A program made the position numbers and the translations under genes. Positions 1-64,000 of a stretch of 64,000 nt of DNA are shown here, in pieces. Every line of letters begins with the position of its first letter. Within the stretch, counting starts at the first letter, position 1. The stretch is taken from assembly GCF_902652985.1 (NCBI RefSeq), contig NC_047016.1, positions 31,682,001-31,746,000 on the forward strand, read 5' to 3'. Source of the stretch: Pecten maximus. Lineage: Eukaryota. The notes under the pieces are model-generated. The model was not told where the DNA came from and made no database searches. It saw nothing but the letters and a program-made list of their open reading frames with translations.

Positions 1-862
1 CCTTATAAGCTCTAACTCTCCTGGTAGAGGTTAGCTGTCCAAACAACCCTATGAAGTACCCGGAAATTTGGACACTTATCATAATGGCAAGGCCAATAAT
101 CATGGTTCCATCCCTGATCTTATATCTGAGCTAGTGGACAACTTTAAAACCTTTATGTTCCAACCTCGTTCTCTCTGGTCAATACTCCTGTCAACCTGGT
201 CAGAGAATTATGATTTTTTTGTTCCCATAGACTGATTTTATTAATGCAAATGATAATGAGCAATTAAAGGCAAAATATGGAAAAATCTAGATAACAAATT
301 ACCAATACAGCTGGTATGTATGCTAACTAGTCATGTGTGGGGACAAGACAACATTGATGGTCAACATGCATAGCCAATGGCCAGACTATTACAGCCATTT
401 GATGGTCAGATAACAATTATTTTATCGACCAGATCACAGATAGCCTGCCAAGGTTGATGTACTGCCTGAAGTATTTGACATTAGAAGTGCCTTAATTGAG
501 TGTAGATATGACATGCTTGGTAACGAGATAGGACAGATCAGCAGGAAGAGCAAGGGCCTTCACCTGACAGTTGGTGTCCCAAGTGGGACCAAGTGGTCAT
601 TGTGGAAGATTACCTGTGGTCAACGAAGGTTAAAGGTCCTTACTAGGCCCATACCTGTTAAATATGAAGTGATCAGATGACCTATAATGGAAATTTGATA
701 AACAGTTAATGGAACGTCCTTCTGCCACAATACTGTCTGAGAGTATCAAATTCAAGTTATTTATTTAGCCTTGAGCTTTTCAGCTCATCAGCGTTTCCAT
801 GTGTAGTATATATAGTATAACCCCATAGAATGGGGTGTTAATTAGGTCAGGTAACCCTAGTA

Positions 863-2435
863 AGCTAGAGTAACAATGGTATAAGGTTATTTCAGGGACA
901 GCTAGAGTAATGTAAGGTTATTTCAGGGATTATAGCTAGAGTAATGTAAGGATATTTCTAGGGTTGCTAGCATAATGTAAGTTTATTTCAGGGATAGCTA
1001 GAGTAATGTAAGGATATTTTAGGGATAGCTAGAGTAATGTAAGGATATTTTAGGGACAGCTAGAGTAATGTAAGGATATTTTAGGGATGGCTAGAGTAAT
1101 GTAAGGATATTTCAGGGATAGCTAGAGTAATGTAAGGTTATTTTAGGGATGGCTAGAGTAATGTAAGGATATTTCTAGGGTTGCTAGCATAATGTAAGTT
1201 TATTTCAGGGATAGCTAGAGTAATGTAAGGTTATTTTAGGGACAGCTAGAGTAATGTAAGGATATTTTAGGGACAGCTAGAGTAATGTAAGGATATTTCT
1301 AGGGTTGCTAGCATAATGTAAGTTTATTTCAGGGATGGCTAGAGTAATGTAAGGTTATTTCAGGGATGGCTAGAGTAATGTAAGATTATTTTAGGGACAG
1401 CTAGAGTAATGTAAGATTATTTCAGGGACAGTTAGAGTAATGTAAGATTATTTTAGGGACAGCTAGAGTAATGTAAGTTTATTTCAGGGACAGTTAGAAT
1501 AACAATATTAAGATTATTTCAGGGACAGCTAGAGTAATGTAAGGATATTTCAGGGATAGCTAGAGTAATGTAAGGATATTTCAGGGATGGCTAGAGTAAT
1601 GTAAGGATATTTCAGGGATGGCTAGAGTAATGTAAGATTATTTCAGGGACAGTTAGAATAACAATATTAAGATTATTTCAGGGACAGCTAGAGTAATGTA
1701 AGGATATTTCAGGGATGGCTAGAGTAATGTAAGGATATTTCAGGGATAGCTAGAGTAATGTAAGGATATTTCAGGGATAGCTAGAGTAATGTAAGGATAT
1801 TTCAGGGATGGCTAGAGTAATGTAAGATTATTTTAGGGACAGTTAGAGTAATGTAAGTTTATTTCAGGGATGGCTAGAGTAATGTAAGATTATTTTAGGG
1901 ACAGCTAGAGTAATGTAAGGATATTTCAGGGATGGCTAGAGTAATGTAAGGATATTTCAGGGATGGCTAGAGTAATGTAAGATTATTTTAGGGACAGCTA
2001 GAGTAATGTAAGTTTATTTCAGGGACAGTTAGAATAACAATATTAAGATTATTTCAGGGACAGCTAGAGTAATGTAAGGATATTTCAGGGATGGCTAGAG
2101 TAATGTAAGGATATTTCAGGGATAGCTAGAGTAATGTTAGGATATTTCAGGGATAGCTAGAGTAATGTTAGGATATTTCAGGGATAGCTAGAGTAATGTT
2201 AGGTTATTTCAGGGATAGCTAGAGTAATGTAAGGATATTTTAGGGACAGCTAGAGTAATGTAAGGTTATTTAGGGACAGCTATAGTAATGTAAGGTTATT
2301 TCAGGGATAGCTAGAGTAACGTAAGGTTATTTCAGGGACAGCTATAGTAATGTAAGGTTATTTCAGGGATAGCTAGAGTAACGTGAGGTTATTTCAGGGA
2401 TAGCTAGAGTAACAATATTAAGATTATTTCAGGGA
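863..2435. repeat. Minisatellite, 31-bp unit GCTAGAGTAATGTAAGGATATTTCAGGGATA, about 50 copies
   Basis: Direct 31-nt periodicity with recurring variant units. Confidence 0.97.
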
Positions 2436-5400
2436 AAGAACAGCAATGCAAGATGATTTCAAGGACAAGGAATTGAGAGATGATCGTGGGGGAAATCATA
2501 ATTAAAGAAATAGATGAAGAATAATTAAACAGTTATAAATTGTACGAAACTTGTACAGTACATGCACGCATGATCAATACAGGTGAAAAGCTCATTTGCC
2601 TTCAGGACATAAACACAGTTTTTCTTTATGAATGTTTTAGAAGAAAAAACAATATAGCTGATTTTCTTATCACTTTAAGTTCAAACTGAAGGTCTGAGGC
2701 AATGATGATTTTGATAAGGAACTAATGATTCGGAAATGAAAGGATTTAGAGTGCCTTAGAGGGTCAGCAATTACTTAGGGCTTAGAGGAGATCGTGTTGG
2801 AGATTACAGAAAGCTGAGTGTTAGCTTTAGTGAGGTGGCCTCCTATTCAATGTAATCTGTATAGATCTCAAAATACCCAAGCTGCTGTAAAATCTTCTGT
2901 TGTAGTCATAATCTAGATATGAATTGTTACTGATGTTGTGTAACATATGTAATGGGATTTGGTGGGTACAAAAGTCCAGCAGACAGAGGGGCACTGATGT
3001 GTCATCTGTATCAGTGACAGATGCTGTCGGTTCACAATACAAACCAACTCTTGTTAAAGCATCGTATGACTCTTAAATTACAGCATAACAGCTGACAAAC
3101 TTGTAACCAGATGTCTTTTTAACCACAAAAAATATTTAGGGAATATATTTTTGGTATCATAATATGGATATAATCAATAATACACCCTTGAACTTTCGAC
3201 CGTGTGTTAGGTTGTCCACTTTATAATCCAATGGTTGTGTAACAAAAAGAGTTGTGTACAGGAGCTAATTTGGTCTTTGGACCTTGACTGGGTGTGATCT
3301 CATGATGTGAGGAGAGGTGATGGGAGGGATATATAAGGTTGATTATCACAACTATGTAATCACATATATAGGTCTCAATAATATTGAGATATTTATATAA
3401 TTATAGGTACGTCTACATGAAAATAGATTATGTTAATGGCACTTTAAACTTAAATGCTTATATCATCCACCGTATGCACTGGACATTCAGGTTGACCAAG
3501 GATTGACCTTTCTACTAAGGAATTAGCTAGGTGTTAAATATATACTATACTTGTTGAATGAATAAGGTGTTAAATACTTATTGATATATCCACAGTATGA
3601 ATGGGTAGCATTATAATACTAAGGGTCCAGAATTAAGAATATCTCCCCTATAAATAGGCTGTCTTAATTGTTGAATATAGAGGTTTTGGGACCATTCTCG
3701 TAATAGTTGTCTGCATTTATCTTCCAATGTATTTGGTTGATAGATGTCAACTACATGATATAAATAATAATAGTATGATGCCAGAATGCATATTAAAGTA
3801 GGTGTAAACTTGTTTTGACAAAGTTAGAGTGTATAAGGCAGTGTTTAATTACTGTAAACATCAGGGTACTCCCAACCCGAATATGTAAGCTGATTTTTTT
3901 TCTGGAGCTCCTCCCACATCTTGGTCACTCAATAATACCCTGTGTATGATAGGGTCTTCCCACACCCAGGTAAACAGATGTTGATATCTATAGGTGTGCT
4001 GTTGGCCAGGTTAATGTTATAGTCAAATTCTGTTATATATCACAGCTGATATTGGTATATCTCTATGTAAGCTGCACATCATGTAATGTCACCTTAAATT
4101 GTTCAGTTGACACGGTTAAAATTGATATCCAAAATTGATATCCAAAATGTGTGTCACTGTTTTGTCGCTTACACCAAAATTGTTGTGTTGGTCATGCTTG
4201 AGTGAGCACACCCAATGATTATACCTGTGGAGACTTACCTGCCCAGGTGTATAATACAAGCCAGTAAGTGGAGGTGGCCAGAGAGTGGATGAGCTTTAAA
4301 CACCAAACTACAAAACTGTTTCTGTAAGGCTAATGTTTAGACAAAGGATTACCTGACTTTGGCCAGCTTGTTTTCTTGTGGATAATAATGAGGGTGTGAT
4401 AAAAAAGCCATGGATTGATATATGTGTGATATTCTGTGGTGGCATACCTAGATTGTCGGTTGAACAGAAACTATTCAGGAGAACCTGTAGCCTCACACAT
4501 GGGGCTTGAGGTAGATGAAATGGAGGTAAGCGGTGACACATTTACTTTGATTTCAGGACATCTATGTTTGAGCTGTAAGATTTGCTATCAGGGTAATATA
4601 CCGTTATAAATTCAAACCAAGGATATAACAGGTTGTGTATGTGTCAGATATTGTTGTTTTGAAATTTGTTTATTTACCTGATCTTAAATGTTGATTATCT
4701 TATTGTTCATTAATAAAGTCAGGTAAGGTAATCTATGTTATATTAATTTAAATCTTTAAGTTATATATCAGATGATATGTAATTTGAAATATTTAATGGC
4801 AATGAATATGAGTAAGACATATCTTATTACACTAAATTGTGGTATAAATGCATGTATACTAGCTGTGATACATCCCCATGCATGCAGTGATATTGTAAAC
4901 CTGATCATTATTTATGGAGGTTTACATCATGTGGATTGTATTACAACAACACCAAGGATATTTATTTATGGACACAGGTATAATCAGAGGACATATCATA
5001 GTTGACTCATCGCTTATTGAATTATTGCCAGAGTCAATGATATGTTTTAACAATGTCGCATGTAGATAGCTATTTTTACTGTCAGTTGCTATAAATATGA
5101 TACCCATGTTAATGAGACTTTAATTATATAATGCTATAATTAGCATATTCTTACATGTGAAGTCTAGCTGTACATATATACCTCAACAGTAATATATTAT
5201 ATATGTAAATACATGTATTTACATTAACATGTCAGACATGATCAAATGCTGCTTTATTTAGACAGATTTCTAAATATTAGTACTTACTGATTAGTAATTC
5301 TATTATTACCTTTAGAAATCTCTATGGAGAGATTTTAAGATCACTGTAAAGACAGCTGTATTTAGGATCAAATCTTTAATAATTCAGATGTTTAAATGAT

Positions 5401-8400
5401 AAAATGTGTTTAAAACTATGGCAAAAATTGATTAAGATGAAAATTGCAAGGAAGAAAACCAGGCTAAAGATATAAATACGTACTTTCAATATCACTAATA
5501 TATAAATTAATAGAATAAAAATTACCTATAGATTTGATGAAGGTGTATTTAAGAGCCTTAAAGTGTAGGTTGAGGATGTTCTGACCAGTGGTCAGTCTGT
5601 ACCTGTCAGTATTGGAGGTTACCAATCTGTCAATCACACACCTCCACACCTGTGTTAACCAACGCCCATCCATCTGTTTCCTCACCCACTATTCATCGTA
5701 TGTCAGATTTGTTTATTTACTCTGGAGGAATTTAATAGACCTCAAATGAAAACAACAATGGTCATGGCAGTTTGAGTGCAGGAACAAACGTCACAGCCAT
5801 CAGGTAGCTCATTAGATTGACCAGGTATATCATCACTGTGACATCATTACATAGGCCCTATCCTGTTAGTGTCAAAAACTGCCATTAAGTTTATGTATAG
5901 ACATGATGACTGTTATGTAATGTTGAATCAGCTGTCTTGTTTCTGTCTAAAACTGGTATTATATCTGACAATACAATACAGCTTGTTGTTTGAAGTTTCT
6001 ATACATTATATTAATTAGTATAGGGTCTAGTAATTAAGTAATAACGACGGTATAATCCAATATAGGTACTGGATCCTAACAAAATTTTTTCGTTAGATGC
6101 GTATTACTAGAAATAGATAATTGTCAAGTAGTAATAACGACAGTACAGACAAGTAAATTTTCGAATTTTAATTAGTATATATATAACTGATGATATATAA
6201 TATAGTATACATTATTTGAAGTCCCTATACATTAGTATTCTAGTTCCAAATAATTAAGATAATAAGTTATAATCGTAATTAAGCTTTGCTTACATTTCTG
6301 TTCATTTAGCAGACATATATGAGGAAACTAACTGAAATATTTATCTTTCAAACTTTACCATAAATGTACAACGTAGATTTCAGGAAACCTTTGTTACCAG
6401 GTAATCTTCTTATCAAACTATATATTTTAATTGGTTTCTAAACTGTTTAAAATTTTGCCTGGTAGTCAACAATATTTTGCAATCCTATGACAGGTTTTTA
6501 CTGGAGTAAATACCTTGTAAACAGCTGGTACAATGTAGGTATATATAGGTGTATATGACATTTATTGTTGGTATTTCTGCTGATATCTGTGGACATGCTT
6601 TACATACCTATAAAGGTTAGCGGTAATTACAAGCTCCCTGGCTGGATTAACTCGACAGAGAAATGTACATATTATCATTCCTTTTCTACCTGACAATGTT
6701 TCTGGCTGATCTTTACTACCTAGGTCTGACCTCCTCATACCTTACAGAGGAGACAGGTTAATTGGGGATGATCAGGGAAGGCCTTACCTGTTAAACCCAC
6801 AGGTGATAACTAACAGCCATGGGGCTATATACACTGGGTACTGCAGGTAGAAATGGCAATTAAGTGGCTCTATGGTTATTGCTAATCAATTATATTGTGA
6901 TTTACATATTAATTTCCAGATGCCAGTATAATAACCTGAAGGTACAGGAGGTTGAATTCTAAATGATAATTTGAGAAAAGACACACACAAAAAAAGAGAA
7001 AAAAGCATGTACTTAAAAAAAAATCACAATTAATTTATCAGAAATAAAATGAAATATATACTTTCACTGATAAACATATTCTGAGAAAGTGAAATATTGT
7101 TTAAGGTCGTAGAGTATGAATTGAATGTTAATAGTTTAGGTGTATGTTGGGTGATTTTGTTGTTGTGTATAATAATGTTGTTATTGTGTATATGTGCTCC
7201 CAGCATACTAACATGACACAGTTATGTCAATTCATCACATTCCTACTGGGATCTCACTTCAGTAAGTATGTAGATAAATAGGACATATACACAATGGAAT
7301 ACCGTTAATTACTTCAGAGTTAGGTTTTTGTTCTGTCTGTATTTCAAGAATTTCAGAAATGTGGAGGCCATATGGATTAATTAAGCCTTTTATTGTACAA
7401 ATTGTCCCCTGTGTAATATATTGCAGAAATATTTAGGTCATAGAGACTTTATACAAAATGTTAATTGTAGTTAAGTAAAAGGTGTTTCTATTATATAACT
7501 ATATACCTATGTAGAGTGTGCCTTAGTTAATTATACAACATTCCTCAGTCCAACATATCTAATACACTGTGTATAAATAATTTTAATGCCCCAGTTCTGT
7601 CCGAACATATAATATAATTTTATGTCCCACGTACCTTTGCCAGGTGCATGATGATGCAGTCTTAGAAAGTTTAATTTTGTTAGGCTTGTTTAAAAAAAAA
7701 AAATTGTGTTTTATATACGTCTTCCACCAGTCCCTTACACTATGTACTGTATCTCTACCATACAGTATTCAATAATATCTAAGAGAGAATTTCAGTTTTC
7801 CTTTCAGTTTTCTTTTTAGCCTGGTATATATTCCAACATCTTTATCACAGATGATGATATAATGATGCTGGGACACCTGGGGAAGTAAACAACCTGATGC
7901 CCTACTTATTTATTTTCTCTCACTTTTAATGCTACAGTAAACAAATGTTGTTGTGTCTGTCTGGAGGCCCAGGGTTGTGTACACATGTATTTTTGGTACA
8001 GATGAGAGGAACACAAGCTCTCTGACTGTCTGCTAATGAATAATTAAAACTCATTTTGCCACAAAATCAAGAAAAATCAAGATTCAATTATTTTCTTTTT
8101 ATTCCACTTAACTAAATCAAAGATGTGTATTGTAACAGCCATCATCATATTAAGATAGCTTAATCAATGGAGGCCAATCACGATTGGATGTATCTTTAAA
8201 GAATGAAGAATGCCAGAAAACTGACTAAACATCAGTGTCAGGTTGTAGATCTTGTTAGCCTTTCTGTCAGAATATGTTTTGGAATCTCAGCAATAAAACC
8301 AATAGCTTAAATAAATAATTCAGTCTAAATTACTGATCTGAAACCCCAGATATAAATAATGGTATTTGTGAACATGGTAAATACGTATACGTTGTGTGTT

Positions 8401-8530
8401 TTACTGATGTTATACATGTTAAAGTGACATCTATGGTTGTCAATATTAGACTCGGGGTCAACAAGTTGAAGTATCAGGTTTTCCTAACATTTAAATAGTA
8501 AAACGAAAGTTGACGTCATGTTTGATTTTC

Positions 8531-8672
8531 TAATACAATCTAATGGTAAAACGAAAGCTGACATCAGCACCTATTATTAATACAATCTAATGGTAAAACA
8601 AAAGCTGACATCAGCACCTATTATTAATACAATCTAATGGTAAAACAAAAGCTGACATCAGCACCTATTATT
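8531..8672. repeat. Tandem repeat, 47-bp unit x3
   Basis: TAATACAATCTAATGGTAAAACAAAAGCTGACATCAGCACCTATTAT starts at 8531, 8578, 8625. Confidence 0.9.
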
Positions 8673-9169
8673 GAAGTCCTTGGCTATTCCTACTGCCTGA
8701 CTAAGAGGGAGATAAAGAGTTTCGTAGAAAGGATAAAAAAATTAAATGCATACACTTTGTAATTTTTATGCAACTGCTCTCAAAAAGTTTAAGGATACTC
8801 ATGTTACTATTATTAACTTGAAAATTCTTGAACTTGTTAAGAGGAGATGCATGAACATACAAGCTACCAATATGTGCAGTATTCAACCTAATAAGCACAC
8901 TGTGCATTTACTAAAACAGAAAAACAACTATATACAGGGAAAAGTTTCCATATGAAATCTGGGTGTGAAAAATAACTTTTTTCTTTTACTTACACATCTT
9001 TGAGAAACAAAAACAATCCAGTCTTTGGTTAAAAGTCTGAAGATTATACTAACAGATCAGTGAGGAACATTTTATGTTTCAATTAGTGCAACCATCCTCC
9101 TAAAAATGGTGCTTAGGGGCACATACGCTCCATTAATTAATTTCATGTTATTAGAGACCTTTACATTAT

Positions 9170-9744
9170 ACAGTTATTGCCTTTAGTGGAGGTGTACATG
9201 AGACTATACAAACCTGGTCACGAGTGCCGCCTTGATGAACAAACTCTTGACCAGGTCTGTATAGTCTTGTGTGCATCGAACACAAAAAGCAATAACTGTT
9301 TTGTAATATTGGCCAACTAAAACAAATGAATAAAAAAATCTCAAGGCTCCTTTGGAACTTAAATATGGCAAGAATAGTTTTGTTGCATCTGAAGTATTTT
9401 TCCGGGTGTTCAACAAGTCTTTTTTCTTCAAAATATCTTTTAATATGGGAGCGAAACGTTGTTGGGGTATCTCGTCTGCCATATTGTAAACAAAGTGATA
9501 CCGAACGATCGTTTGTTTCCAGCTTTCTGATTGGCTGTTGTTCAAAGTAACAAGTTGCGTTATTGGAGGCAAATATTGCCGACCTGTTCCTGCTATAAAT
9601 AGCATGAACAGGTCCGCAATGATTGGGTAATTTCCCAGCTGTATTTTTAGCACAAACAGGTCTACTCACTGATAGGTCCTTGTGAGGAAAACAGGAAATT
9701 GGCCAATGAAAATTAAGGAAATTACACTCCAGATATATTACAAA
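9170..9744. mobile_element. Two-domain foldback element (long hairpin plus IR-bounded body)
   Basis: ACAGTTATTGC 9170 / GCAATAACTGT 9289; 25-bp inner arms 9201-9225 / 9243-9267; TTTGTAATAT 9300 / ATATTACAAA 9735. Confidence 0.6.
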
Positions 9745-9844
9745 TACCATGTTTATACTGATGTAGAGACTTGTACATTACATTGTTATGATAGACGTGA
9801 ACATATTGTACTATTACACTGAGATTTTGTTTGTGTGTTTACAG

Positions 9845-9958
9845 GCAATCAGCCAGGGCAGTGAGGAGTCGTTGGACAAACAGTCTAGCCTGCCTCACAT
9901 GAAAAGCTTTGATGCAGTCGTCTTTGATGTATTGCGAGTTTCACCTGATGAATTTGCT
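9845..9958 (+). CDS. RALGPS: RalGPS exon (AISQGSEE...[19 protein letters not shown])
   Basis: ttacAG acceptor, GTaagt donor, 114 nt, phase 0/0. Confidence 0.93.
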
Positions 9959-12900
9959 GTAAGTGAAATGAATTACAAAGGGGAGATAATTACCCTCAAG
10001 GGGATAACAGTTAACGCCCTATGATCACAAGTTACAGCTTCTTCGTGCAGAAGTAGACATTTTTCTCGATCCCTCCTTCTTACAGAAAACACAGAAGAAA
10101 TCAAAATTTTTCAAAGATAAATTTTTGTAATATTGTTTATCTTCATCTTTTGTCCCTGCAATTTACAGAACATTTGCACTTTTGCACTGATGTCTGATGT
10201 TCCAGAATCATTTTTTGTCCATAGCCCAGTAATTTTGTGTCCATGGCCTAATATTTCATTTGAAGTAGTTTATAGCACTATAAGAAAATCCACATTCACA
10301 TCATATTGTTCATCAGCTGTTAGACTGTAATAGCGGATGTAAAACCCGTTATAGAAATATCCATCATATTGTCAAATGATTTACAGGTTGGGATGACATT
10401 GTTCACTCCATATACATTGTAAGGGCTTTCAAGCCTAGCAAGAGGCTGTAAACATAGCACGACTCCTGACTTACAACATTTCAAATTCAAATTTGTTTTC
10501 GTCCCATTTACATATATTTTCTCACAGTCGATGTATTTTATGGGTTTCTGCCATAAGGTAAATACATGTACTGGGAGTCACACAAACACCTGTTAAATGA
10601 TATATTATTGATGTGTCCTATTTGATATTTACTTTTAAGTTAAGCTCTTGTTATTTATGCTTGGGTTAATCTACCTAGATGGATTCATTAATGTTGACTG
10701 TCTGCATTTTAAAATGTTTTCACCACCCACACATGTATGTAAATGACAGCAGTTCTTCACGGAGGTCATAGTTACATTCTACTGATAATAGTATTAATTC
10801 ACTATCACATATTTCGTTATAAATTTGGTTTATAATAGGTGATTCGGAATGTATAGTCATGAATTATTATCAAATTTGCTTATATCTTCTGTTGAAGGTT
10901 TTGTTACACAAAATACAGTTCAGAAACTCTACAAAGTTTTCTGCTCATTAAAGGACAGTTTTAAATAGTTGTTTATCACTGTGTTTAGAATTTAGTTAAA
11001 CATTACTTGTGTAAGAGGTAGAAAGACATAATAGGAAATTTTCAGATGATTTAGATAATTTCATCAATTGTTGGATTTAAAAAGAAATCTGAATGAAAAT
11101 GGTCATATCGTAGTGAATAGCTGTGTATTTACGTATAACTGAATGGTTACCTTAGGTCTAGACAACATAGTGTATAAAACTATCCTTTATTATGTGGGAG
11201 TACACCATGACATGTATACACTAGGAGAGGAAATACAGACATGCTTTTAAGTTTAGTGCAACAAGTTCTTAACTTCCCACACAACAGGAAAACTGTCAAA
11301 GCAGTACACACTACCTAACTGAGATAATGTAAAGATGGGCCAGTTAGATAACTTCTTTATCATGGTTAGCTTTCAAATCTTATCTATTAAGTTATGTGCC
11401 AAAGTGTTCATACAGTAGGAATTGATCATCTGATTAAAAGTTATAGTTGTTGGTATTCAAACAGTAGCCCATGCCAAAACATTTTATCAGAAACATACCG
11501 TGCAGTACAATGTGGGTGTCATTATATGTAATTGTCTGTACATATTGTATACGAATAACCTGTATGTTTGTGGTCGCAATCAAATGTTTATATGGATTTT
11601 TTGCATACTTGCATTGTATATTACCACCTACATATAAATTGATACCAAGGTATATTTCAGAAACATCTGTTAGTGTTCTGACCTGTATAAAACCACCTAC
11701 ATATATAAATTGATATTTCAGAAATGTCTGTTTGTTTTGATGTCTAGTGATCAAGGCTGAGTTACTTATTTGTAACCTGAGATATGCCCCTCCCCCTCCG
11801 TCATCCTCCTGTCACATCCTCATTGTGACTCATACCTACATTGACCTAGAAGTATAGGTCTGGTGTCATTTTACATATTTCGTGCAGGTTGTGGGGGAGG
11901 ATGAATGTGTGTGGGATTGCAACAAGAAAAAAAAATTGTTGTTGTGTTTGTTAAAATCCTGTCATTCAATAACACCTTTTATCAAACCCCAAATATGCTA
12001 TAGTTGCAAATATTAATAATTGTCTATAATTTATTGTGTACACATGACTGAGTAACTATCCCTGTGCATATAATGACATCTAAATAAAAACATCTTAGTA
12101 GGTTCTAGTTCAGTAACTAGCCTGGGAGAGCATTAAGCTTTCACTTATATATATGTACATGGTATTGGGTGTGGTGGGCGAGTCTGATTTTATAGACAAT
12201 GTTTAGTATTTGTACATTACAAAGATCAAAGTTTCCCCCAGGTTCAACATTGGTGCAGCAAATCCATAGACAAGGGAAAAACAACATGACAAAAAAAAAA
12301 TGTTTTTCATTGTCTCTGAAAAAATCTTCAGGTTATCAAAATTAAAATTAAAATGTGTAATGTATATTGATGGTGTGTTTTAAATGGAAAATCCCAGGGG
12401 ACAGACAGTGTTTACATGAAGTTAGAAAATAGGTATTGTCACCACCCATATACAATAATGCATAAAGATTGATATCAGGGTAACTGTTTTGTACATCATT
12501 ATCAAAATAGGGGGAAATTGTATGAATTTGATGAGTTGGTAAAGATAATCAACGTATCATATATTTATCCTGTAATAAAACATGTCTGGTAATAAGCCCA
12601 CCGCCCATGAATATTGTAGTTCAGCTAAAAGGCCAACCAATGCTATTTGTCTTGTAATACATGTAAGCCATCATTTATGCTTCAAACATTTTGTGTTGGT
12701 TCCAAAGCTGGACTTAATACAGGATAAATATGGTCTGGAATGATAGCATTACCCAAGATATGTCTTTTGACTAACCACAGGATTAATACAGTATTGAATG
12801 TAATACAACCCTAGGTATATCTTTGTGGGGATACCTATTGTTACTCCATCCAGTTGATTGTCTATCTTTGTGGGGATACCTATTGTTACTCCATCCTGTT

Positions 12901-15900
12901 GACTGTCTATCTTTGTGGGGATACCTATTGGTACTCCATCCTGTTGATTGTCTATCTTTGTGGGGATACCTATTGGTACTCCATCCTGTTGACTGTATAT
13001 CTTTGTGGGGATACCTATTGGTACTCCATCCTGTTGACTGTCTATCTTTGTGGGGATACCTATTGTTACTCCATCCTGTTGACTGTCTATCTTTGTGGGG
13101 ATACCTATTGTTACTCCATCCTGTTGACTACCTATCTTTGTGGGGATACCTATTGTTACTCCATCCTGTTGACTGTATATCTTTGTGGGGATACCTATTG
13201 TTACTCCATCCTGTTGACTACCTATCTTTGTGGGGATACCTATTGTTACTCCATCCTGTTGACTGTCTATCTTTGTGGGGATACCTATTGTTACTCCATC
13301 CTGTTGACTGTCTATCTTTGTGGGGATACCTATTGTTACTCCATCCTGTTGACTGTCTATCTTTGTGGGGATACCTATTGTTACTCCATCCTGTTGACTA
13401 CCTATCTTTGTGGGGATACCTATTGTTACTCCATCCTGTTGACTGTCTATCTTTGTGGGGATACCTATTGGTACTCCATCCTGTTGACTGCCTATCTTTG
13501 TGGGGATACCTATTGTTACTCCATCCTGTTGACTGCCTAAAGGGCCTCAAGGCCAGCGTTTATATCCCTTCACATCAAACACTACTCCTGGAAGATATGT
13601 ACAAAATGTAGGAATGAAAAGGACCATAAAGAAGTATGCCTGCTGGTTAGAAGTGGAGGGGGTCAATGTTCGACAGTATAGAATTGAAAGCTTCTAGAAG
13701 TAAATAGACTTGAAGAGTAATGGCCATTATGGAAATAGCATTGTATACCATGTGGCAAAGAATGGTGTACTTGTTTTTAAATTGAATATCATATTGTACA
13801 GAACTTAGAATAAAAGTTATGTTTATAGATTTCAGACATAATATCCGGATGATAGAGAATATTCTAGATCTGCATTGCCTTGTCTTTATGGGAATTTCTT
13901 AAGTAAAAAGTTTAAAGTATATAATGTATTAATATAAATTAATAGACATGTTGTGTTTTCAGAGCCAAATCACATTAATGGATTTACCTGTGTTCAAGTC
14001 GATACTTCCAGATGTAAGTATATTTTCACTGCTTAGCAGCAACATATTAAAACGTACCAGTATAAAAATAAGTTAAATCTATACCAATTCAGTATTGGTG
14101 GGTACTCACTCTAAAATAATACAGCAGCTTTTGGATCAGTTCCTGTCAAGAGATTTTCTTTAAAAAATACGTTCTTTCACTCTGCAAAAAACTCATCTTA
14201 TGATTTCCTGATAAATTAGTTTTTGATTGTTGATAGAATATTTTCTTCTTTTATTTTAGGAATTAACATCATGTGCATGGACTACAAAAGAAAAACTCAT
14301 CAAGGCGCCAAATGTTGTGGCATTTACAAGGAGATTTAACCATGTAAGTATCTAAATTGCTGAAGTAAGCACACACCATCACACCTTGGCCATTTTGTTT
14401 TGGTTTGACTATAGTTGGACCAGAGTTGAATGACAGACCTAGTAATTTCTATGTTGTCAGATAAGTCTTCACATCAGCAGGTCTGTAAATATCTGTGTTT
14501 GCAATGTTATATTAAAAGAATAATGACAAACTGATTTGTCCATATAAACAAACATGTCCCATCCCTTTTACCTGTATAGTAATGCTGATTTACACAGACT
14601 GTATCTACTCCTATAGAACTGCTGTCAAGGGCAGTCATACATCAGACTTTCCACATCTGTTTATGTGACACTTTCTGTGATAGTTACAGAAACACCAGTG
14701 ATTTACTATATATATATATGTAACAGCTGAGCTTCCTAGTTCCACCAGTTGTAAAGGAAAACCCTTATTTTATATACTTATCACAAAATACTCTGTTGTA
14801 ATAGTTATTGTCATATGTAATGTAAATGGTAGATGCCTGAGTAAAACCAGAATATATTACTATAAGACCCTTAATAAGACTTTGAATTAAAAAAGATTGT
14901 TATAACCAAATTTCAGAAACATTTTATATAAAATAACATTGAACACACCCCTGTCTTAGCTCATTTATAACAGTGTGAAGTAAATAATAATCCACATTTG
15001 TATCTTAGACCATTCATAAATTTGCAACTTGTGACAATCCACTTAAACAAAATTATGCATCTTTGCCAGTTCATAATTCTGCAAAATAAATTACAATCCA
15101 CATTAGTATCCAAGCCCATTTCTAAATTCCACAGTAAATAATATTCTACACAGGTGTCTTGTGCCATTCATAACATTGCAGAGTAATCTATTTTTGCCCA
15201 TTCATTGAGCTACTCCTAAAAGATGACATAATTTTTCAAGCTTGCAATTGTCACCGAGTTTTCTTTGTGGACTAGATATTGAGGGTATAGATAGTGGGGA
15301 TATCAAGGGTATAGATATTGGGGACAACAAGATGAATGGGTTGTGTGATGTATAGCTTGTTTGTACAGGGAACTGAAGGCTGGGATGGTGTGTAACTGGA
15401 TACATGTTTACTAGACTAAAAACTGAGGCCAAGGAAGCTGTGAACTGGAAAATAAAGCCGGGTTTGGCTGTGTTTATGGCTGTGTTTATGTTTTGTCCAT
15501 GTTAGATTAGCTGTTATGAGGCATTGTCTGATTTAACACCTTCAGGACATTGTGTATTGATTTCTCGTTACAGGTGAATTTCTGGGTCCAACGTGAAATT
15601 CTAACCTGCCAGACATTAAAAACTAGGTCAGATGTATTAGCCCATTATATAAAAATTGCAAAGGTAAGATGACACTTACAGTGTCAATTTAAGTTATACC
15701 CTCTCTGTAATGAAAATCTCAAACTTTGCTGATATACAAAAACCAAACAGGAAAGAGATTTTTCCCTTGCGAATAAATGAATATATTTGCTTAAAAGTTT
15801 ATATTTTTTTTAATTCATTAATTAACTTACTCTTTATCATATAAAGATTTTATTTCAAAAGAAACTGTGAGAAATATATTAACACTTTCATTAACTGTTA

Positions 15901-18900
15901 GTACAATTTTGTCTTTTGTATTATGTTTCAGAAACTTTTAGATTTAAATAATTTACATGCGGTGATGGCGGTGCTGTCAGCACTACAAAGTGCAGCAATA
16001 TTTAGACTGTCCAAGACGTGGATGGTAAGTGACAAAGTGTAATTTGGTCTACAGAGGATTTCACAATTGTTTTGTCGTAAGGAAACACGGCCATCAAACT
16101 AGAGTTTACTCACATTTAGTGTCTGAGTCAAATTTTCTTATTTCATGAAGCAAATATTTAGAATTGTGGCATTAAGTACACAGTACGAAAGGAAAGCTTT
16201 ACTTGCGATCAATTTACTTGTAATCAGAAAATTCCAAGTTTTTAATGCTAAAGAAATACCTTGCTGATTTAAAAACATTGTGCATCAGTTCAAGGTATAC
16301 CCAGGTTGTTTACATACATGTACAGCTAGGTAACGATCCAAAGTTTGTAACCACTAATAGGTTTCTACAAGGTAATGAGATATATTGTATACAACTGATG
16401 GGATTTTGGCCTAAGGAAATAAGATAGCTTGAATCTGTAATAGACAGAGGGATTGCATTACAAACAGTGAGCCTTGATGGATAGAATTTCTGCTAGACTT
16501 CCATTAAGTTTGTAATTGGTCACTAGGTATGGAGAATGTTTGTGATTCTGATCATCTTACAGTAGACCACAAACTGCAATGACCTAAACCTCACCTCATT
16601 TCCATAATCAGGACTTTTTACGACCCTGAGAATTTAAAGTGTTTGGCGGTTATAGAATCTACTTGACATCTAGCAATACTGGGCTTCTTTTTTTTTTTAT
16701 TACCTTGATTGAGTTGATACTCAAGTGCAGTATTTTTAAGATGGTACATTCAGTTGTGTACATGCTCATTCGTTATTATCCAAAAGAAACTTTTGTAATG
16801 TATATCTTTTTTATCAGCTATTGTAGAAGTTTCAAGTTACTGCCCTCATAAACTTTGTTGAAAGTATGATCCTTTTGACTGAATGAAAAAATATATTGTT
16901 TTTCAGATGTTGTCTCGGCGAGACAAGTCCACATACGAGAAGATTGCAGATCTGTTTTCAGAGAACAGTAATCGACAGAAACTACGAGACTATATGGACA
17001 ATGTTAAACACCCTTGTGTTCCTTATCTAGGTCAGTACAGCGTAGAAGAATCTTACTTCTCTTATATTGACCTTTCGAAAGGCACTCTATCATATGAATA
17101 GCTTACAATTGGTGTCCCATTTGTTGTTCACTGAGGTAGTCACCAACTACTACAGGAAACTGACCTCAAGATGAATCTGGCTTATTATAGGGCAACTAAT
17201 CTTGAGGCTTTACTCAGAATTGCTCTGGATAGTATATGATTGGAATCCCAAATAGTGTTGAAAGAGGTAGCCACAAGCTACTACATGAAGACTAATGGGA
17301 AAATCATTTCTGATACAACAGGAGCAATATAGTTAGTGTATGAAGGGTTAATACTAAGCATCTTGTAAGGAATCTATTAATCTAACTGGCAGCTAGTGGA
17401 TAGTTTTCTGTCTATTAATTCCATGTCAATATTAATGAACTTGAGTGAACTTTTCCAGGAGAACTTTCATAAAAAAAACCCTCTTCAAAATCTTACCATT
17501 ATGATTCTGTTGATGACTATGTACCAATAATGATTGAACTTATTATTCTGCTAAATATTCATTCCCTACATGTATATTTCTATGTAAAGTTTATCACACA
17601 GTACTGTCTCCCACCACTACAAGTTTGTATCCTGCAGTAAAGGGGATTTCCCCTGATCGATTTAACATGCTGCAAACGGCTTTTTGTGAAATATGCCAGG
17701 AAGTTGTCCATAATTGAACGCATGTTAGAGCCAAGTTGTATCGTTTGATCATGTTAATACGACATGTGTGTTACATAACGTGTGTTGGTGCAGCCGTTAA
17801 GGCTCCAACACAACTTGTCAGATCGGTGTGCTTTTGATGAATTGATATTGATTATTCTTTAGCGAATGCAAACTCAGTTATGACATTTTCTGATTGCAAA
17901 CAATTCAAAGTACAACACCCTGGAATGAATATTTGATTGAAGTGAACAATTTAATTATTGTTACAACTTTCAATTTTTTTCTCTCTTGTCGCATCTTTAG
18001 GAAGAAAATCAATATAGTTTTTTTTCCACAACATTCCTGTCTGTTTCAAAATTCAAATACATTTAGTCTAATTAATACCACACATATTTTAAATACCAAT
18101 GCAGCTTTCCCTTATTTCATTATCCTGAGTAACTTAACAGTTTTGATTACAAGTTGTTTGACCAGGAGTAGCTGCTGTGAGTACAGTACATGTATACCGT
18201 ATTCATCCATAAATAGGCCCCTGCCCACAAAAAAGACCCCATTTTTGCAGAATCATCAATTCTAAAATTGTGAGCTAAAAGTGCTTCACAGATTAGCCCT
18301 GTCTTAACTTTTAACACTTTATTTTCACACTACTGAAGGGGCTTATTAGAGATAAAATTCGATGCCAAACTTTTGCATTAAGGGAGGGGCTTATTTGAGG
18401 ATAAATATGGTACTAAACTTTTACACTAAGTGTACGGTTGGGGGCTTATTTGAGGATAAGATGGTACTAAACTTTTTCACTAAGGTAGGGGCTTATTAGA
18501 GGATAAATACTGTATATAATAGGGAAGATAGAGTTAATGTATTTGTAATATAAATGTTTCTTATTGGAAGGTATTTATATTTTAGGTCTATACCTGACTG
18601 ACCTGATCTATATTGATGTCGCTCACCCCCACTCTGGTGGTCTGGAGAGTCACCCGCGGCGCATTCAGATGAACAACATCCTGCGTGTGATTGCAGATCT
18701 CCAACAGTCATCATATGGTAGGTCTGACACAATTGTAACGTCAAGCTTGTGAACTGAGGTATCAGGGTTTGAGTGAGGTTATATATTGTCTTGTGTAATT
18801 TAATAATATGGGCTACTTTTCTCCTCCTGGTTAAAAGAGTTGTGATAAAAACACCTGACAAAGTTCCATTATCATGGCTAGCATTATAAATGTTCTATGG

Positions 18901-21900
18901 CATTGTTAAACCTTGTGGGGTCATGTTTTTTAAGTCAGTGGTGATTCTGAATAAATTTATCATTATTAAGTTTTTTTTGCGTCCCCATTAGATCACTTAC
19001 CTGTGCTCGACCATGTCCAGAACTACCTGCGGTCCGTGAGGTACATCGAGGAGCTGCAGAAGTTTGTAGAGGATGACAATTACAAGTAAGTGAAGGACAG
19101 GTCAACTTCATTACATATCGCTATATTTACCATTGTATGGCACTGCCACTATATAACCCTACCAATTCAGTTGCGAGTTCACCAGCTTATGAACTGCCGA
19201 CTGAAATTTGAATTTGAAAATTTCCAAAAAAAATCGCACGACAAATAAAAAATCGCAGATGGTAAATATAAGCATTGAACGGCTTTCAACTGGACAGAGG
19301 CAAATTCAACATGAAGCGCTAGTGCGCTTCATGGAATTTGCCTCTGTCCAGTTGGCATTCATATTGACTATGAATGCCAACTGAAAGCCGTTCAATGCTT
19401 AAATATACAACAATATTTGTCATACCTAATCAAAGTCAATAATTATACACATTGTACTTAGTATCAATATACTTCTCCTGAATGAACTCTTGATTGAGTA
19501 TGTTTGTATGGGATTAATTTCAATAAACCATGTATTAAATGTTTCTTGTAGACTTTCTCTGAAGGTGGAGCCACCGATGTCAACCCTGTCCACATCCAAG
19601 GAGGATGTACAGATAATGGTGGCACCTCCTTCCCCAGCAACAGAACCACGCCACAGTAATCACTTGACTCCCAGTGCCACAGCTGCCACAACAAAACAAG
19701 TCCAGTGCCACAGGAAGACCAAAAGCTTAAGTGCCAAGTAGGTTTCCCTGTTCTTCATTTCATCCTACCTCCTAATCCTGTGGTCATATACACAAACAGT
19801 TCTCTTGACTGAATTAGAAAGATGAGATTTTCTCTACTTACAAGTGTATATTTTATGATTCTACAACTGAAAAGTATATAAAAACATAATCAGTACAACA
19901 CACCTACTTTAAAAATCAGACTATATAATTATGATATTTGTGGTGTAGTACTTGTAGATATATTCAGTGTTAATTTTTAGTACTTGTAGATATATTCAGT
20001 GTTACACCTGCTAATTAAGTTATCAGACGGCATCCGTTTAACATTTGTACTCATACTTAAGAGGAAATGTTTTATTTAGCTTCATGAGCAACGGGCAGCA
20101 GAAGCAGACAGCAGAAAAGACGTTCAGTCTGCCATCCAAGACAACAGCACCGTACATCCAGGGTATTCGCCACCTACTGGACGACAGTGTACTGGAGGAA
20201 TCGCCGTGTGCGTCCAGCGACGGGTCGATATGCGGCAAGTTCTCCACCACTACCAGTACGTCACACGCTTGCTTTACATATTGTCTCTCACAACTTGTCA
20301 CTCACCACTCATCCATCACAATATCATAAACCATATTTATTCTTCAATAAGCCCCCTCCTCAAGTATACGGTAAATGTTTAGTACCATATTTATCCTGAA
20401 ATAAGCCCCTTCCTCTAGTGTAAAAGTTAGTATTACAGGTTGGGGAGGGCTTATTTGTGAACCTCATTTTCTATTTCAAAATTAATTTGGTCAAAAGGGA
20501 GAAGGGGTTATTTGTGGATTGATATGGTATGTTAGACAGGACAGATAGAGCTGATGTGAACTAAAGGTTTAAAATATGCTAATGTTATCATCATTTTTGG
20601 TGGAAGTAGCAAATCATAAAGAAGAAAGGTCAGAGGTCATGTGAATATCTTTGACATGAAATCTTGAAGTAAATATATTTAGAAATTAATTTTATGAGTA
20701 CATGTAGATGGAAAAAGTTATATAGATTGAAGCATTATCAAAGGTGACGGAAGAACATTAATATTTCATTCATTATATTGTGAGTTAATTTATTAAACTA
20801 TGAATGGCAATAAAACAATTTATTTCAAGTTACCTTAATAAATGTTGTATAGATCTCCACGATTAAAAGGTCAATGAATTTCCTAAAAAACATAATCAAG
20901 AGGAAAAAATATTGTGTCTGAATTACTATGAAACTCATACTTTGTTCAAAATCATTGTGGAAATCTTATGATAGATTATGGCAAAAATAAGTATTTCTGA
21001 TTTCAGTGCATTTAAGAGATGTTCCCAGAAGTAAGGAATTCAATGTTTAATCTTAAAGTCATCCTTTTGATCAGCATGATCTCAAACTTATTACAATGAA
21101 TGTGTCTCTTAATGGCTACACTGTTACATTTACCCAACATCCCATAATATCTACACTTCTTCCCAACAACAGTATTAAACATCCTATTACACTACATGTA
21201 TATTGAAATGATGCTTAGGAATGGAGAAACTTATTTCTCTGAAACTAACTAAATTAAGACAAATCTTATTGTTAATCCAAAATCATTTCAAGATATGACT
21301 TCATCCTTTTTCTTTACAAAAAGTTCCTAACTTCAATCTCTCTTTCATCCTATCATGAATGCTTGGCATGTCTCAAGTTTTAGTTTTGTCTGAAATTTTG
21401 ATTAAAATTCAAGAGATTAAAACTAAGCACATGCCCTACCACCAGTTTAACGGAAATTCTCACCAGCCTGAGTTGGTACGGTGGCTGGTCTCTAGACTCT
21501 CACACATTTCATTTCCCGGTGTAACATGTATGCTGAAGGTTGATTTTGCATACACAACGCTTCTGTATTGGTGATTACTATGTTGATCAGTATACTTCAT
21601 GCTGCTTTTGAACACTTCACACAATTTTGCATATTGCTTTATTTTCAAATTGTCTTGCTTATACATGTATTTGCATAAGCTTGATCTGCCTATATACAAC
21701 ATTTATAAACGATGAAAAGATCAGATTTTGGTAAGGCTGTGATATAATATAGAGTGACATGATGTACTGTGCGTTAGTTATTTGTGCAGATTGAAATACC
21801 AAACTTACAGATTGTAGATAGAAATAGACGTAGTAGTAAAAGTCATCTGTCTATTTAAAGAAAAGAAAAAAGAGAAAAAAAAAACTGAACACAATGAATG

Positions 21901-24900
21901 AAGGTTTATGTTCATGTTCTGATAAAGGAATTAATTTTAAATTCACAGCTGAGGGATCAGAAGTATTTGACACAAATTCTGGTGATCAACCCGAGATGTT
22001 CTGGCCGGCCAGAAATCAGTAAGTAAACTGACCTGGTGTCTGTCCAATAAAAAGGCACTATAATGTTACATGCTATAAAAATAGTCTTAAATTGAATTGA
22101 TTTGAAAGAAAAACAGAGTATTTATATACATGGGCTTGATTTGTATGTTTATATGAAGTAGAAGATGCATTTGAATGTCTACAAGCATTACTTTATGCAT
22201 TAACCATTAAAATAATATAAAAATCATTTTAATTTCTATTAAAATTGAGAGAAATCATTAAAAACTGATATAAAAATATTTCTTCTGCCTTATGGAAAAA
22301 GAGTATAGGATAGTGTATAATTTGAAGTCTTAAGTATTTTACTGATATACTGCTTGTGTTACAGTATGACCTGGAGAGAGTCAGAAGACATACAGGAAAA
22401 TTTCCAGCAGAGCTTTACTTGTGAAGGGTGCTTACGGAGGAAAACAATTCTCAAAGAGGGAAAGAAACCTACAGTGAGTAATGGTGTAGGGGAGATAATT
22501 GGGGCTTTCAGTTTGTAAACATTTACAATAAAGTCTGGAAATTTGTATCATTGATAAACTGACCTGACAAAGAAAAGGGTGAAAAAAACCTAGAAAGTAA
22601 TAAAAAATAAATAAGAATAACCTGTATTTTATTATAGTGTTATTTTAAGAAATGATAAAATAGAGTTCAGATATGATACTTGTTACAGAGATATAATACC
22701 TGTTACAGAGATATAATACCTGTTACAGAGATATAATACCTGTTACAGAGATATAATACCTGTTACAGAGATATGATACCTGTTACAGAGATATAATACC
22801 TGTTACAGAGATATAATACCTGTTACAGAGACATGATACCTGTTACAGAGATATAATAGCTGTTACAGAGATATAATACCTGTTACAGAGATATGATACC
22901 TGTTACGGAGATATGATACCTGTTACGGAGATATGATACCTGTTACAGAGATATGATACCTGTTACAGAGATATAATACCTGTTACAGAGATATAATACC
23001 TGTTACAGAGATTGATACCTGTTACAGAGATATGTACTGTACAGGGATATGATACCTGTTACAGAGATATGATACCTGTTACAGAGATATGATACTGTAC
23101 AGGGATATGATACCTGTTACAGAGATATGATACTTGTTACAGAGATATGATACCTGTTATAGAGATATAATACCTGTTACAGAGATATGATACTGTACAG
23201 GGATATGATACCTGTTACAGAGATATAATACCTGTTACAGAGATATGATACCTGTTACAGAGATATAATACTTATTACAGAGATATAATACTTATTACAG
23301 AGATATAATACCTGTTACAGAGATATGATACTGTACAGGGATATAATACCTGTTACAGAGATATGATACTGTACAGAGATATAATACCTGTTACAGAGAT
23401 ATGATACCTGTTACAGAGATATGATACCTGTTACAGAGATATAATACCTGTTACAGAGATATAATACTGTACAGAGATATAATACCTGTTACAGAGATAT
23501 AATACCTTTTACAGAGATATAATACCTGTTACAGAGATATTATACCTGTTACAGAGATATAATACCTGTTACAGAGATATAATACCTGTTACAGAGATAT
23601 AGTACCTGTTACAGAGATATAATACCTGTTACAGAGATATGATACCTGTTACAGAGATATAATACCTGTTACAGAGATATAGTACCTGTTACAGAGATAT
23701 AATACCTGTTACAGAGATATAATACCTGTTACAGAGATATGATACCTGTTACAGAGATATAATACCTGTTACAGAGATATGATACCTGTTACAGAGATAT
23801 AATACCTGTTACAGAGATATAATACCTGTTACAGAGATATAATACCTGTTACAGAGATATAATACCTGTTACAGAGATATGATACCTGTTACAGAGATAT
23901 AATACCTGTTACAGAGATATGATACCTGTTACAGAGATATAATACCTGTTACAGAGATATGATACCTGTTACAGAGATATGATACTGTACAGAGATATAA
24001 TACCTGTTACAGAGATATGATACCTGTTACAGAGATATAATACCTGTTACAGAGATATGATACCTGTTACAGAGATATGATACCTGTTACAGAGATATGA
24101 TACCTGTTACAGAGATATGATACCGGTTACAGAGATATAATACCTGTTACAGAGATATGATACCTGTTACAGAGATATAATACCTGTTACAGAGATATGA
24201 TACCTGTTACAGAGATATGATACCTGTTACAGAGATATGATACCGGTTACAGAGATATAATACCTGTTACAGAGATATAATACTTGTTACAGAGATATAA
24301 TACCTGTAACAGAGATATGATACCTGTTACAGAGATATAATACCTGTTACAGAGATATAATACCGGTTACAGAGATATAATACCTGTTACAGAGATATAA
24401 TACCTGTTACAGAGATATGATACCGGTTACAGAGATATAATACCTGTTACAGAGATATGATACCGGTTACAGAGATATAATACCTGTTACAGAGATATGA
24501 TACCTGTTACAGAGATATGATACTGTACAGAGATATGATACCTGTTACAGAGATATAATACCTGTTACAGAGATATAATACTTATTACAGAGATATAATA
24601 CCTGTTACAGAGATATAATACCTGTTACAGAGATATAATACCTGTTACAGAGATATAATACTGTACAGAGATATAATACCTGTTACAGAGATATAATACC
24701 TGTTACAGAGATATGATACTGTACAGGGATATGATACCGGTTACAGAGATATAATACTTGTTACAGAGATATGATACCTGTTACAGAGATATGATACCGG
24801 TTACAGAGATATAATACTTGTTACAGAGATATGATACCTGTTACAGAGATATGATACCTGTTACAGAGATATGATACCTGTTACAGAGATATAATACCTG

Positions 24901-27334
24901 TTACAGAGATATAATACTGTACAGAGATATAATACCTGTTACAGAGATATAATACCTGTTACAGAGATATAATACCTGTTACAGAGATATAATACCTGTT
25001 ACAGAGATATAATACCTGTTACAGAGATATAATACCTGTTACAGAGATATGATACCTGTTACAGAGATATGATACCTGTTACAGAGATATAATACCTGTT
25101 ACAGAGATATAATACCTGTTACAGAGATATAATACCTGTTACAGAGATATAATACCTTTTACAGAGATATTATACCTGTTACAGAGATATAATACCTGTT
25201 ACAGAGATATGATACTTGTTTCTATTTTTAGGTAACGTCGTGGACAAGGTACTGGGTGGCACTGTGGGGGACGTCACTACTCTATTACCCAGCCAAGTCA
25301 CTACGGGGCGGTGACCGTCAGTCTGTGAGTAACTTCCTTAACTAACAAACTAACAATATTGGATGGGAGATGCAGAAGGCATTGTGTTTATAATGCAATG
25401 TATAATTATACATGTACATTGTACTAATATATATGTCAGTATATGAAAATGTGCCTTTGTAATTCAATTAAACAATCTAATTTGGCCCCTAAAATTTCTT
25501 CTAATTATTTTTAAAAGACTTACCTACATGTTGTTAAAGTTTTTTACAAATCATTTACAACAATTTGTTATTTCAGTTTAAAACCAATCCCAGTAAGATG
25601 ACATCTGTTGTTGGCTGGATGGTGGTCATGGGAGATAATCCACTACAACCAGATGCATTCCAGTTAACAGACCCAATGAAAGGTAGGTGATCACACTTTT
25701 AATGCTTTTGTTTGTCTGGGAATTATGGGTAAATTTTGTGGAGACATTATGGGTAAGCTATGAGGACATTAATTAATTATGAGAAAGATTTGGTAATGCT
25801 GTAGATACCAGAGGATAAAACTGACACAGAACATAATTCACTATCTACAGTTTCAGAAGAACGTTAATGTTTTGCTATGTAAAATGCTAAAATTGGCAGT
25901 CTCAGTCTTCTTGTGAAATTGTTGGAATTTTAGAAATTTTGTTTGATAAGATTTCAAGATTTCATAAGGAATTGTTATTTCAAAAAACAAATTCTCTAAT
26001 TTTGAAAAAAAAAAAGGTTTATATTGAATGGAGCAGATGCTTTTAGTATTAGTTTTGTACATACTACAGGATGATAATCCTACTCTTGTGTGACTGCAGT
26101 ATATCATAGTGGATAACCACGTTTAGTACCTAATGCTATGATCAGTGCCTATTTAAGTTCCTGGTCATTCTGTAATATACTGAGTTATGTAAAGGGTGGT
26201 CAGTGCCTGTTTAATTTCCTGGTCGATCTGTAATATACTGAGTTATGTAAAGGGTGGTCAGTGTCTGTTTAAGTTCCTGGTTGATCTGTAATATACTGAG
26301 TTATGTAAAGGGTGGTCAGTGCCTGTTTAATTTCCTGGTCGATCTGTAATATACTGAGTTATGTAAAGGGTGGTCAGTGCCTGTTTAAGTTCCTGGTCGA
26401 TCTGTAATATACTGAGTTATGTAAACTGAACAGCTGTGATGTTGTGTTACAGGTAATGTGTACAAGTTCCGAGGAGGCAGTCAGGCCCAGGCATTAACAT
26501 GGTGTAGACATCTCAGTGAGGCCACCAAACGCTTCCAACCAAAGGTTAGTCCTCAATAACTAGAACTATTTAGGACAGTCTCTTAGAACCAGAGGTTAGT
26601 CCTCAATAACAAGAACTATTTAGGACAGTATCTTAGAACCAGAGGTTAGTCCTCAATAACAAAAAGTATTTAGGACAGTCTCTTAGAACCAGAGGTTAGT
26701 CCTCAATAACAAGAACTATTTAGGACAGTCTCTTAGAACCAGAGGTTAGTCCTCAATAACAAAAAGTATTTAGGACAGTCTCTTAGAACCAGAGGTTAGT
26801 CCTCAATAACAAGAACTATTTAGGACAGTCTCTTAGAACCAGAGGTTAGTCCTCAATAACAAAAAGTATTTAGGACAGTCTCTTAGAACCAGAGGTTAGT
26901 CCTCAATAACAAAAAGTATTTTGGGTTGTCTCTTATAACCAAATGTTAGTCCTCAATAACAAGAAGAATTTAGGACTTTCTCTTACGTTCAGAGATTAGT
27001 CCTCAATAGCAAAAAGTATTTAGGACTGTCTCTTATAACCACAGGCTTGTAATCATTAACAAAATGGATTTTCTATTACCAAAGGTCAGTCCTTATTAAT
27101 TAACAAAAAAAGATTTAGGACTGCCTCTTACAACCAAAAGGTTGAAAATACATTGTAGCACCTGTCCTTTTATTTGCCTGAACATTTTTTTACTGTGATG
27201 ATGAGGATAATTTTTAAATTTCTAGTTGCCAAGGTATTACAGATATAGTGCAAACTTTTTTGATTTTGAGTCCTCATATCCATAATCCTTTTATGTATTT
27301 TCAGACCCCTACAAACCTTATGTCATTTGATTGA
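9845..27334 (+). CDS. RALGPS: RalGPS-family Ral guanine nucleotide exchange factor (CDC25/RasGEF domain + Pro-rich linker + C-terminal PH domain); 16 coding exons, 5' exon(s) not identified
   Basis: Manual splicing gives one continuous frame of 1623 nt with all phases compatible. Exons: 9845-9958, 13963-14013, 14260-14343, 15574-15663, 15932-16024, 16907-17030, 18586-18717, 18992-19085, 19552-19737, 20080-20234, 21949-22018, 22365-22473, 25232-25324, 25577-25682, 26453-26544, 27305-27334. Peptides match vertebrate RalGPS1/2 as I recall them: [109 protein letters not shown], terminal PTNLMSFD*. Confidence 0.96.
12816..13538. repeat. Intronic minisatellite, 45-bp unit x~16
   Basis: CTTTGTGGGGATACCTATTGTTACTCCATCCTGTTGACTGTCTAT. 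Confidence 0.97.
13963..14013 (+). CDS. RALGPS: RalGPS exon ([17 protein letters not shown])
   Basis: ttttcAG / GTaagt, 51 nt. Confidence 0.94.
14260..14343 (+). CDS. RALGPS: RalGPS exon ([28 protein letters not shown])
   Basis: ttttAG / GTaagt, 84 nt, CDC25 domain. Confidence 0.95.
15574..15663 (+). CDS. RALGPS: RalGPS exon ([30 protein letters not shown])
   Basis: ttacAG / GTaaga, 90 nt. Confidence 0.95.
15932..16024 (+). CDS. RALGPS: RalGPS exon ([31 protein letters not shown])
   Basis: tttcAG / GTaagt, 93 nt, RasGEF conserved motif. Confidence 0.95.
16907..17030 (+). CDS. RALGPS: RalGPS exon ([12 protein letters not shown]...HPCVPYL)
   Basis: tttcAG / GTcagt, 124 nt. Confidence 0.94.
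18195..18515. mobile_element. TA-CCGTA-type MITE (Tc1/mariner-like) with a reiterated right end
   Basis: TACCGTATTCATCC.. left end; GGGGCTTATTTGAGGATAAATATGGTA-like right end repeated about 4 times; related ends at 20325-20530 and 48192. Confidence 0.55.
18586..18717 (+). CDS. RALGPS: RalGPS exon ([11 protein letters not shown]...[16 protein letters not shown])
   Basis: tttAG / GTaggt, 132 nt. Confidence 0.95.
18992..19085 (+). CDS. RALGPS: RalGPS exon ([32 protein letters not shown])
   Basis: cattAG / GTaagt, 94 nt. Confidence 0.95.
19122..19406. mobile_element. Two-domain foldback element with a branched Y-shaped palindrome
   Basis: 12-bp IR 19122-19133 / 19259-19270, followed by a three-stem structure at 19266-19406. 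Confidence 0.65.
19552..19737 (+). CDS. RALGPS: RalGPS exon (LSLKVEPP...[11 protein letters not shown]...HRKTKSLSA), Pro-rich linker
   Basis: cttgtAG / GTaggt, 186 nt. Confidence 0.9.
20080..20234 (+). CDS. RALGPS: RalGPS exon (NFMSNGQQ...[22 protein letters not shown]), ends at a GC donor
   Basis: atttAG acceptor; G|GCAAGT donor gives the phase 1 required by the next exon. Confidence 0.82.
21949..22018 (+). CDS. RALGPS: RalGPS exon ([23 protein letters not shown])
   Basis: cacAG / GTaagt, 70 nt, bridges phase 1 to phase 2. Confidence 0.82.
22365..22473 (+). CDS. RALGPS: RalGPS exon (MTWRESE...[18 protein letters not shown]), start of PH domain
   Basis: ttacAG / GTgagt, 109 nt. Confidence 0.93.
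22668..25220. repeat. Intronic minisatellite, 20-bp unit TGTTACAGAGATATRATACC, about 125-130 copies
   Basis: Direct periodicity; ends within the acceptor region of exon 25232. Confidence 0.98.
25232..25324 (+). CDS. RALGPS: RalGPS exon ([31 protein letters not shown])
   Basis: tttttAG / GTgagt, 93 nt, PH domain. Confidence 0.95.
25577..25682 (+). CDS. RALGPS: RalGPS exon ([17 protein letters not shown]...[11 protein letters not shown])
   Basis: tttcAG / GTaggt, 106 nt. Confidence 0.95.
26143..26425. repeat. Intronic tandem repeat, 58-bp unit x~5
   Basis: Units start at 26143, 26201, 26259, 26317, 26375. Confidence 0.93.
26453..26544 (+). CDS. RALGPS: RalGPS exon ([31 protein letters not shown])
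   Basis: ttacAG / GTtagt, 92 nt, PH C-terminal helix with conserved Trp. Confidence 0.94.
26537..27140. repeat. Tandem repeat, 50-bp unit x~11, starting inside the penultimate RalGPS exon
   Basis: AACCAGAGGTTAGTCCTCAATAACAAGAACTATTTAGGACAGTCTCTTAG; decays towards the 3' end. Confidence 0.94.
27305..27334 (+). CDS. RALGPS: RalGPS terminal coding exon (TPTNLMSFD*)
   Basis: ttttcAG acceptor; matches the conserved PxNLMSFE-type C-terminus; TGA stop. Confidence 0.92.
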   Translation, partial: TPTNLMSFD

Positions 27335-29358
27335 AGGCCCTCGTGCTTGGACTCGGAAAAGTCGCCATAACTGTGATAAACCCAGTGACCATGAAAAAAG
27401 GTTGACCTTGACATTCCCTAGCTCAAGGTCGTCTCAAACCAGTGTCTGCTGGCAGGGTACACAGACACGGGGAAATCTCTGTTGGGGTTTCCCAATATTC
27501 ATAGCAGTCAGCTTGTGCTTAGTGGTTTCTGACCTAGAGCCATTTGTGCCAAATACAGATGTTTTGTAGAGCATCGACCGCAGCTTTGTTCATGGTTACC
27601 AGCCTACTGGCTTCTCTGACCCCAGTGGAGGACAAGTGATGGATTCTCAGTGGATTCTCATGGGAATCACAGTACTAGATACTCTTCAAATACTCCTTGA
27701 TACCCTCATATACCCTGTGGATACTCAGTAGGCAGTCTGTTTACACCTGTGATGTACGATACTTTATGGTTACTGTTTAGTTACTCATGGAAACAGGGTG
27801 TAAAGTGGACTGAGAGAAGCTTGTTATCTTTCGACTCGCTCACACGTGTTAACAGGGTCGTCAATGAAGAATACTTGAGAGAAGTTTGTTAACGTTTGAC
27901 TCGCTCACACGTGTTTACAGGGTCATTAATGAAGAATACTCAAGTCCCACTTGTCATAATAGAAACAATGAACAAAAGCAATGCATTATTTTTGTTTGAT
28001 GAAGATATGTTTTGATGTGCCAGTATATGTATTGTATGCGTAGGTGAGCACCATCACCTGACATTCCTTGATGAGCCTTCAGCTTGTTCTCTTCTGTAAT
28101 GTGATATTCAGGCTGCTTTATATGTTGTGTGCAATTTTCATTCTCGTATATTTTCCCCCCCTATATTTTCGTAACAAATTATGTGGTCAGTCCGTTTATT
28201 TCATGATTGGCCCAAACTATTCTAGTCCACTTGGTAACAGAATGGGATATTTTGGTGTGTCGCGTGGGAAAATGTTTCTGATTAGTTATACGAGGGTGGT
28301 GAACTGATTAGTTATACGAGGGTGGTGGGGACCAGTGCTTTATTAGTGCTCGCTGTAAGAAATAAAACCATTATTGCAATGGTGACTAGTACAAAAATAA
28401 AATGAAAGGGTCTTCAAATGTTTTGAAAATTTAAGATACTCTATATTCAGATAAACAAGAATTTGGATGCTTAATTTCACAAGACATTTCAGGAATGCCC
28501 ATGGAAAGGTATTTAAGCTATTTTTCTGTGCAAAGTTTTAAAAGGGAAGGATAACACTGATTTTTTAAAAAGCTTTCAAGATTTAACAATGAAAGATCTT
28601 TTTTAACATTATTTTTATATGATGGTTAGTAGTTTTAAAGATGAAATAGTTTTGTTGCATTTGCAAATATTTAAGTCATGCTGGGAGTGTCAGAACTCAT
28701 TGAAGTAAAACTTAAGGGTAAACTTTCATAGTTGTTTATGTATCGAGAAATGTCACCCACGCTTTCAGTACTCCTAGAACATAGATAAAACCAACACGTG
28801 GAGGAAAGCTGCAGTAGCTGTAATAACAACTACCCTTGTTCATCTGGGACCCAGTGGAAGGGAGATAATCACAATTTTTTATGATAAAATAAGTTTTAAG
28901 GAATATGTCTTTTTAACAGACAGGAATGTGCAATCATTGGATGTGTTGATTTTTTTAGTCATTCCATGCAGGACACAGGCGCTATCTGTAATTCCTAGCT
29001 GTGTATTCTGTTGTTCAATAGACAGTACAGACCTAATACCCCCGGTTATGATCTTATAATTATGGTCATGTAGGTAAAGTCATGAATGTTTGATCTTTCT
29101 GTGAAAAAAAAAAATACGGTTTAGATAACCGTCATTTTACCTCTTTGCTTTTATTTCTCTTTTCAATGCAGAGGGTTTGTCATTTTTCAAAGATTTTTGG
29201 AAACTTGAAAAAAAAAATCCTACCACCAGGTAGTGCTTCATACTGTATGTAACTTGTTCTCAGACTAAAAAAATGAAATTAACCTAAAGTGAGTTCCTCA
29301 ATAACTGGGGGAGGTTTTTAGTCTAACTTTGTTGGAATCTTCCTGTCTGCCAGTTTGG

Positions 29359-29497
29359 GGTACTCCGTAAGCCAGAGCCTGATGGCTGTTGAGGTACTCA
29401 GTAAGCCAGAGCCTGATGGCTGTTGAGGTACTCAGTAAGCCAGAGCCTGATGGCTGTTGAGGTACTCAGTTAGCAAGAGCCTGATGCCTGTTGAGGT
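29359..29497. repeat. Tandem repeat, 34-bp unit x4, downstream of the RalGPS stop
   Basis: TAAGCCAGAGCCTGATGGCTGTTGAGGTACTCAG. Confidence 0.9.
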
Positions 29498-31989
29498 AAT
29501 CTGTGTAAAGATGGTCATCCTGTGTCAGTTCAGTCCTCAACTAAGAGATTGGCCATCATCATATAATCAGTTTGGGCTCTAAATGGCAGTCTCCTTTGTC
29601 TGTCTGATTGAGGACACCCTGTCGGTCTGATTGAGGTCTTCAATGAATAGTTGTACCATTCTGTCTGTCAGGTTTTACGGCCGATATAGTCTTACCACAG
29701 GTACATGCCACACACAAAAAATATTTGGTGTATTGACAGACAAGGCAAGTGGCTGTGGAGGGTCTACTACAGGTCAGCGTAAAGTCTTTGTTGAATAGCA
29801 GAGTCCTTCAATCCAATTGCACACCCAGTAAGAGAAGCTTAAGGGTAAATTCCTTAAGTTTGTGACTTTCAGCAATCAGATTAGAATTAGACTTGTAATT
29901 TGTGTTCCTCTATGTTCTAGTATTGCAGTGTGTCCTATAGAATCATAGAGGAGCAGAAATCACAAGTATAATTTTACTTACATTGTGACTTTGTTGTACC
30001 AGTTTTTACAGTGTATTTGGGCTGTTTGTGTCTAAATATTAGCTCAGAAACAAAACAGTAGGACAGTATTTTATGATAGATCATGTGGTCCATGTCTTCA
30101 GATTTTTATGATCATGTAACTGTGACATGCATCACAACTGTGGTCTAAATATGTCTTCCAATAGTTTCATTAATATATTTTTTGCCATTCTTCATTGTGC
30201 TGCATTCATTTATATTTGGTAAACTCGTAACAGTACTAGATATGTTATATTGCCGACATGTATGTGATGTTGTAGTTTTATAATGCTTATTAGAATTATT
30301 TTACTTAAGATTGGAGACATCATTTAAACCATGTTTCAAATGCCATCACATTTCAAATCCACATGGTTCTTAAAGAATCCTGGATTTTAAGTGCAGAGAT
30401 TTCAGACATGTGCCTTGAAATAGAATGTGTATTGTCTTCCACACATTTTAACCCAGCTACTTATGAGAAGAAGATTTTCTTTATTAAATTTGATTATATA
30501 CAAGCTTGTGTGTAGTCTATATACATTTTACAGTCTCTGGCTGTAGTTACACTACATCCAGAAAGCGTCCCAGTGAACACAATAAGCTGCTGGCCATGCG
30601 ACACAAAAAGACAAACACTAAAATTTGTGTAGATGGATAAAGGCATTGTTGACATGTTTTTTATACAGGTTCAGAAATATATAACACTGTAATGCATTAT
30701 TTATGTTTTAAAGGTGTAAAATGTATCAAGATGGGTTTTTTCTTGAGATTAATTTAAAATGAAATCCAACAACAAGTGTTTTTTCTTTTGATTTGCAATA
30801 TGTTATTATGTTACATATTTATTGTCCAGTGTTGAGTTAGATTGTACTCTGCAGATTAAGTTCCATATTTCTGGGACTGTATTGTCATAGTGTCAATGCA
30901 TAAACGAATAGTACATGTAATTCCATGAAGCTGTAGCACTGTTAGTTGGGCACTGCCAGCCACAGTACCCGTCACCAGCAATAACATACCTGTAACACTG
31001 AATCTCCAGAGAATTTTTCACTAAGGTACAACAAATTGTGTCCTGTATGTGGAGCATCATCCACTGCTGAATAGATCTAGAGCTCCGCATTGTGCTTCGC
31101 TTTGTCTGGAGTTTTACGCTTGACCTTTACCACTATAATGTTCTTTATTTGACTGCTGAACACCCCTTCCCCCGCCATATTCCATGTAGATTGACATACA
31201 TCTATCACAAATTCTCTAGGGAGGTGGCATGTAGGGTTTGATGTCCAGGGGTGCTGTGATATAAAGAACAAATTCTAATGTACCTGATTTGAGGCATATC
31301 TTGTTTTTTTCGACATTACAATGTTAAATTTCCAGAGTTAAAATTAAAGAAAAAATTGATTTCATGATGAATTAGTGTATCTCAGTTTTGGAATTATATT
31401 GTGTGAGCTGTGGTTATTACCAAAGGTTTAATATCACATTTTTACTTACAATGACTGCTCAGAATTAAGTAACAGGTACACTATGTGGTACATGTATTAC
31501 ACATGCTTGATGTACGTATGTGAAAAGCTACACATGTATGTGATGTGTTTTAAAATTGTTACAAGATGGAGATCACACATGCAGTGTTGCATGTGAATAG
31601 CTACACACTTGTATTGCTACACACGAGCTGTGTTACACATGTGTATTGTTAAATTGAAGTACATGTGTGTAGTATTACACGTGAGTAGTTTTACACACAT
31701 GTACTGATACACATGACAAGTACACATTGAAGTGTTACATGTCGTGTTCACCAGTATGTCATTTCTATAGATCGGTGAAAGGTCAGAGGGGGCAAAGGTT
31801 ATAGTGATCATTTCTAAGTGTGTCAATCAGTGACGGAATGTGTTGATCAACGACACAAGTGGATTTCACATTCATTAGCTACATTTCTCATTGATAATGT
31901 TCATTTTATATCAAATAAAACATGAAAAAAAATTCAAAAGAAAAAGTAAATAATACATAATAAAATTTAATTGGTAAAAATATTGTCTC

Positions 31990-32091
31990 TGTTTGTTGTT
32001 TGTTTGGAACCTGCTCAGTACTGTGTTTGTTGTTTGTTTGGAACCTGCTCAGTACTGTGTTTGTTGTTTGTTTGGAACCTGCTCAGTACTG
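31990..32091. repeat. Tandem repeat, 34-bp unit x3
   Basis: TGTTTGTTGTTTGTTTGGAACCTGCTCAGTACTG. Confidence 0.9.
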
Positions 32092-32394
32092 CTGTGGAGG
32101 GAGAACATGTATTCTATTTATCAGGACACATAAGTTCTATGTTGAACAACCAGATATTATAGACATATCAGGTAGCATTTGACGTCCACACCACAACAAC
32201 CAATGTTACATATAATGTCCACAAATGATGGGGCCAACTAATGGCTTATTTAACTTGTCCAAAACTTTGACACTGTGCCATAATTATGATGATATTAATA
32301 TACTGACAATGGGCCAACCATTGTTTACCGTCAATACCAGTTTATATACTCGTGTCATTCTGATTTGGCGAACACTCAGCACAGAGGCTTTTGA

Positions 32395-33370
32395 CTTTAA
32401 ACATATTTTATTGTAAGAACAAAGGGATTCCAACTTATGAAGCCTTCTCCAATAAATATATTATTATTTACAAACGATGACATAGGTATAATATATAGTA
32501 AAATCAACATTTATGGGAAGAAAATAAAAAAAAAAAAAATGAATAATTTAATTTAACATGCAATGTACATAATAAAGATATACAAGTGTATATTATATTC
32601 AAAATCTTCTGTTGGACTTTATAAATGACTGCACATGTTCAAATACATAACAATTTACTTCCAAAGCCAAGTTTTCATTTCCATAAAGTAATAAATTTAA
32701 ATTTACATGTGTGTTTAAGTCATTAAAAGCTTGGAGCATTTCAGCACGGGCAGTAAAATATCCCTGACACTCAAAAAAGAAATGATGGACATTTTCACAA
32801 ATATTGCCACAGTTTACACAAATAGAGTCCTGTGCTAAATTTACAGGAAAAGATCATCTCTGAGGGAACTACACTAATGTCTTAATTTAGTATGTATAAT
32901 GTTAAACTTTCTTTCACCATAATTTAAGTACCAAGGCAGACTAGTAGAGATAGGTTGGGAAAGAGCTAGTTTAAAAGAAGAAAGAGGTAGGGATTTAACA
33001 TTGTCGTCTAAGTTATTCCAGGTTTTTAAAGTAGGGGGCAAGAAGGAGTTAGTTGTAGTGGAAAGTCGGTAATTTGGAATTCTGAAGTTGTCCTTATTTC
33101 TTAAAGTGTATGGATTAATATCGCCTACTGAAGGTGGTAATAAGTTTGATAGATAAGTTGGAGTCATATTATTGTTTATCTTATATAGTAATTGAAGTTT
33201 TCTTCTAGCTCTTCTGTCTGAAAGGAGTTCCAATTCTGTTTCGAAATATAAAGATTCCTTTCTTGTATAAGATGGTAACCCGGTTATTCTTTTTATTGCT
33301 TCAGGCTGAGCCCGCTCTAACTTTTCTGAATCAGCTTGAGAGCATCCGTCCCAAACCTCACAAGCACAGA
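32395..33370 (-). mobile_element. 5'-truncated LINE (CR1/L2-type) fragment: C-terminal part of ORF2 plus 3' UTR
   Basis: VWDGCSQADSEKLERAQ..AIKRITGL..LSDRRARRKLQLLYKI..PTYL..FLPPTLKTWNNL, then a broken Cys/His knuckle (CGNICENVHHFFFEC); frame disrupted. Confidence 0.85.
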
Positions 33371-33599
33371 GGCCTAAAGTAAGGTATTGTGAAGGCATTT
33401 GAGATAGCACTGGTAAATAAATAATAGATATCCCCAATGTTGTAATGACAGCAGTAGATTTATTTATGTTATTCCATAACCACAATTAAAATTACAAAAC
33501 TGAAGATTTGTACCTCTGATTTTATGGTCAAGAAGATATTCAATCTTCAGAACATTATCTCATTGATATAGGGATACATTTCTGAAGTCATAATGATTA

Positions 33600-34307
33600 A
33601 GCTGGCTTGAGTAACAACTGCGATTAATTCCAAAGGACCAAGGTGAGCTTATGCTGTGGCGTCCAGTGTCCGTCGGTCTGTCAACAACTGTTTTATGAAC
33701 ACTATAACTTAAGTTAATATCAACCAAGTCTGATGAAACTGTATATGCAGTCAGATATCAACAAGATCTGGGACAAGTTCGAAAATGGAATTATTCGACA
33801 CTAACTTACAGAGTGTAATAATATTATCATTGGACTTGTGAACAGGATAACTAGAGTAAATATCAATACAGTTTGATGAAACTTTGTATGTAGCCAAATA
33901 TTAACAAGATGTTGGACGAGTTTGAAAATGGAAATGGAAATTATTCGACAGTAACATGCAGAGTTGTAGCCCTTTGTAATAATAGTATTAACAATTTATT
34001 AGGTCACCTGGCACAAAAGGCCGGTATGTTTTGCGATGGTGTAGGGTCCATCATCTGTCTGGAACATTATTGGGCAAAAGAGATCTAACGTTGTATAAAA
34101 GGAGGGCGTGGAACCCCTGGTGGAAAATATAGCAAAAACAAAAACTTAACACTGCTTTTACTTTTTCAAGAATGACAAGATTTAGTCCACCTGTAGTTTG
34201 AACCATTGTAGGGAGGGGCAGTTCAAAAGTAGGAAAATATTTGATATATAACTTAAATTAGAGTATTTTGCAATAAGCACTGAAATGTCCATGTGGGCCT
34301 CTTGTTT
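33600..34307 (-). mobile_element. Degraded HINE/Helentron-type non-autonomous element(s)
   Basis: GGACCAAGGTGAGCTTATGC..GTCCGTC is the reverse complement of the 37050-37155 end; a probable 5' end AACAAGAGGCCCA lies on the minus strand near 34300. Confidence 0.65.
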
Positions 34308-35386
34308 TATTCACCCTAGCGCTTCTACATTTGCTGCAGTTCATGTCAGTGTGCATATATTGTCCAAACACATGGACTAGGTATCAAACAAGTAACATGT
34401 ACTTGATGACGAAACAATTAACAATAACAAATGTAAACTTTGATTGTGAAACAAGTTAAATTAACTTGTATTAAGTATATTAATCCCTCTTGTTGGCCCA
34501 GAGGGGAGCGGGCGAGAGGTCTTCCTTTGGAAGAAAACCGAGTGTCATAAAAAAAACTTCACATCTTTTCACCTCTGTATATTTCGTTTCTTTTCTTCTA
34601 AAGTGTCAGTCCTGACCAAAGACGGCTGTAGGACAAACATATTTGTCCACATCTATTTAACATGCAATGTATCGTCTCTAAAAACCTATTTTTCTGATGA
34701 CTTTATTAATTAATAATGAACATTACGTAAGCTTGACCACCCATCATTATTCCATTAGCACTCGCGAAAATCTCACTTTCATCGACCATCCGAGTTCTCG
34801 GAGCTCCTGACAATCATCTGTGACCATGGGCGCTCCACTATCCCACACTTTGTCATCTTTGTTGTACAGGACTTCTATACTCTACCACGGGTTAGTAATA
34901 ATAAAAAGATCATATAATTTGGTTGTTATGATTAACACTAGAGAGAAATAGGTTTTGTATTCGCTTCCCCGTCAGTGTTACCTACATTACAAGAGGATCG
35001 GCCTATAGTTGTTATTGATGACATTTGGACATTAGCTTGTAGATTCCATAAATTGATTGATGATATTACACAAATTAGACTTTTCATGTCTGGCCAGAGT
35101 GCTCCAGGAATGCCAACAAAAGAATAAATACTATTAACATCAGTTTGTTTTGTTTTAGGGGTTTAACGTCCCCGTAACAACAGGGTCAAATGGGGTGGCG
35201 AGAAGACAGTGTAAGAAAGCAAAGAACAGAAACAAAAGTTGGGAAAGGAAGATACAAAGTGTTGCAATGGGGACAGAAGATATATTTTGTTCTTTTCAAT
35301 GTCCCCTAGATAGCATCCGGAACTCCGCGGGGAATCTACATTACTACAGGGTATTTGTGTATTTCAGCGACAATACTCGATGAGTT

Positions 35387-35518
35387 GCCAGGTACTGACC
35401 GTAGGCCGGTGGTTTTTCTCCGGGTACTCCGGCTTTCCTCCACCTCCAAAACCTGGCACGTCCTTAAAAAATCCTGGCTGTTAATAGGACGTTAAAAAAA
35501 ACAAAAAAAAACAAAACC
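35387..35518 (+). mobile_element. 5'-truncated SINE with V-domain-like core and A-rich tail, flanked by TSD CGATGAGTT
   Basis: GGTTTTTCTCCGGGTACTCCGGCTTTCCTCCAC core; direct repeat at 35378-35386 and 35519-35527. Confidence 0.8.
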
Positions 35519-36175
35519 CGATGAGTTCAGGATGTCCTAGATAGAATTCTCGATTCTTCAGGGAGTCCACTTTTAGTCGCCTTCTACGATCCGTAATATT
35601 CTTCACAATAAGCCTGTCCAAGCAAACATACAAACATACCTCCACACTTTCGAGACCATGAACACCCCTATCATTTCTTAGCGTTATTCTAAACCGACTG
35701 CTTCCAAGTTTTCTTAATTACAAGAAACACTGCAACAGCTGTACATACGAGTAATTAATACGCATGTGGTTTTGTAATGTAAATTGCGATTGAGTAATAT
35801 ATAAAGCGGCTGAAAAACAATGTGTATACCTCCCCAAGAGGCCATCTTCGGTAGTCAAGGTTTCTGATTACGTTACGTACACTCCACGTGGAGTAAGTGT
35901 AACGTAATCAGAAGCATGTGCTTTCGAGGTATTGCTTTGGAATTTGTCATGACAACTTTCTAGGATACTATTTATGTATTTGCATAATCTAAAATCCAAA
36001 CAATCAGTATTTACGTCATGAAAGTGTTTCATATGCGCATGCAAGTATATTTTTTCGACATTTATTTCGGATATTATAAGATAAACGAAGACAAAACATT
36101 ATAATAAGCATACCATACCTATTGCAAGTTCCACTATTGTTTTGAAACGGTCACAGTTACAAAACTTTTAGAATC

Positions 36176-37156
36176 TTGGGTCAGCCCCACTATTTGTACA
36201 ATTTTTAATCCTTACCCCAAGGGGATGCTACCAGGTGAATATGAGCGATATCCATTGCTCAGTTTCAGAGAAGAAGTTGTTTATATCAATTAACCCAAAT
36301 TGACCCTGTTTGGCCCCGCCCCTCAGCCCCCTAGGGGTCAGCCCCACCATTTGTACAATTTTGAATCCCTTACCCTAGGGAAAGCTACCAGGCAAATATG
36401 AGCCATATTCATTGCTCAGTTTCAGAGAAGAAGTTGTTTATATCAATTTAGCCGAATTGACCCTGTTTGGCCCCGCCCCGCAGCCCCTGGAGGGTCAGCC
36501 CCAACATTTGTACAATTTTGAATCCCTACCAAAAGAGGACGTTACCAGGCGAATATGAGCGATATCCATTGCTTAGTTTCAGAGAAGAAGTTGTTTTTAT
36601 CAATTTAGAAAAATTGACCCTGTTTGGCCCCGCCCCTCAGCCATCCGGGGGGTCAGCTCCACCATTTGTACAATTTTGAATCCTTACCCCAAGGGGGTGC
36701 TACCAGGTGAATATGAGCGATATCCATTGCTCAGTTTCAAAGAAGAAGTTGTTTATATCAATTAACCCAAATTGACCCTGTTTGGCCCCGCCCCTCAGCC
36801 CCCTGGGTGTCAGCCCCAACATTTGTACAATTTTGAATCTATACCCCAAGGGGATGCTACCAGGCAAATATGAGCAATATACATTGCTTAGTTTCAGAGG
36901 AGAAGTCGTTTATAACAATTTAGCCAAATTGACCCCTTTTGGCCCCGCCCCTTAGACCCCTGGGGGGTCAGCCCCACCATTTGTACAATTTTGAGTCTCC
37001 ACCCTATAGGGATGCTTTTGACCAAATTTGGTCAAATTCCGATCTGCGGTTATGAAGAAGAAGTCAATTGTTGACGGACGGACGGACGACGGACGGACGA
37101 CGGACGCCACGGTATGGCATAAGCTCACCTTGGTCCTTCGGACCAGGTGAGCTTAT
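36176..37156 (+). mobile_element. HINE/pearl-like non-autonomous Helentron: about 5.4 x 157-bp internal tandem repeats, (GACG)n microsatellite, 3' palindrome
   Basis: GTCAG anchors at 36180, 36337, 36494, 36652, 36809, 36967; GACGGACG tract about 37073-37105; AGCTCACCTTGGTCC-TTC-GGACCAGGTGAGCT hairpin. Confidence 0.9.
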
Positions 37157-37524
37157 AAGTCTATTAATGAAGTTGAGAAACTCAAAACTACCCGTAGTAT
37201 GCTGCTGCTGATTAGGACGACATTTGGACAACATTCTGCGACATGTTTCTATTCTACTTCTCGATACATCGGTCTAGTGTGAGACGAAGTAACTGGTGAA
37301 CTTCGCGTTATTTAAAATGATAATGCATGAGAGTTTTTCAGGAAGGGACTGAATTATCGAATGACTCCTTCCATTAAATGGAATATGAATCTTAAGATAC
37401 TTATGAATTCCGTTTAAGAATATGTAAGAAAAGAGGACATGCTTCATTAGATTCACTTTCGGAGTGGATTAAGTCCATTAGGTTCATAATTCTTAAAAGA
37501 TGACGAAGCTTAGAATCAAAAATG

Positions 37525-37942
37525 TAAACAAAGGGAGTGCAGAATATGATACCTGTACTCATACGAGATATTTCTATAATAATATCACATTAAGATATAT
37601 TCCAGTGAAATCAAGTTAGGGGCAATAACTCTTTGAATATGTGAGCGCGGGTTCTGAAACTCGAACTCATCCGATATAGCCAGAGGAAACCCCTTATCAA
37701 GTTTCAGGAAACTGTGAACTCGTGAGAGGCTGAGAGCGCTGACAAAGTCAAATTGAGTGAAATCAACTAAGGGCAATAACTCTGTAAATAAAGGGGCACG
37801 GGTTCTGAATCCTCCGAGATATTGCCATAGTTAACTTATGTAACAAATTTCTTGAAATTCTCTTGAAAAATGAACTCGTGAGAGCGCTGACAAATAAGTG
37901 TAACACACGTACGTACCAAACTCCGTTTGTGAGGGATAATAA
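37525..37942 (+). mobile_element. Degraded HINE-like element of another family (two ~150-bp core units)
   Basis: GGGCAATAACTCT and GAGAGCGCTGACAAA each occur twice about 150 bp apart; ACGT-type microsatellite remnant at the end. Confidence 0.5.
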
Positions 37943-38839
37943 GTTGGCTATCGTCTGTAAACACTATTATATTTACTGTTTGCAAACAAAAGCTTGCTTG
38001 ATAACCAGGGTAACCCTTCCTACATGATGTTCGTGTTTTCTGAAGATGAACTCCATAAGAATCCTTACAAACATCGTTTTTTTATTGCTGTTTATAGTTG
38101 TTCTGTAACTTTTTATCCGAAGTAGGTCAGGGCTCCAGTCATTTTGGGGTACTAAGTGTTGTTTATTCTAGAAGTGGAATGAATGGATTGTGGATTTTGA
38201 AATACTCCAAAGATGTTTGAACAACCTTCGCCTTTTCCACTCTTTACGCTGCCATTTCTGTCAAAGTGTCATGGATATGATTCTGTCTTAGGACATTCAC
38301 CGACAGATCACACAGACACGTTTTTGAATTTAACAACAAAATAGTATTCATTAACAAACTCGCTTCCACACTTTAGTGATATATTTGTAGCAAATTACAC
38401 TTCAAAATACACTTCATCAGAGGTTTAAAAAACTTGAATTAGCTATATCAAACTATTAATAATGTAATTATAATATAATTAGTTTAACAATATTTTCATT
38501 CAAAATTCATTCAAATATACATACATTTTTATAATTTGGGATCGGAAAACAAGCTTAAAGCTTATATTAATTCCTTTCAACTGTGAACTGTTAATACTCC
38601 ATTGATATGGACTATGTGGTCAGACATGAAAATACTGCAGTCAGTTCTGTTACGTCACACTAACCATATGTAGACTAGAAACTTTTATATTGGTACTTGA
38701 CTAGTAGTTGTACACACAGTAAATCATATTTCATATATTTCTGGCCTCACAGGTTACACTCCCTCAAATTAACCTCAAACCTGTATCTACTGGTGGATTT
38801 AAAGGGAGGGAGGGGGAGGGGGAGGGGGTCGCATGCCAA

Positions 38840-38934
38840 GGATCCTGTGTAAAGAGTCCTGTTTTGACCTCTACCCCTGACCTGGATGTATATAATCGGT
38901 GTTGGTGACACACATAGCTGTCAAACCCAAGAAA
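38840..38934 (+). promoter_or_regulatory. Putative core promoter: TGACCT-n7-TGACCT repeat plus TATATAA box (copy 1)
   Basis: TATATAA at 38889-38895, 46 nt upstream of an ATG; strongly conserved with the copy at 54142. Confidence 0.5.
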
Positions 38935-38995
38935 ATGACGATCATGCTGTGTTTAAACTTCTATGTTTTACTCATCAGCTGTTGTTCTTGGTCAG
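38935..38995 (+). CDS. Orphan first exon encoding a signal-peptide-like sequence MTIMLCLNFYVLLISCCSWS-G, phase-1 donor
   Basis: aaaATG start, hydrophobic core with small residues at the end, CAG|GTAAGA donor; downstream exons not found. Confidence 0.5.
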
Positions 38996-39049
38996 GTAAG
39001 ACGGAAAGTTGTGTGTGAAAGTTTGGGGTTTTTTTTGTGTGTGAAATTT

Positions 39050-39348
39050 AAACTTTGCAATATTCCTCATTAGGGCCGACCCTCAGGCCACTAAGCGCAA
39101 GAGTCATCATTTATGCAAAATTAGTCCTCAAGGATACTTCTGACCAAGTTGGTCAAATCCAACCAGTAGCGATTTACAGGATTGATCTCCATTTTCCATA
39201 TTGGGCCCCGCTCATCCCCAAAGATGCTTATGACCAAATTTGGCCAAAATCTATTCAGTCCTTTATGACTAGTAGCGATATAAAGGAAAAGTTGACGGAC
39301 TCCACGCCATGACCTCAGCTCACCGGTCTTTGGGACCAGGTGAGCCAT
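39050..39348 (+). mobile_element. Degraded HINE, 3' portion, related to 36176-37156
   Basis: TGACCAAATTTGG core remnant, GTTGACGGAC, AGCTCACCGGTC-TTTGG-GACCAGGTGAGC hairpin. Confidence 0.72.
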
Positions 39349-39500
39349 AACAATGATTCCAAGAGATGCAGTTTGATGTCGACCATGGGAACGTTTTTAT
39401 GGGTCGACATAATCTTTGTGAATTGTAGTCGAACGTGATTAGCGGTTTTTTTCAAATGCGTATTGGTTACGTTGTCTGCAAACTTGTTCTCATTCGAGAA

Positions 39501-41597
39501 TGTATGACGGGTGTCGTCGTGACCTACATTTGTATGACGGGTGTCGTCGTGACATACATTTGCATGACGGGTGTCGTCGTGACCTACATTTGTATGACGG
39601 GTGTCGTCGTGACCTACATTTGTATGGCGGGTGTCATCGTGACCTACATTTGTATGACGGGTGTCGTCGTGACCTACATTTGTATGACGGGTGTCGTCGT
39701 GACCTACATTTGTATGACGGGTGTCGTCGTGACATACATTTGCATGACGGGTGTCGTCGTGACATACATTTGCATGACGGGTGTCGTCGTGACATACATT
39801 TGCATGACGGGTGTCGTCGTGACATACATTTGTATGACGGGTGGCGTCGTGACATATATTTGTATGGTGGGTGTCGTCGTGACCTACATTTGTATGGCGG
39901 GTGTCGTCGTGACATACATTTGTATGACGGGTGTCGTCGTAACATACATTTGTATGACGGGTGTCGTCGTGACATACATTCGCATGACGGGTGTCGTCGT
40001 GACATACATTTGCATGACGGGTGTCATCGTGACCTACATTTGTATGACGGGTGGCGTCGTGACATACATTTGTATGACGGGTGTCGTCGTGACATACATT
40101 CGCATGACGGGTGTCGTCGTGACAAACATTTGCATGACGGTGTCGTGACATACATTTGCATGACGGTGTCGTGACTACATTTGTATGACGGATGTCGTCG
40201 TAACATACATTTGTATGACGGGTGGCGTCGTGACCTACATTTTTATGACGGGTGTCGTCGTGACCTACATTTTTATGACGGGTGTCGTCGTGACCTACAT
40301 TTGTATGACGGGTGTCGTCGTGACCTACATTTGTATGGTGAGTGTCGTCGTAACCTACATTTGTATGGCGGGTGTCGTCGTAACATACATTTGTATGACG
40401 GGTGGCGTCGTGACAAACATTTGTATGGTGGGTGTCGTCGTAACCTACATTTGTATGACGGGTGTCGTCGTAACCTACATTTGTATGACGGGTGTCGTCG
40501 TGACCTACATTTGTATGGTGGGTGTCGTCGTGACTTACATTTGTATGACGGGTGTCGTCGTGAACTACATTTGTATGACGGGTGTCGTCGTGACATACAT
40601 TCGTATGACGGGTGTCGTCGTGACATACATTCGTATGACGGGTGTCGTCGTGACATACATTTGTATGACGGGTGTCGTCGTGACCTGCATTGTATGACGG
40701 GTGTCGTCGTGACATACATTTGCATGACGGTGTCGTGACTACATTTGTATGACGGATGTCGTCGTAACATACATTTGTATGACGGGTGGCGTCGTGACCT
40801 ACATTTTTATGACGGGTGTCGTCGTGACCTACATTTTTATGACGGGTGTCGTCGTGACCTACATTTGTATGACGGGTGTCGTCGTGACCTACATTTGTAT
40901 GGTGAGTGTCGTCGTAACCTACATTTGTATGGCGGGTGTCGTCGTAACATACATTTGTATGACGGGTGGCGTCGTGACAAACATTTGTATGGTGGGTGTC
41001 GTCGTAACCTACATTTGTATGACGAGTGTCGTCGTGACCTACATTTGTATTGTGGATGTCGTCGTGACACATTTGTTTGGCGGGTGTCGTCGTCACATTT
41101 ATTTGTATGGCGGGTGTCGCCGTGACACATTTATATGACGGGTGTCGTCGTGACCTACATTTGTATGACGGGTGTCGTCGTGACATACATTTGTATGACG
41201 GGTGTCGTCGTGACCTACATTTGTATGACGGGTGTCGTCGTAACCTACATTTGTATGGCGGGTGTCGTCGTGACCTACATTTGTATGACGGGTGTCGTCG
41301 TGACCTACATTTGTATGACGGGTGTCGTCGTGACCTACATTTGTATGGCGGGTGTCGTCGTAACCTACATTTGTATGGCGGGTGTCGTCGTAACATACAT
41401 TTGTATGACGGGTGTCGTCGTGACATACATTTGTATGACGGTGTCGTCGTGACCTACATTTGTATGGCGGGTGTCGTCGTAACCTACATTTGTATGACGG
41501 GTGTCGTCGTGACCTACATTTGCATGACGGGTGTCGTCGTGACATACATTTGTATGACGGGTGTCGTCGTGACATACATTTGTATGACGGGTGTCGT
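39501..41597. repeat. CpG-rich minisatellite, 30-bp unit TGTATGACGGGTGTCGTCGTGACCTACATT, about 70 copies
   Basis: Direct periodicity; internal higher-order duplication with 564-bp offset. Confidence 0.98.
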
Positions 41598-42491
41598 TGA
41601 TGAAGCGGAAGACGCTTACACTTCGGAACGTCTGGTTTTATTCTCTTGATCGGTATTTGGTTCTTTTTTAAATGCCGATAGTGGCCCAGCAACTAAGCAA
41701 TTATATCTTTTTTCTGTCTTATTTTGTTAATAACCACTAGACGAAATGATAACTGAAAATAAAAGTCCCTAGATTAGTTTTTAAACAATGTGTACAATTG
41801 TCCCGTCATTAAACTGAAATTCGTCAGTAATCGCAGCTTACTTACTTACTAGTTCCGATTTGGGGAGTGTCATCCACAATACTCCTGGGGCTACGTTCAC
41901 ATTCGCTCGCAGAGAGCGAAAGCGAACATAAATCATAAAATGCCCCCTGACCAATCAAGAATGGAGGAGTGTGGCTGAGACACTATGCATTATTACACGC
42001 GTACTACTCTGCTTATTATATATTTTATTTCTCTTAATTTTATAACAATATTAATACCTGGTTTTAATGCTGATCAATTGTGTTGCATGACGTGTACAAC
42101 AGAGCTCTCTCCTGGTTAACTTGAGGACCTGGGCCAGAAGTTGACTGCCTGAAAAGTTCACACACACAGTCATAAACAAAGCTATATACCATAACAAGTA
42201 ATCATGTTTGAAGCGTCTATTAGATTGACACCCCATTAATCCTCACAAGCACAAAATGTAGTTGTCTCGAAAGACAGATTTTGACACAGCTTTCTTCTTA
42301 TATCGGAAAGTCATATTTAACGCACCGTTTTGCTTTTCAAAGGAGAACAATAGTTCATATTCACAAATGTAGTTTCAACAAAGCCATGTATACATTGACA
42401 ATCTGAATTTGTAAAGCTGATCCACCTGCTTATAAAAACCTCCTGAAGTTCGAAAAAGAAACTTTCCAATAAGAGGTTTGAGCTAATATAA

Positions 42492-44243
42492 TTAGGCATC
42501 TTCCGTACAAGCGCGGAGCACTTCCTCTATACTAATACCATCTTCATGAAATGCAGACGCCGTTTGTGGATCATTTACAACTTGAAATGCAAATGCCCTC
42601 CGCGCCTCTCGATTCGATTCTGGATCATCCGGGTCTTGTGAGGACCTGATTTCAATCCCGTTTCTGCCACGCCTTACGACAACACCTGGCCCGCCACTGC
42701 TACCCTGCTGCTGTCCCAGCGATCCCAGATTTTCAATGTTTCGTATATTACCTGACAACATTTCCTGTAAAGTCTCCATTGAGAGTCCGCCAGATCCATC
42801 CTGGGAGGACACCATTGCCGGATTGCTGCACAGCATTTCTCTAAGGGCAGCATTCATTCCTTCTTCACTACCACCTATCCTTAAATGTGCAGTTCGGTGT
42901 CGAACACGATTAAACATTTTATCAATACTGTAAATTCTAATTTGTCCGGAAAACATGTCTCCGATCCAGAATTTCTTATCTGGACCGAAAGCAATGCATG
43001 CTGGGTCACCGGTATGGTCATCATCACTACCCAGCAGCATGCCTAGTAATTTGGCCTTTGGACCGAGCACGTGGATAGACGAGGAAGAAAAATCGTGCAC
43101 GAATATCGTCCCGTCCTGGTCACAGCAGATTGAAGTAGGGGTGAATTCGTCAGGCCTCTCCGTCTCCGACGGTCGGCTTCGTGTTGGGAAAGTAATCCCT
43201 TTTTTGTACGACTCGCACGTCATTTCACGCCCTAATAAGTACACCATGTTCCGTTCCTCATCGGCAACACATATCTGCCGAGTCAAAGCATTATATTCGA
43301 TTGAATTAATTCGTTTGAATGTCGAGCGTTCGTTGATTCCCCTGATATCGGCAAGATTCCTATCCGAATCGTATATCATAACGTAACTTACGCCATCTGA
43401 AGACGCACTTACGTCCAAAGCGCCGATAACTAAGCCGTTTTCTTCATAGTTACAGAGAGACGTCGGGTAATAAGCGCCGGTATCGATGAGCAATTCACTT
43501 CCAGTTGAATTACACTTCAAAATGGACGCAACATCTTTACAAATGGCGAGTAAGCCATCTTTTTCATTCCAACATATGTCTAATGTTTTTCCGCGTCCAA
43601 CTGTGCGTTTGTCCTCTATATGCCCAGATAAGTTGAATTTGAATACATCTGATCCCTCATCTAACAAGATCCAGGCACTATATGCAGAAACGGGTATGAT
43701 TTTGGTTACACGTGTAGCTCCTGGGGCAGTGAAGCCATCCTGCAAATCGCCACAGTAACAGGATCGGACGAGTCCATTTAACAGGTGCTGAATGGTTCCT
43801 CTCATGGCTGGATCATCAGGATAGATAGCGGAAGCATCTACAATATCTGTGTCGTGGCATTTGTTATTTGTGTCGTTATCATCACTTTTTCCGTGATTTT
43901 CAAAGCATGTTTTACACAAGCAGAATGAGCAAGAGGCACACTCTAGCAGGGGCACATGGCTTCTATAATCACACGAATCACAAATGTACTCATTACACGA
44001 CGACACAAAGAAGTTTGTCAGTAACGAATCGACAGTTTTCTCCCTTGGTAATGTGGTAACCTGGCGGCAAACCGGACAAGGAATATTCTGCGCGTTTTTT
44101 GCCGACGAGTTGACCTTTTTAAGACACACGCTACAGAAAGTGTGTCTACACACCAACAGCTTTGGGGTTCGGTACACATTCATACATATTGCACATTCCT
44201 CCGTTACCAGACCCGTACCGTCCCCAGGAATGATGTCCTCCAT
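42492..44243 (-). CDS. TRIM-like E3 ubiquitin ligase, 583 aa: C3HC4 RING, one B-box-like Zn module, NHL-like beta-propeller, C-terminal tail; single coding exon
   Basis: RING CAIC..PKLLVCRHTFCSVC..CPVCR; Cys/His cluster CDSC..CASC..LCKTCFENH; NHL-like blades (PTSICCDQDGTIFVHD, PACIAFGPDKKFWIGD). Acceptor tttcAG lies 21 nt upstream of the ATG (exon from 44264). Confidence 0.9.
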   Translation of the reverse strand: MEDIIPGDGTGLVTEECAICMNVYRTPKLLVCRHTFCSVCLKKVNSSAKNAQNIPCPVCRQVTTLPREKTVDSLLTNFFVSSCNEYICDSCDYRSHVPLLECASCSFCLCKTCFENHGKSDDNDTNNKCHDTDIVDASAIYPDDPAMRGTIQHLLNGLVRSCYCGDLQDGFTAPGATRVTKIIPVSAYSAWILLDEGSDVFKFNLSGHIEDKRTVGRGKTLDICWNEKDGLLAICKDVASILKCNSTGSELLIDTGAYYPTSLCNYEENGLVIGALDVSASSDGVSYVMIYDSDRNLADIRGINERSTFKRINSIEYNALTRQICVADEERNMVYLLGREMTCESYKKGITFPTRSRPSETERPDEFTPTSICCDQDGTIFVHDFSSSSIHVLGPKAKLLGMLLGSDDDHTGDPACIAFGPDKKFWIGDMFSGQIRIYSIDKMFNRVRHRTAHLRIGGSEEGMNAALREMLCSNPAMVSSQDGSGGLSMETLQEMLSGNIRNIENLGSLGQQQGSSGGPGVVVRRGRNGIEIRSSQDPDDPESNREARRAFAFQVVNDPQTASAFHEDGISIEEVLRACTEDA

Positions 44244-45536
44244 TCTTTAGGCCAATGTGTCAAACTGAAATGTAAACAAGTCCAATATAATCAAAGTGTT
44301 AATGAATTGTTATTTCATTGCTTGACTATTTTCAAATCGAAGTTGTAAATTTGCACACCGTACTACTCTGTCAGGAGATGGTCCTGTTGAAACAGACTAT
44401 TTTTTATTCAGCGGCAAAGAATGACGCTGACACCACCATTTTACAATAAAGTGACCGGGTTTAAAGCAATTGGGCGGAGACATCCCAAAAATGACGATGG
44501 ATGTTCAATATAAAACGGGTTGACAGGAAAGGCTTCTTGTAGCGTTTTAAAAGAGAAACTTAGGAAGTGAGATCACTAAAGAATGGAACTCAATATTACA
44601 GATGATGTTGGGACGTCGGGTGGCGCAGTGTTCTCATCAGATGCACACACAAAGGTAATGATTAACTACAGACTTGTCGTAATCAATTTGAATATATCCC
44701 GACAAGCTTTGGTGTAAGTAACCTGGAACCTGGACAGAGTTCTTTCCTATCCGTACCAAGCATTCTGTCTAAACGCATCAAGTTGTAACGAGAAACCGAC
44801 AAGGATGTGTTTTTTGTCCATATCTACATAAATCAAAAACATTCTTATTTACAGACGATACTGTGATCTATTGGTAAATAATAGAATTATTGGTTTTGGT
44901 TTTACCTTTAAAAGTGTCCTATTAACAGCTGATGTCATATAAGGACGGGTCTCCTGTATACAAGATGCATGTTTGGTGAGTGTGCGTTTTGGAGGCTACA
45001 GTACTAGTTTGTCTTTGTTTGTCTCCTTGTCATAGCGCGGAACTAATCGAATATTGAGGATAAAATAAGCACTACCAGATCTCGACAGTTCACTGTCATA
45101 CGATCTTTAAAAAAAGTTCTAAAAAAGTAAGGTTCTCCAGATAGAAGAAATAAAACAAAGTAAGTACATATTTGCAGTTAATTGTCAATTAGTGATGCGT
45201 GGAAGAGACACGATTTTAAGAAGCTACAAGTGCTTGTTATGCCTCATATTGATGTTGCATCACTCCTTCGAATTAAGTAATAACTGCGCCTGGCGTCAAC
45301 CGTTAGAGTGACCAAGATGGACTTTGGTCATTGAAAGCTCTCGGTAAGGTTGGAAAAAAGTTGTGATGACGAGGCTAAATCTGAATTTATTCATAACATG
45401 TGTCGAAGAGAGACAGCATTTGTAACAGGACTTGAGGAACTTTTCAATATTATCGCAGCCCAAGGAGAGAGAAATAAAACAACAAACCATTTGACATTTG
45501 ATGTCGGAACGAGACTAAACACGGAAGACTTGAAAC

Positions 45537-46019
45537 CACAGGCGTCTCTTCTGGTTAGTTATACTAGAAACAAGAAATGCCTTTAAAAAAGATAAACGGC
45601 ATATTTTTAATTCTGATGGTTATAATGTAAAACTGGTGGTGAAATAAATCAACGAACTAATGCGTTTCAGCACGGAAAACAAAAGTGTATCAGTTTGAAT
45701 CATTTTTGGTGATAATAAGACTGCATTTGAATCGGGAATATAATTTTATCAATGTGTCATTTGAAAAGATACAGCCACATATTCAGCTTACATTCAATCT
45801 TAACTTTGTTTCGTTTTTAACTGCACATTGACCAATCACATACTTCATCTTGACCAGTAACGCCACCTGTCGCGTCATATCCGGGACCAAAAGAATATTA
45901 TACTGAATATTAGACCCTACTCATACTATAAACAATGTGTAACACTTGAAAATCTACGATGCATCGACTTTGGAACGGAAATAGTTAGTATTGTTTATAG
46001 AGTTGTCAACCAATTAGAT

Positions 46020-46058
<39 letters not shown>

Positions 46059-46322
46059 TACCACTAGAATATATATAGGATACTTCCGTTCCACAGTCGA
46101 TGCATCGTCGGCTATCACGATCGCTTTTGATCCATCTCATCTTTTTAAATTGTTGTCATACGACTGAAGAATAGCATGCATTGATATTTAAGGATTCTAA
46201 ACCAATGGACATTACTGAAGTTTGCGTACATTTGATATTTTAATCGGATTGAACTTAATTTCAAAGTGAATCGAAGCTCACCCCCTTGTTCCTATTATAC
46301 TAACCAGAAACAGACGCCTGTG
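45537..46322. mobile_element. MITE with ~23-bp TIRs (CACAGGCGTCT..TTCTGGTTAGT) and 7-bp TSD TTGAAAC; possibly P-superfamily
   Basis: TIRs at 45537-45559 and 46299-46322; TTGAAAC at 45530-45536 and 46323-46329. Confidence 0.85.
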
Positions 46323-49300
46323 TTGAAACATATGTTTTGTGCGTTTGATTCCAGGAAACCCTCATCTATTCATAGAATGTTTTGTTTCTGGAATTAGCCT
46401 TCACGACTTTGACATTATGTAACTAATTAAACAGAATTGCTATCCAGGGGTCGCAAGGAGAAACACTTTATCATGTACTTCCGCAATGTACACATATTGA
46501 AACAGGTCGAGTTTCTCCCTCGATACATCATCTACTTGAGAGCAGGACATAAATAATTAAGTTAACGTTACGTACGACAACATGTGTATATATACACTTT
46601 ACCCTCATAGTTCAGCAATATTTTGATCCTTGTGAAACCGCATTTTATACTAAAGTTGAAAAGTTGAAATTGGTGGGGTAGCAGGGGAGGAGCGCAGGGC
46701 TGATAGTCGATTCCTAATTTGCACGCACTTTTTGTCCGTGACAGTTAAGAACGTATTTTGACATATTATGTTATATAAATCCAGCAAGTTATTGTTATAA
46801 CTTTTCCAACGTCTCCTGTGTATGAAAGGCGTTCATGTCGAAAATGAGAAAATTAACGCGTTAAATGACAAATATTAGTATTTAACGTAATGTTTACACA
46901 GCACATTTAACGTGATAAACAGCTTCGAAAGTTTAACGCGTTGAAAGTAGTAGCTATTGTTTTAACGATTTAAAAAAGTAAAAATAATTTAACGCGTTAA
47001 AGTCATTTAAACGCGTTAGATTTATCTTGTTTTTTTATTACTTTGAAATCTTTATTACAAATTGCGTGGTTATTACAAATTGCATGGTGACATGGCCCTA
47101 TCATACGTCTGGCTCGCGCACATGTACAAATACAAACAATTTTATCGGCGATAGACGGCGCTGTACAAATATGACCTCAGGATTGCAAATTTGATGGATA
47201 CCAAAACAGAAAGTATTTATAGAGTTTCCGCGAAACTGTAACACGCAGTATATCGGCCCAAAGATATGGCGTCCATAACACTCCTTTACATAGTATAACG
47301 TTCTATAGGTAGCAAACACACTATAGACATATAGTCCATTAATTAAGGGTCATCTAAATAGCAAGTCCAGTGATATTTTACAAGCCTACAAATCACGACT
47401 CTGGTGCAATGGAACAGAAGTTACTTGATACGACACATAGAGATATTTGAATTAATAAAAATGTCCCTATTAGATACTATCTAGACATCTGAGCATGGTA
47501 ATTCCGGAGTTTGGGGCTATTTTCAGAAATCTGTATAATTTAACTCAAACACTACGGTGGAACTATTTTTCCTAACAATAGTCTTCTTGCTATGTTCAGG
47601 GATGTTCATAATGTCTGATAAGAGTATTTTTGATGATTGAAATGCGTCTCTATATGCCATGCATCCTGTGTTATATTACTTAAAACCGCCATTTGCATTC
47701 AAGGTCAAAAGAGAATCAATGTTTATGCTTTTATAAAGTCAAATCCGGTCAAACAAATGTCCCAACTACCTGCTACTTGCTTAGATACTTGAGAGCATAA
47801 TGACATGATTATCTAGCTTGCTGTGTTCTCCTGAAACTTTCATTTTTACAGGTGTTTTGGTGAAATTAACAAGCACCTTAACAAATCACATGTTAACAAG
47901 ACCCATTGTTAGCCACGATACCAACTAAAATTGACCAAATAGTAATTTATGGACTTGTAAAATATGTGCATTATAATCGTCCTGTTGTTCTTATTCAGTT
48001 TGAGCGGACTGCCTATAATTTGTTTTCTGACCTACATTTGTGTATTGTGTATAACTCCATAGGTAGATGTCCTCGCTGCCAGGTAGGCCTAATGACAAAT
48101 TCTCCTATTCCTCATTTATCTCGCAAAACATCCATGTTATGGTGCTGTAACGTTCCAACCAGTCCATTAAAAGTTATACAGATCTAATATATACCGTATT
48201 TGACCTAATAAGGGCGCCTGCCCTAATAAGGGCGCCCCTACCTTTTTTCAAGGAAATAAATCTTTGACTGAGTGTCAAAATGGTGTTCAAAAGTAATAAT
48301 TCATGTGAATTGTATATATATTAAATATTTCTATGAGATGGGTTGCACATATATATCCTCAATATATGTAGAGTACATAAATGTGTGCGACCTATCCTAT
48401 ACATTATATCATTTGTAACGGACCCCTGTGTTGGGACACTAGATCTATATGAATGTCTTCCTATAGATTATCTGCACACTGACTTTTAGTAATCCTACTG
48501 TCATGTGTGTCATTGGACCTAGTGTCAAATGTGAGCACATATGTAACATGTTCTATAAATATATCCGTGTAATAACTTTAACTGGGTCTACATTTCCAAT
48601 AGTTTTTGAATACACTGCAATGCAAAACTGTTTATAATAGGTCTAATAAGCAAACTACTACACGTATTAGTACTTACTCGATTAACCCCTTCGTGTGTTA
48701 GACATCTAGGCCTACACCACTTTAACTTCGATGAACACTCTAATGGCGGCATATAGCGATATATCTATTTCCCCTGTTCTAAAAATAGAAAAAAGGTAAA
48801 TCCACATTCCTAGCGGAACGGAGAACGGATCGCCATAAAACGAGATGAATTAAGTTTCTATCAGACATTATCCAAGAAAGGGGATATTTCTGTCTATATA
48901 AAAAAAAATGGAAGATATGCAGGGATAACATTTTAATGTAATCATATTTATTTAGTCGTGTCTGCATATAAACCTAGTGTATAAGTAATATGTAAGCTGT
49001 ATGGTTTTCAGATGACATTCATGGTGCATATGAATACCAACATGGATCCGCTTATGACATTATTAGAAGAAAATATACGCAGTCTAGACTGTTATTAATT
49101 GAATGGTTTTTTTTTTTTATACATAATGCTTTCATTTTTCTTATTTTGGGGATTCGTGAAACAAATGTTTTTTTTTTTTTTTTTCTTTTTTTCTTCTTCA
49201 TAAATTACAAAAGTTGCATGATCAACAAGCCACTTGTCATCTTTCTTTACTTTATATTATATTATATATACATTTATATAGATATATGTCTCTGCTTTAG

Positions 49301-52300
49301 GTCGTGGTTACCATTGTCACCATACATGTCAATCGCAAAACCACTCGGGCCTTTCCGTCATATCTTCGGAAAATACGGAATGGCCCGAGTCGTTTTCCGA
49401 TTGCATACGTGTTTATAATTGGAGTGCCTTAGGCAGTTCTTTCTTGGTCAGTATGCTGCTTCTACTGGATGGCAGTAGTCAATCTCTATACACTGTGGTC
49501 AAATTAGTGGAAGATTTTGCGATGGTATCTGGAATAAAGATAAATTTTATGAAACTCCGATCTGTACTGGATAGGAAATAAGATGTTTTCAAATAAAAGA
49601 ATATGTCCCGATTTGAGTATTAATTGGTCTAATGCTAACTTCAATTGGGTATTATGTGTTCCTCAAATCTGGATAATATGAAACGAATAATGATAATAGT
49701 AAACAAAATCGGCAAACAATGGAAACAAGGATACCGAAATTTCATAGGTCGTTATGAAGCTGTATTACCCTCTAGAAAAAATATATAGTTTCAATTATGT
49801 TGAGTAAAACCGACTGGATGTTTAATTACTGGAAATGTGTTCGACAGGTTGTGACAAATCCTACAAACAGTAAAGAGAAATGTGTTATAGAATGGATGAT
49901 GATTTTAATTGGCATGCTATATACATGCATATATAACAAAACATTTAACTGTTCAATGGGAGCAAAATTACAAACTTTCAAAATAAAATTAATCATAGGA
50001 TTATTTCAACAAATGATTTGTTATTGAAAATAAAATTATATTCTACTAGACTTTTTACATTATGTAAAACGGAATCAGAAACTTTAAAAAATATTTTTGT
50101 TTAGTGTTATTTAATATAGAGATTATTTGAACAGTTTAATGTTTAATATACTGAACATGATGATATACATCCATTTTATCACTTTAAAGATGCAGATATC
50201 ATTTTAGGAATCCAAAGTTTGGAAAGTTATCAACATTTTTTTCTAATATTAATAAAACATATTTATTATTGTCACATGAAAGACTCCATTCCAAATTTTA
50301 GAAAATGTTAGACTGGTTATACATCATGAAGGGGAAAAAACACTTTTAGAATAAATGGGGTATCTTTTAACAATCTTTGAATAACATTGAACCCTCATTA
50401 GGGAGGGGAAAAAAGGGTGAAAAAATGTAAAACTTTTTGTATAAAATATGTTCCGTTTGGAAGTAATGTATACTATCTTTGGCTCCTCTGTGGGGGTTGT
50501 CCGATACTCGGATAGGCATCTGGAGGATCTCACCTACTTTACCTGCCACATATAATTATTCTATAGACATCGTGTGTACTTTCTGTCAGATTTGTAAGGA
50601 TTTACATAGACAAGCATGCCATGTTAATTTGAATATAAATTTTGTTGTAAAGTATCGATAAAACTTAATAAATGCAGTTTTTGATGTTAAAAGTAGGTAC
50701 AAACTGAATGAAGAGTGGGATGGATGAATAGTGAAATTAATGAATTACAGATTTACAGAATGAATGAATGAATTACAAAATAAATGGATTACAGAATGAA
50801 TGAATTATGAAATTAATGAATTACATTATTACAGAATGAATGAATTATGACATTAATGAATCCAGAATTACAGAATGAATTAATTAATTGAATTAGAGAT
50901 TGATTTCCGGAATAATTACGTGGATGGAAATTAAAGATAATTAATAGTTTATTGTTTGAATGGATATTTGACGGTGAATGAGAGCCCTCTTGCACGAGGA
51001 CACATATTTGTACGGATGATGAATCAAGAGTCCTAACCTTCGCGGTTATCCATACATGCATATAATTGCCATTTAACGCAGATATAAAAACAGGCACAGG
51101 TAGACAACTCCGAGGTGTGATGACTACCTCAGTGTCTACTGTTTGTAAATTATATTAATTAGAGGAACGCTTAACATTAAAAAAAAAGATAAAATAAAAA
51201 AAGAAAGAAAGAAAGAAAACAGTTTTTAACATGATGTAGATTATTGTTTCGGTTGTGTGTTAATTTTTGGAGAGAAATCTAAATTATAGCTGCATACTCA
51301 CTTCATTTGCTTACAACACTGAACATATCATACAACACTGAGCATATTATTACAACACTGAACATATCATACAACACTGAGCATATTATACAACACTGAG
51401 CATATTATTACACCATTGGGCAAATTATTACGATATTATTTCGATATTATACTAATCCATATCTTCCTGAGTTACGTAATAATGTCTATTTTTCTCAATT
51501 TTTCATCACATTGTTTAGTCTCCCTTCACTTTGCCACTCCATACGGATCGGTTCAGTCCGTGTTACGCCGTTCCGTCTCCGTTCAGCATTTTAGATGGCA
51601 ACACATAATTTCCGGACAGGGACGAACACAGGAGGCAGAAATGGAGTTTTTTGTAGAGTGAGTAGAATAGTATGGTAAGTAGTAACGTATGTAAATAGCC
51701 ACATATACGTTCTCTGATTCTTGATGGACAAATCACAAAACGTAACATTAGTGTTAAACTAGCCAGTTAACGGATTTTGAAATCAGAACAGGGACTGAAA
51801 AAACTCATTCATATTTATACTGTTGTAGGATGTGTATCCCAACTTACCCAAGCGATACCACACACATTCGCACGTTATCCCGTCTTTATAACGTTTTCGT
51901 GAAGTATACACAAATGTGTCGCCACGCAGACGTAGCCTATGTTTGACCTAGGTCCTCTGTACAACATGGGAGGTTACAAATCCCGCTGTCTTCACCGAAG
52001 TGATCACTGTACACATGTATACGGAAAACGAAACTATTGTAAAAACTCAATGGTTTGACGGTTAGCCATATTGGAACATGAAGGTATAGGAAGTAGTATT
52101 GTATTGTGAGAATTACCCTTTTTTCTGTATTTTAAAACAGAATGAACTCTATTATTATTAACGCTATTATTATATCATACGAGAAGTGTATATCGAACCA
52201 CAATAATCACCGCCGCGATACTAAAGTCTGATACACAGTACGTTACATAAAACACACATCGGAAATAGGAGTAATTTAACAGTATCACACTGTATAATAG

Positions 52301-52699
52301 TCGCACACGTCAATTTACTTATACCACGACAGACTGTATTTAAACTATACAGTTAAATCATATCAGCCAGGCGACTGTATGCCACACGGACTTGGCCTAG
52401 CCCGAGTTGACACCATGTCTGGTGTAGGGCCAGAGGAAACTCGGGCTAGGACTTTGCCCAACTGAAGGTCCATACATGGGTGACGGATTCCTGTAATATT
52501 TACACAATTATTTAATTTTCATAATCTGAAACAAAATGGTGTTAAATTCCTTGTTTACCAAAAGACATCTGCAAGTTGAAATTCCATATGAAATGTAATA
52601 GTGATAATAGAAATCAACCACCAAGCACACATTCTCATCAGGCGGCGGTATGGACGACGGCATGCAGTTGAAGTTAATGATAACAGTTCGGTCCTGTCT

Positions 52700-54012
52700 G
52701 CGGAGTTTCGTTCGTCGGGCAGTGATACAGTAGTATGTGGTGTCTCCGGAGTGTCGTCCGTCGGGTAGTGATACAGTAGTATGTGGTGTCTCCGGAGTTT
52801 CGTCCGTCGGGAAGTGATACAGTAGTATGTGGTGTCTCCAGAGTGTGAGTGTCGTCCGTCGGACAGTGATACAGTAGTACATATGTGCTGTCTCCGGAGT
52901 TTCGTCCGTCGGGTAGTGATACAGTAGTATGTGGTGTCTCCGGAGTTTCGTCCGTCGGGCAGTGATACAGTAGTATGTGGTGTCTCCGGAGTTTCGTCCG
53001 TCGGGTAGTGATACAGTAGTATGTGGTGTCTCCGGAGTTTCGTCCGTCGGGTAGTGATACAGTAGTATGTGGTGTCTCCGGAGTGTCGTCCGTCGGGCAG
53101 TGATACAGTAGTACATATGTGCTGTCTCCGGAGTTTCGTCCGTCGGGTAGTGATACAGTAGTATGTGGTGTCTCCGGAGTTTCTTCCGTCGGGTAGTGAT
53201 ACAGTAGTATGTGCTGTCTCCGGAGATTCGTCCATCGGGTAGTGATACAGTAGTATGTGGTGTCTCCGGAGTGTCGTCCGTCGGGCAGTAATACACCTGT
53301 AGGTGCTGTCACCGGAGTTTCGTCCGTCGGGCAGTGATGCTGTAGTATGTGCTGTCTCCGGAGTTTCGTCCGTCGGGCAGTGATACGGTAGTACTAGTAT
53401 GTGGTGTCTCCGGAGTTTCGTCCGTCGGGCAGTGATACAGTAGTACTAGTATGTGGTGTCTCCGGAGTTTCGTCCGTCGTGCAGTGATACAGTAGTACTA
53501 GTATGTGGTGTCTCCGGAGTGTCGTCCGTCGGACAGTGATACAGTAGTATGTGCTGTCTCTGGAGTTTCGTCCGTCGGACAGTGATACAGTAGTATGTGG
53601 TGTCTCCGGAGTTTCGTCCGTCGGGCAGTGATACAGTAGTATGTGCTGTCTCCGGAGTGTCGTCCGTCGGGCAGTGATACAGTAGTATATGGTGTCTCCG
53701 GAGTTTCGTCCGTCGGGCAGTGATGGAGTAGTATGTGCTGTCTCCGGAGTTTCGTCCGTCGGGTAGTGGTGATACAGTAGTATGTGGTGTCTCCGGAGTT
53801 TCGTCCATCGGACAGTGATGCTGTAGTATGTGGTGTCTCCGGAGTGTCGTCCGCTGGGCAGTGATATAGTAGTATGTGGTGTCTCCGGAGTGTCGTCCGT
53901 CGGACAGTGATACAGTAGTATGTGGTGTCTCCGGAGTTTCGTCCGTCGGACAGTGATACAGTAGTATGTGGTGTCTCCGGAGTTTCGTCCGTCGGGCAGT
54001 GATACAGTAGTA
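52700..54012. repeat. CpG-rich minisatellite, 46-bp unit, about 28 copies
   Basis: CGGAGTTTCGTCCGTCGGGCAGTGATACAGTAGTATGTGGTGTCTC. Confidence 0.97.
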
Positions 54013-54141
54013 GGTGCCTATGCAATCGGAAGGTTTCTGATGTTTTATCGGACTTTCAAAGTATGATATGGGCCGACTAACATCAGAACTCCTACCATTG
54101 TGATGTAAAATAATAATATTGATAATGTATTATGTGCTCCA

Positions 54142-54297
54142 GGATCCTGTGTGAGGAGTCCTGATTTGACCTCTACCCCTGACCCGGATGTATATAATCC
54201 AAGTTGGTGACACATTTTGACAGCTATCTCCAGAAAATGCCCAACATGCTGGGTTGAAACTTTTATATTTTGCTTCTCAGATGTTGGTCTTGGCCAG
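54142..54297 (+). pseudogene. Second copy of the TATA + signal-peptide exon module with an in-frame nonsense codon (MPNMLG*)
   Basis: Homologous to 38840-38995; TATATAA 54191-54197, ATG 54237, TGA at codon 7, CAG|GTGAGA donor at the same position. Confidence 0.55.
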
Positions 54298-55197
54298 GTG
54301 AGATGGAAAGTTGCATATGAGATTTTGGGAATTTATTATGAATTTTAATGTTACAATGAAACATTTAGCGAAGCTAATTGTGGTCTTAGTCCGGATGTGG
54401 CGCTCTGACTCACTCAACAACTTGATCTCAGAATTGGACCATTTGAGTGAGTCGTCCTTGGTTGATAATAATGGCTGATACTGGCTTAAGATGATTTCTT
54501 TATTTGTCTTGTCAGTGATAATCTTCATAAGAATACAAGATCGCTTATTTAAATACACAAAAATCCCTATACACAGGCGTTCCAGATTTTGGTATAAAAT
54601 ATAGTTGCTATAAACAAGCTGCCAACAGTTGTAGGGGTTTTACCTGACTCGCAACGACAACAGACCTTTACCAGTTGTCGTACCAGACATCTTTCCAATC
54701 CTTAAAACATGGTCTACTGTAAGGATGATTTGTTTCTCGTTCAAGATGACCAATCTTGTCCGTAGTCTTGGAAACCAATCTGCCATCACTGGAAAATGGA
54801 CCCGAAGTAACAAAAACTGTCTATTTCTCTCTTCATGAAGTCATTCTGCAAGACACCTAATCCGCGAAGTTGTTCCTCAAAATTTTATGAATCATAAAAA
54901 AATAATATCTTCTGGTCGTGGTTTCTTCTATTTTCTCACCATGGAATCCACATGGAAGGTTATGCATTTTTCTGCTCCTCGGCAACAACATTGAGAGCAT
55001 CCACCGCCATTAACTAATCGCCATTGACTAATTAATTACATATATCAACCGTTCATGTCTGAATTGTTATCATTGTATCTTTAGCTGTTCTCTGGTAAGG
55101 ATTGTGCAAAAGACATACGAATGGAAATTTAATTACGGATGCATTATATAGCGAATAAGGAATATAAAACTGCATCTTACAGTTGTTTACTCTTCCT

Positions 55198-55755
55198 GGA
55201 CTCGTCAGTGATGCTAGGGACATCATACAGCTGTTTCGTCCTGATAGGCCTCGTCAGTGATGATTGGGACATCGTACAGCTGTGTCGTCCTTATAGGCCT
55301 CGTCAGTGATGCTAGGGACGTCATACAGCTGTGTCGTCCTTATAGGCCTCGTCAGTGATGCTAAGGCCATCATACAGCTGTGTCGTCCTTATAGGACTCG
55401 TCAGTGATGATTGGGACATCGTACAGCTGTGTCGTCCTTATAGGCCTCGTCAGTGATGCTAGGGACGTCATACAGCTGTATCGTCCTTATAGGACTCGTC
55501 AGTGATGCTAAGGCCATCATACAGCTGTGTCGTCCTTATAGGCCTCGTCAGTGATGCTAAGGCCATCATACAGCTGTGTCGTCCTTATAGGCCTCGTCAG
55601 TGATGCTAGGGACATCATACAGCTGTTTCGTCCTTATAGGACTCGTCAGTGATGCTAAGGCCATCATACAGCTGTGTCGTCCTTATAGGCCTCGTCAGTG
55701 ATGCTAGGGACGTCATACAGCTGTGTCGTTTTAGAATTCTTCAGTGATGTTAGGG
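55198..55755. repeat. Minisatellite, 49-bp unit x~11
   Basis: CTCGTCAGTGATGCTAGGGACATCATACAGCTGTGTCGTCCTTATAGGC. Confidence 0.96.
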
Positions 55756-56006
55756 TTCAAAAGTTTGGAAAACCTGAATGGAACTCGATGGAAATCAAAG
55801 TCATTTTATAAACTACGTCATGGCATTGTATATGACTAAGTTATGTTAATTTAGATTTGGTTTGATTTGAAAAATCTTATTCATTTTTTGATATTTTAAA
55901 AGTTCCGAAATAACTTCCACTTAATATTGCAACCTGATTTACGATATACACGTGCACGTAACTGGTGTTCGATAGGAAACTTAATCATCTTGAGTTTAAT
56001 ATATAA

Positions 56007-56431
56007 AGGTTACACAACGAGTGGTTGTTGGATATGGAATTTATTTCACAAGAGTAAGTTATTTTTTAAATGTTACAAAAGACACGAGCTTTAGCGAGTG
56101 AGAGCGAAATTCCATATCCAACAATTTCGAGTCGTGTGACCTGTTTCTACCACAATAATATCGGCTTGAATCAAAGGGAAACGTGGCCAAGTATAATTTC
56201 GCGTATGCAAATAAAGTGTACCGGTGACGTCCGGGACCCGGTGATGTGACGTCATTAGATTATTGATGACGTCAATAACAATTGCAGCTTGGGTCAAAGT
56301 TCACCGTGTTAGCCAATCGAAATGCGTACAGAGTTTATACCACGTGTGGTATAAACAGATTGTTAATCAACAGCTGTAATGATTAACTGATGGTCTGAGA
56401 GTTGAATAACACGGGGTATTGTGGTAGAAAC
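56007..56431. mobile_element. Two-domain foldback element immediately upstream of the plus-strand TRIM-like exon
   Basis: Hairpin arms 56007-56042 / 56107-56142; perfect 15-bp IR 56143-56157 / 56417-56431. Confidence 0.65.
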
Positions 56432-56569
56432 TATAGTAAACACTACCTATAATCACCGTTTATATTTAATTGCAGGACATTCCGAAAGAGCTCTGTTATC
56501 CAGGGAGTATCGTTCATATTAATTAAATCAATGTTTATTTCTTACTTCCAGAGAAAAGAGTTATAAAAT

Positions 56570-58537
56570 ATGACGTCAGAGGGGCTCACGACAAGAAAGG
56601 AGGACAATGACGGATCTTGTGCGATTTGTACGGAATTATATCTGGACCCGCGCCTCTTACCGTGTCGACACACCTTCTGTTTGGGTTGTCTGGAGAGATG
56701 GCATGCCTCGAGTCACCAAAGACATTATTTTTCCTGTCCGATATGTCGGGAGAAGGTTTGGTTACCATTTCTCGGAGTGCAGGGATTCAGATCGAACTAC
56801 TTCGTTCCCAGTCAGGGGGGGAAGTCCTGTAGTTTGTGTAGGACACCAAATGGTGATGTCTGTCGTTGTAATTCATGTGATAAATTTCTATGTCATAAAT
56901 GCAGAGCAACACATGGATCAAATAAAACATCTAAGGACTGCTCTCCTTGCTGTGAGCAAGAGGACGAAATCGTAGCAGAGGAGGACACAGCATTACGAGT
57001 AACCATCAGCGCGCTGAGACCGGTCACAAGGTCTTGCTGCTATGCCGAGCTCATTGGTGGGTTTCAATGTTCAGCGGGGGTAAGTGACATGAGAATCAAT
57101 AAGATAGTCCCTGTGTCGGCGACCGAGGCATGGATTTTGTTCGATAACGGCCCCGCTGTTCACAAATACAATATGAGCGGAATGCTGACTGATGTTAGGT
57201 GTGCAGAAGGTAAGGTTATAGACATATGCATTCACCCGGATGGACCATTACTCTTCATACAGGAATATTCCAATTCGATATCAGTCTGTGGAGACGAAAA
57301 CACCACGCCTATAGAATACCTAAACGTTGGAGATTATCTTCCAACGTCTTTCCTGGTCCGAGATGAAGGCTCAATTATCGTTGCTGCTAAACCATTAGAC
57401 GAGTCATTGTTAAATGTTTGTTACTTAATTGTATTCAACCAAGAAAGGAACGTGATAGGCATGCAAACCCTTCGTGGTGAGTTCGCGCGGATTAGTAGTG
57501 TGGCATTGGACGTTTATAGTAATAGAGTGTGTTCAGCCGACATGGACTGCAGGGTAGTCCACGTGCTTCCAAAGAAAAAAGTGTTAACATATAGGCGTTC
57601 TCCAGCTTTTCCTATCAGAAGTGGTTCGAATAGACCAATTACAACACGGTTCTCTCCTAGAGCAGTTTGTTCTGGATTGCAAGGCGCCTTTCTGGTTTTA
57701 GATGGCGGGTCAGGATATATTCATGTGTTGGACACGTTCGCTTGCCTTACAAGTGTTGTTGTAATGGACGACCAGGAACACATTGGTTCACCCAATACTA
57801 TCGCGATGGGTCGGAACGACCGACTCTGGGTGGGGGATGGCAGTGACGGTATGGTGAAAGTGTACAGTGTAAATGCTTTCATCAACCACCTCGAACCTGG
57901 AACTATGGAACATGGTTTTACGCGCAGTAATACTAGCGGTATCCACGAACACGTTCTGTCAGATCATTCAACACATCCACAAGAACATATACCATTGCCT
58001 GGTATTAATGATAACCCGAAGTATATATCAAAAGACACGCTAGAGGCATTGACTGGCGGTGTACTAAAGGATTATCCTCCGATAAAAGTTTTTGGTGGTA
58101 CCAATGGAATTGAAATCGTCCTTGGAGACACGGGCAGCCCAGAGGGAAATATTCGTGAACGGGAACGTGTACTGCGCATGCTTCGCGAGAACGAGCTCCT
58201 CAGGAAGCAGGTAGAACTAGTTGGTTCCAGTGCAGATATTTTAGGACCTGCTAACGTTACATTTAAAAGTGCCTCTGACATCCCGGCACAGCAGAATCAC
58301 CCAAATCCTCACCTGTTTGGAGTATTTTCATCAGTGCCAAATCCTGCTGGAAACTTTCCCCAGCAATACGGTCATGGCGGACGTAGTTTCCTAACTGGAA
58401 ATAGGGATTATGATTTGCGTCATCTGGAAAACTTTCTAAAGACGAATCCGGCAGTACGGGAAGACATGGAAAGAAAGGGAATCACACCTGGAATGGTTGT
58501 AGATTTTCCAAGCTTCTTAGATGGAAAGTTATTTTAA
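56570..58537 (+). CDS. TRIM-like E3 ubiquitin ligase, 655 aa, paralog of 42492-44243; single coding exon
   Basis: RING CAIC..PRLLPCRHTFCLGC..CPICR; CSLC..CNSC..LCHKCRATH; NHL-like blades (PRAVCSGLQGAFLVLD, PNTIAMGRNDRLWVGD). Aligns colinearly by eye with the minus-strand gene. Acceptor cttccAG lies 18 nt upstream of the ATG (exon from 56552). Confidence 0.9.
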   Translation: MTSEGLTTRKEDNDGSCAICTELYLDPRLLPCRHTFCLGCLERWHASSHQRHYFSCPICREKVWLPFLGVQGFRSNYFVPSQGGKSCSLCRTPNGDVCRCNSCDKFLCHKCRATHGSNKTSKDCSPCCEQEDEIVAEEDTALRVTISALRPVTRSCCYAELIGGFQCSAGVSDMRINKIVPVSATEAWILFDNGPAVHKYNMSGMLTDVRCAEGKVIDICIHPDGPLLFIQEYSNSISVCGDENTTPIEYLNVGDYLPTSFLVRDEGSIIVAAKPLDESLLNVCYLIVFNQERNVIGMQTLRGEFARISSVALDVYSNRVCSADMDCRVVHVLPKKKVLTYRRSPAFPIRSGSNRPITTRFSPRAVCSGLQGAFLVLDGGSGYIHVLDTFACLTSVVVMDDQEHIGSPNTIAMGRNDRLWVGDGSDGMVKVYSVNAFINHLEPGTMEHGFTRSNTSGIHEHVLSDHSTHPQEHIPLPGINDNPKYISKDTLEALTGGVLKDYPPIKVFGGTNGIEIVLGDTGSPEGNIRERERVLRMLRENELLRKQVELVGSSADILGPANVTFKSASDIPAQQNHPNPHLFGVFSSVPNPAGNFPQQYGHGGRSFLTGNRDYDLRHLENFLKTNPAVREDMERKGITPGMVVDFPSFLDGKLF

Positions 58538-60084
58538 TGTGATCATGTCACGCGCACGCTTTTACTGTGTAATTTGAATCTTTAACTGGAATTCGTATTT
58601 GATTTCGATCTACAGTGATTTAGTCACCGTTTTTTGCCGTTCGCCTTCTTAAAAAACAAAGGATGGATTTTAACCAAATTTTGCCATCAGGAATAAAAAA
58701 TCACATGTTCAAAATTTAGATTCTTCAGATTTGAAAATATCATGGCAAAATGCTATTGGATGTTGATACCTCGTTGGGTACTGAATACCTGGAGTCCATG
58801 CAAGGTCACTGGGGTCTCCTGTATGTGCCAAAAGTGGAGTCAAAATTTATTTCGAGTTGTGTAAATGGGTTCATATTGGATTTGGTGATGGTAAATAAGG
58901 GTCTGGCGCGTTTCAAGACTATATGTCTCAAAAATATAGCCCTTAACATTCAATATTCATGATTAATTTAGATTTTTTTTTTTTTTTCTTACTTTCATTT
59001 TTTTTTTCATTTCTGAGAAAATCCACAGCTAAATGTCTAATTGTGTATGTCTCATGAGGTCCGCCGAGGTTTATTTGTTTTCTTATAAGCTTCTTATGAC
59101 TCATTTTGTATGAGAAATGAACATTGTTATCAACTATTTTTTAATGAATTTTTAGAAATGCAATGTTACAGATTTTCTTAAAACATTGATTGTCAGAAGG
59201 TCGTTAAAACCCATGGAGTTATAATATTGGTGTTGACATCATGTAGCACCACCCCACTGTCATCTACCTATGTTTAGAGCTAAATATTTTACTGTTACAG
59301 CTGTTATGCACATTTAAGAATAATATCACATGCTCTTTGTGTAGATATGAGGTTTTATCTATGAGTTGTAAAGTCACATACTGCAGAATTGTTTAATTCC
59401 ACAAGGCTGATATTTGGCGGTTATCCCGGTACTAAATCTAGGACATTTTCGGACAACCAGAAAACAATTATAAACATGTATATGTTTATACATTGTACGT
59501 GTATTAATATTCGCTTGGTAATTCTTTTCGTGTTATATTAAACGTACTGAAATTAAATCTCGCAAATATTGCCAGCTATTTATCATACAACTGGACAACG
59601 ATAATGTTTCTGGTCAATGTTTTGCGATACAATCACTTTATTTGTTTATGTGGACCTTATGAATGACGTCATATTATGAATGATTTTCTAAAGATGTCAT
59701 GGATTCGACAGTGAATTTGTAATATGAATAAAATTTATATCTATAAGAATGAAATCTTTTCTTTATCATTAGTACAGGCTTTGATGAAACTCTTATATTA
59801 TAACATTAGTACATGTATTTATGAAACTCTTTGATTATAATATTAGTACATGTATTGATGGAACTTTTTGGTTACAACATTAGTATATGTATTGATAAAA
59901 CTCTTTGATTACAGTATTAGTACATGTATTGATTAAACTCTTTAACTATAACATAAATCTTTTCTTCGCATCGCAATATTGCAATCATTGGGTTGATAAA
60001 TATCTACATTGACCTCGTCCAACAACAATAATTATGTAACAAGCTAATTAATAGATATGTGAATTACCAGACGAGTTGGTGTAT

Positions 60085-60480
60085 CTTTAGACTATCTTAC
60101 CCGAAGGATCAAGATGACCTATAGCCGTCGTGTTTCGTCCGTCGTCGTGCGTTGACCATGATTTTTTTTTTTTTACACAATTCAAACTTCTCACGTTCTA
60201 CCTATGGCATTGAATTCACAATTGCGTGAAATGATCCTGAGATGGTGCTGACAAAATGTTGCTGATTTCTGGGCTTATTTGAAATCAAAGCTTGATGATC
60301 TGACTGCAATTATTGAAAATAAGATTTTATATACCTTTGCAGTTCGAATTCCACCAGTGGGACTTAGTTGAAACTTGTCAGGGGTAATCCTGAGATAGTC
60401 CTGATCAAGTATTGTCATTTTTCAAACTTTTCTGAATTCCATCATGGATGCTATAACAACAGCCATTCTATAACATGACT
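60085..60480 (-). mobile_element. Degraded HINE-like element
   Basis: Hairpin remnant ATCTTACC-CGAA-GGATCAAGATGACC followed by a CGTCCGTCGTCG microsatellite and degenerate core repeats. Confidence 0.55.
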
Positions 60481-61849
60481 GATTATTATTTTTCGTAAAG
60501 TACGCACATATTAAACTATTTGCATGCTACCTACTATATACAGACAACTAATGTCCAATGTACTTATGACAATGACAATTTTGGCGATTGTTGCTTCAGT
60601 AGAAGTAACTATCTCCATGGCATGCATGATGACATAACATGCGCAATGAAGATGCGCACTCGCTGGAGTAGGAATTCCCACTCAAGATGGTTGATCGCAA
60701 AAAAAAAACAAGATATGGTTTGAATCAGATTGTGTTTCTCGCTACCGGTCATCTGTGTTGCGTACCCATGGGAGTTAACTGAGAAGGGAACAGTCTACCA
60801 GTGTTTGACCTCAACGCTTGATGTATTATTGGTGGAATGTGACAAATAACCAAACTTACAGACATAACAAAGGCCATTGGGTCAAAATTCAAGGCCATTA
60901 GGGTCATAAGGTCAAGGACAAATCTGATCACTTTTGATGATAATGACCCTGGATGAAAACATTCCCGGTATATGGAGATGGAAGGAAACAAGATTCACAT
61001 CAATGTACATTCCTCTTCCTAGTTGAAATTGCTTTCGAAGTCCAAATGTCATGAGTAGATAGCCTATTGATGATAACCACAGTATTCTTGCTTACTTTGA
61101 ATATTGTTTTGAATAAGCAAGGAAGCTTAATTCAATTAAAGGAAAATGCTGACAGAAATACACGGTACTTAGGCGCAGATCAGGTCCATCTGGGTGGTAA
61201 TCTGTCAAGGCTAACCAGACCATAAACAACAGTCCTGTCTCATTTGTGAAAAAAAACAAAAAACAAACAAAAAACAAAAACAAAAACAAAACAAAAAATT
61301 TAAGATGATTTGTCTGCCCAAAACAGTGATACATTGTTATCGTTAAAATATTATTTTGCAATATAATGATACATAAAAAGTAAATTATAAAAAATATAAT
61401 GATACATAATTTTTAATACTGATATATGTAGATCATTTAACTAAAATTGGATTTCATTTGGGATCTTTCAGCCACGCGTAAATATATAACTGATGTAATG
61501 GTTAATATATATGTGAAACCCTGGATAAACCAATACTTGCGAACTTTCGGTTTCGGTATTGATAAAACCCATACTTGCTAACTTTCGGTATTGAGGAAAA
61601 AAAAAACCCAACTGGATAAACCCATAATTTCTCGGTAAATTAATACCTGTTTACTTTCATTATCGAGAAAATCTCGGTTAAACCCATACTTGTTTATTTT
61701 CGGCTGATTGTGTAATGTACACATCATCAACCTATCTACAAGGGAACGCTCAACATTAGCCTGTCACCGAAGATGACGGATTCCATACTGTTGCTTGTTA
61801 CCTCCGGAAGTAACAAGAAAACTACATTTCGGATCCACAAGGTAGGTTC

Positions 61850-64000
61850 ATGGTCTAGCGTCCTGTATCACGGGGGAGTCACGGTATAGTGTCCTTTATC
61901 ACATGACGTTCCGGTCTAACGACCTGTATCACAGGGACATCACGGTCTAACGTCCTGTATCACAGGGGCATCACGGTCTAACGTCCTTTATCACAGGGGC
62001 ATCACGGTGTAGTGTGCTGTATCACATGGATATCACGGTGTAACGTCCTGTATCACGGACATCACGGTCTAACGTCCTGTATCATAGGGGAGTCACGGTC
62101 TAACGTCCTGTATTACAGGGGCATCACGGTCTAACGTCCTGTATCACAGGGGCATCACGGTCTAACGTCCTGTATCGCAGGAGAGTCACGGTCTTACGTC
62201 CTGTATCACAGGGGAGTCACGGTCTTACGTCCTGTATCACAGGGGCATCACGGTCTAACGTCCTGTATCACAGGGACATCACGGTCTAACGTCCTGTATC
62301 ACAGGGGAGTCACGGTCTAACGTCCGGTATCACAGGGGAGTCACGGTCTAACGTCCCGTATCACAGGGACATCACGGTCTAACGTCCTGTATCACAGGGG
62401 AGTCACGGTCTAACGTCCGGTATCACAGGGACATCACGGTCTAACGTCCTGTATCACAGGGACATCACGGTCTAACGTCCTGTATCACAGGGGAGTCACG
62501 GTCTAACGTCCTGTATTACAGGGGCATCACGGTCTAACGTCCTGTATCACAGGGGCATCACGGCCAAGCGTCCTGTATCACAGGGGCATCACGGTCTAAC
62601 GTCCTGTATCACAGGGGAGTCACGGTCTAACGTCCTGTATCACAGGGGCATCACGGTCTAACGTCCTGTATCACAGGGACATCACGGTCTAACGTCCTGT
62701 ATCACAGGACTTAGGTTCTAACGTCCCGTTTACAGGGAAACTCACGGTTCACGGTAGAACGTACCCGTATACGGGAGTCACGGTTAACCCTTTCCAAAAC
62801 CCTTTTCCCTTTTAAAAAAACCCCGGGGGGTTTTTCCCCCCTTTATCACAAGGGTCCCAAATTTCCCAACCCCAAACCTAGGTTTCCCCGGGGGGTTACT
62901 CACCAATTTGGGAAAAAGGGGGGGACCCGGGGCTAAGAACGGTTTCCCTGGTTCCNNNNNNNNNNNNNNNNNNNNNNNNNNNNNNNNNNNNNNNNNNNNN
63001 NNNNNNNNNNNNNNNNNNNNNNNNNNNNNNNNNNNNNNNNNNNNNNNNNNNNNNNNNNNNNNNNNNNNNNNNNNNNNNNNNNNNNNNNNNNNNNNNNNNN
63101 NNNNNNNNNNNNNNNNNNNNNNNNNNNNNNNNNNNNNNNNNNNNNNNNNNNNNNNNNNNNNNNNNNNNNNNNNNNNNNNNNNNNNNNNNNNNNNNNNNNN
63201 NNNNNNNNNNNNNNNNNNNNNNNNNNNNNNNNNNNNNNNNNNNNNNNNNNNNNNNNNNNNNNNNNNNNNNNNNNNNNNNNNNNNNNNNNNNNNNNNNNNN
63301 NNNNNNNNNNNNNNNNNNNNNNNNNNNNNNNNNNNNNNNNNNNNNNNNNNNNNNNNNNNNNNNNNNNNNNNNNNNNNNNNNNNNNNNNNNNNNNNNNNNN
63401 NNNNNNNNNNNNNCACGGGGCATCACCCGATTAAAAATCCCGGTCCTTTGTAAACAGGGCATCACGCCAAACCCCTGTATCACAGGGGCATCACGGTCCA
63501 ACGTCCTGTATCACAGGGGCATCACGGTCTAACGTCCTGTATCACAGGGACATCACGACCGAGTGCCCTGTATCACAGGGACATCACGGTCTAGCGTCCT
63601 GTATCACAGGGACAGCACGGTCTAACGTCCTGTATCACAGGGGCATCACGGTATAGCGTCCTGTCTCACAGGGGCATCACGGTCTAACGGTCCGTATCAC
63701 AGGGACATCACGGTCTAACGTCCTGTATCACAGGGACATTATGGTCTAACGTCCCGTATTACAGGGACATCACGGTCTACCGTCTTGTATCACAGGGACA
63801 TCACGGTATAACGTCCTGTATCACAGGGGAGTCACGGTATAACGTCGTGTATAACAGGGGCATCACGGTCTAACGTCCTGTATAACAGAGGCATCACGGC
63901 CAAGCGTCCTGTATCACAGGGGCATCACGGTCTAACGTCCTGTATCACAGGGAGATCACGGTCTAACGTCCTGTATTACAGGGGCATCACGGTCTAATGT
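61850..64000. repeat. Minisatellite, 31-bp unit CACGGTCTAACGTCCTGTATCACAGGGGCAT, interrupted by an assembly gap and running off the window
   Basis: Direct periodicity on both sides of the N-run. Confidence 0.96.
62956..63413. other. Assembly gap (N-run) with low-quality flanks
   Basis: Ns; about 62720-62955 looks like homopolymer-smeared repeat sequence. Confidence 0.98.

What the first reader, a model, noticed from the sequence alone, without database searches (positions are those of the whole stretch)
42492..58537. Divergent pair of coiled-coil-less TRIM-like ligases (RING + single B-box + NHL propeller)
Seen: both ORFs go from a C3HC4 RING to one B-box-like Cys/His module and, about 40 aa later (shared RSC(Y/C) motif), straight into a beta-propeller. 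There is no room for B-box2 or the ~100-aa coiled coil. Established: TRIM-NHL proteins (TRIM2/3/71 type and the expanded bivalve sets) dimerise through the coiled coil, and dimerisation normally supports RING activity. The paralogs are intact but highly diverged (e.g. TKIIPVSAYSAWILLDEG vs NKIVPVSATEAWILFDNG), lie head-to-head 12.3 kb apart, and both have an acceptor 18-21 nt before the ATG. Inference: an old, selected, possibly undescribed E3 subfamily that must oligomerise differently, perhaps a co-regulated heteropair in innate immunity.
Basis: partly seen in the sequence, partly recalled or inferred. Interest (0 to 1): 0.72.

Follow-up and report, generated by a model that had tools for sequence, protein, structure and literature searches.

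The report
Coiled-coil-less bivalve TRIM-NHL ligase family
Two neighbouring scallop genes encode stripped-down relatives of TRIM ubiquitin ligases that lack the usual dimer-forming stalk; they belong to a wider, apparently undescribed bivalve family that likely attaches ubiquitin to targets as single chains, a design that parallels human malin.

Summary
Both ORFs are intact, with the whole coding sequence in one exon, and encode RING, one B-box1-like module and a six-bladed NHL propeller. Neither has a B-box2 or coiled coil; RNA contigs show no hidden coding exon in gene 1. Both have one-to-one orthologs with neighbouring accessions in three other scallop genera. (1) The pair belongs to a wider clade: 49 sampled sequences form one branch, including oyster, ark-clam and pearl-oyster proteins and at least six loci on this chromosome, probably derived from long molluscan TRIM-NHLs by one deletion. 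(2) The clade also lacks the RING-flanking helices that dimerise TRIM2, yet keeps the linchpin Arg (45 of 46) and E2 contacts. (3) Each protein has a pair-specific C-terminal helical domain with no fold match. (4) Malin/NHLRC1 is a known RING-NHL ligase without a coiled coil. Best reading: a likely monomeric, malin-like E3. A TRIM3-type pseudoligase is the main rival. Eight paper searches found no description. Unchecked scan notes report RING-less, coiled-coil-less relatives in a clam and Naegleria.

The parts
42492..44243 (-). Gene 1 CDS (P0001, 583 aa): RING, B-box1-like module, NHL propeller, C-terminal tail; coding sequence in one exon
   Evidence: unbroken RNA contigs 42057-44262, 41997-43938 and 42132-44215 in three of four runs
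44064..44195 (-). Gene 1 C3HC4 RING (aa 17-60) with linchpin Arg60; no flanking dimer helices predicted
43893..43982 (-). Gene 1 B-box1-like zinc module (aa 88-117): 7 of 8 ligands in pattern; the eighth His of the long forms is missing
42909..43766 (-). Gene 1 six-bladed NHL propeller (aa 160-445)
42495..42686 (-). Gene 1 pair-specific tail domain (aa 520-583): predicted beta-hairpin plus three helices, no fold match
   Evidence: (pLDDT 81-92)
44265..48677 (-). Gene 1 5' intron (4413 nt); acceptor 21 nt before the ATG
   Evidence: one contig joint in run X2
48678..48748 (-). Gene 1 upstream non-coding exon (only a short uORF; 5' end not defined)
56247..56274 (+). Two CRE-type palindromes about 300 nt upstream of the gene 2 ATG; putative own promoter (inferred)
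   Evidence: 5 in window, 0.58 expected from shuffles
56535..56551 (+). Predicted splice acceptor of gene 2, 18 nt before the ATG (not checked with reads)
56570..58537 (+). Gene 2 CDS (P0002, 655 aa): RING, B-box1-like module, NHL propeller, tail with duplicated helical unit
   Evidence: four runs on record as RNA hold 72-84% of sampled words of 56200-58800
56618..56749 (+). Gene 2 C3HC4 RING (aa 17-60) with linchpin Arg60; 86-89% identical in three orthologs
56828..56914 (+). Gene 2 B-box1-like module (aa 87-115)
   Evidence: B-box1 profile 16.2 bits vs B-box2 profile 3.1
57029..57886 (+). Gene 2 NHL propeller (aa 154-439), by alignment to gene 1
58085..58279 (+). Gene 2 tail unit 1 (hairpin plus helices), homologous to the gene 1 tail
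58379..58519 (+). Gene 2 tail unit 2: conserved block resembling the helical part of the tail domain (inferred internal repeat)
   Evidence: 60-70% identical in three orthologs, against 21-39% for the spacer before it

Best explanation
The two genes are intact, conserved paralogs of a bivalve TRIM-NHL offshoot that lacks B-box2, the coiled coil and the RING-flanking dimer helices, and each protein likely works as a single-chain E3 ubiquitin ligase, with the NHL propeller predicted to bind a protein substrate and the RING predicted to engage E2~ubiquitin. Shown: the architecture, its conservation, and a single branch for the family in the propeller tree. Inferred, origin: one deletion just after the first His of B-box1 in a long molluscan RING-B1-B2-CC-NHL gene; spread to several loci on one chromosome; an inverted duplication before the sampled scallops split gave this pair, which then gained a tail domain. 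Inferred, mechanism: the classical four-helix RING dimer cannot form, so the closed E2~Ub state would be supported by the linchpin Arg plus a cis element (the conserved post-RING N(F/Y)FV segment and adjacent B-box1) or by clustering on a multivalent substrate. This would be convergent with malin, not orthologous to it.
For: RING-to-propeller spacer median 100 aa (74-157) in 46 RING-bearing family rows vs 280 in 29 long rows; B-box2 pattern 0 of 46 vs 25 of 29. The module scores better on a B-box1 than a B-box2 profile in 34 of 49 rows, the reverse in 1, and 14 score low on both. Propeller-only trees: 49 of 49 in one branch (FastTree 0.86; 100/96 after dropping 10 long-branch long rows; AU p 0.95). 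E2-side residues kept: linchpin Arg 45 of 46 vs 17 of 29; TRIM2 I25- and V62-equivalents hydrophobic in 46 and 45 of 46. Dimer helices absent: alpha1 pattern 0 of 46 vs 8 of 28; 25 of 46 start under 11 residues before the first Cys; both alpha3 core positions hydrophobic in 0 of 46 (mapped through and passages of PMC9732051); no helix there in the model. Orthologs keep RING at 70-89% and propeller at 67-74% identity. The language-model search returns NHLRC1-like chordate clusters first (score 0.91). Malin is an active RING-NHL E3 without B-box or coiled coil (PMC3160408 abstract and sections 7-8; PMC8067510 passages).
Against: No activity was measured. Human TRIM3 RING keeps the linchpin Arg and binds E2, yet is monomeric and inactive because alpha1 is disrupted, and no monomer-activation mechanism was described for TRIMs (PMC9732051 passages); TRIMs lacking these helices fail to ubiquitinate (PMC11992055 passages). 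Many long molluscan forms also lack a clear alpha3 (both core positions hydrophobic in 1 of 28; 11 of 28 not mappable), so that loss is not specific to this clade. In the full 86-row IQ-TREE search one long form (P0148, a long branch) fell inside the branch. Family rows were gathered by similarity to P0002, which favours shared residues. Gene 1's own module scored 6.4 bits on the B-box1 profile against a partial 11.2 on B-box2.
Confidence: 0.5

Rival explanations
1. Pseudoligase or adaptor: the RING binds E2 but is inactive alone, like human TRIM3, and acts as a scaffold, decoy or co-activator of another RING.
For: Both dimer helices and the coiled coil are missing. By the class VII rule such RINGs are inactive (PMC9732051 and PMC11992055 passages). 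TRIM3 shows that keeping the linchpin is not enough.
Against: Linchpin Arg is nearly invariant across a clade whose members are only 21-30% identical, more so than in the long forms (17 of 29). Without a coiled coil there is no obvious way to hold a partner TRIM. Malin is active without a coiled coil.
Confidence: 0.22
2. One reading: the two paralogs dimerise with each other (or gene 1 with itself) through the pair-specific C-terminal domain, which replaces the coiled coil and brings two RINGs together.
For: Among the aligned family members the tail is recognisable only in the two paralog groups, and no other own-genome match exists for the gene 2 tail. It is conserved (52-70% for gene 1; 40-54% and 60-70% for the two gene 2 units) and predicted folded. 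Gene 2 appears to carry the helical unit twice, which hints that units pack in pairs (inference). The genes have neighbouring accessions in three other genera. TRIM2/TRIM3 heterodimers are a precedent.
Against: About 40 other sampled family rows lack this tail, so it is not needed for the family's basic function. The RING helices needed for a canonical active dimer are still absent. The 5' regions are about 7.5 kb apart rather than a compact shared promoter. Adjacency alone is expected after a tandem duplication.
Confidence: 0.15
3. A divergent ortholog group of chordate malin/NHLRC1 rather than an independent reduction.
For: Top language-model hits are NHLRC1-like clusters. Both have a RING and six NHL repeats, and malin is single-exon in most genomes examined (PMC3160408 section 7).
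Against: The family keeps a B-box1-like module that malin lacks. Its propellers group with long molluscan-type forms (100/97). Its best solved matches are TRIM2/3. Malin was reported only in vertebrates and a cephalochordate. No malin sequence was in the trees.
Confidence: 0.06
4. An RNA-binding post-transcriptional regulator like Brat or LIN-41, with ubiquitin ligation secondary.
For: The propeller fold matches TRIM71, Brat and Mei-P26 NHL domains.
Against: Propellers of the pair and six of their orthologs are net acidic (-6 to -9). This is a crude test: surface patches were not mapped, and the TRIM71-like control L019 is only +2.
Confidence: 0.05
5. Artefact: truncated or mis-read genes whose B-box2 and coiled coil lie on unseen exons, or decaying copies.
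For: Gene 2's exon structure was not checked with reads.
Against: RING, zinc module and propeller lie in one continuous reading frame, leaving no place for an exon. RNA contigs cross gene 1 without a joint. NCBI models in three other genera have the same length and layout.
Confidence: 0.02

Closest known systems
Malin / NHLRC1 (EPM2B), TRIM-like RING-NHL E3 ligase of chordates
   Same: RING joined to six NHL repeats with no coiled coil; coding sequence in one exon; derived from class VII / subfamily C TRIMs by deletion of RBCC parts (PMC3160408 sections 7-8; PMC3503706 passage). Nearest clusters in the language-model search.
   Different: This family keeps a B-box1-like module (37 of 46 by pattern), is multi-copy in bivalves and groups with long molluscan forms. 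The pair has extra C-terminal domains. Orthology and a laforin partner were not tested.
Class VII TRIM-NHL proteins TRIM2, TRIM3 (also TRIM32/Thin, TRIM71/LIN-41)
   Same: RING and post-RING segment align best to TRIM2/3 (E 1e-13); propeller best matches TRIM2/3 NHL; linchpin Arg and E2 contacts kept.
   Different: No B-box2, coiled coil or filamin domain; the alpha1/alpha3 four-helix dimer interface is absent; the retained module is B-box1-like.
Expanded long molluscan RING-B-box1-B-box2-coiled coil-NHL proteins (auto-named TRIM2/3/56-like)
   Same: Same RING with an N(F/Y)F motif leading straight into B-box1, and related propellers (sister position 100/97). Long B-box-coiled coil-NHL genes are present in this genome too (L011, L014, L016, L017).
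   Different: Spacer about 280 aa with B-box2 and heptad-rich helices, eighth B-box1 ligand kept, linchpin variable (17 of 29 Arg).

Membership tests
TRIM (RBCC), class VII TRIM-NHL | N-terminal C3HC4 RING | tested here: met
   Pfam; all eight ligand positions nearly invariant
TRIM (RBCC), class VII TRIM-NHL | B-box2 | tested here: not met
   Pattern absent in 46 of 46 family rows, present in 25 of 29 long rows; profile comparison
TRIM (RBCC), class VII TRIM-NHL | At least one complete B-box (B-box1) | tested here: inconclusive
   Seven ligands in B-box1 spacing, below Pfam cut-offs. The eighth His of long forms is missing; it may be replaced by H-x-C/H (15 of 37 rows) or a downstream Cys in the pair
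TRIM (RBCC), class VII TRIM-NHL | Coiled coil between B-box and C-terminal domain | tested here: not met
   39-43 aa linker; longest predicted helix 11 aa in gene 1; home-made heptad score 0.38 and 0.31 vs long-form median 0.82
TRIM (RBCC), class VII TRIM-NHL | alpha1/alpha3 helices flanking the RING (four-helix dimer) | tested here: not met
   TRIM2 V12/I16/F20 map to P/T/T and L/K/D; L86/V89 map to C/Y and Q/K; no helices there in the model
TRIM (RBCC), class VII TRIM-NHL | C-terminal six-bladed NHL propeller | tested here: met
   Pfam NHL hit at E<=0.01 in 28 of 45 members
TRIM (RBCC), class VII TRIM-NHL | E3 ubiquitin ligase activity | not testable with these tools
   Only sequence hallmarks (linchpin, E2 contacts)
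Malin / NHLRC1 | RING plus six NHL repeats without coiled coil | tested here: met
   definition from PMC8067510 passage
Malin / NHLRC1 | No B-box | tested here: not met
   B-box1-like module in both genes; lost only in some other members such as L008/L009, P0053, P0056
Malin / NHLRC1 | Coding sequence in a single exon | tested here: met
   Single ORFs; RNA contigs for gene 1
Malin / NHLRC1 | Orthology to chordate malin in a tree | not tested
   No malin sequence was identified among the session's proteins; the trees lack it
Malin / NHLRC1 | Functional complex with laforin | not testable with these tools
   Not examined
RNA-binding NHL proteins (Brat, LIN-41/TRIM71) | Basic RNA-binding top surface of the propeller (feature recalled, not from a call) | tested here: inconclusive
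   Only net charge computed: -8 and -6; no surface mapping

The most novel reading that the evidence does not exclude
A pteriomorph-bivalve-wide clade of TRIM-derived ligases that are active as monomers, with the truncated B-box1 and post-RING segment replacing the second RING in stabilising E2~ubiquitin. This would be the first monomer-activation mechanism for a TRIM-type RING and a natural model for how malin works. The scallop pair adds a new small C-terminal domain that may pair the two paralogs.
Probability: 0.3. Interest if true: 0.7.

Novelty: new variant of a known kind. Interest (0 to 1): 0.46.

Why it matters
TRIM RING activity is generally held to need a helix-mediated RING dimer on a coiled-coil scaffold. 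A 2021 review calls it unknown whether malin needs RING dimerisation (PMC8067510 passage), and a 2022 paper says no monomer-activation mechanism was described for TRIMs (PMC9732051 passage). This clade has dropped both dimer elements while keeping E2-side residues across many divergent members. That gives a panel of natural, intronless, easily expressed proteins to test the question. It also matters for annotation: members are auto-named TRIM3, TRIM32 or nhl-1 in databases, so expression studies citing 'TRIM2/3-like' bivalve genes may mix in this different architecture.

Tried and rejected
Tail domain identity: no Pfam family (best E 0.07); no usable Atlas hit; Foldseek best E 0.41; VIA best Z 4.1 of 48,161 chains. 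An STI1-like resemblance I recalled was not supported, and absence of a match does not show a new fold. Word-seeded homolog searches reached only scallop-level relatives; the wider family came from the HMMER scan (best 150 listed of 4336). dN/dS between species could not be computed (no ortholog DNA); five coding variants in gene 1 contigs were 3 synonymous and 2 non-synonymous, too few to read. The sigma-70 promoter scan is irrelevant for an animal. A three-piece tail alignment was poor and serves only as a hint of the internal repeat. Further own-genome searches with two distant members found no loci beyond those. The head-to-head orientation in other scallops was not seen: only neighbouring accessions and equal scaffold lengths. 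Scan look-up by sequence returned nothing; look-up by place returned unrelated retrotransposon notes. PMC8382680 passages list expanded B-box and RING orthogroups in bivalves without architectures. Supplements of the cited papers were not read; orthogroup tables there could include this family.
Full report
Observation. The window holds two long ORFs at the stated places: gene 1, 44243-42492 on the minus strand, 583 aa (P0001), and gene 2, 56570-58537 on the plus strand, 655 aa (P0002). Their start codons diverge 12,327 nt apart. They align at 31% identity over 557 residues. Pfam finds a C3HC4 RING at residues 17-60 in both and one weak NHL hit in gene 1. Scanned alone, the Cys/His module gives only sub-threshold B-box-family hits. 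An AlphaFold2 model of P0001 on a 45-sequence alignment (mean pLDDT 81.8) shows RING, the zinc module, a linker with helices of 4 and 11 residues, and a propeller from 161 to 445. The propeller's best solved matches are the NHL domains of TRIM2, Thin, TRIM3 and TRIM71. There is no coiled coil. P0002 was not folded; its domains are assigned by alignment.

Gene structure and expression. Both ATGs have an acceptor-like site upstream, at 21 and 18 nt. For gene 1, contigs of three of four runs cover most or all of the CDS without a joint, and one contig of a run on record as RNA joins 44264 to an exon at 48678-48748 across a 4413-nt GT-AG intron. That exon holds only a short upstream ORF, so it adds no coding sequence. 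For gene 2, 20 of 24 listed runs hold the stretch or part of it, four of them on record as RNA with 72-84% of sampled words; its exons could not be checked. Two CRE-type palindromes lie about 300 nt before the gene 2 ATG, about 7.5 kb from gene 1's upstream exon, with two satellite arrays between. Contigs cannot define start sites, but this does not look like a compact bidirectional promoter (inference).

Conservation. Each gene has a same-length ortholog in Mizuhopecten, Ylistrum and Argopecten at 55-67% identity, which marks the window as a scallop's. Accessions are neighbours (OWF41909/OWF41910; XP_069121882-4/XP_069121885), and the Ylistrum pair lies on scaffolds of equal length; orientation there was not seen. 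Identity is high in RING (70-89%) and propeller (67-74%) and low in the spacer after the propeller (26-39%), as expected under purifying selection.

The wider family. A HMMER scan of 1.84 billion representatives with P0002 (best 150 of 4336 listed) returned many 440-570 aa proteins matching from RING to propeller end. Of 20 such clusters looked up, five carried a taxon: Saccostrea, Tegillarca, Pinctada (two) and Magallana, all pteriomorph bivalves; the other 15 name no taxon. The own genome has six such loci on contig C2 (15.5, 20.3, 21.2, 23.7 Mb and the pair at 31.7 Mb), plus a near-duplicate on a small contig (421 of 434 residues identical). Each is one ORF; this count is a lower bound. I took 49 short-spacer rows (the 45-row alignment minus three near-duplicates, plus seven) and 37 hand-picked long rows from the same searches. 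In the 46 short rows with a recognisable RING the spacer to the propeller is 74-157 aa (median 100). In 29 long rows the median is 280, two of them mis-measured. A B-box2 pattern occurs in 0 of 46 vs 25 of 29, and a home-made heptad score has medians 0.46 vs 0.82. The retained module fits B-box1 better in 34 of 49 rows, B-box2 in 1 (a partial hit in P0001), and neither in 14. The long forms have an eighth ligand His some 5-8 residues after the first, which the family lacks. The deletion therefore seems to begin right after the first His of B-box1. Several members have lost the module as well (L008/L009, P0053, P0056) and so reach a malin-like RING-NHL layout.

Trees. On 273 propeller columns, FastTree puts all 49 in one branch (0.86). 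A quick IQ-TREE search adds one long-branch long form to it (SH-aLRT 98). The AU test does not reject one clade (p 0.95, and the constrained tree is the better one). With ten long-branch long rows dropped, support is 100/96 and the branch sits among long molluscan-type forms (100/97). The two genes are sister groups (100/98), each containing all four scallop genera, so the duplication predates their split. Malin and TRIM32 were not in the trees, and the two chosen outgroup rows did not form one side of a branch, so the rooting is approximate.

RING anatomy. TRIM2 dimerises through helices alpha1 (V12, I16, F20) and alpha3 (F82, L86, V89), and this is needed for activity (PMC9732051, passages). 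Aligned through, these positions are P/T/T and F/C/Y in P0001, and L/K/D and F/Q/K in P0002; the B-box starts 10-11 residues after the conserved Asn. Across the family the alpha1 pattern is found in 0 of 46 rows (8 of 28 long rows), 25 of 46 start fewer than 11 residues before the first Cys, and both alpha3 core positions are hydrophobic in 0 of 46 (1 of 28 long rows; 11 of 28 could not be mapped, and three family rows were mis-registered by the pattern). In contrast the linchpin is Arg in 45 of 46 vs 17 of 29, and the E2-contact positions are hydrophobic in 46 and 45 of 46. So both known dimer elements are gone while the catalytic face is kept. Against reading this as activity: TRIM3 keeps the Arg and is inactive as a monomer, and TRIMs without these helices are pseudoligases (PMC9732051 and PMC11992055, passages; review PMC13591260, passages).

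The tail. Both genes extend past the propeller. P0001 residues 520-583 are predicted to fold as a beta-hairpin plus three helices (pLDDT 81-92). P0002 has a homologous unit and a second conserved block resembling its helical part. The domain has no Pfam, Atlas or PDB match and no other own-genome match.

Mechanism. Most likely (0.5) each protein is a single-chain E3: propeller for substrate, RING for E2~Ub, with a cis element or substrate clustering replacing the RING dimer; all functional steps are inferred. The propellers are net acidic, a weak hint towards protein rather than RNA substrates. Rivals: pseudoligase or adaptor (0.22), tail-mediated heteropair (0.15), malin ortholog (0.06), RNA regulator (0.05), artefact (0.02). 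An immune role is possible, since TRIM2/3-like transcripts track parasite tolerance in oysters (PMC9892467, passages), but nothing ties it to this clade, and the pair is conserved one-to-one.

Comparison and novelty. It works like a class VII TRIM-NHL by descent but fails RBCC membership (no B-box2, no coiled coil). It resembles malin in layout: malin is a RING with six NHL repeats and no B-box or coiled coil, single-exon in most genomes, reported from vertebrates and a cephalochordate (PMC3160408, abstract and sections 7-8). TRIM-like genes arising by deletion of RBCC parts are known (PMC3503706, passage), and the Atlas search returns NHLRC1-like clusters first. Whether malin needs RING dimerisation is stated as unknown (PMC8067510, passage). 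Eight searches of the open library (listings only except for the papers named) found no description of a coiled-coil-less bivalve RING-B-box-NHL family; subscription journals and supplements were not covered. Unchecked notes of this scan report RING-less, coiled-coil-less B-box/propeller sets in a clam and in Naegleria, which suggests coiled-coil loss recurs.

Noticed in passing
G000:C2 at 15.54, 20.32, 21.25, 23.68 and 31.72-31.74 Mb (L003, L010, L007, L009, window): All six placed family loci found in this genome lie on one chromosome-scale contig; two Pinctada members sit on scaffolds of equal length and two ENA members on contigs of the same length (19,066), hinting at conserved linkage.
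   Followed up: partly
L008 (G000:C3497) vs L009 (G000:C2:23.68 Mb): Near-identical copies (421 of 434 aa) of a member without any B-box, i.e. RING-linker-NHL like malin; the small contig may be an unmerged haplotype.
   Followed up: partly
window 56226-56355: Cluster of CRE-type palindromes (56247, 56267) with nearby CCAAT- and TATA-like words upstream of gene 2; a further palindrome overlaps its start codon (56571).
   Followed up: partly
P0001 aa 343-368 (window about 43140-43215): An inserted propeller loop with an FP-x-R/K motif conserved in the pair and in P0037/P0042; candidate substrate-binding loop.
   Followed up: no
window 39315-41597, 52695-54016, 55201-55729, 59749-59954, 61848-62708, 12750-13600: Minisatellite arrays (periods 30, 46, 49, 37, 31; the first array's left part and the last array seen only as repetitive ORFs) that create long spurious ORFs.
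   Followed up: no
window 45590-45900, 47690-48310, 52400-52450: Short interspersed repeats with very high contig depth in RNA runs, probably MITE- or SINE-like elements, two of them inside the gene 1 intron.
   Followed up: no
window 32874-33485 (-): 203-aa frame resembling the C-terminal end of a LINE reverse-transcriptase ORF (recalled resemblance; Pfam found nothing).
   Followed up: no
P0066, P0075, P0106: A sub-branch of the family with 100-130 aa N-terminal extensions beginning MGT/MAT; the MG starts may be myristoylation signals (inference).
   Followed up: no
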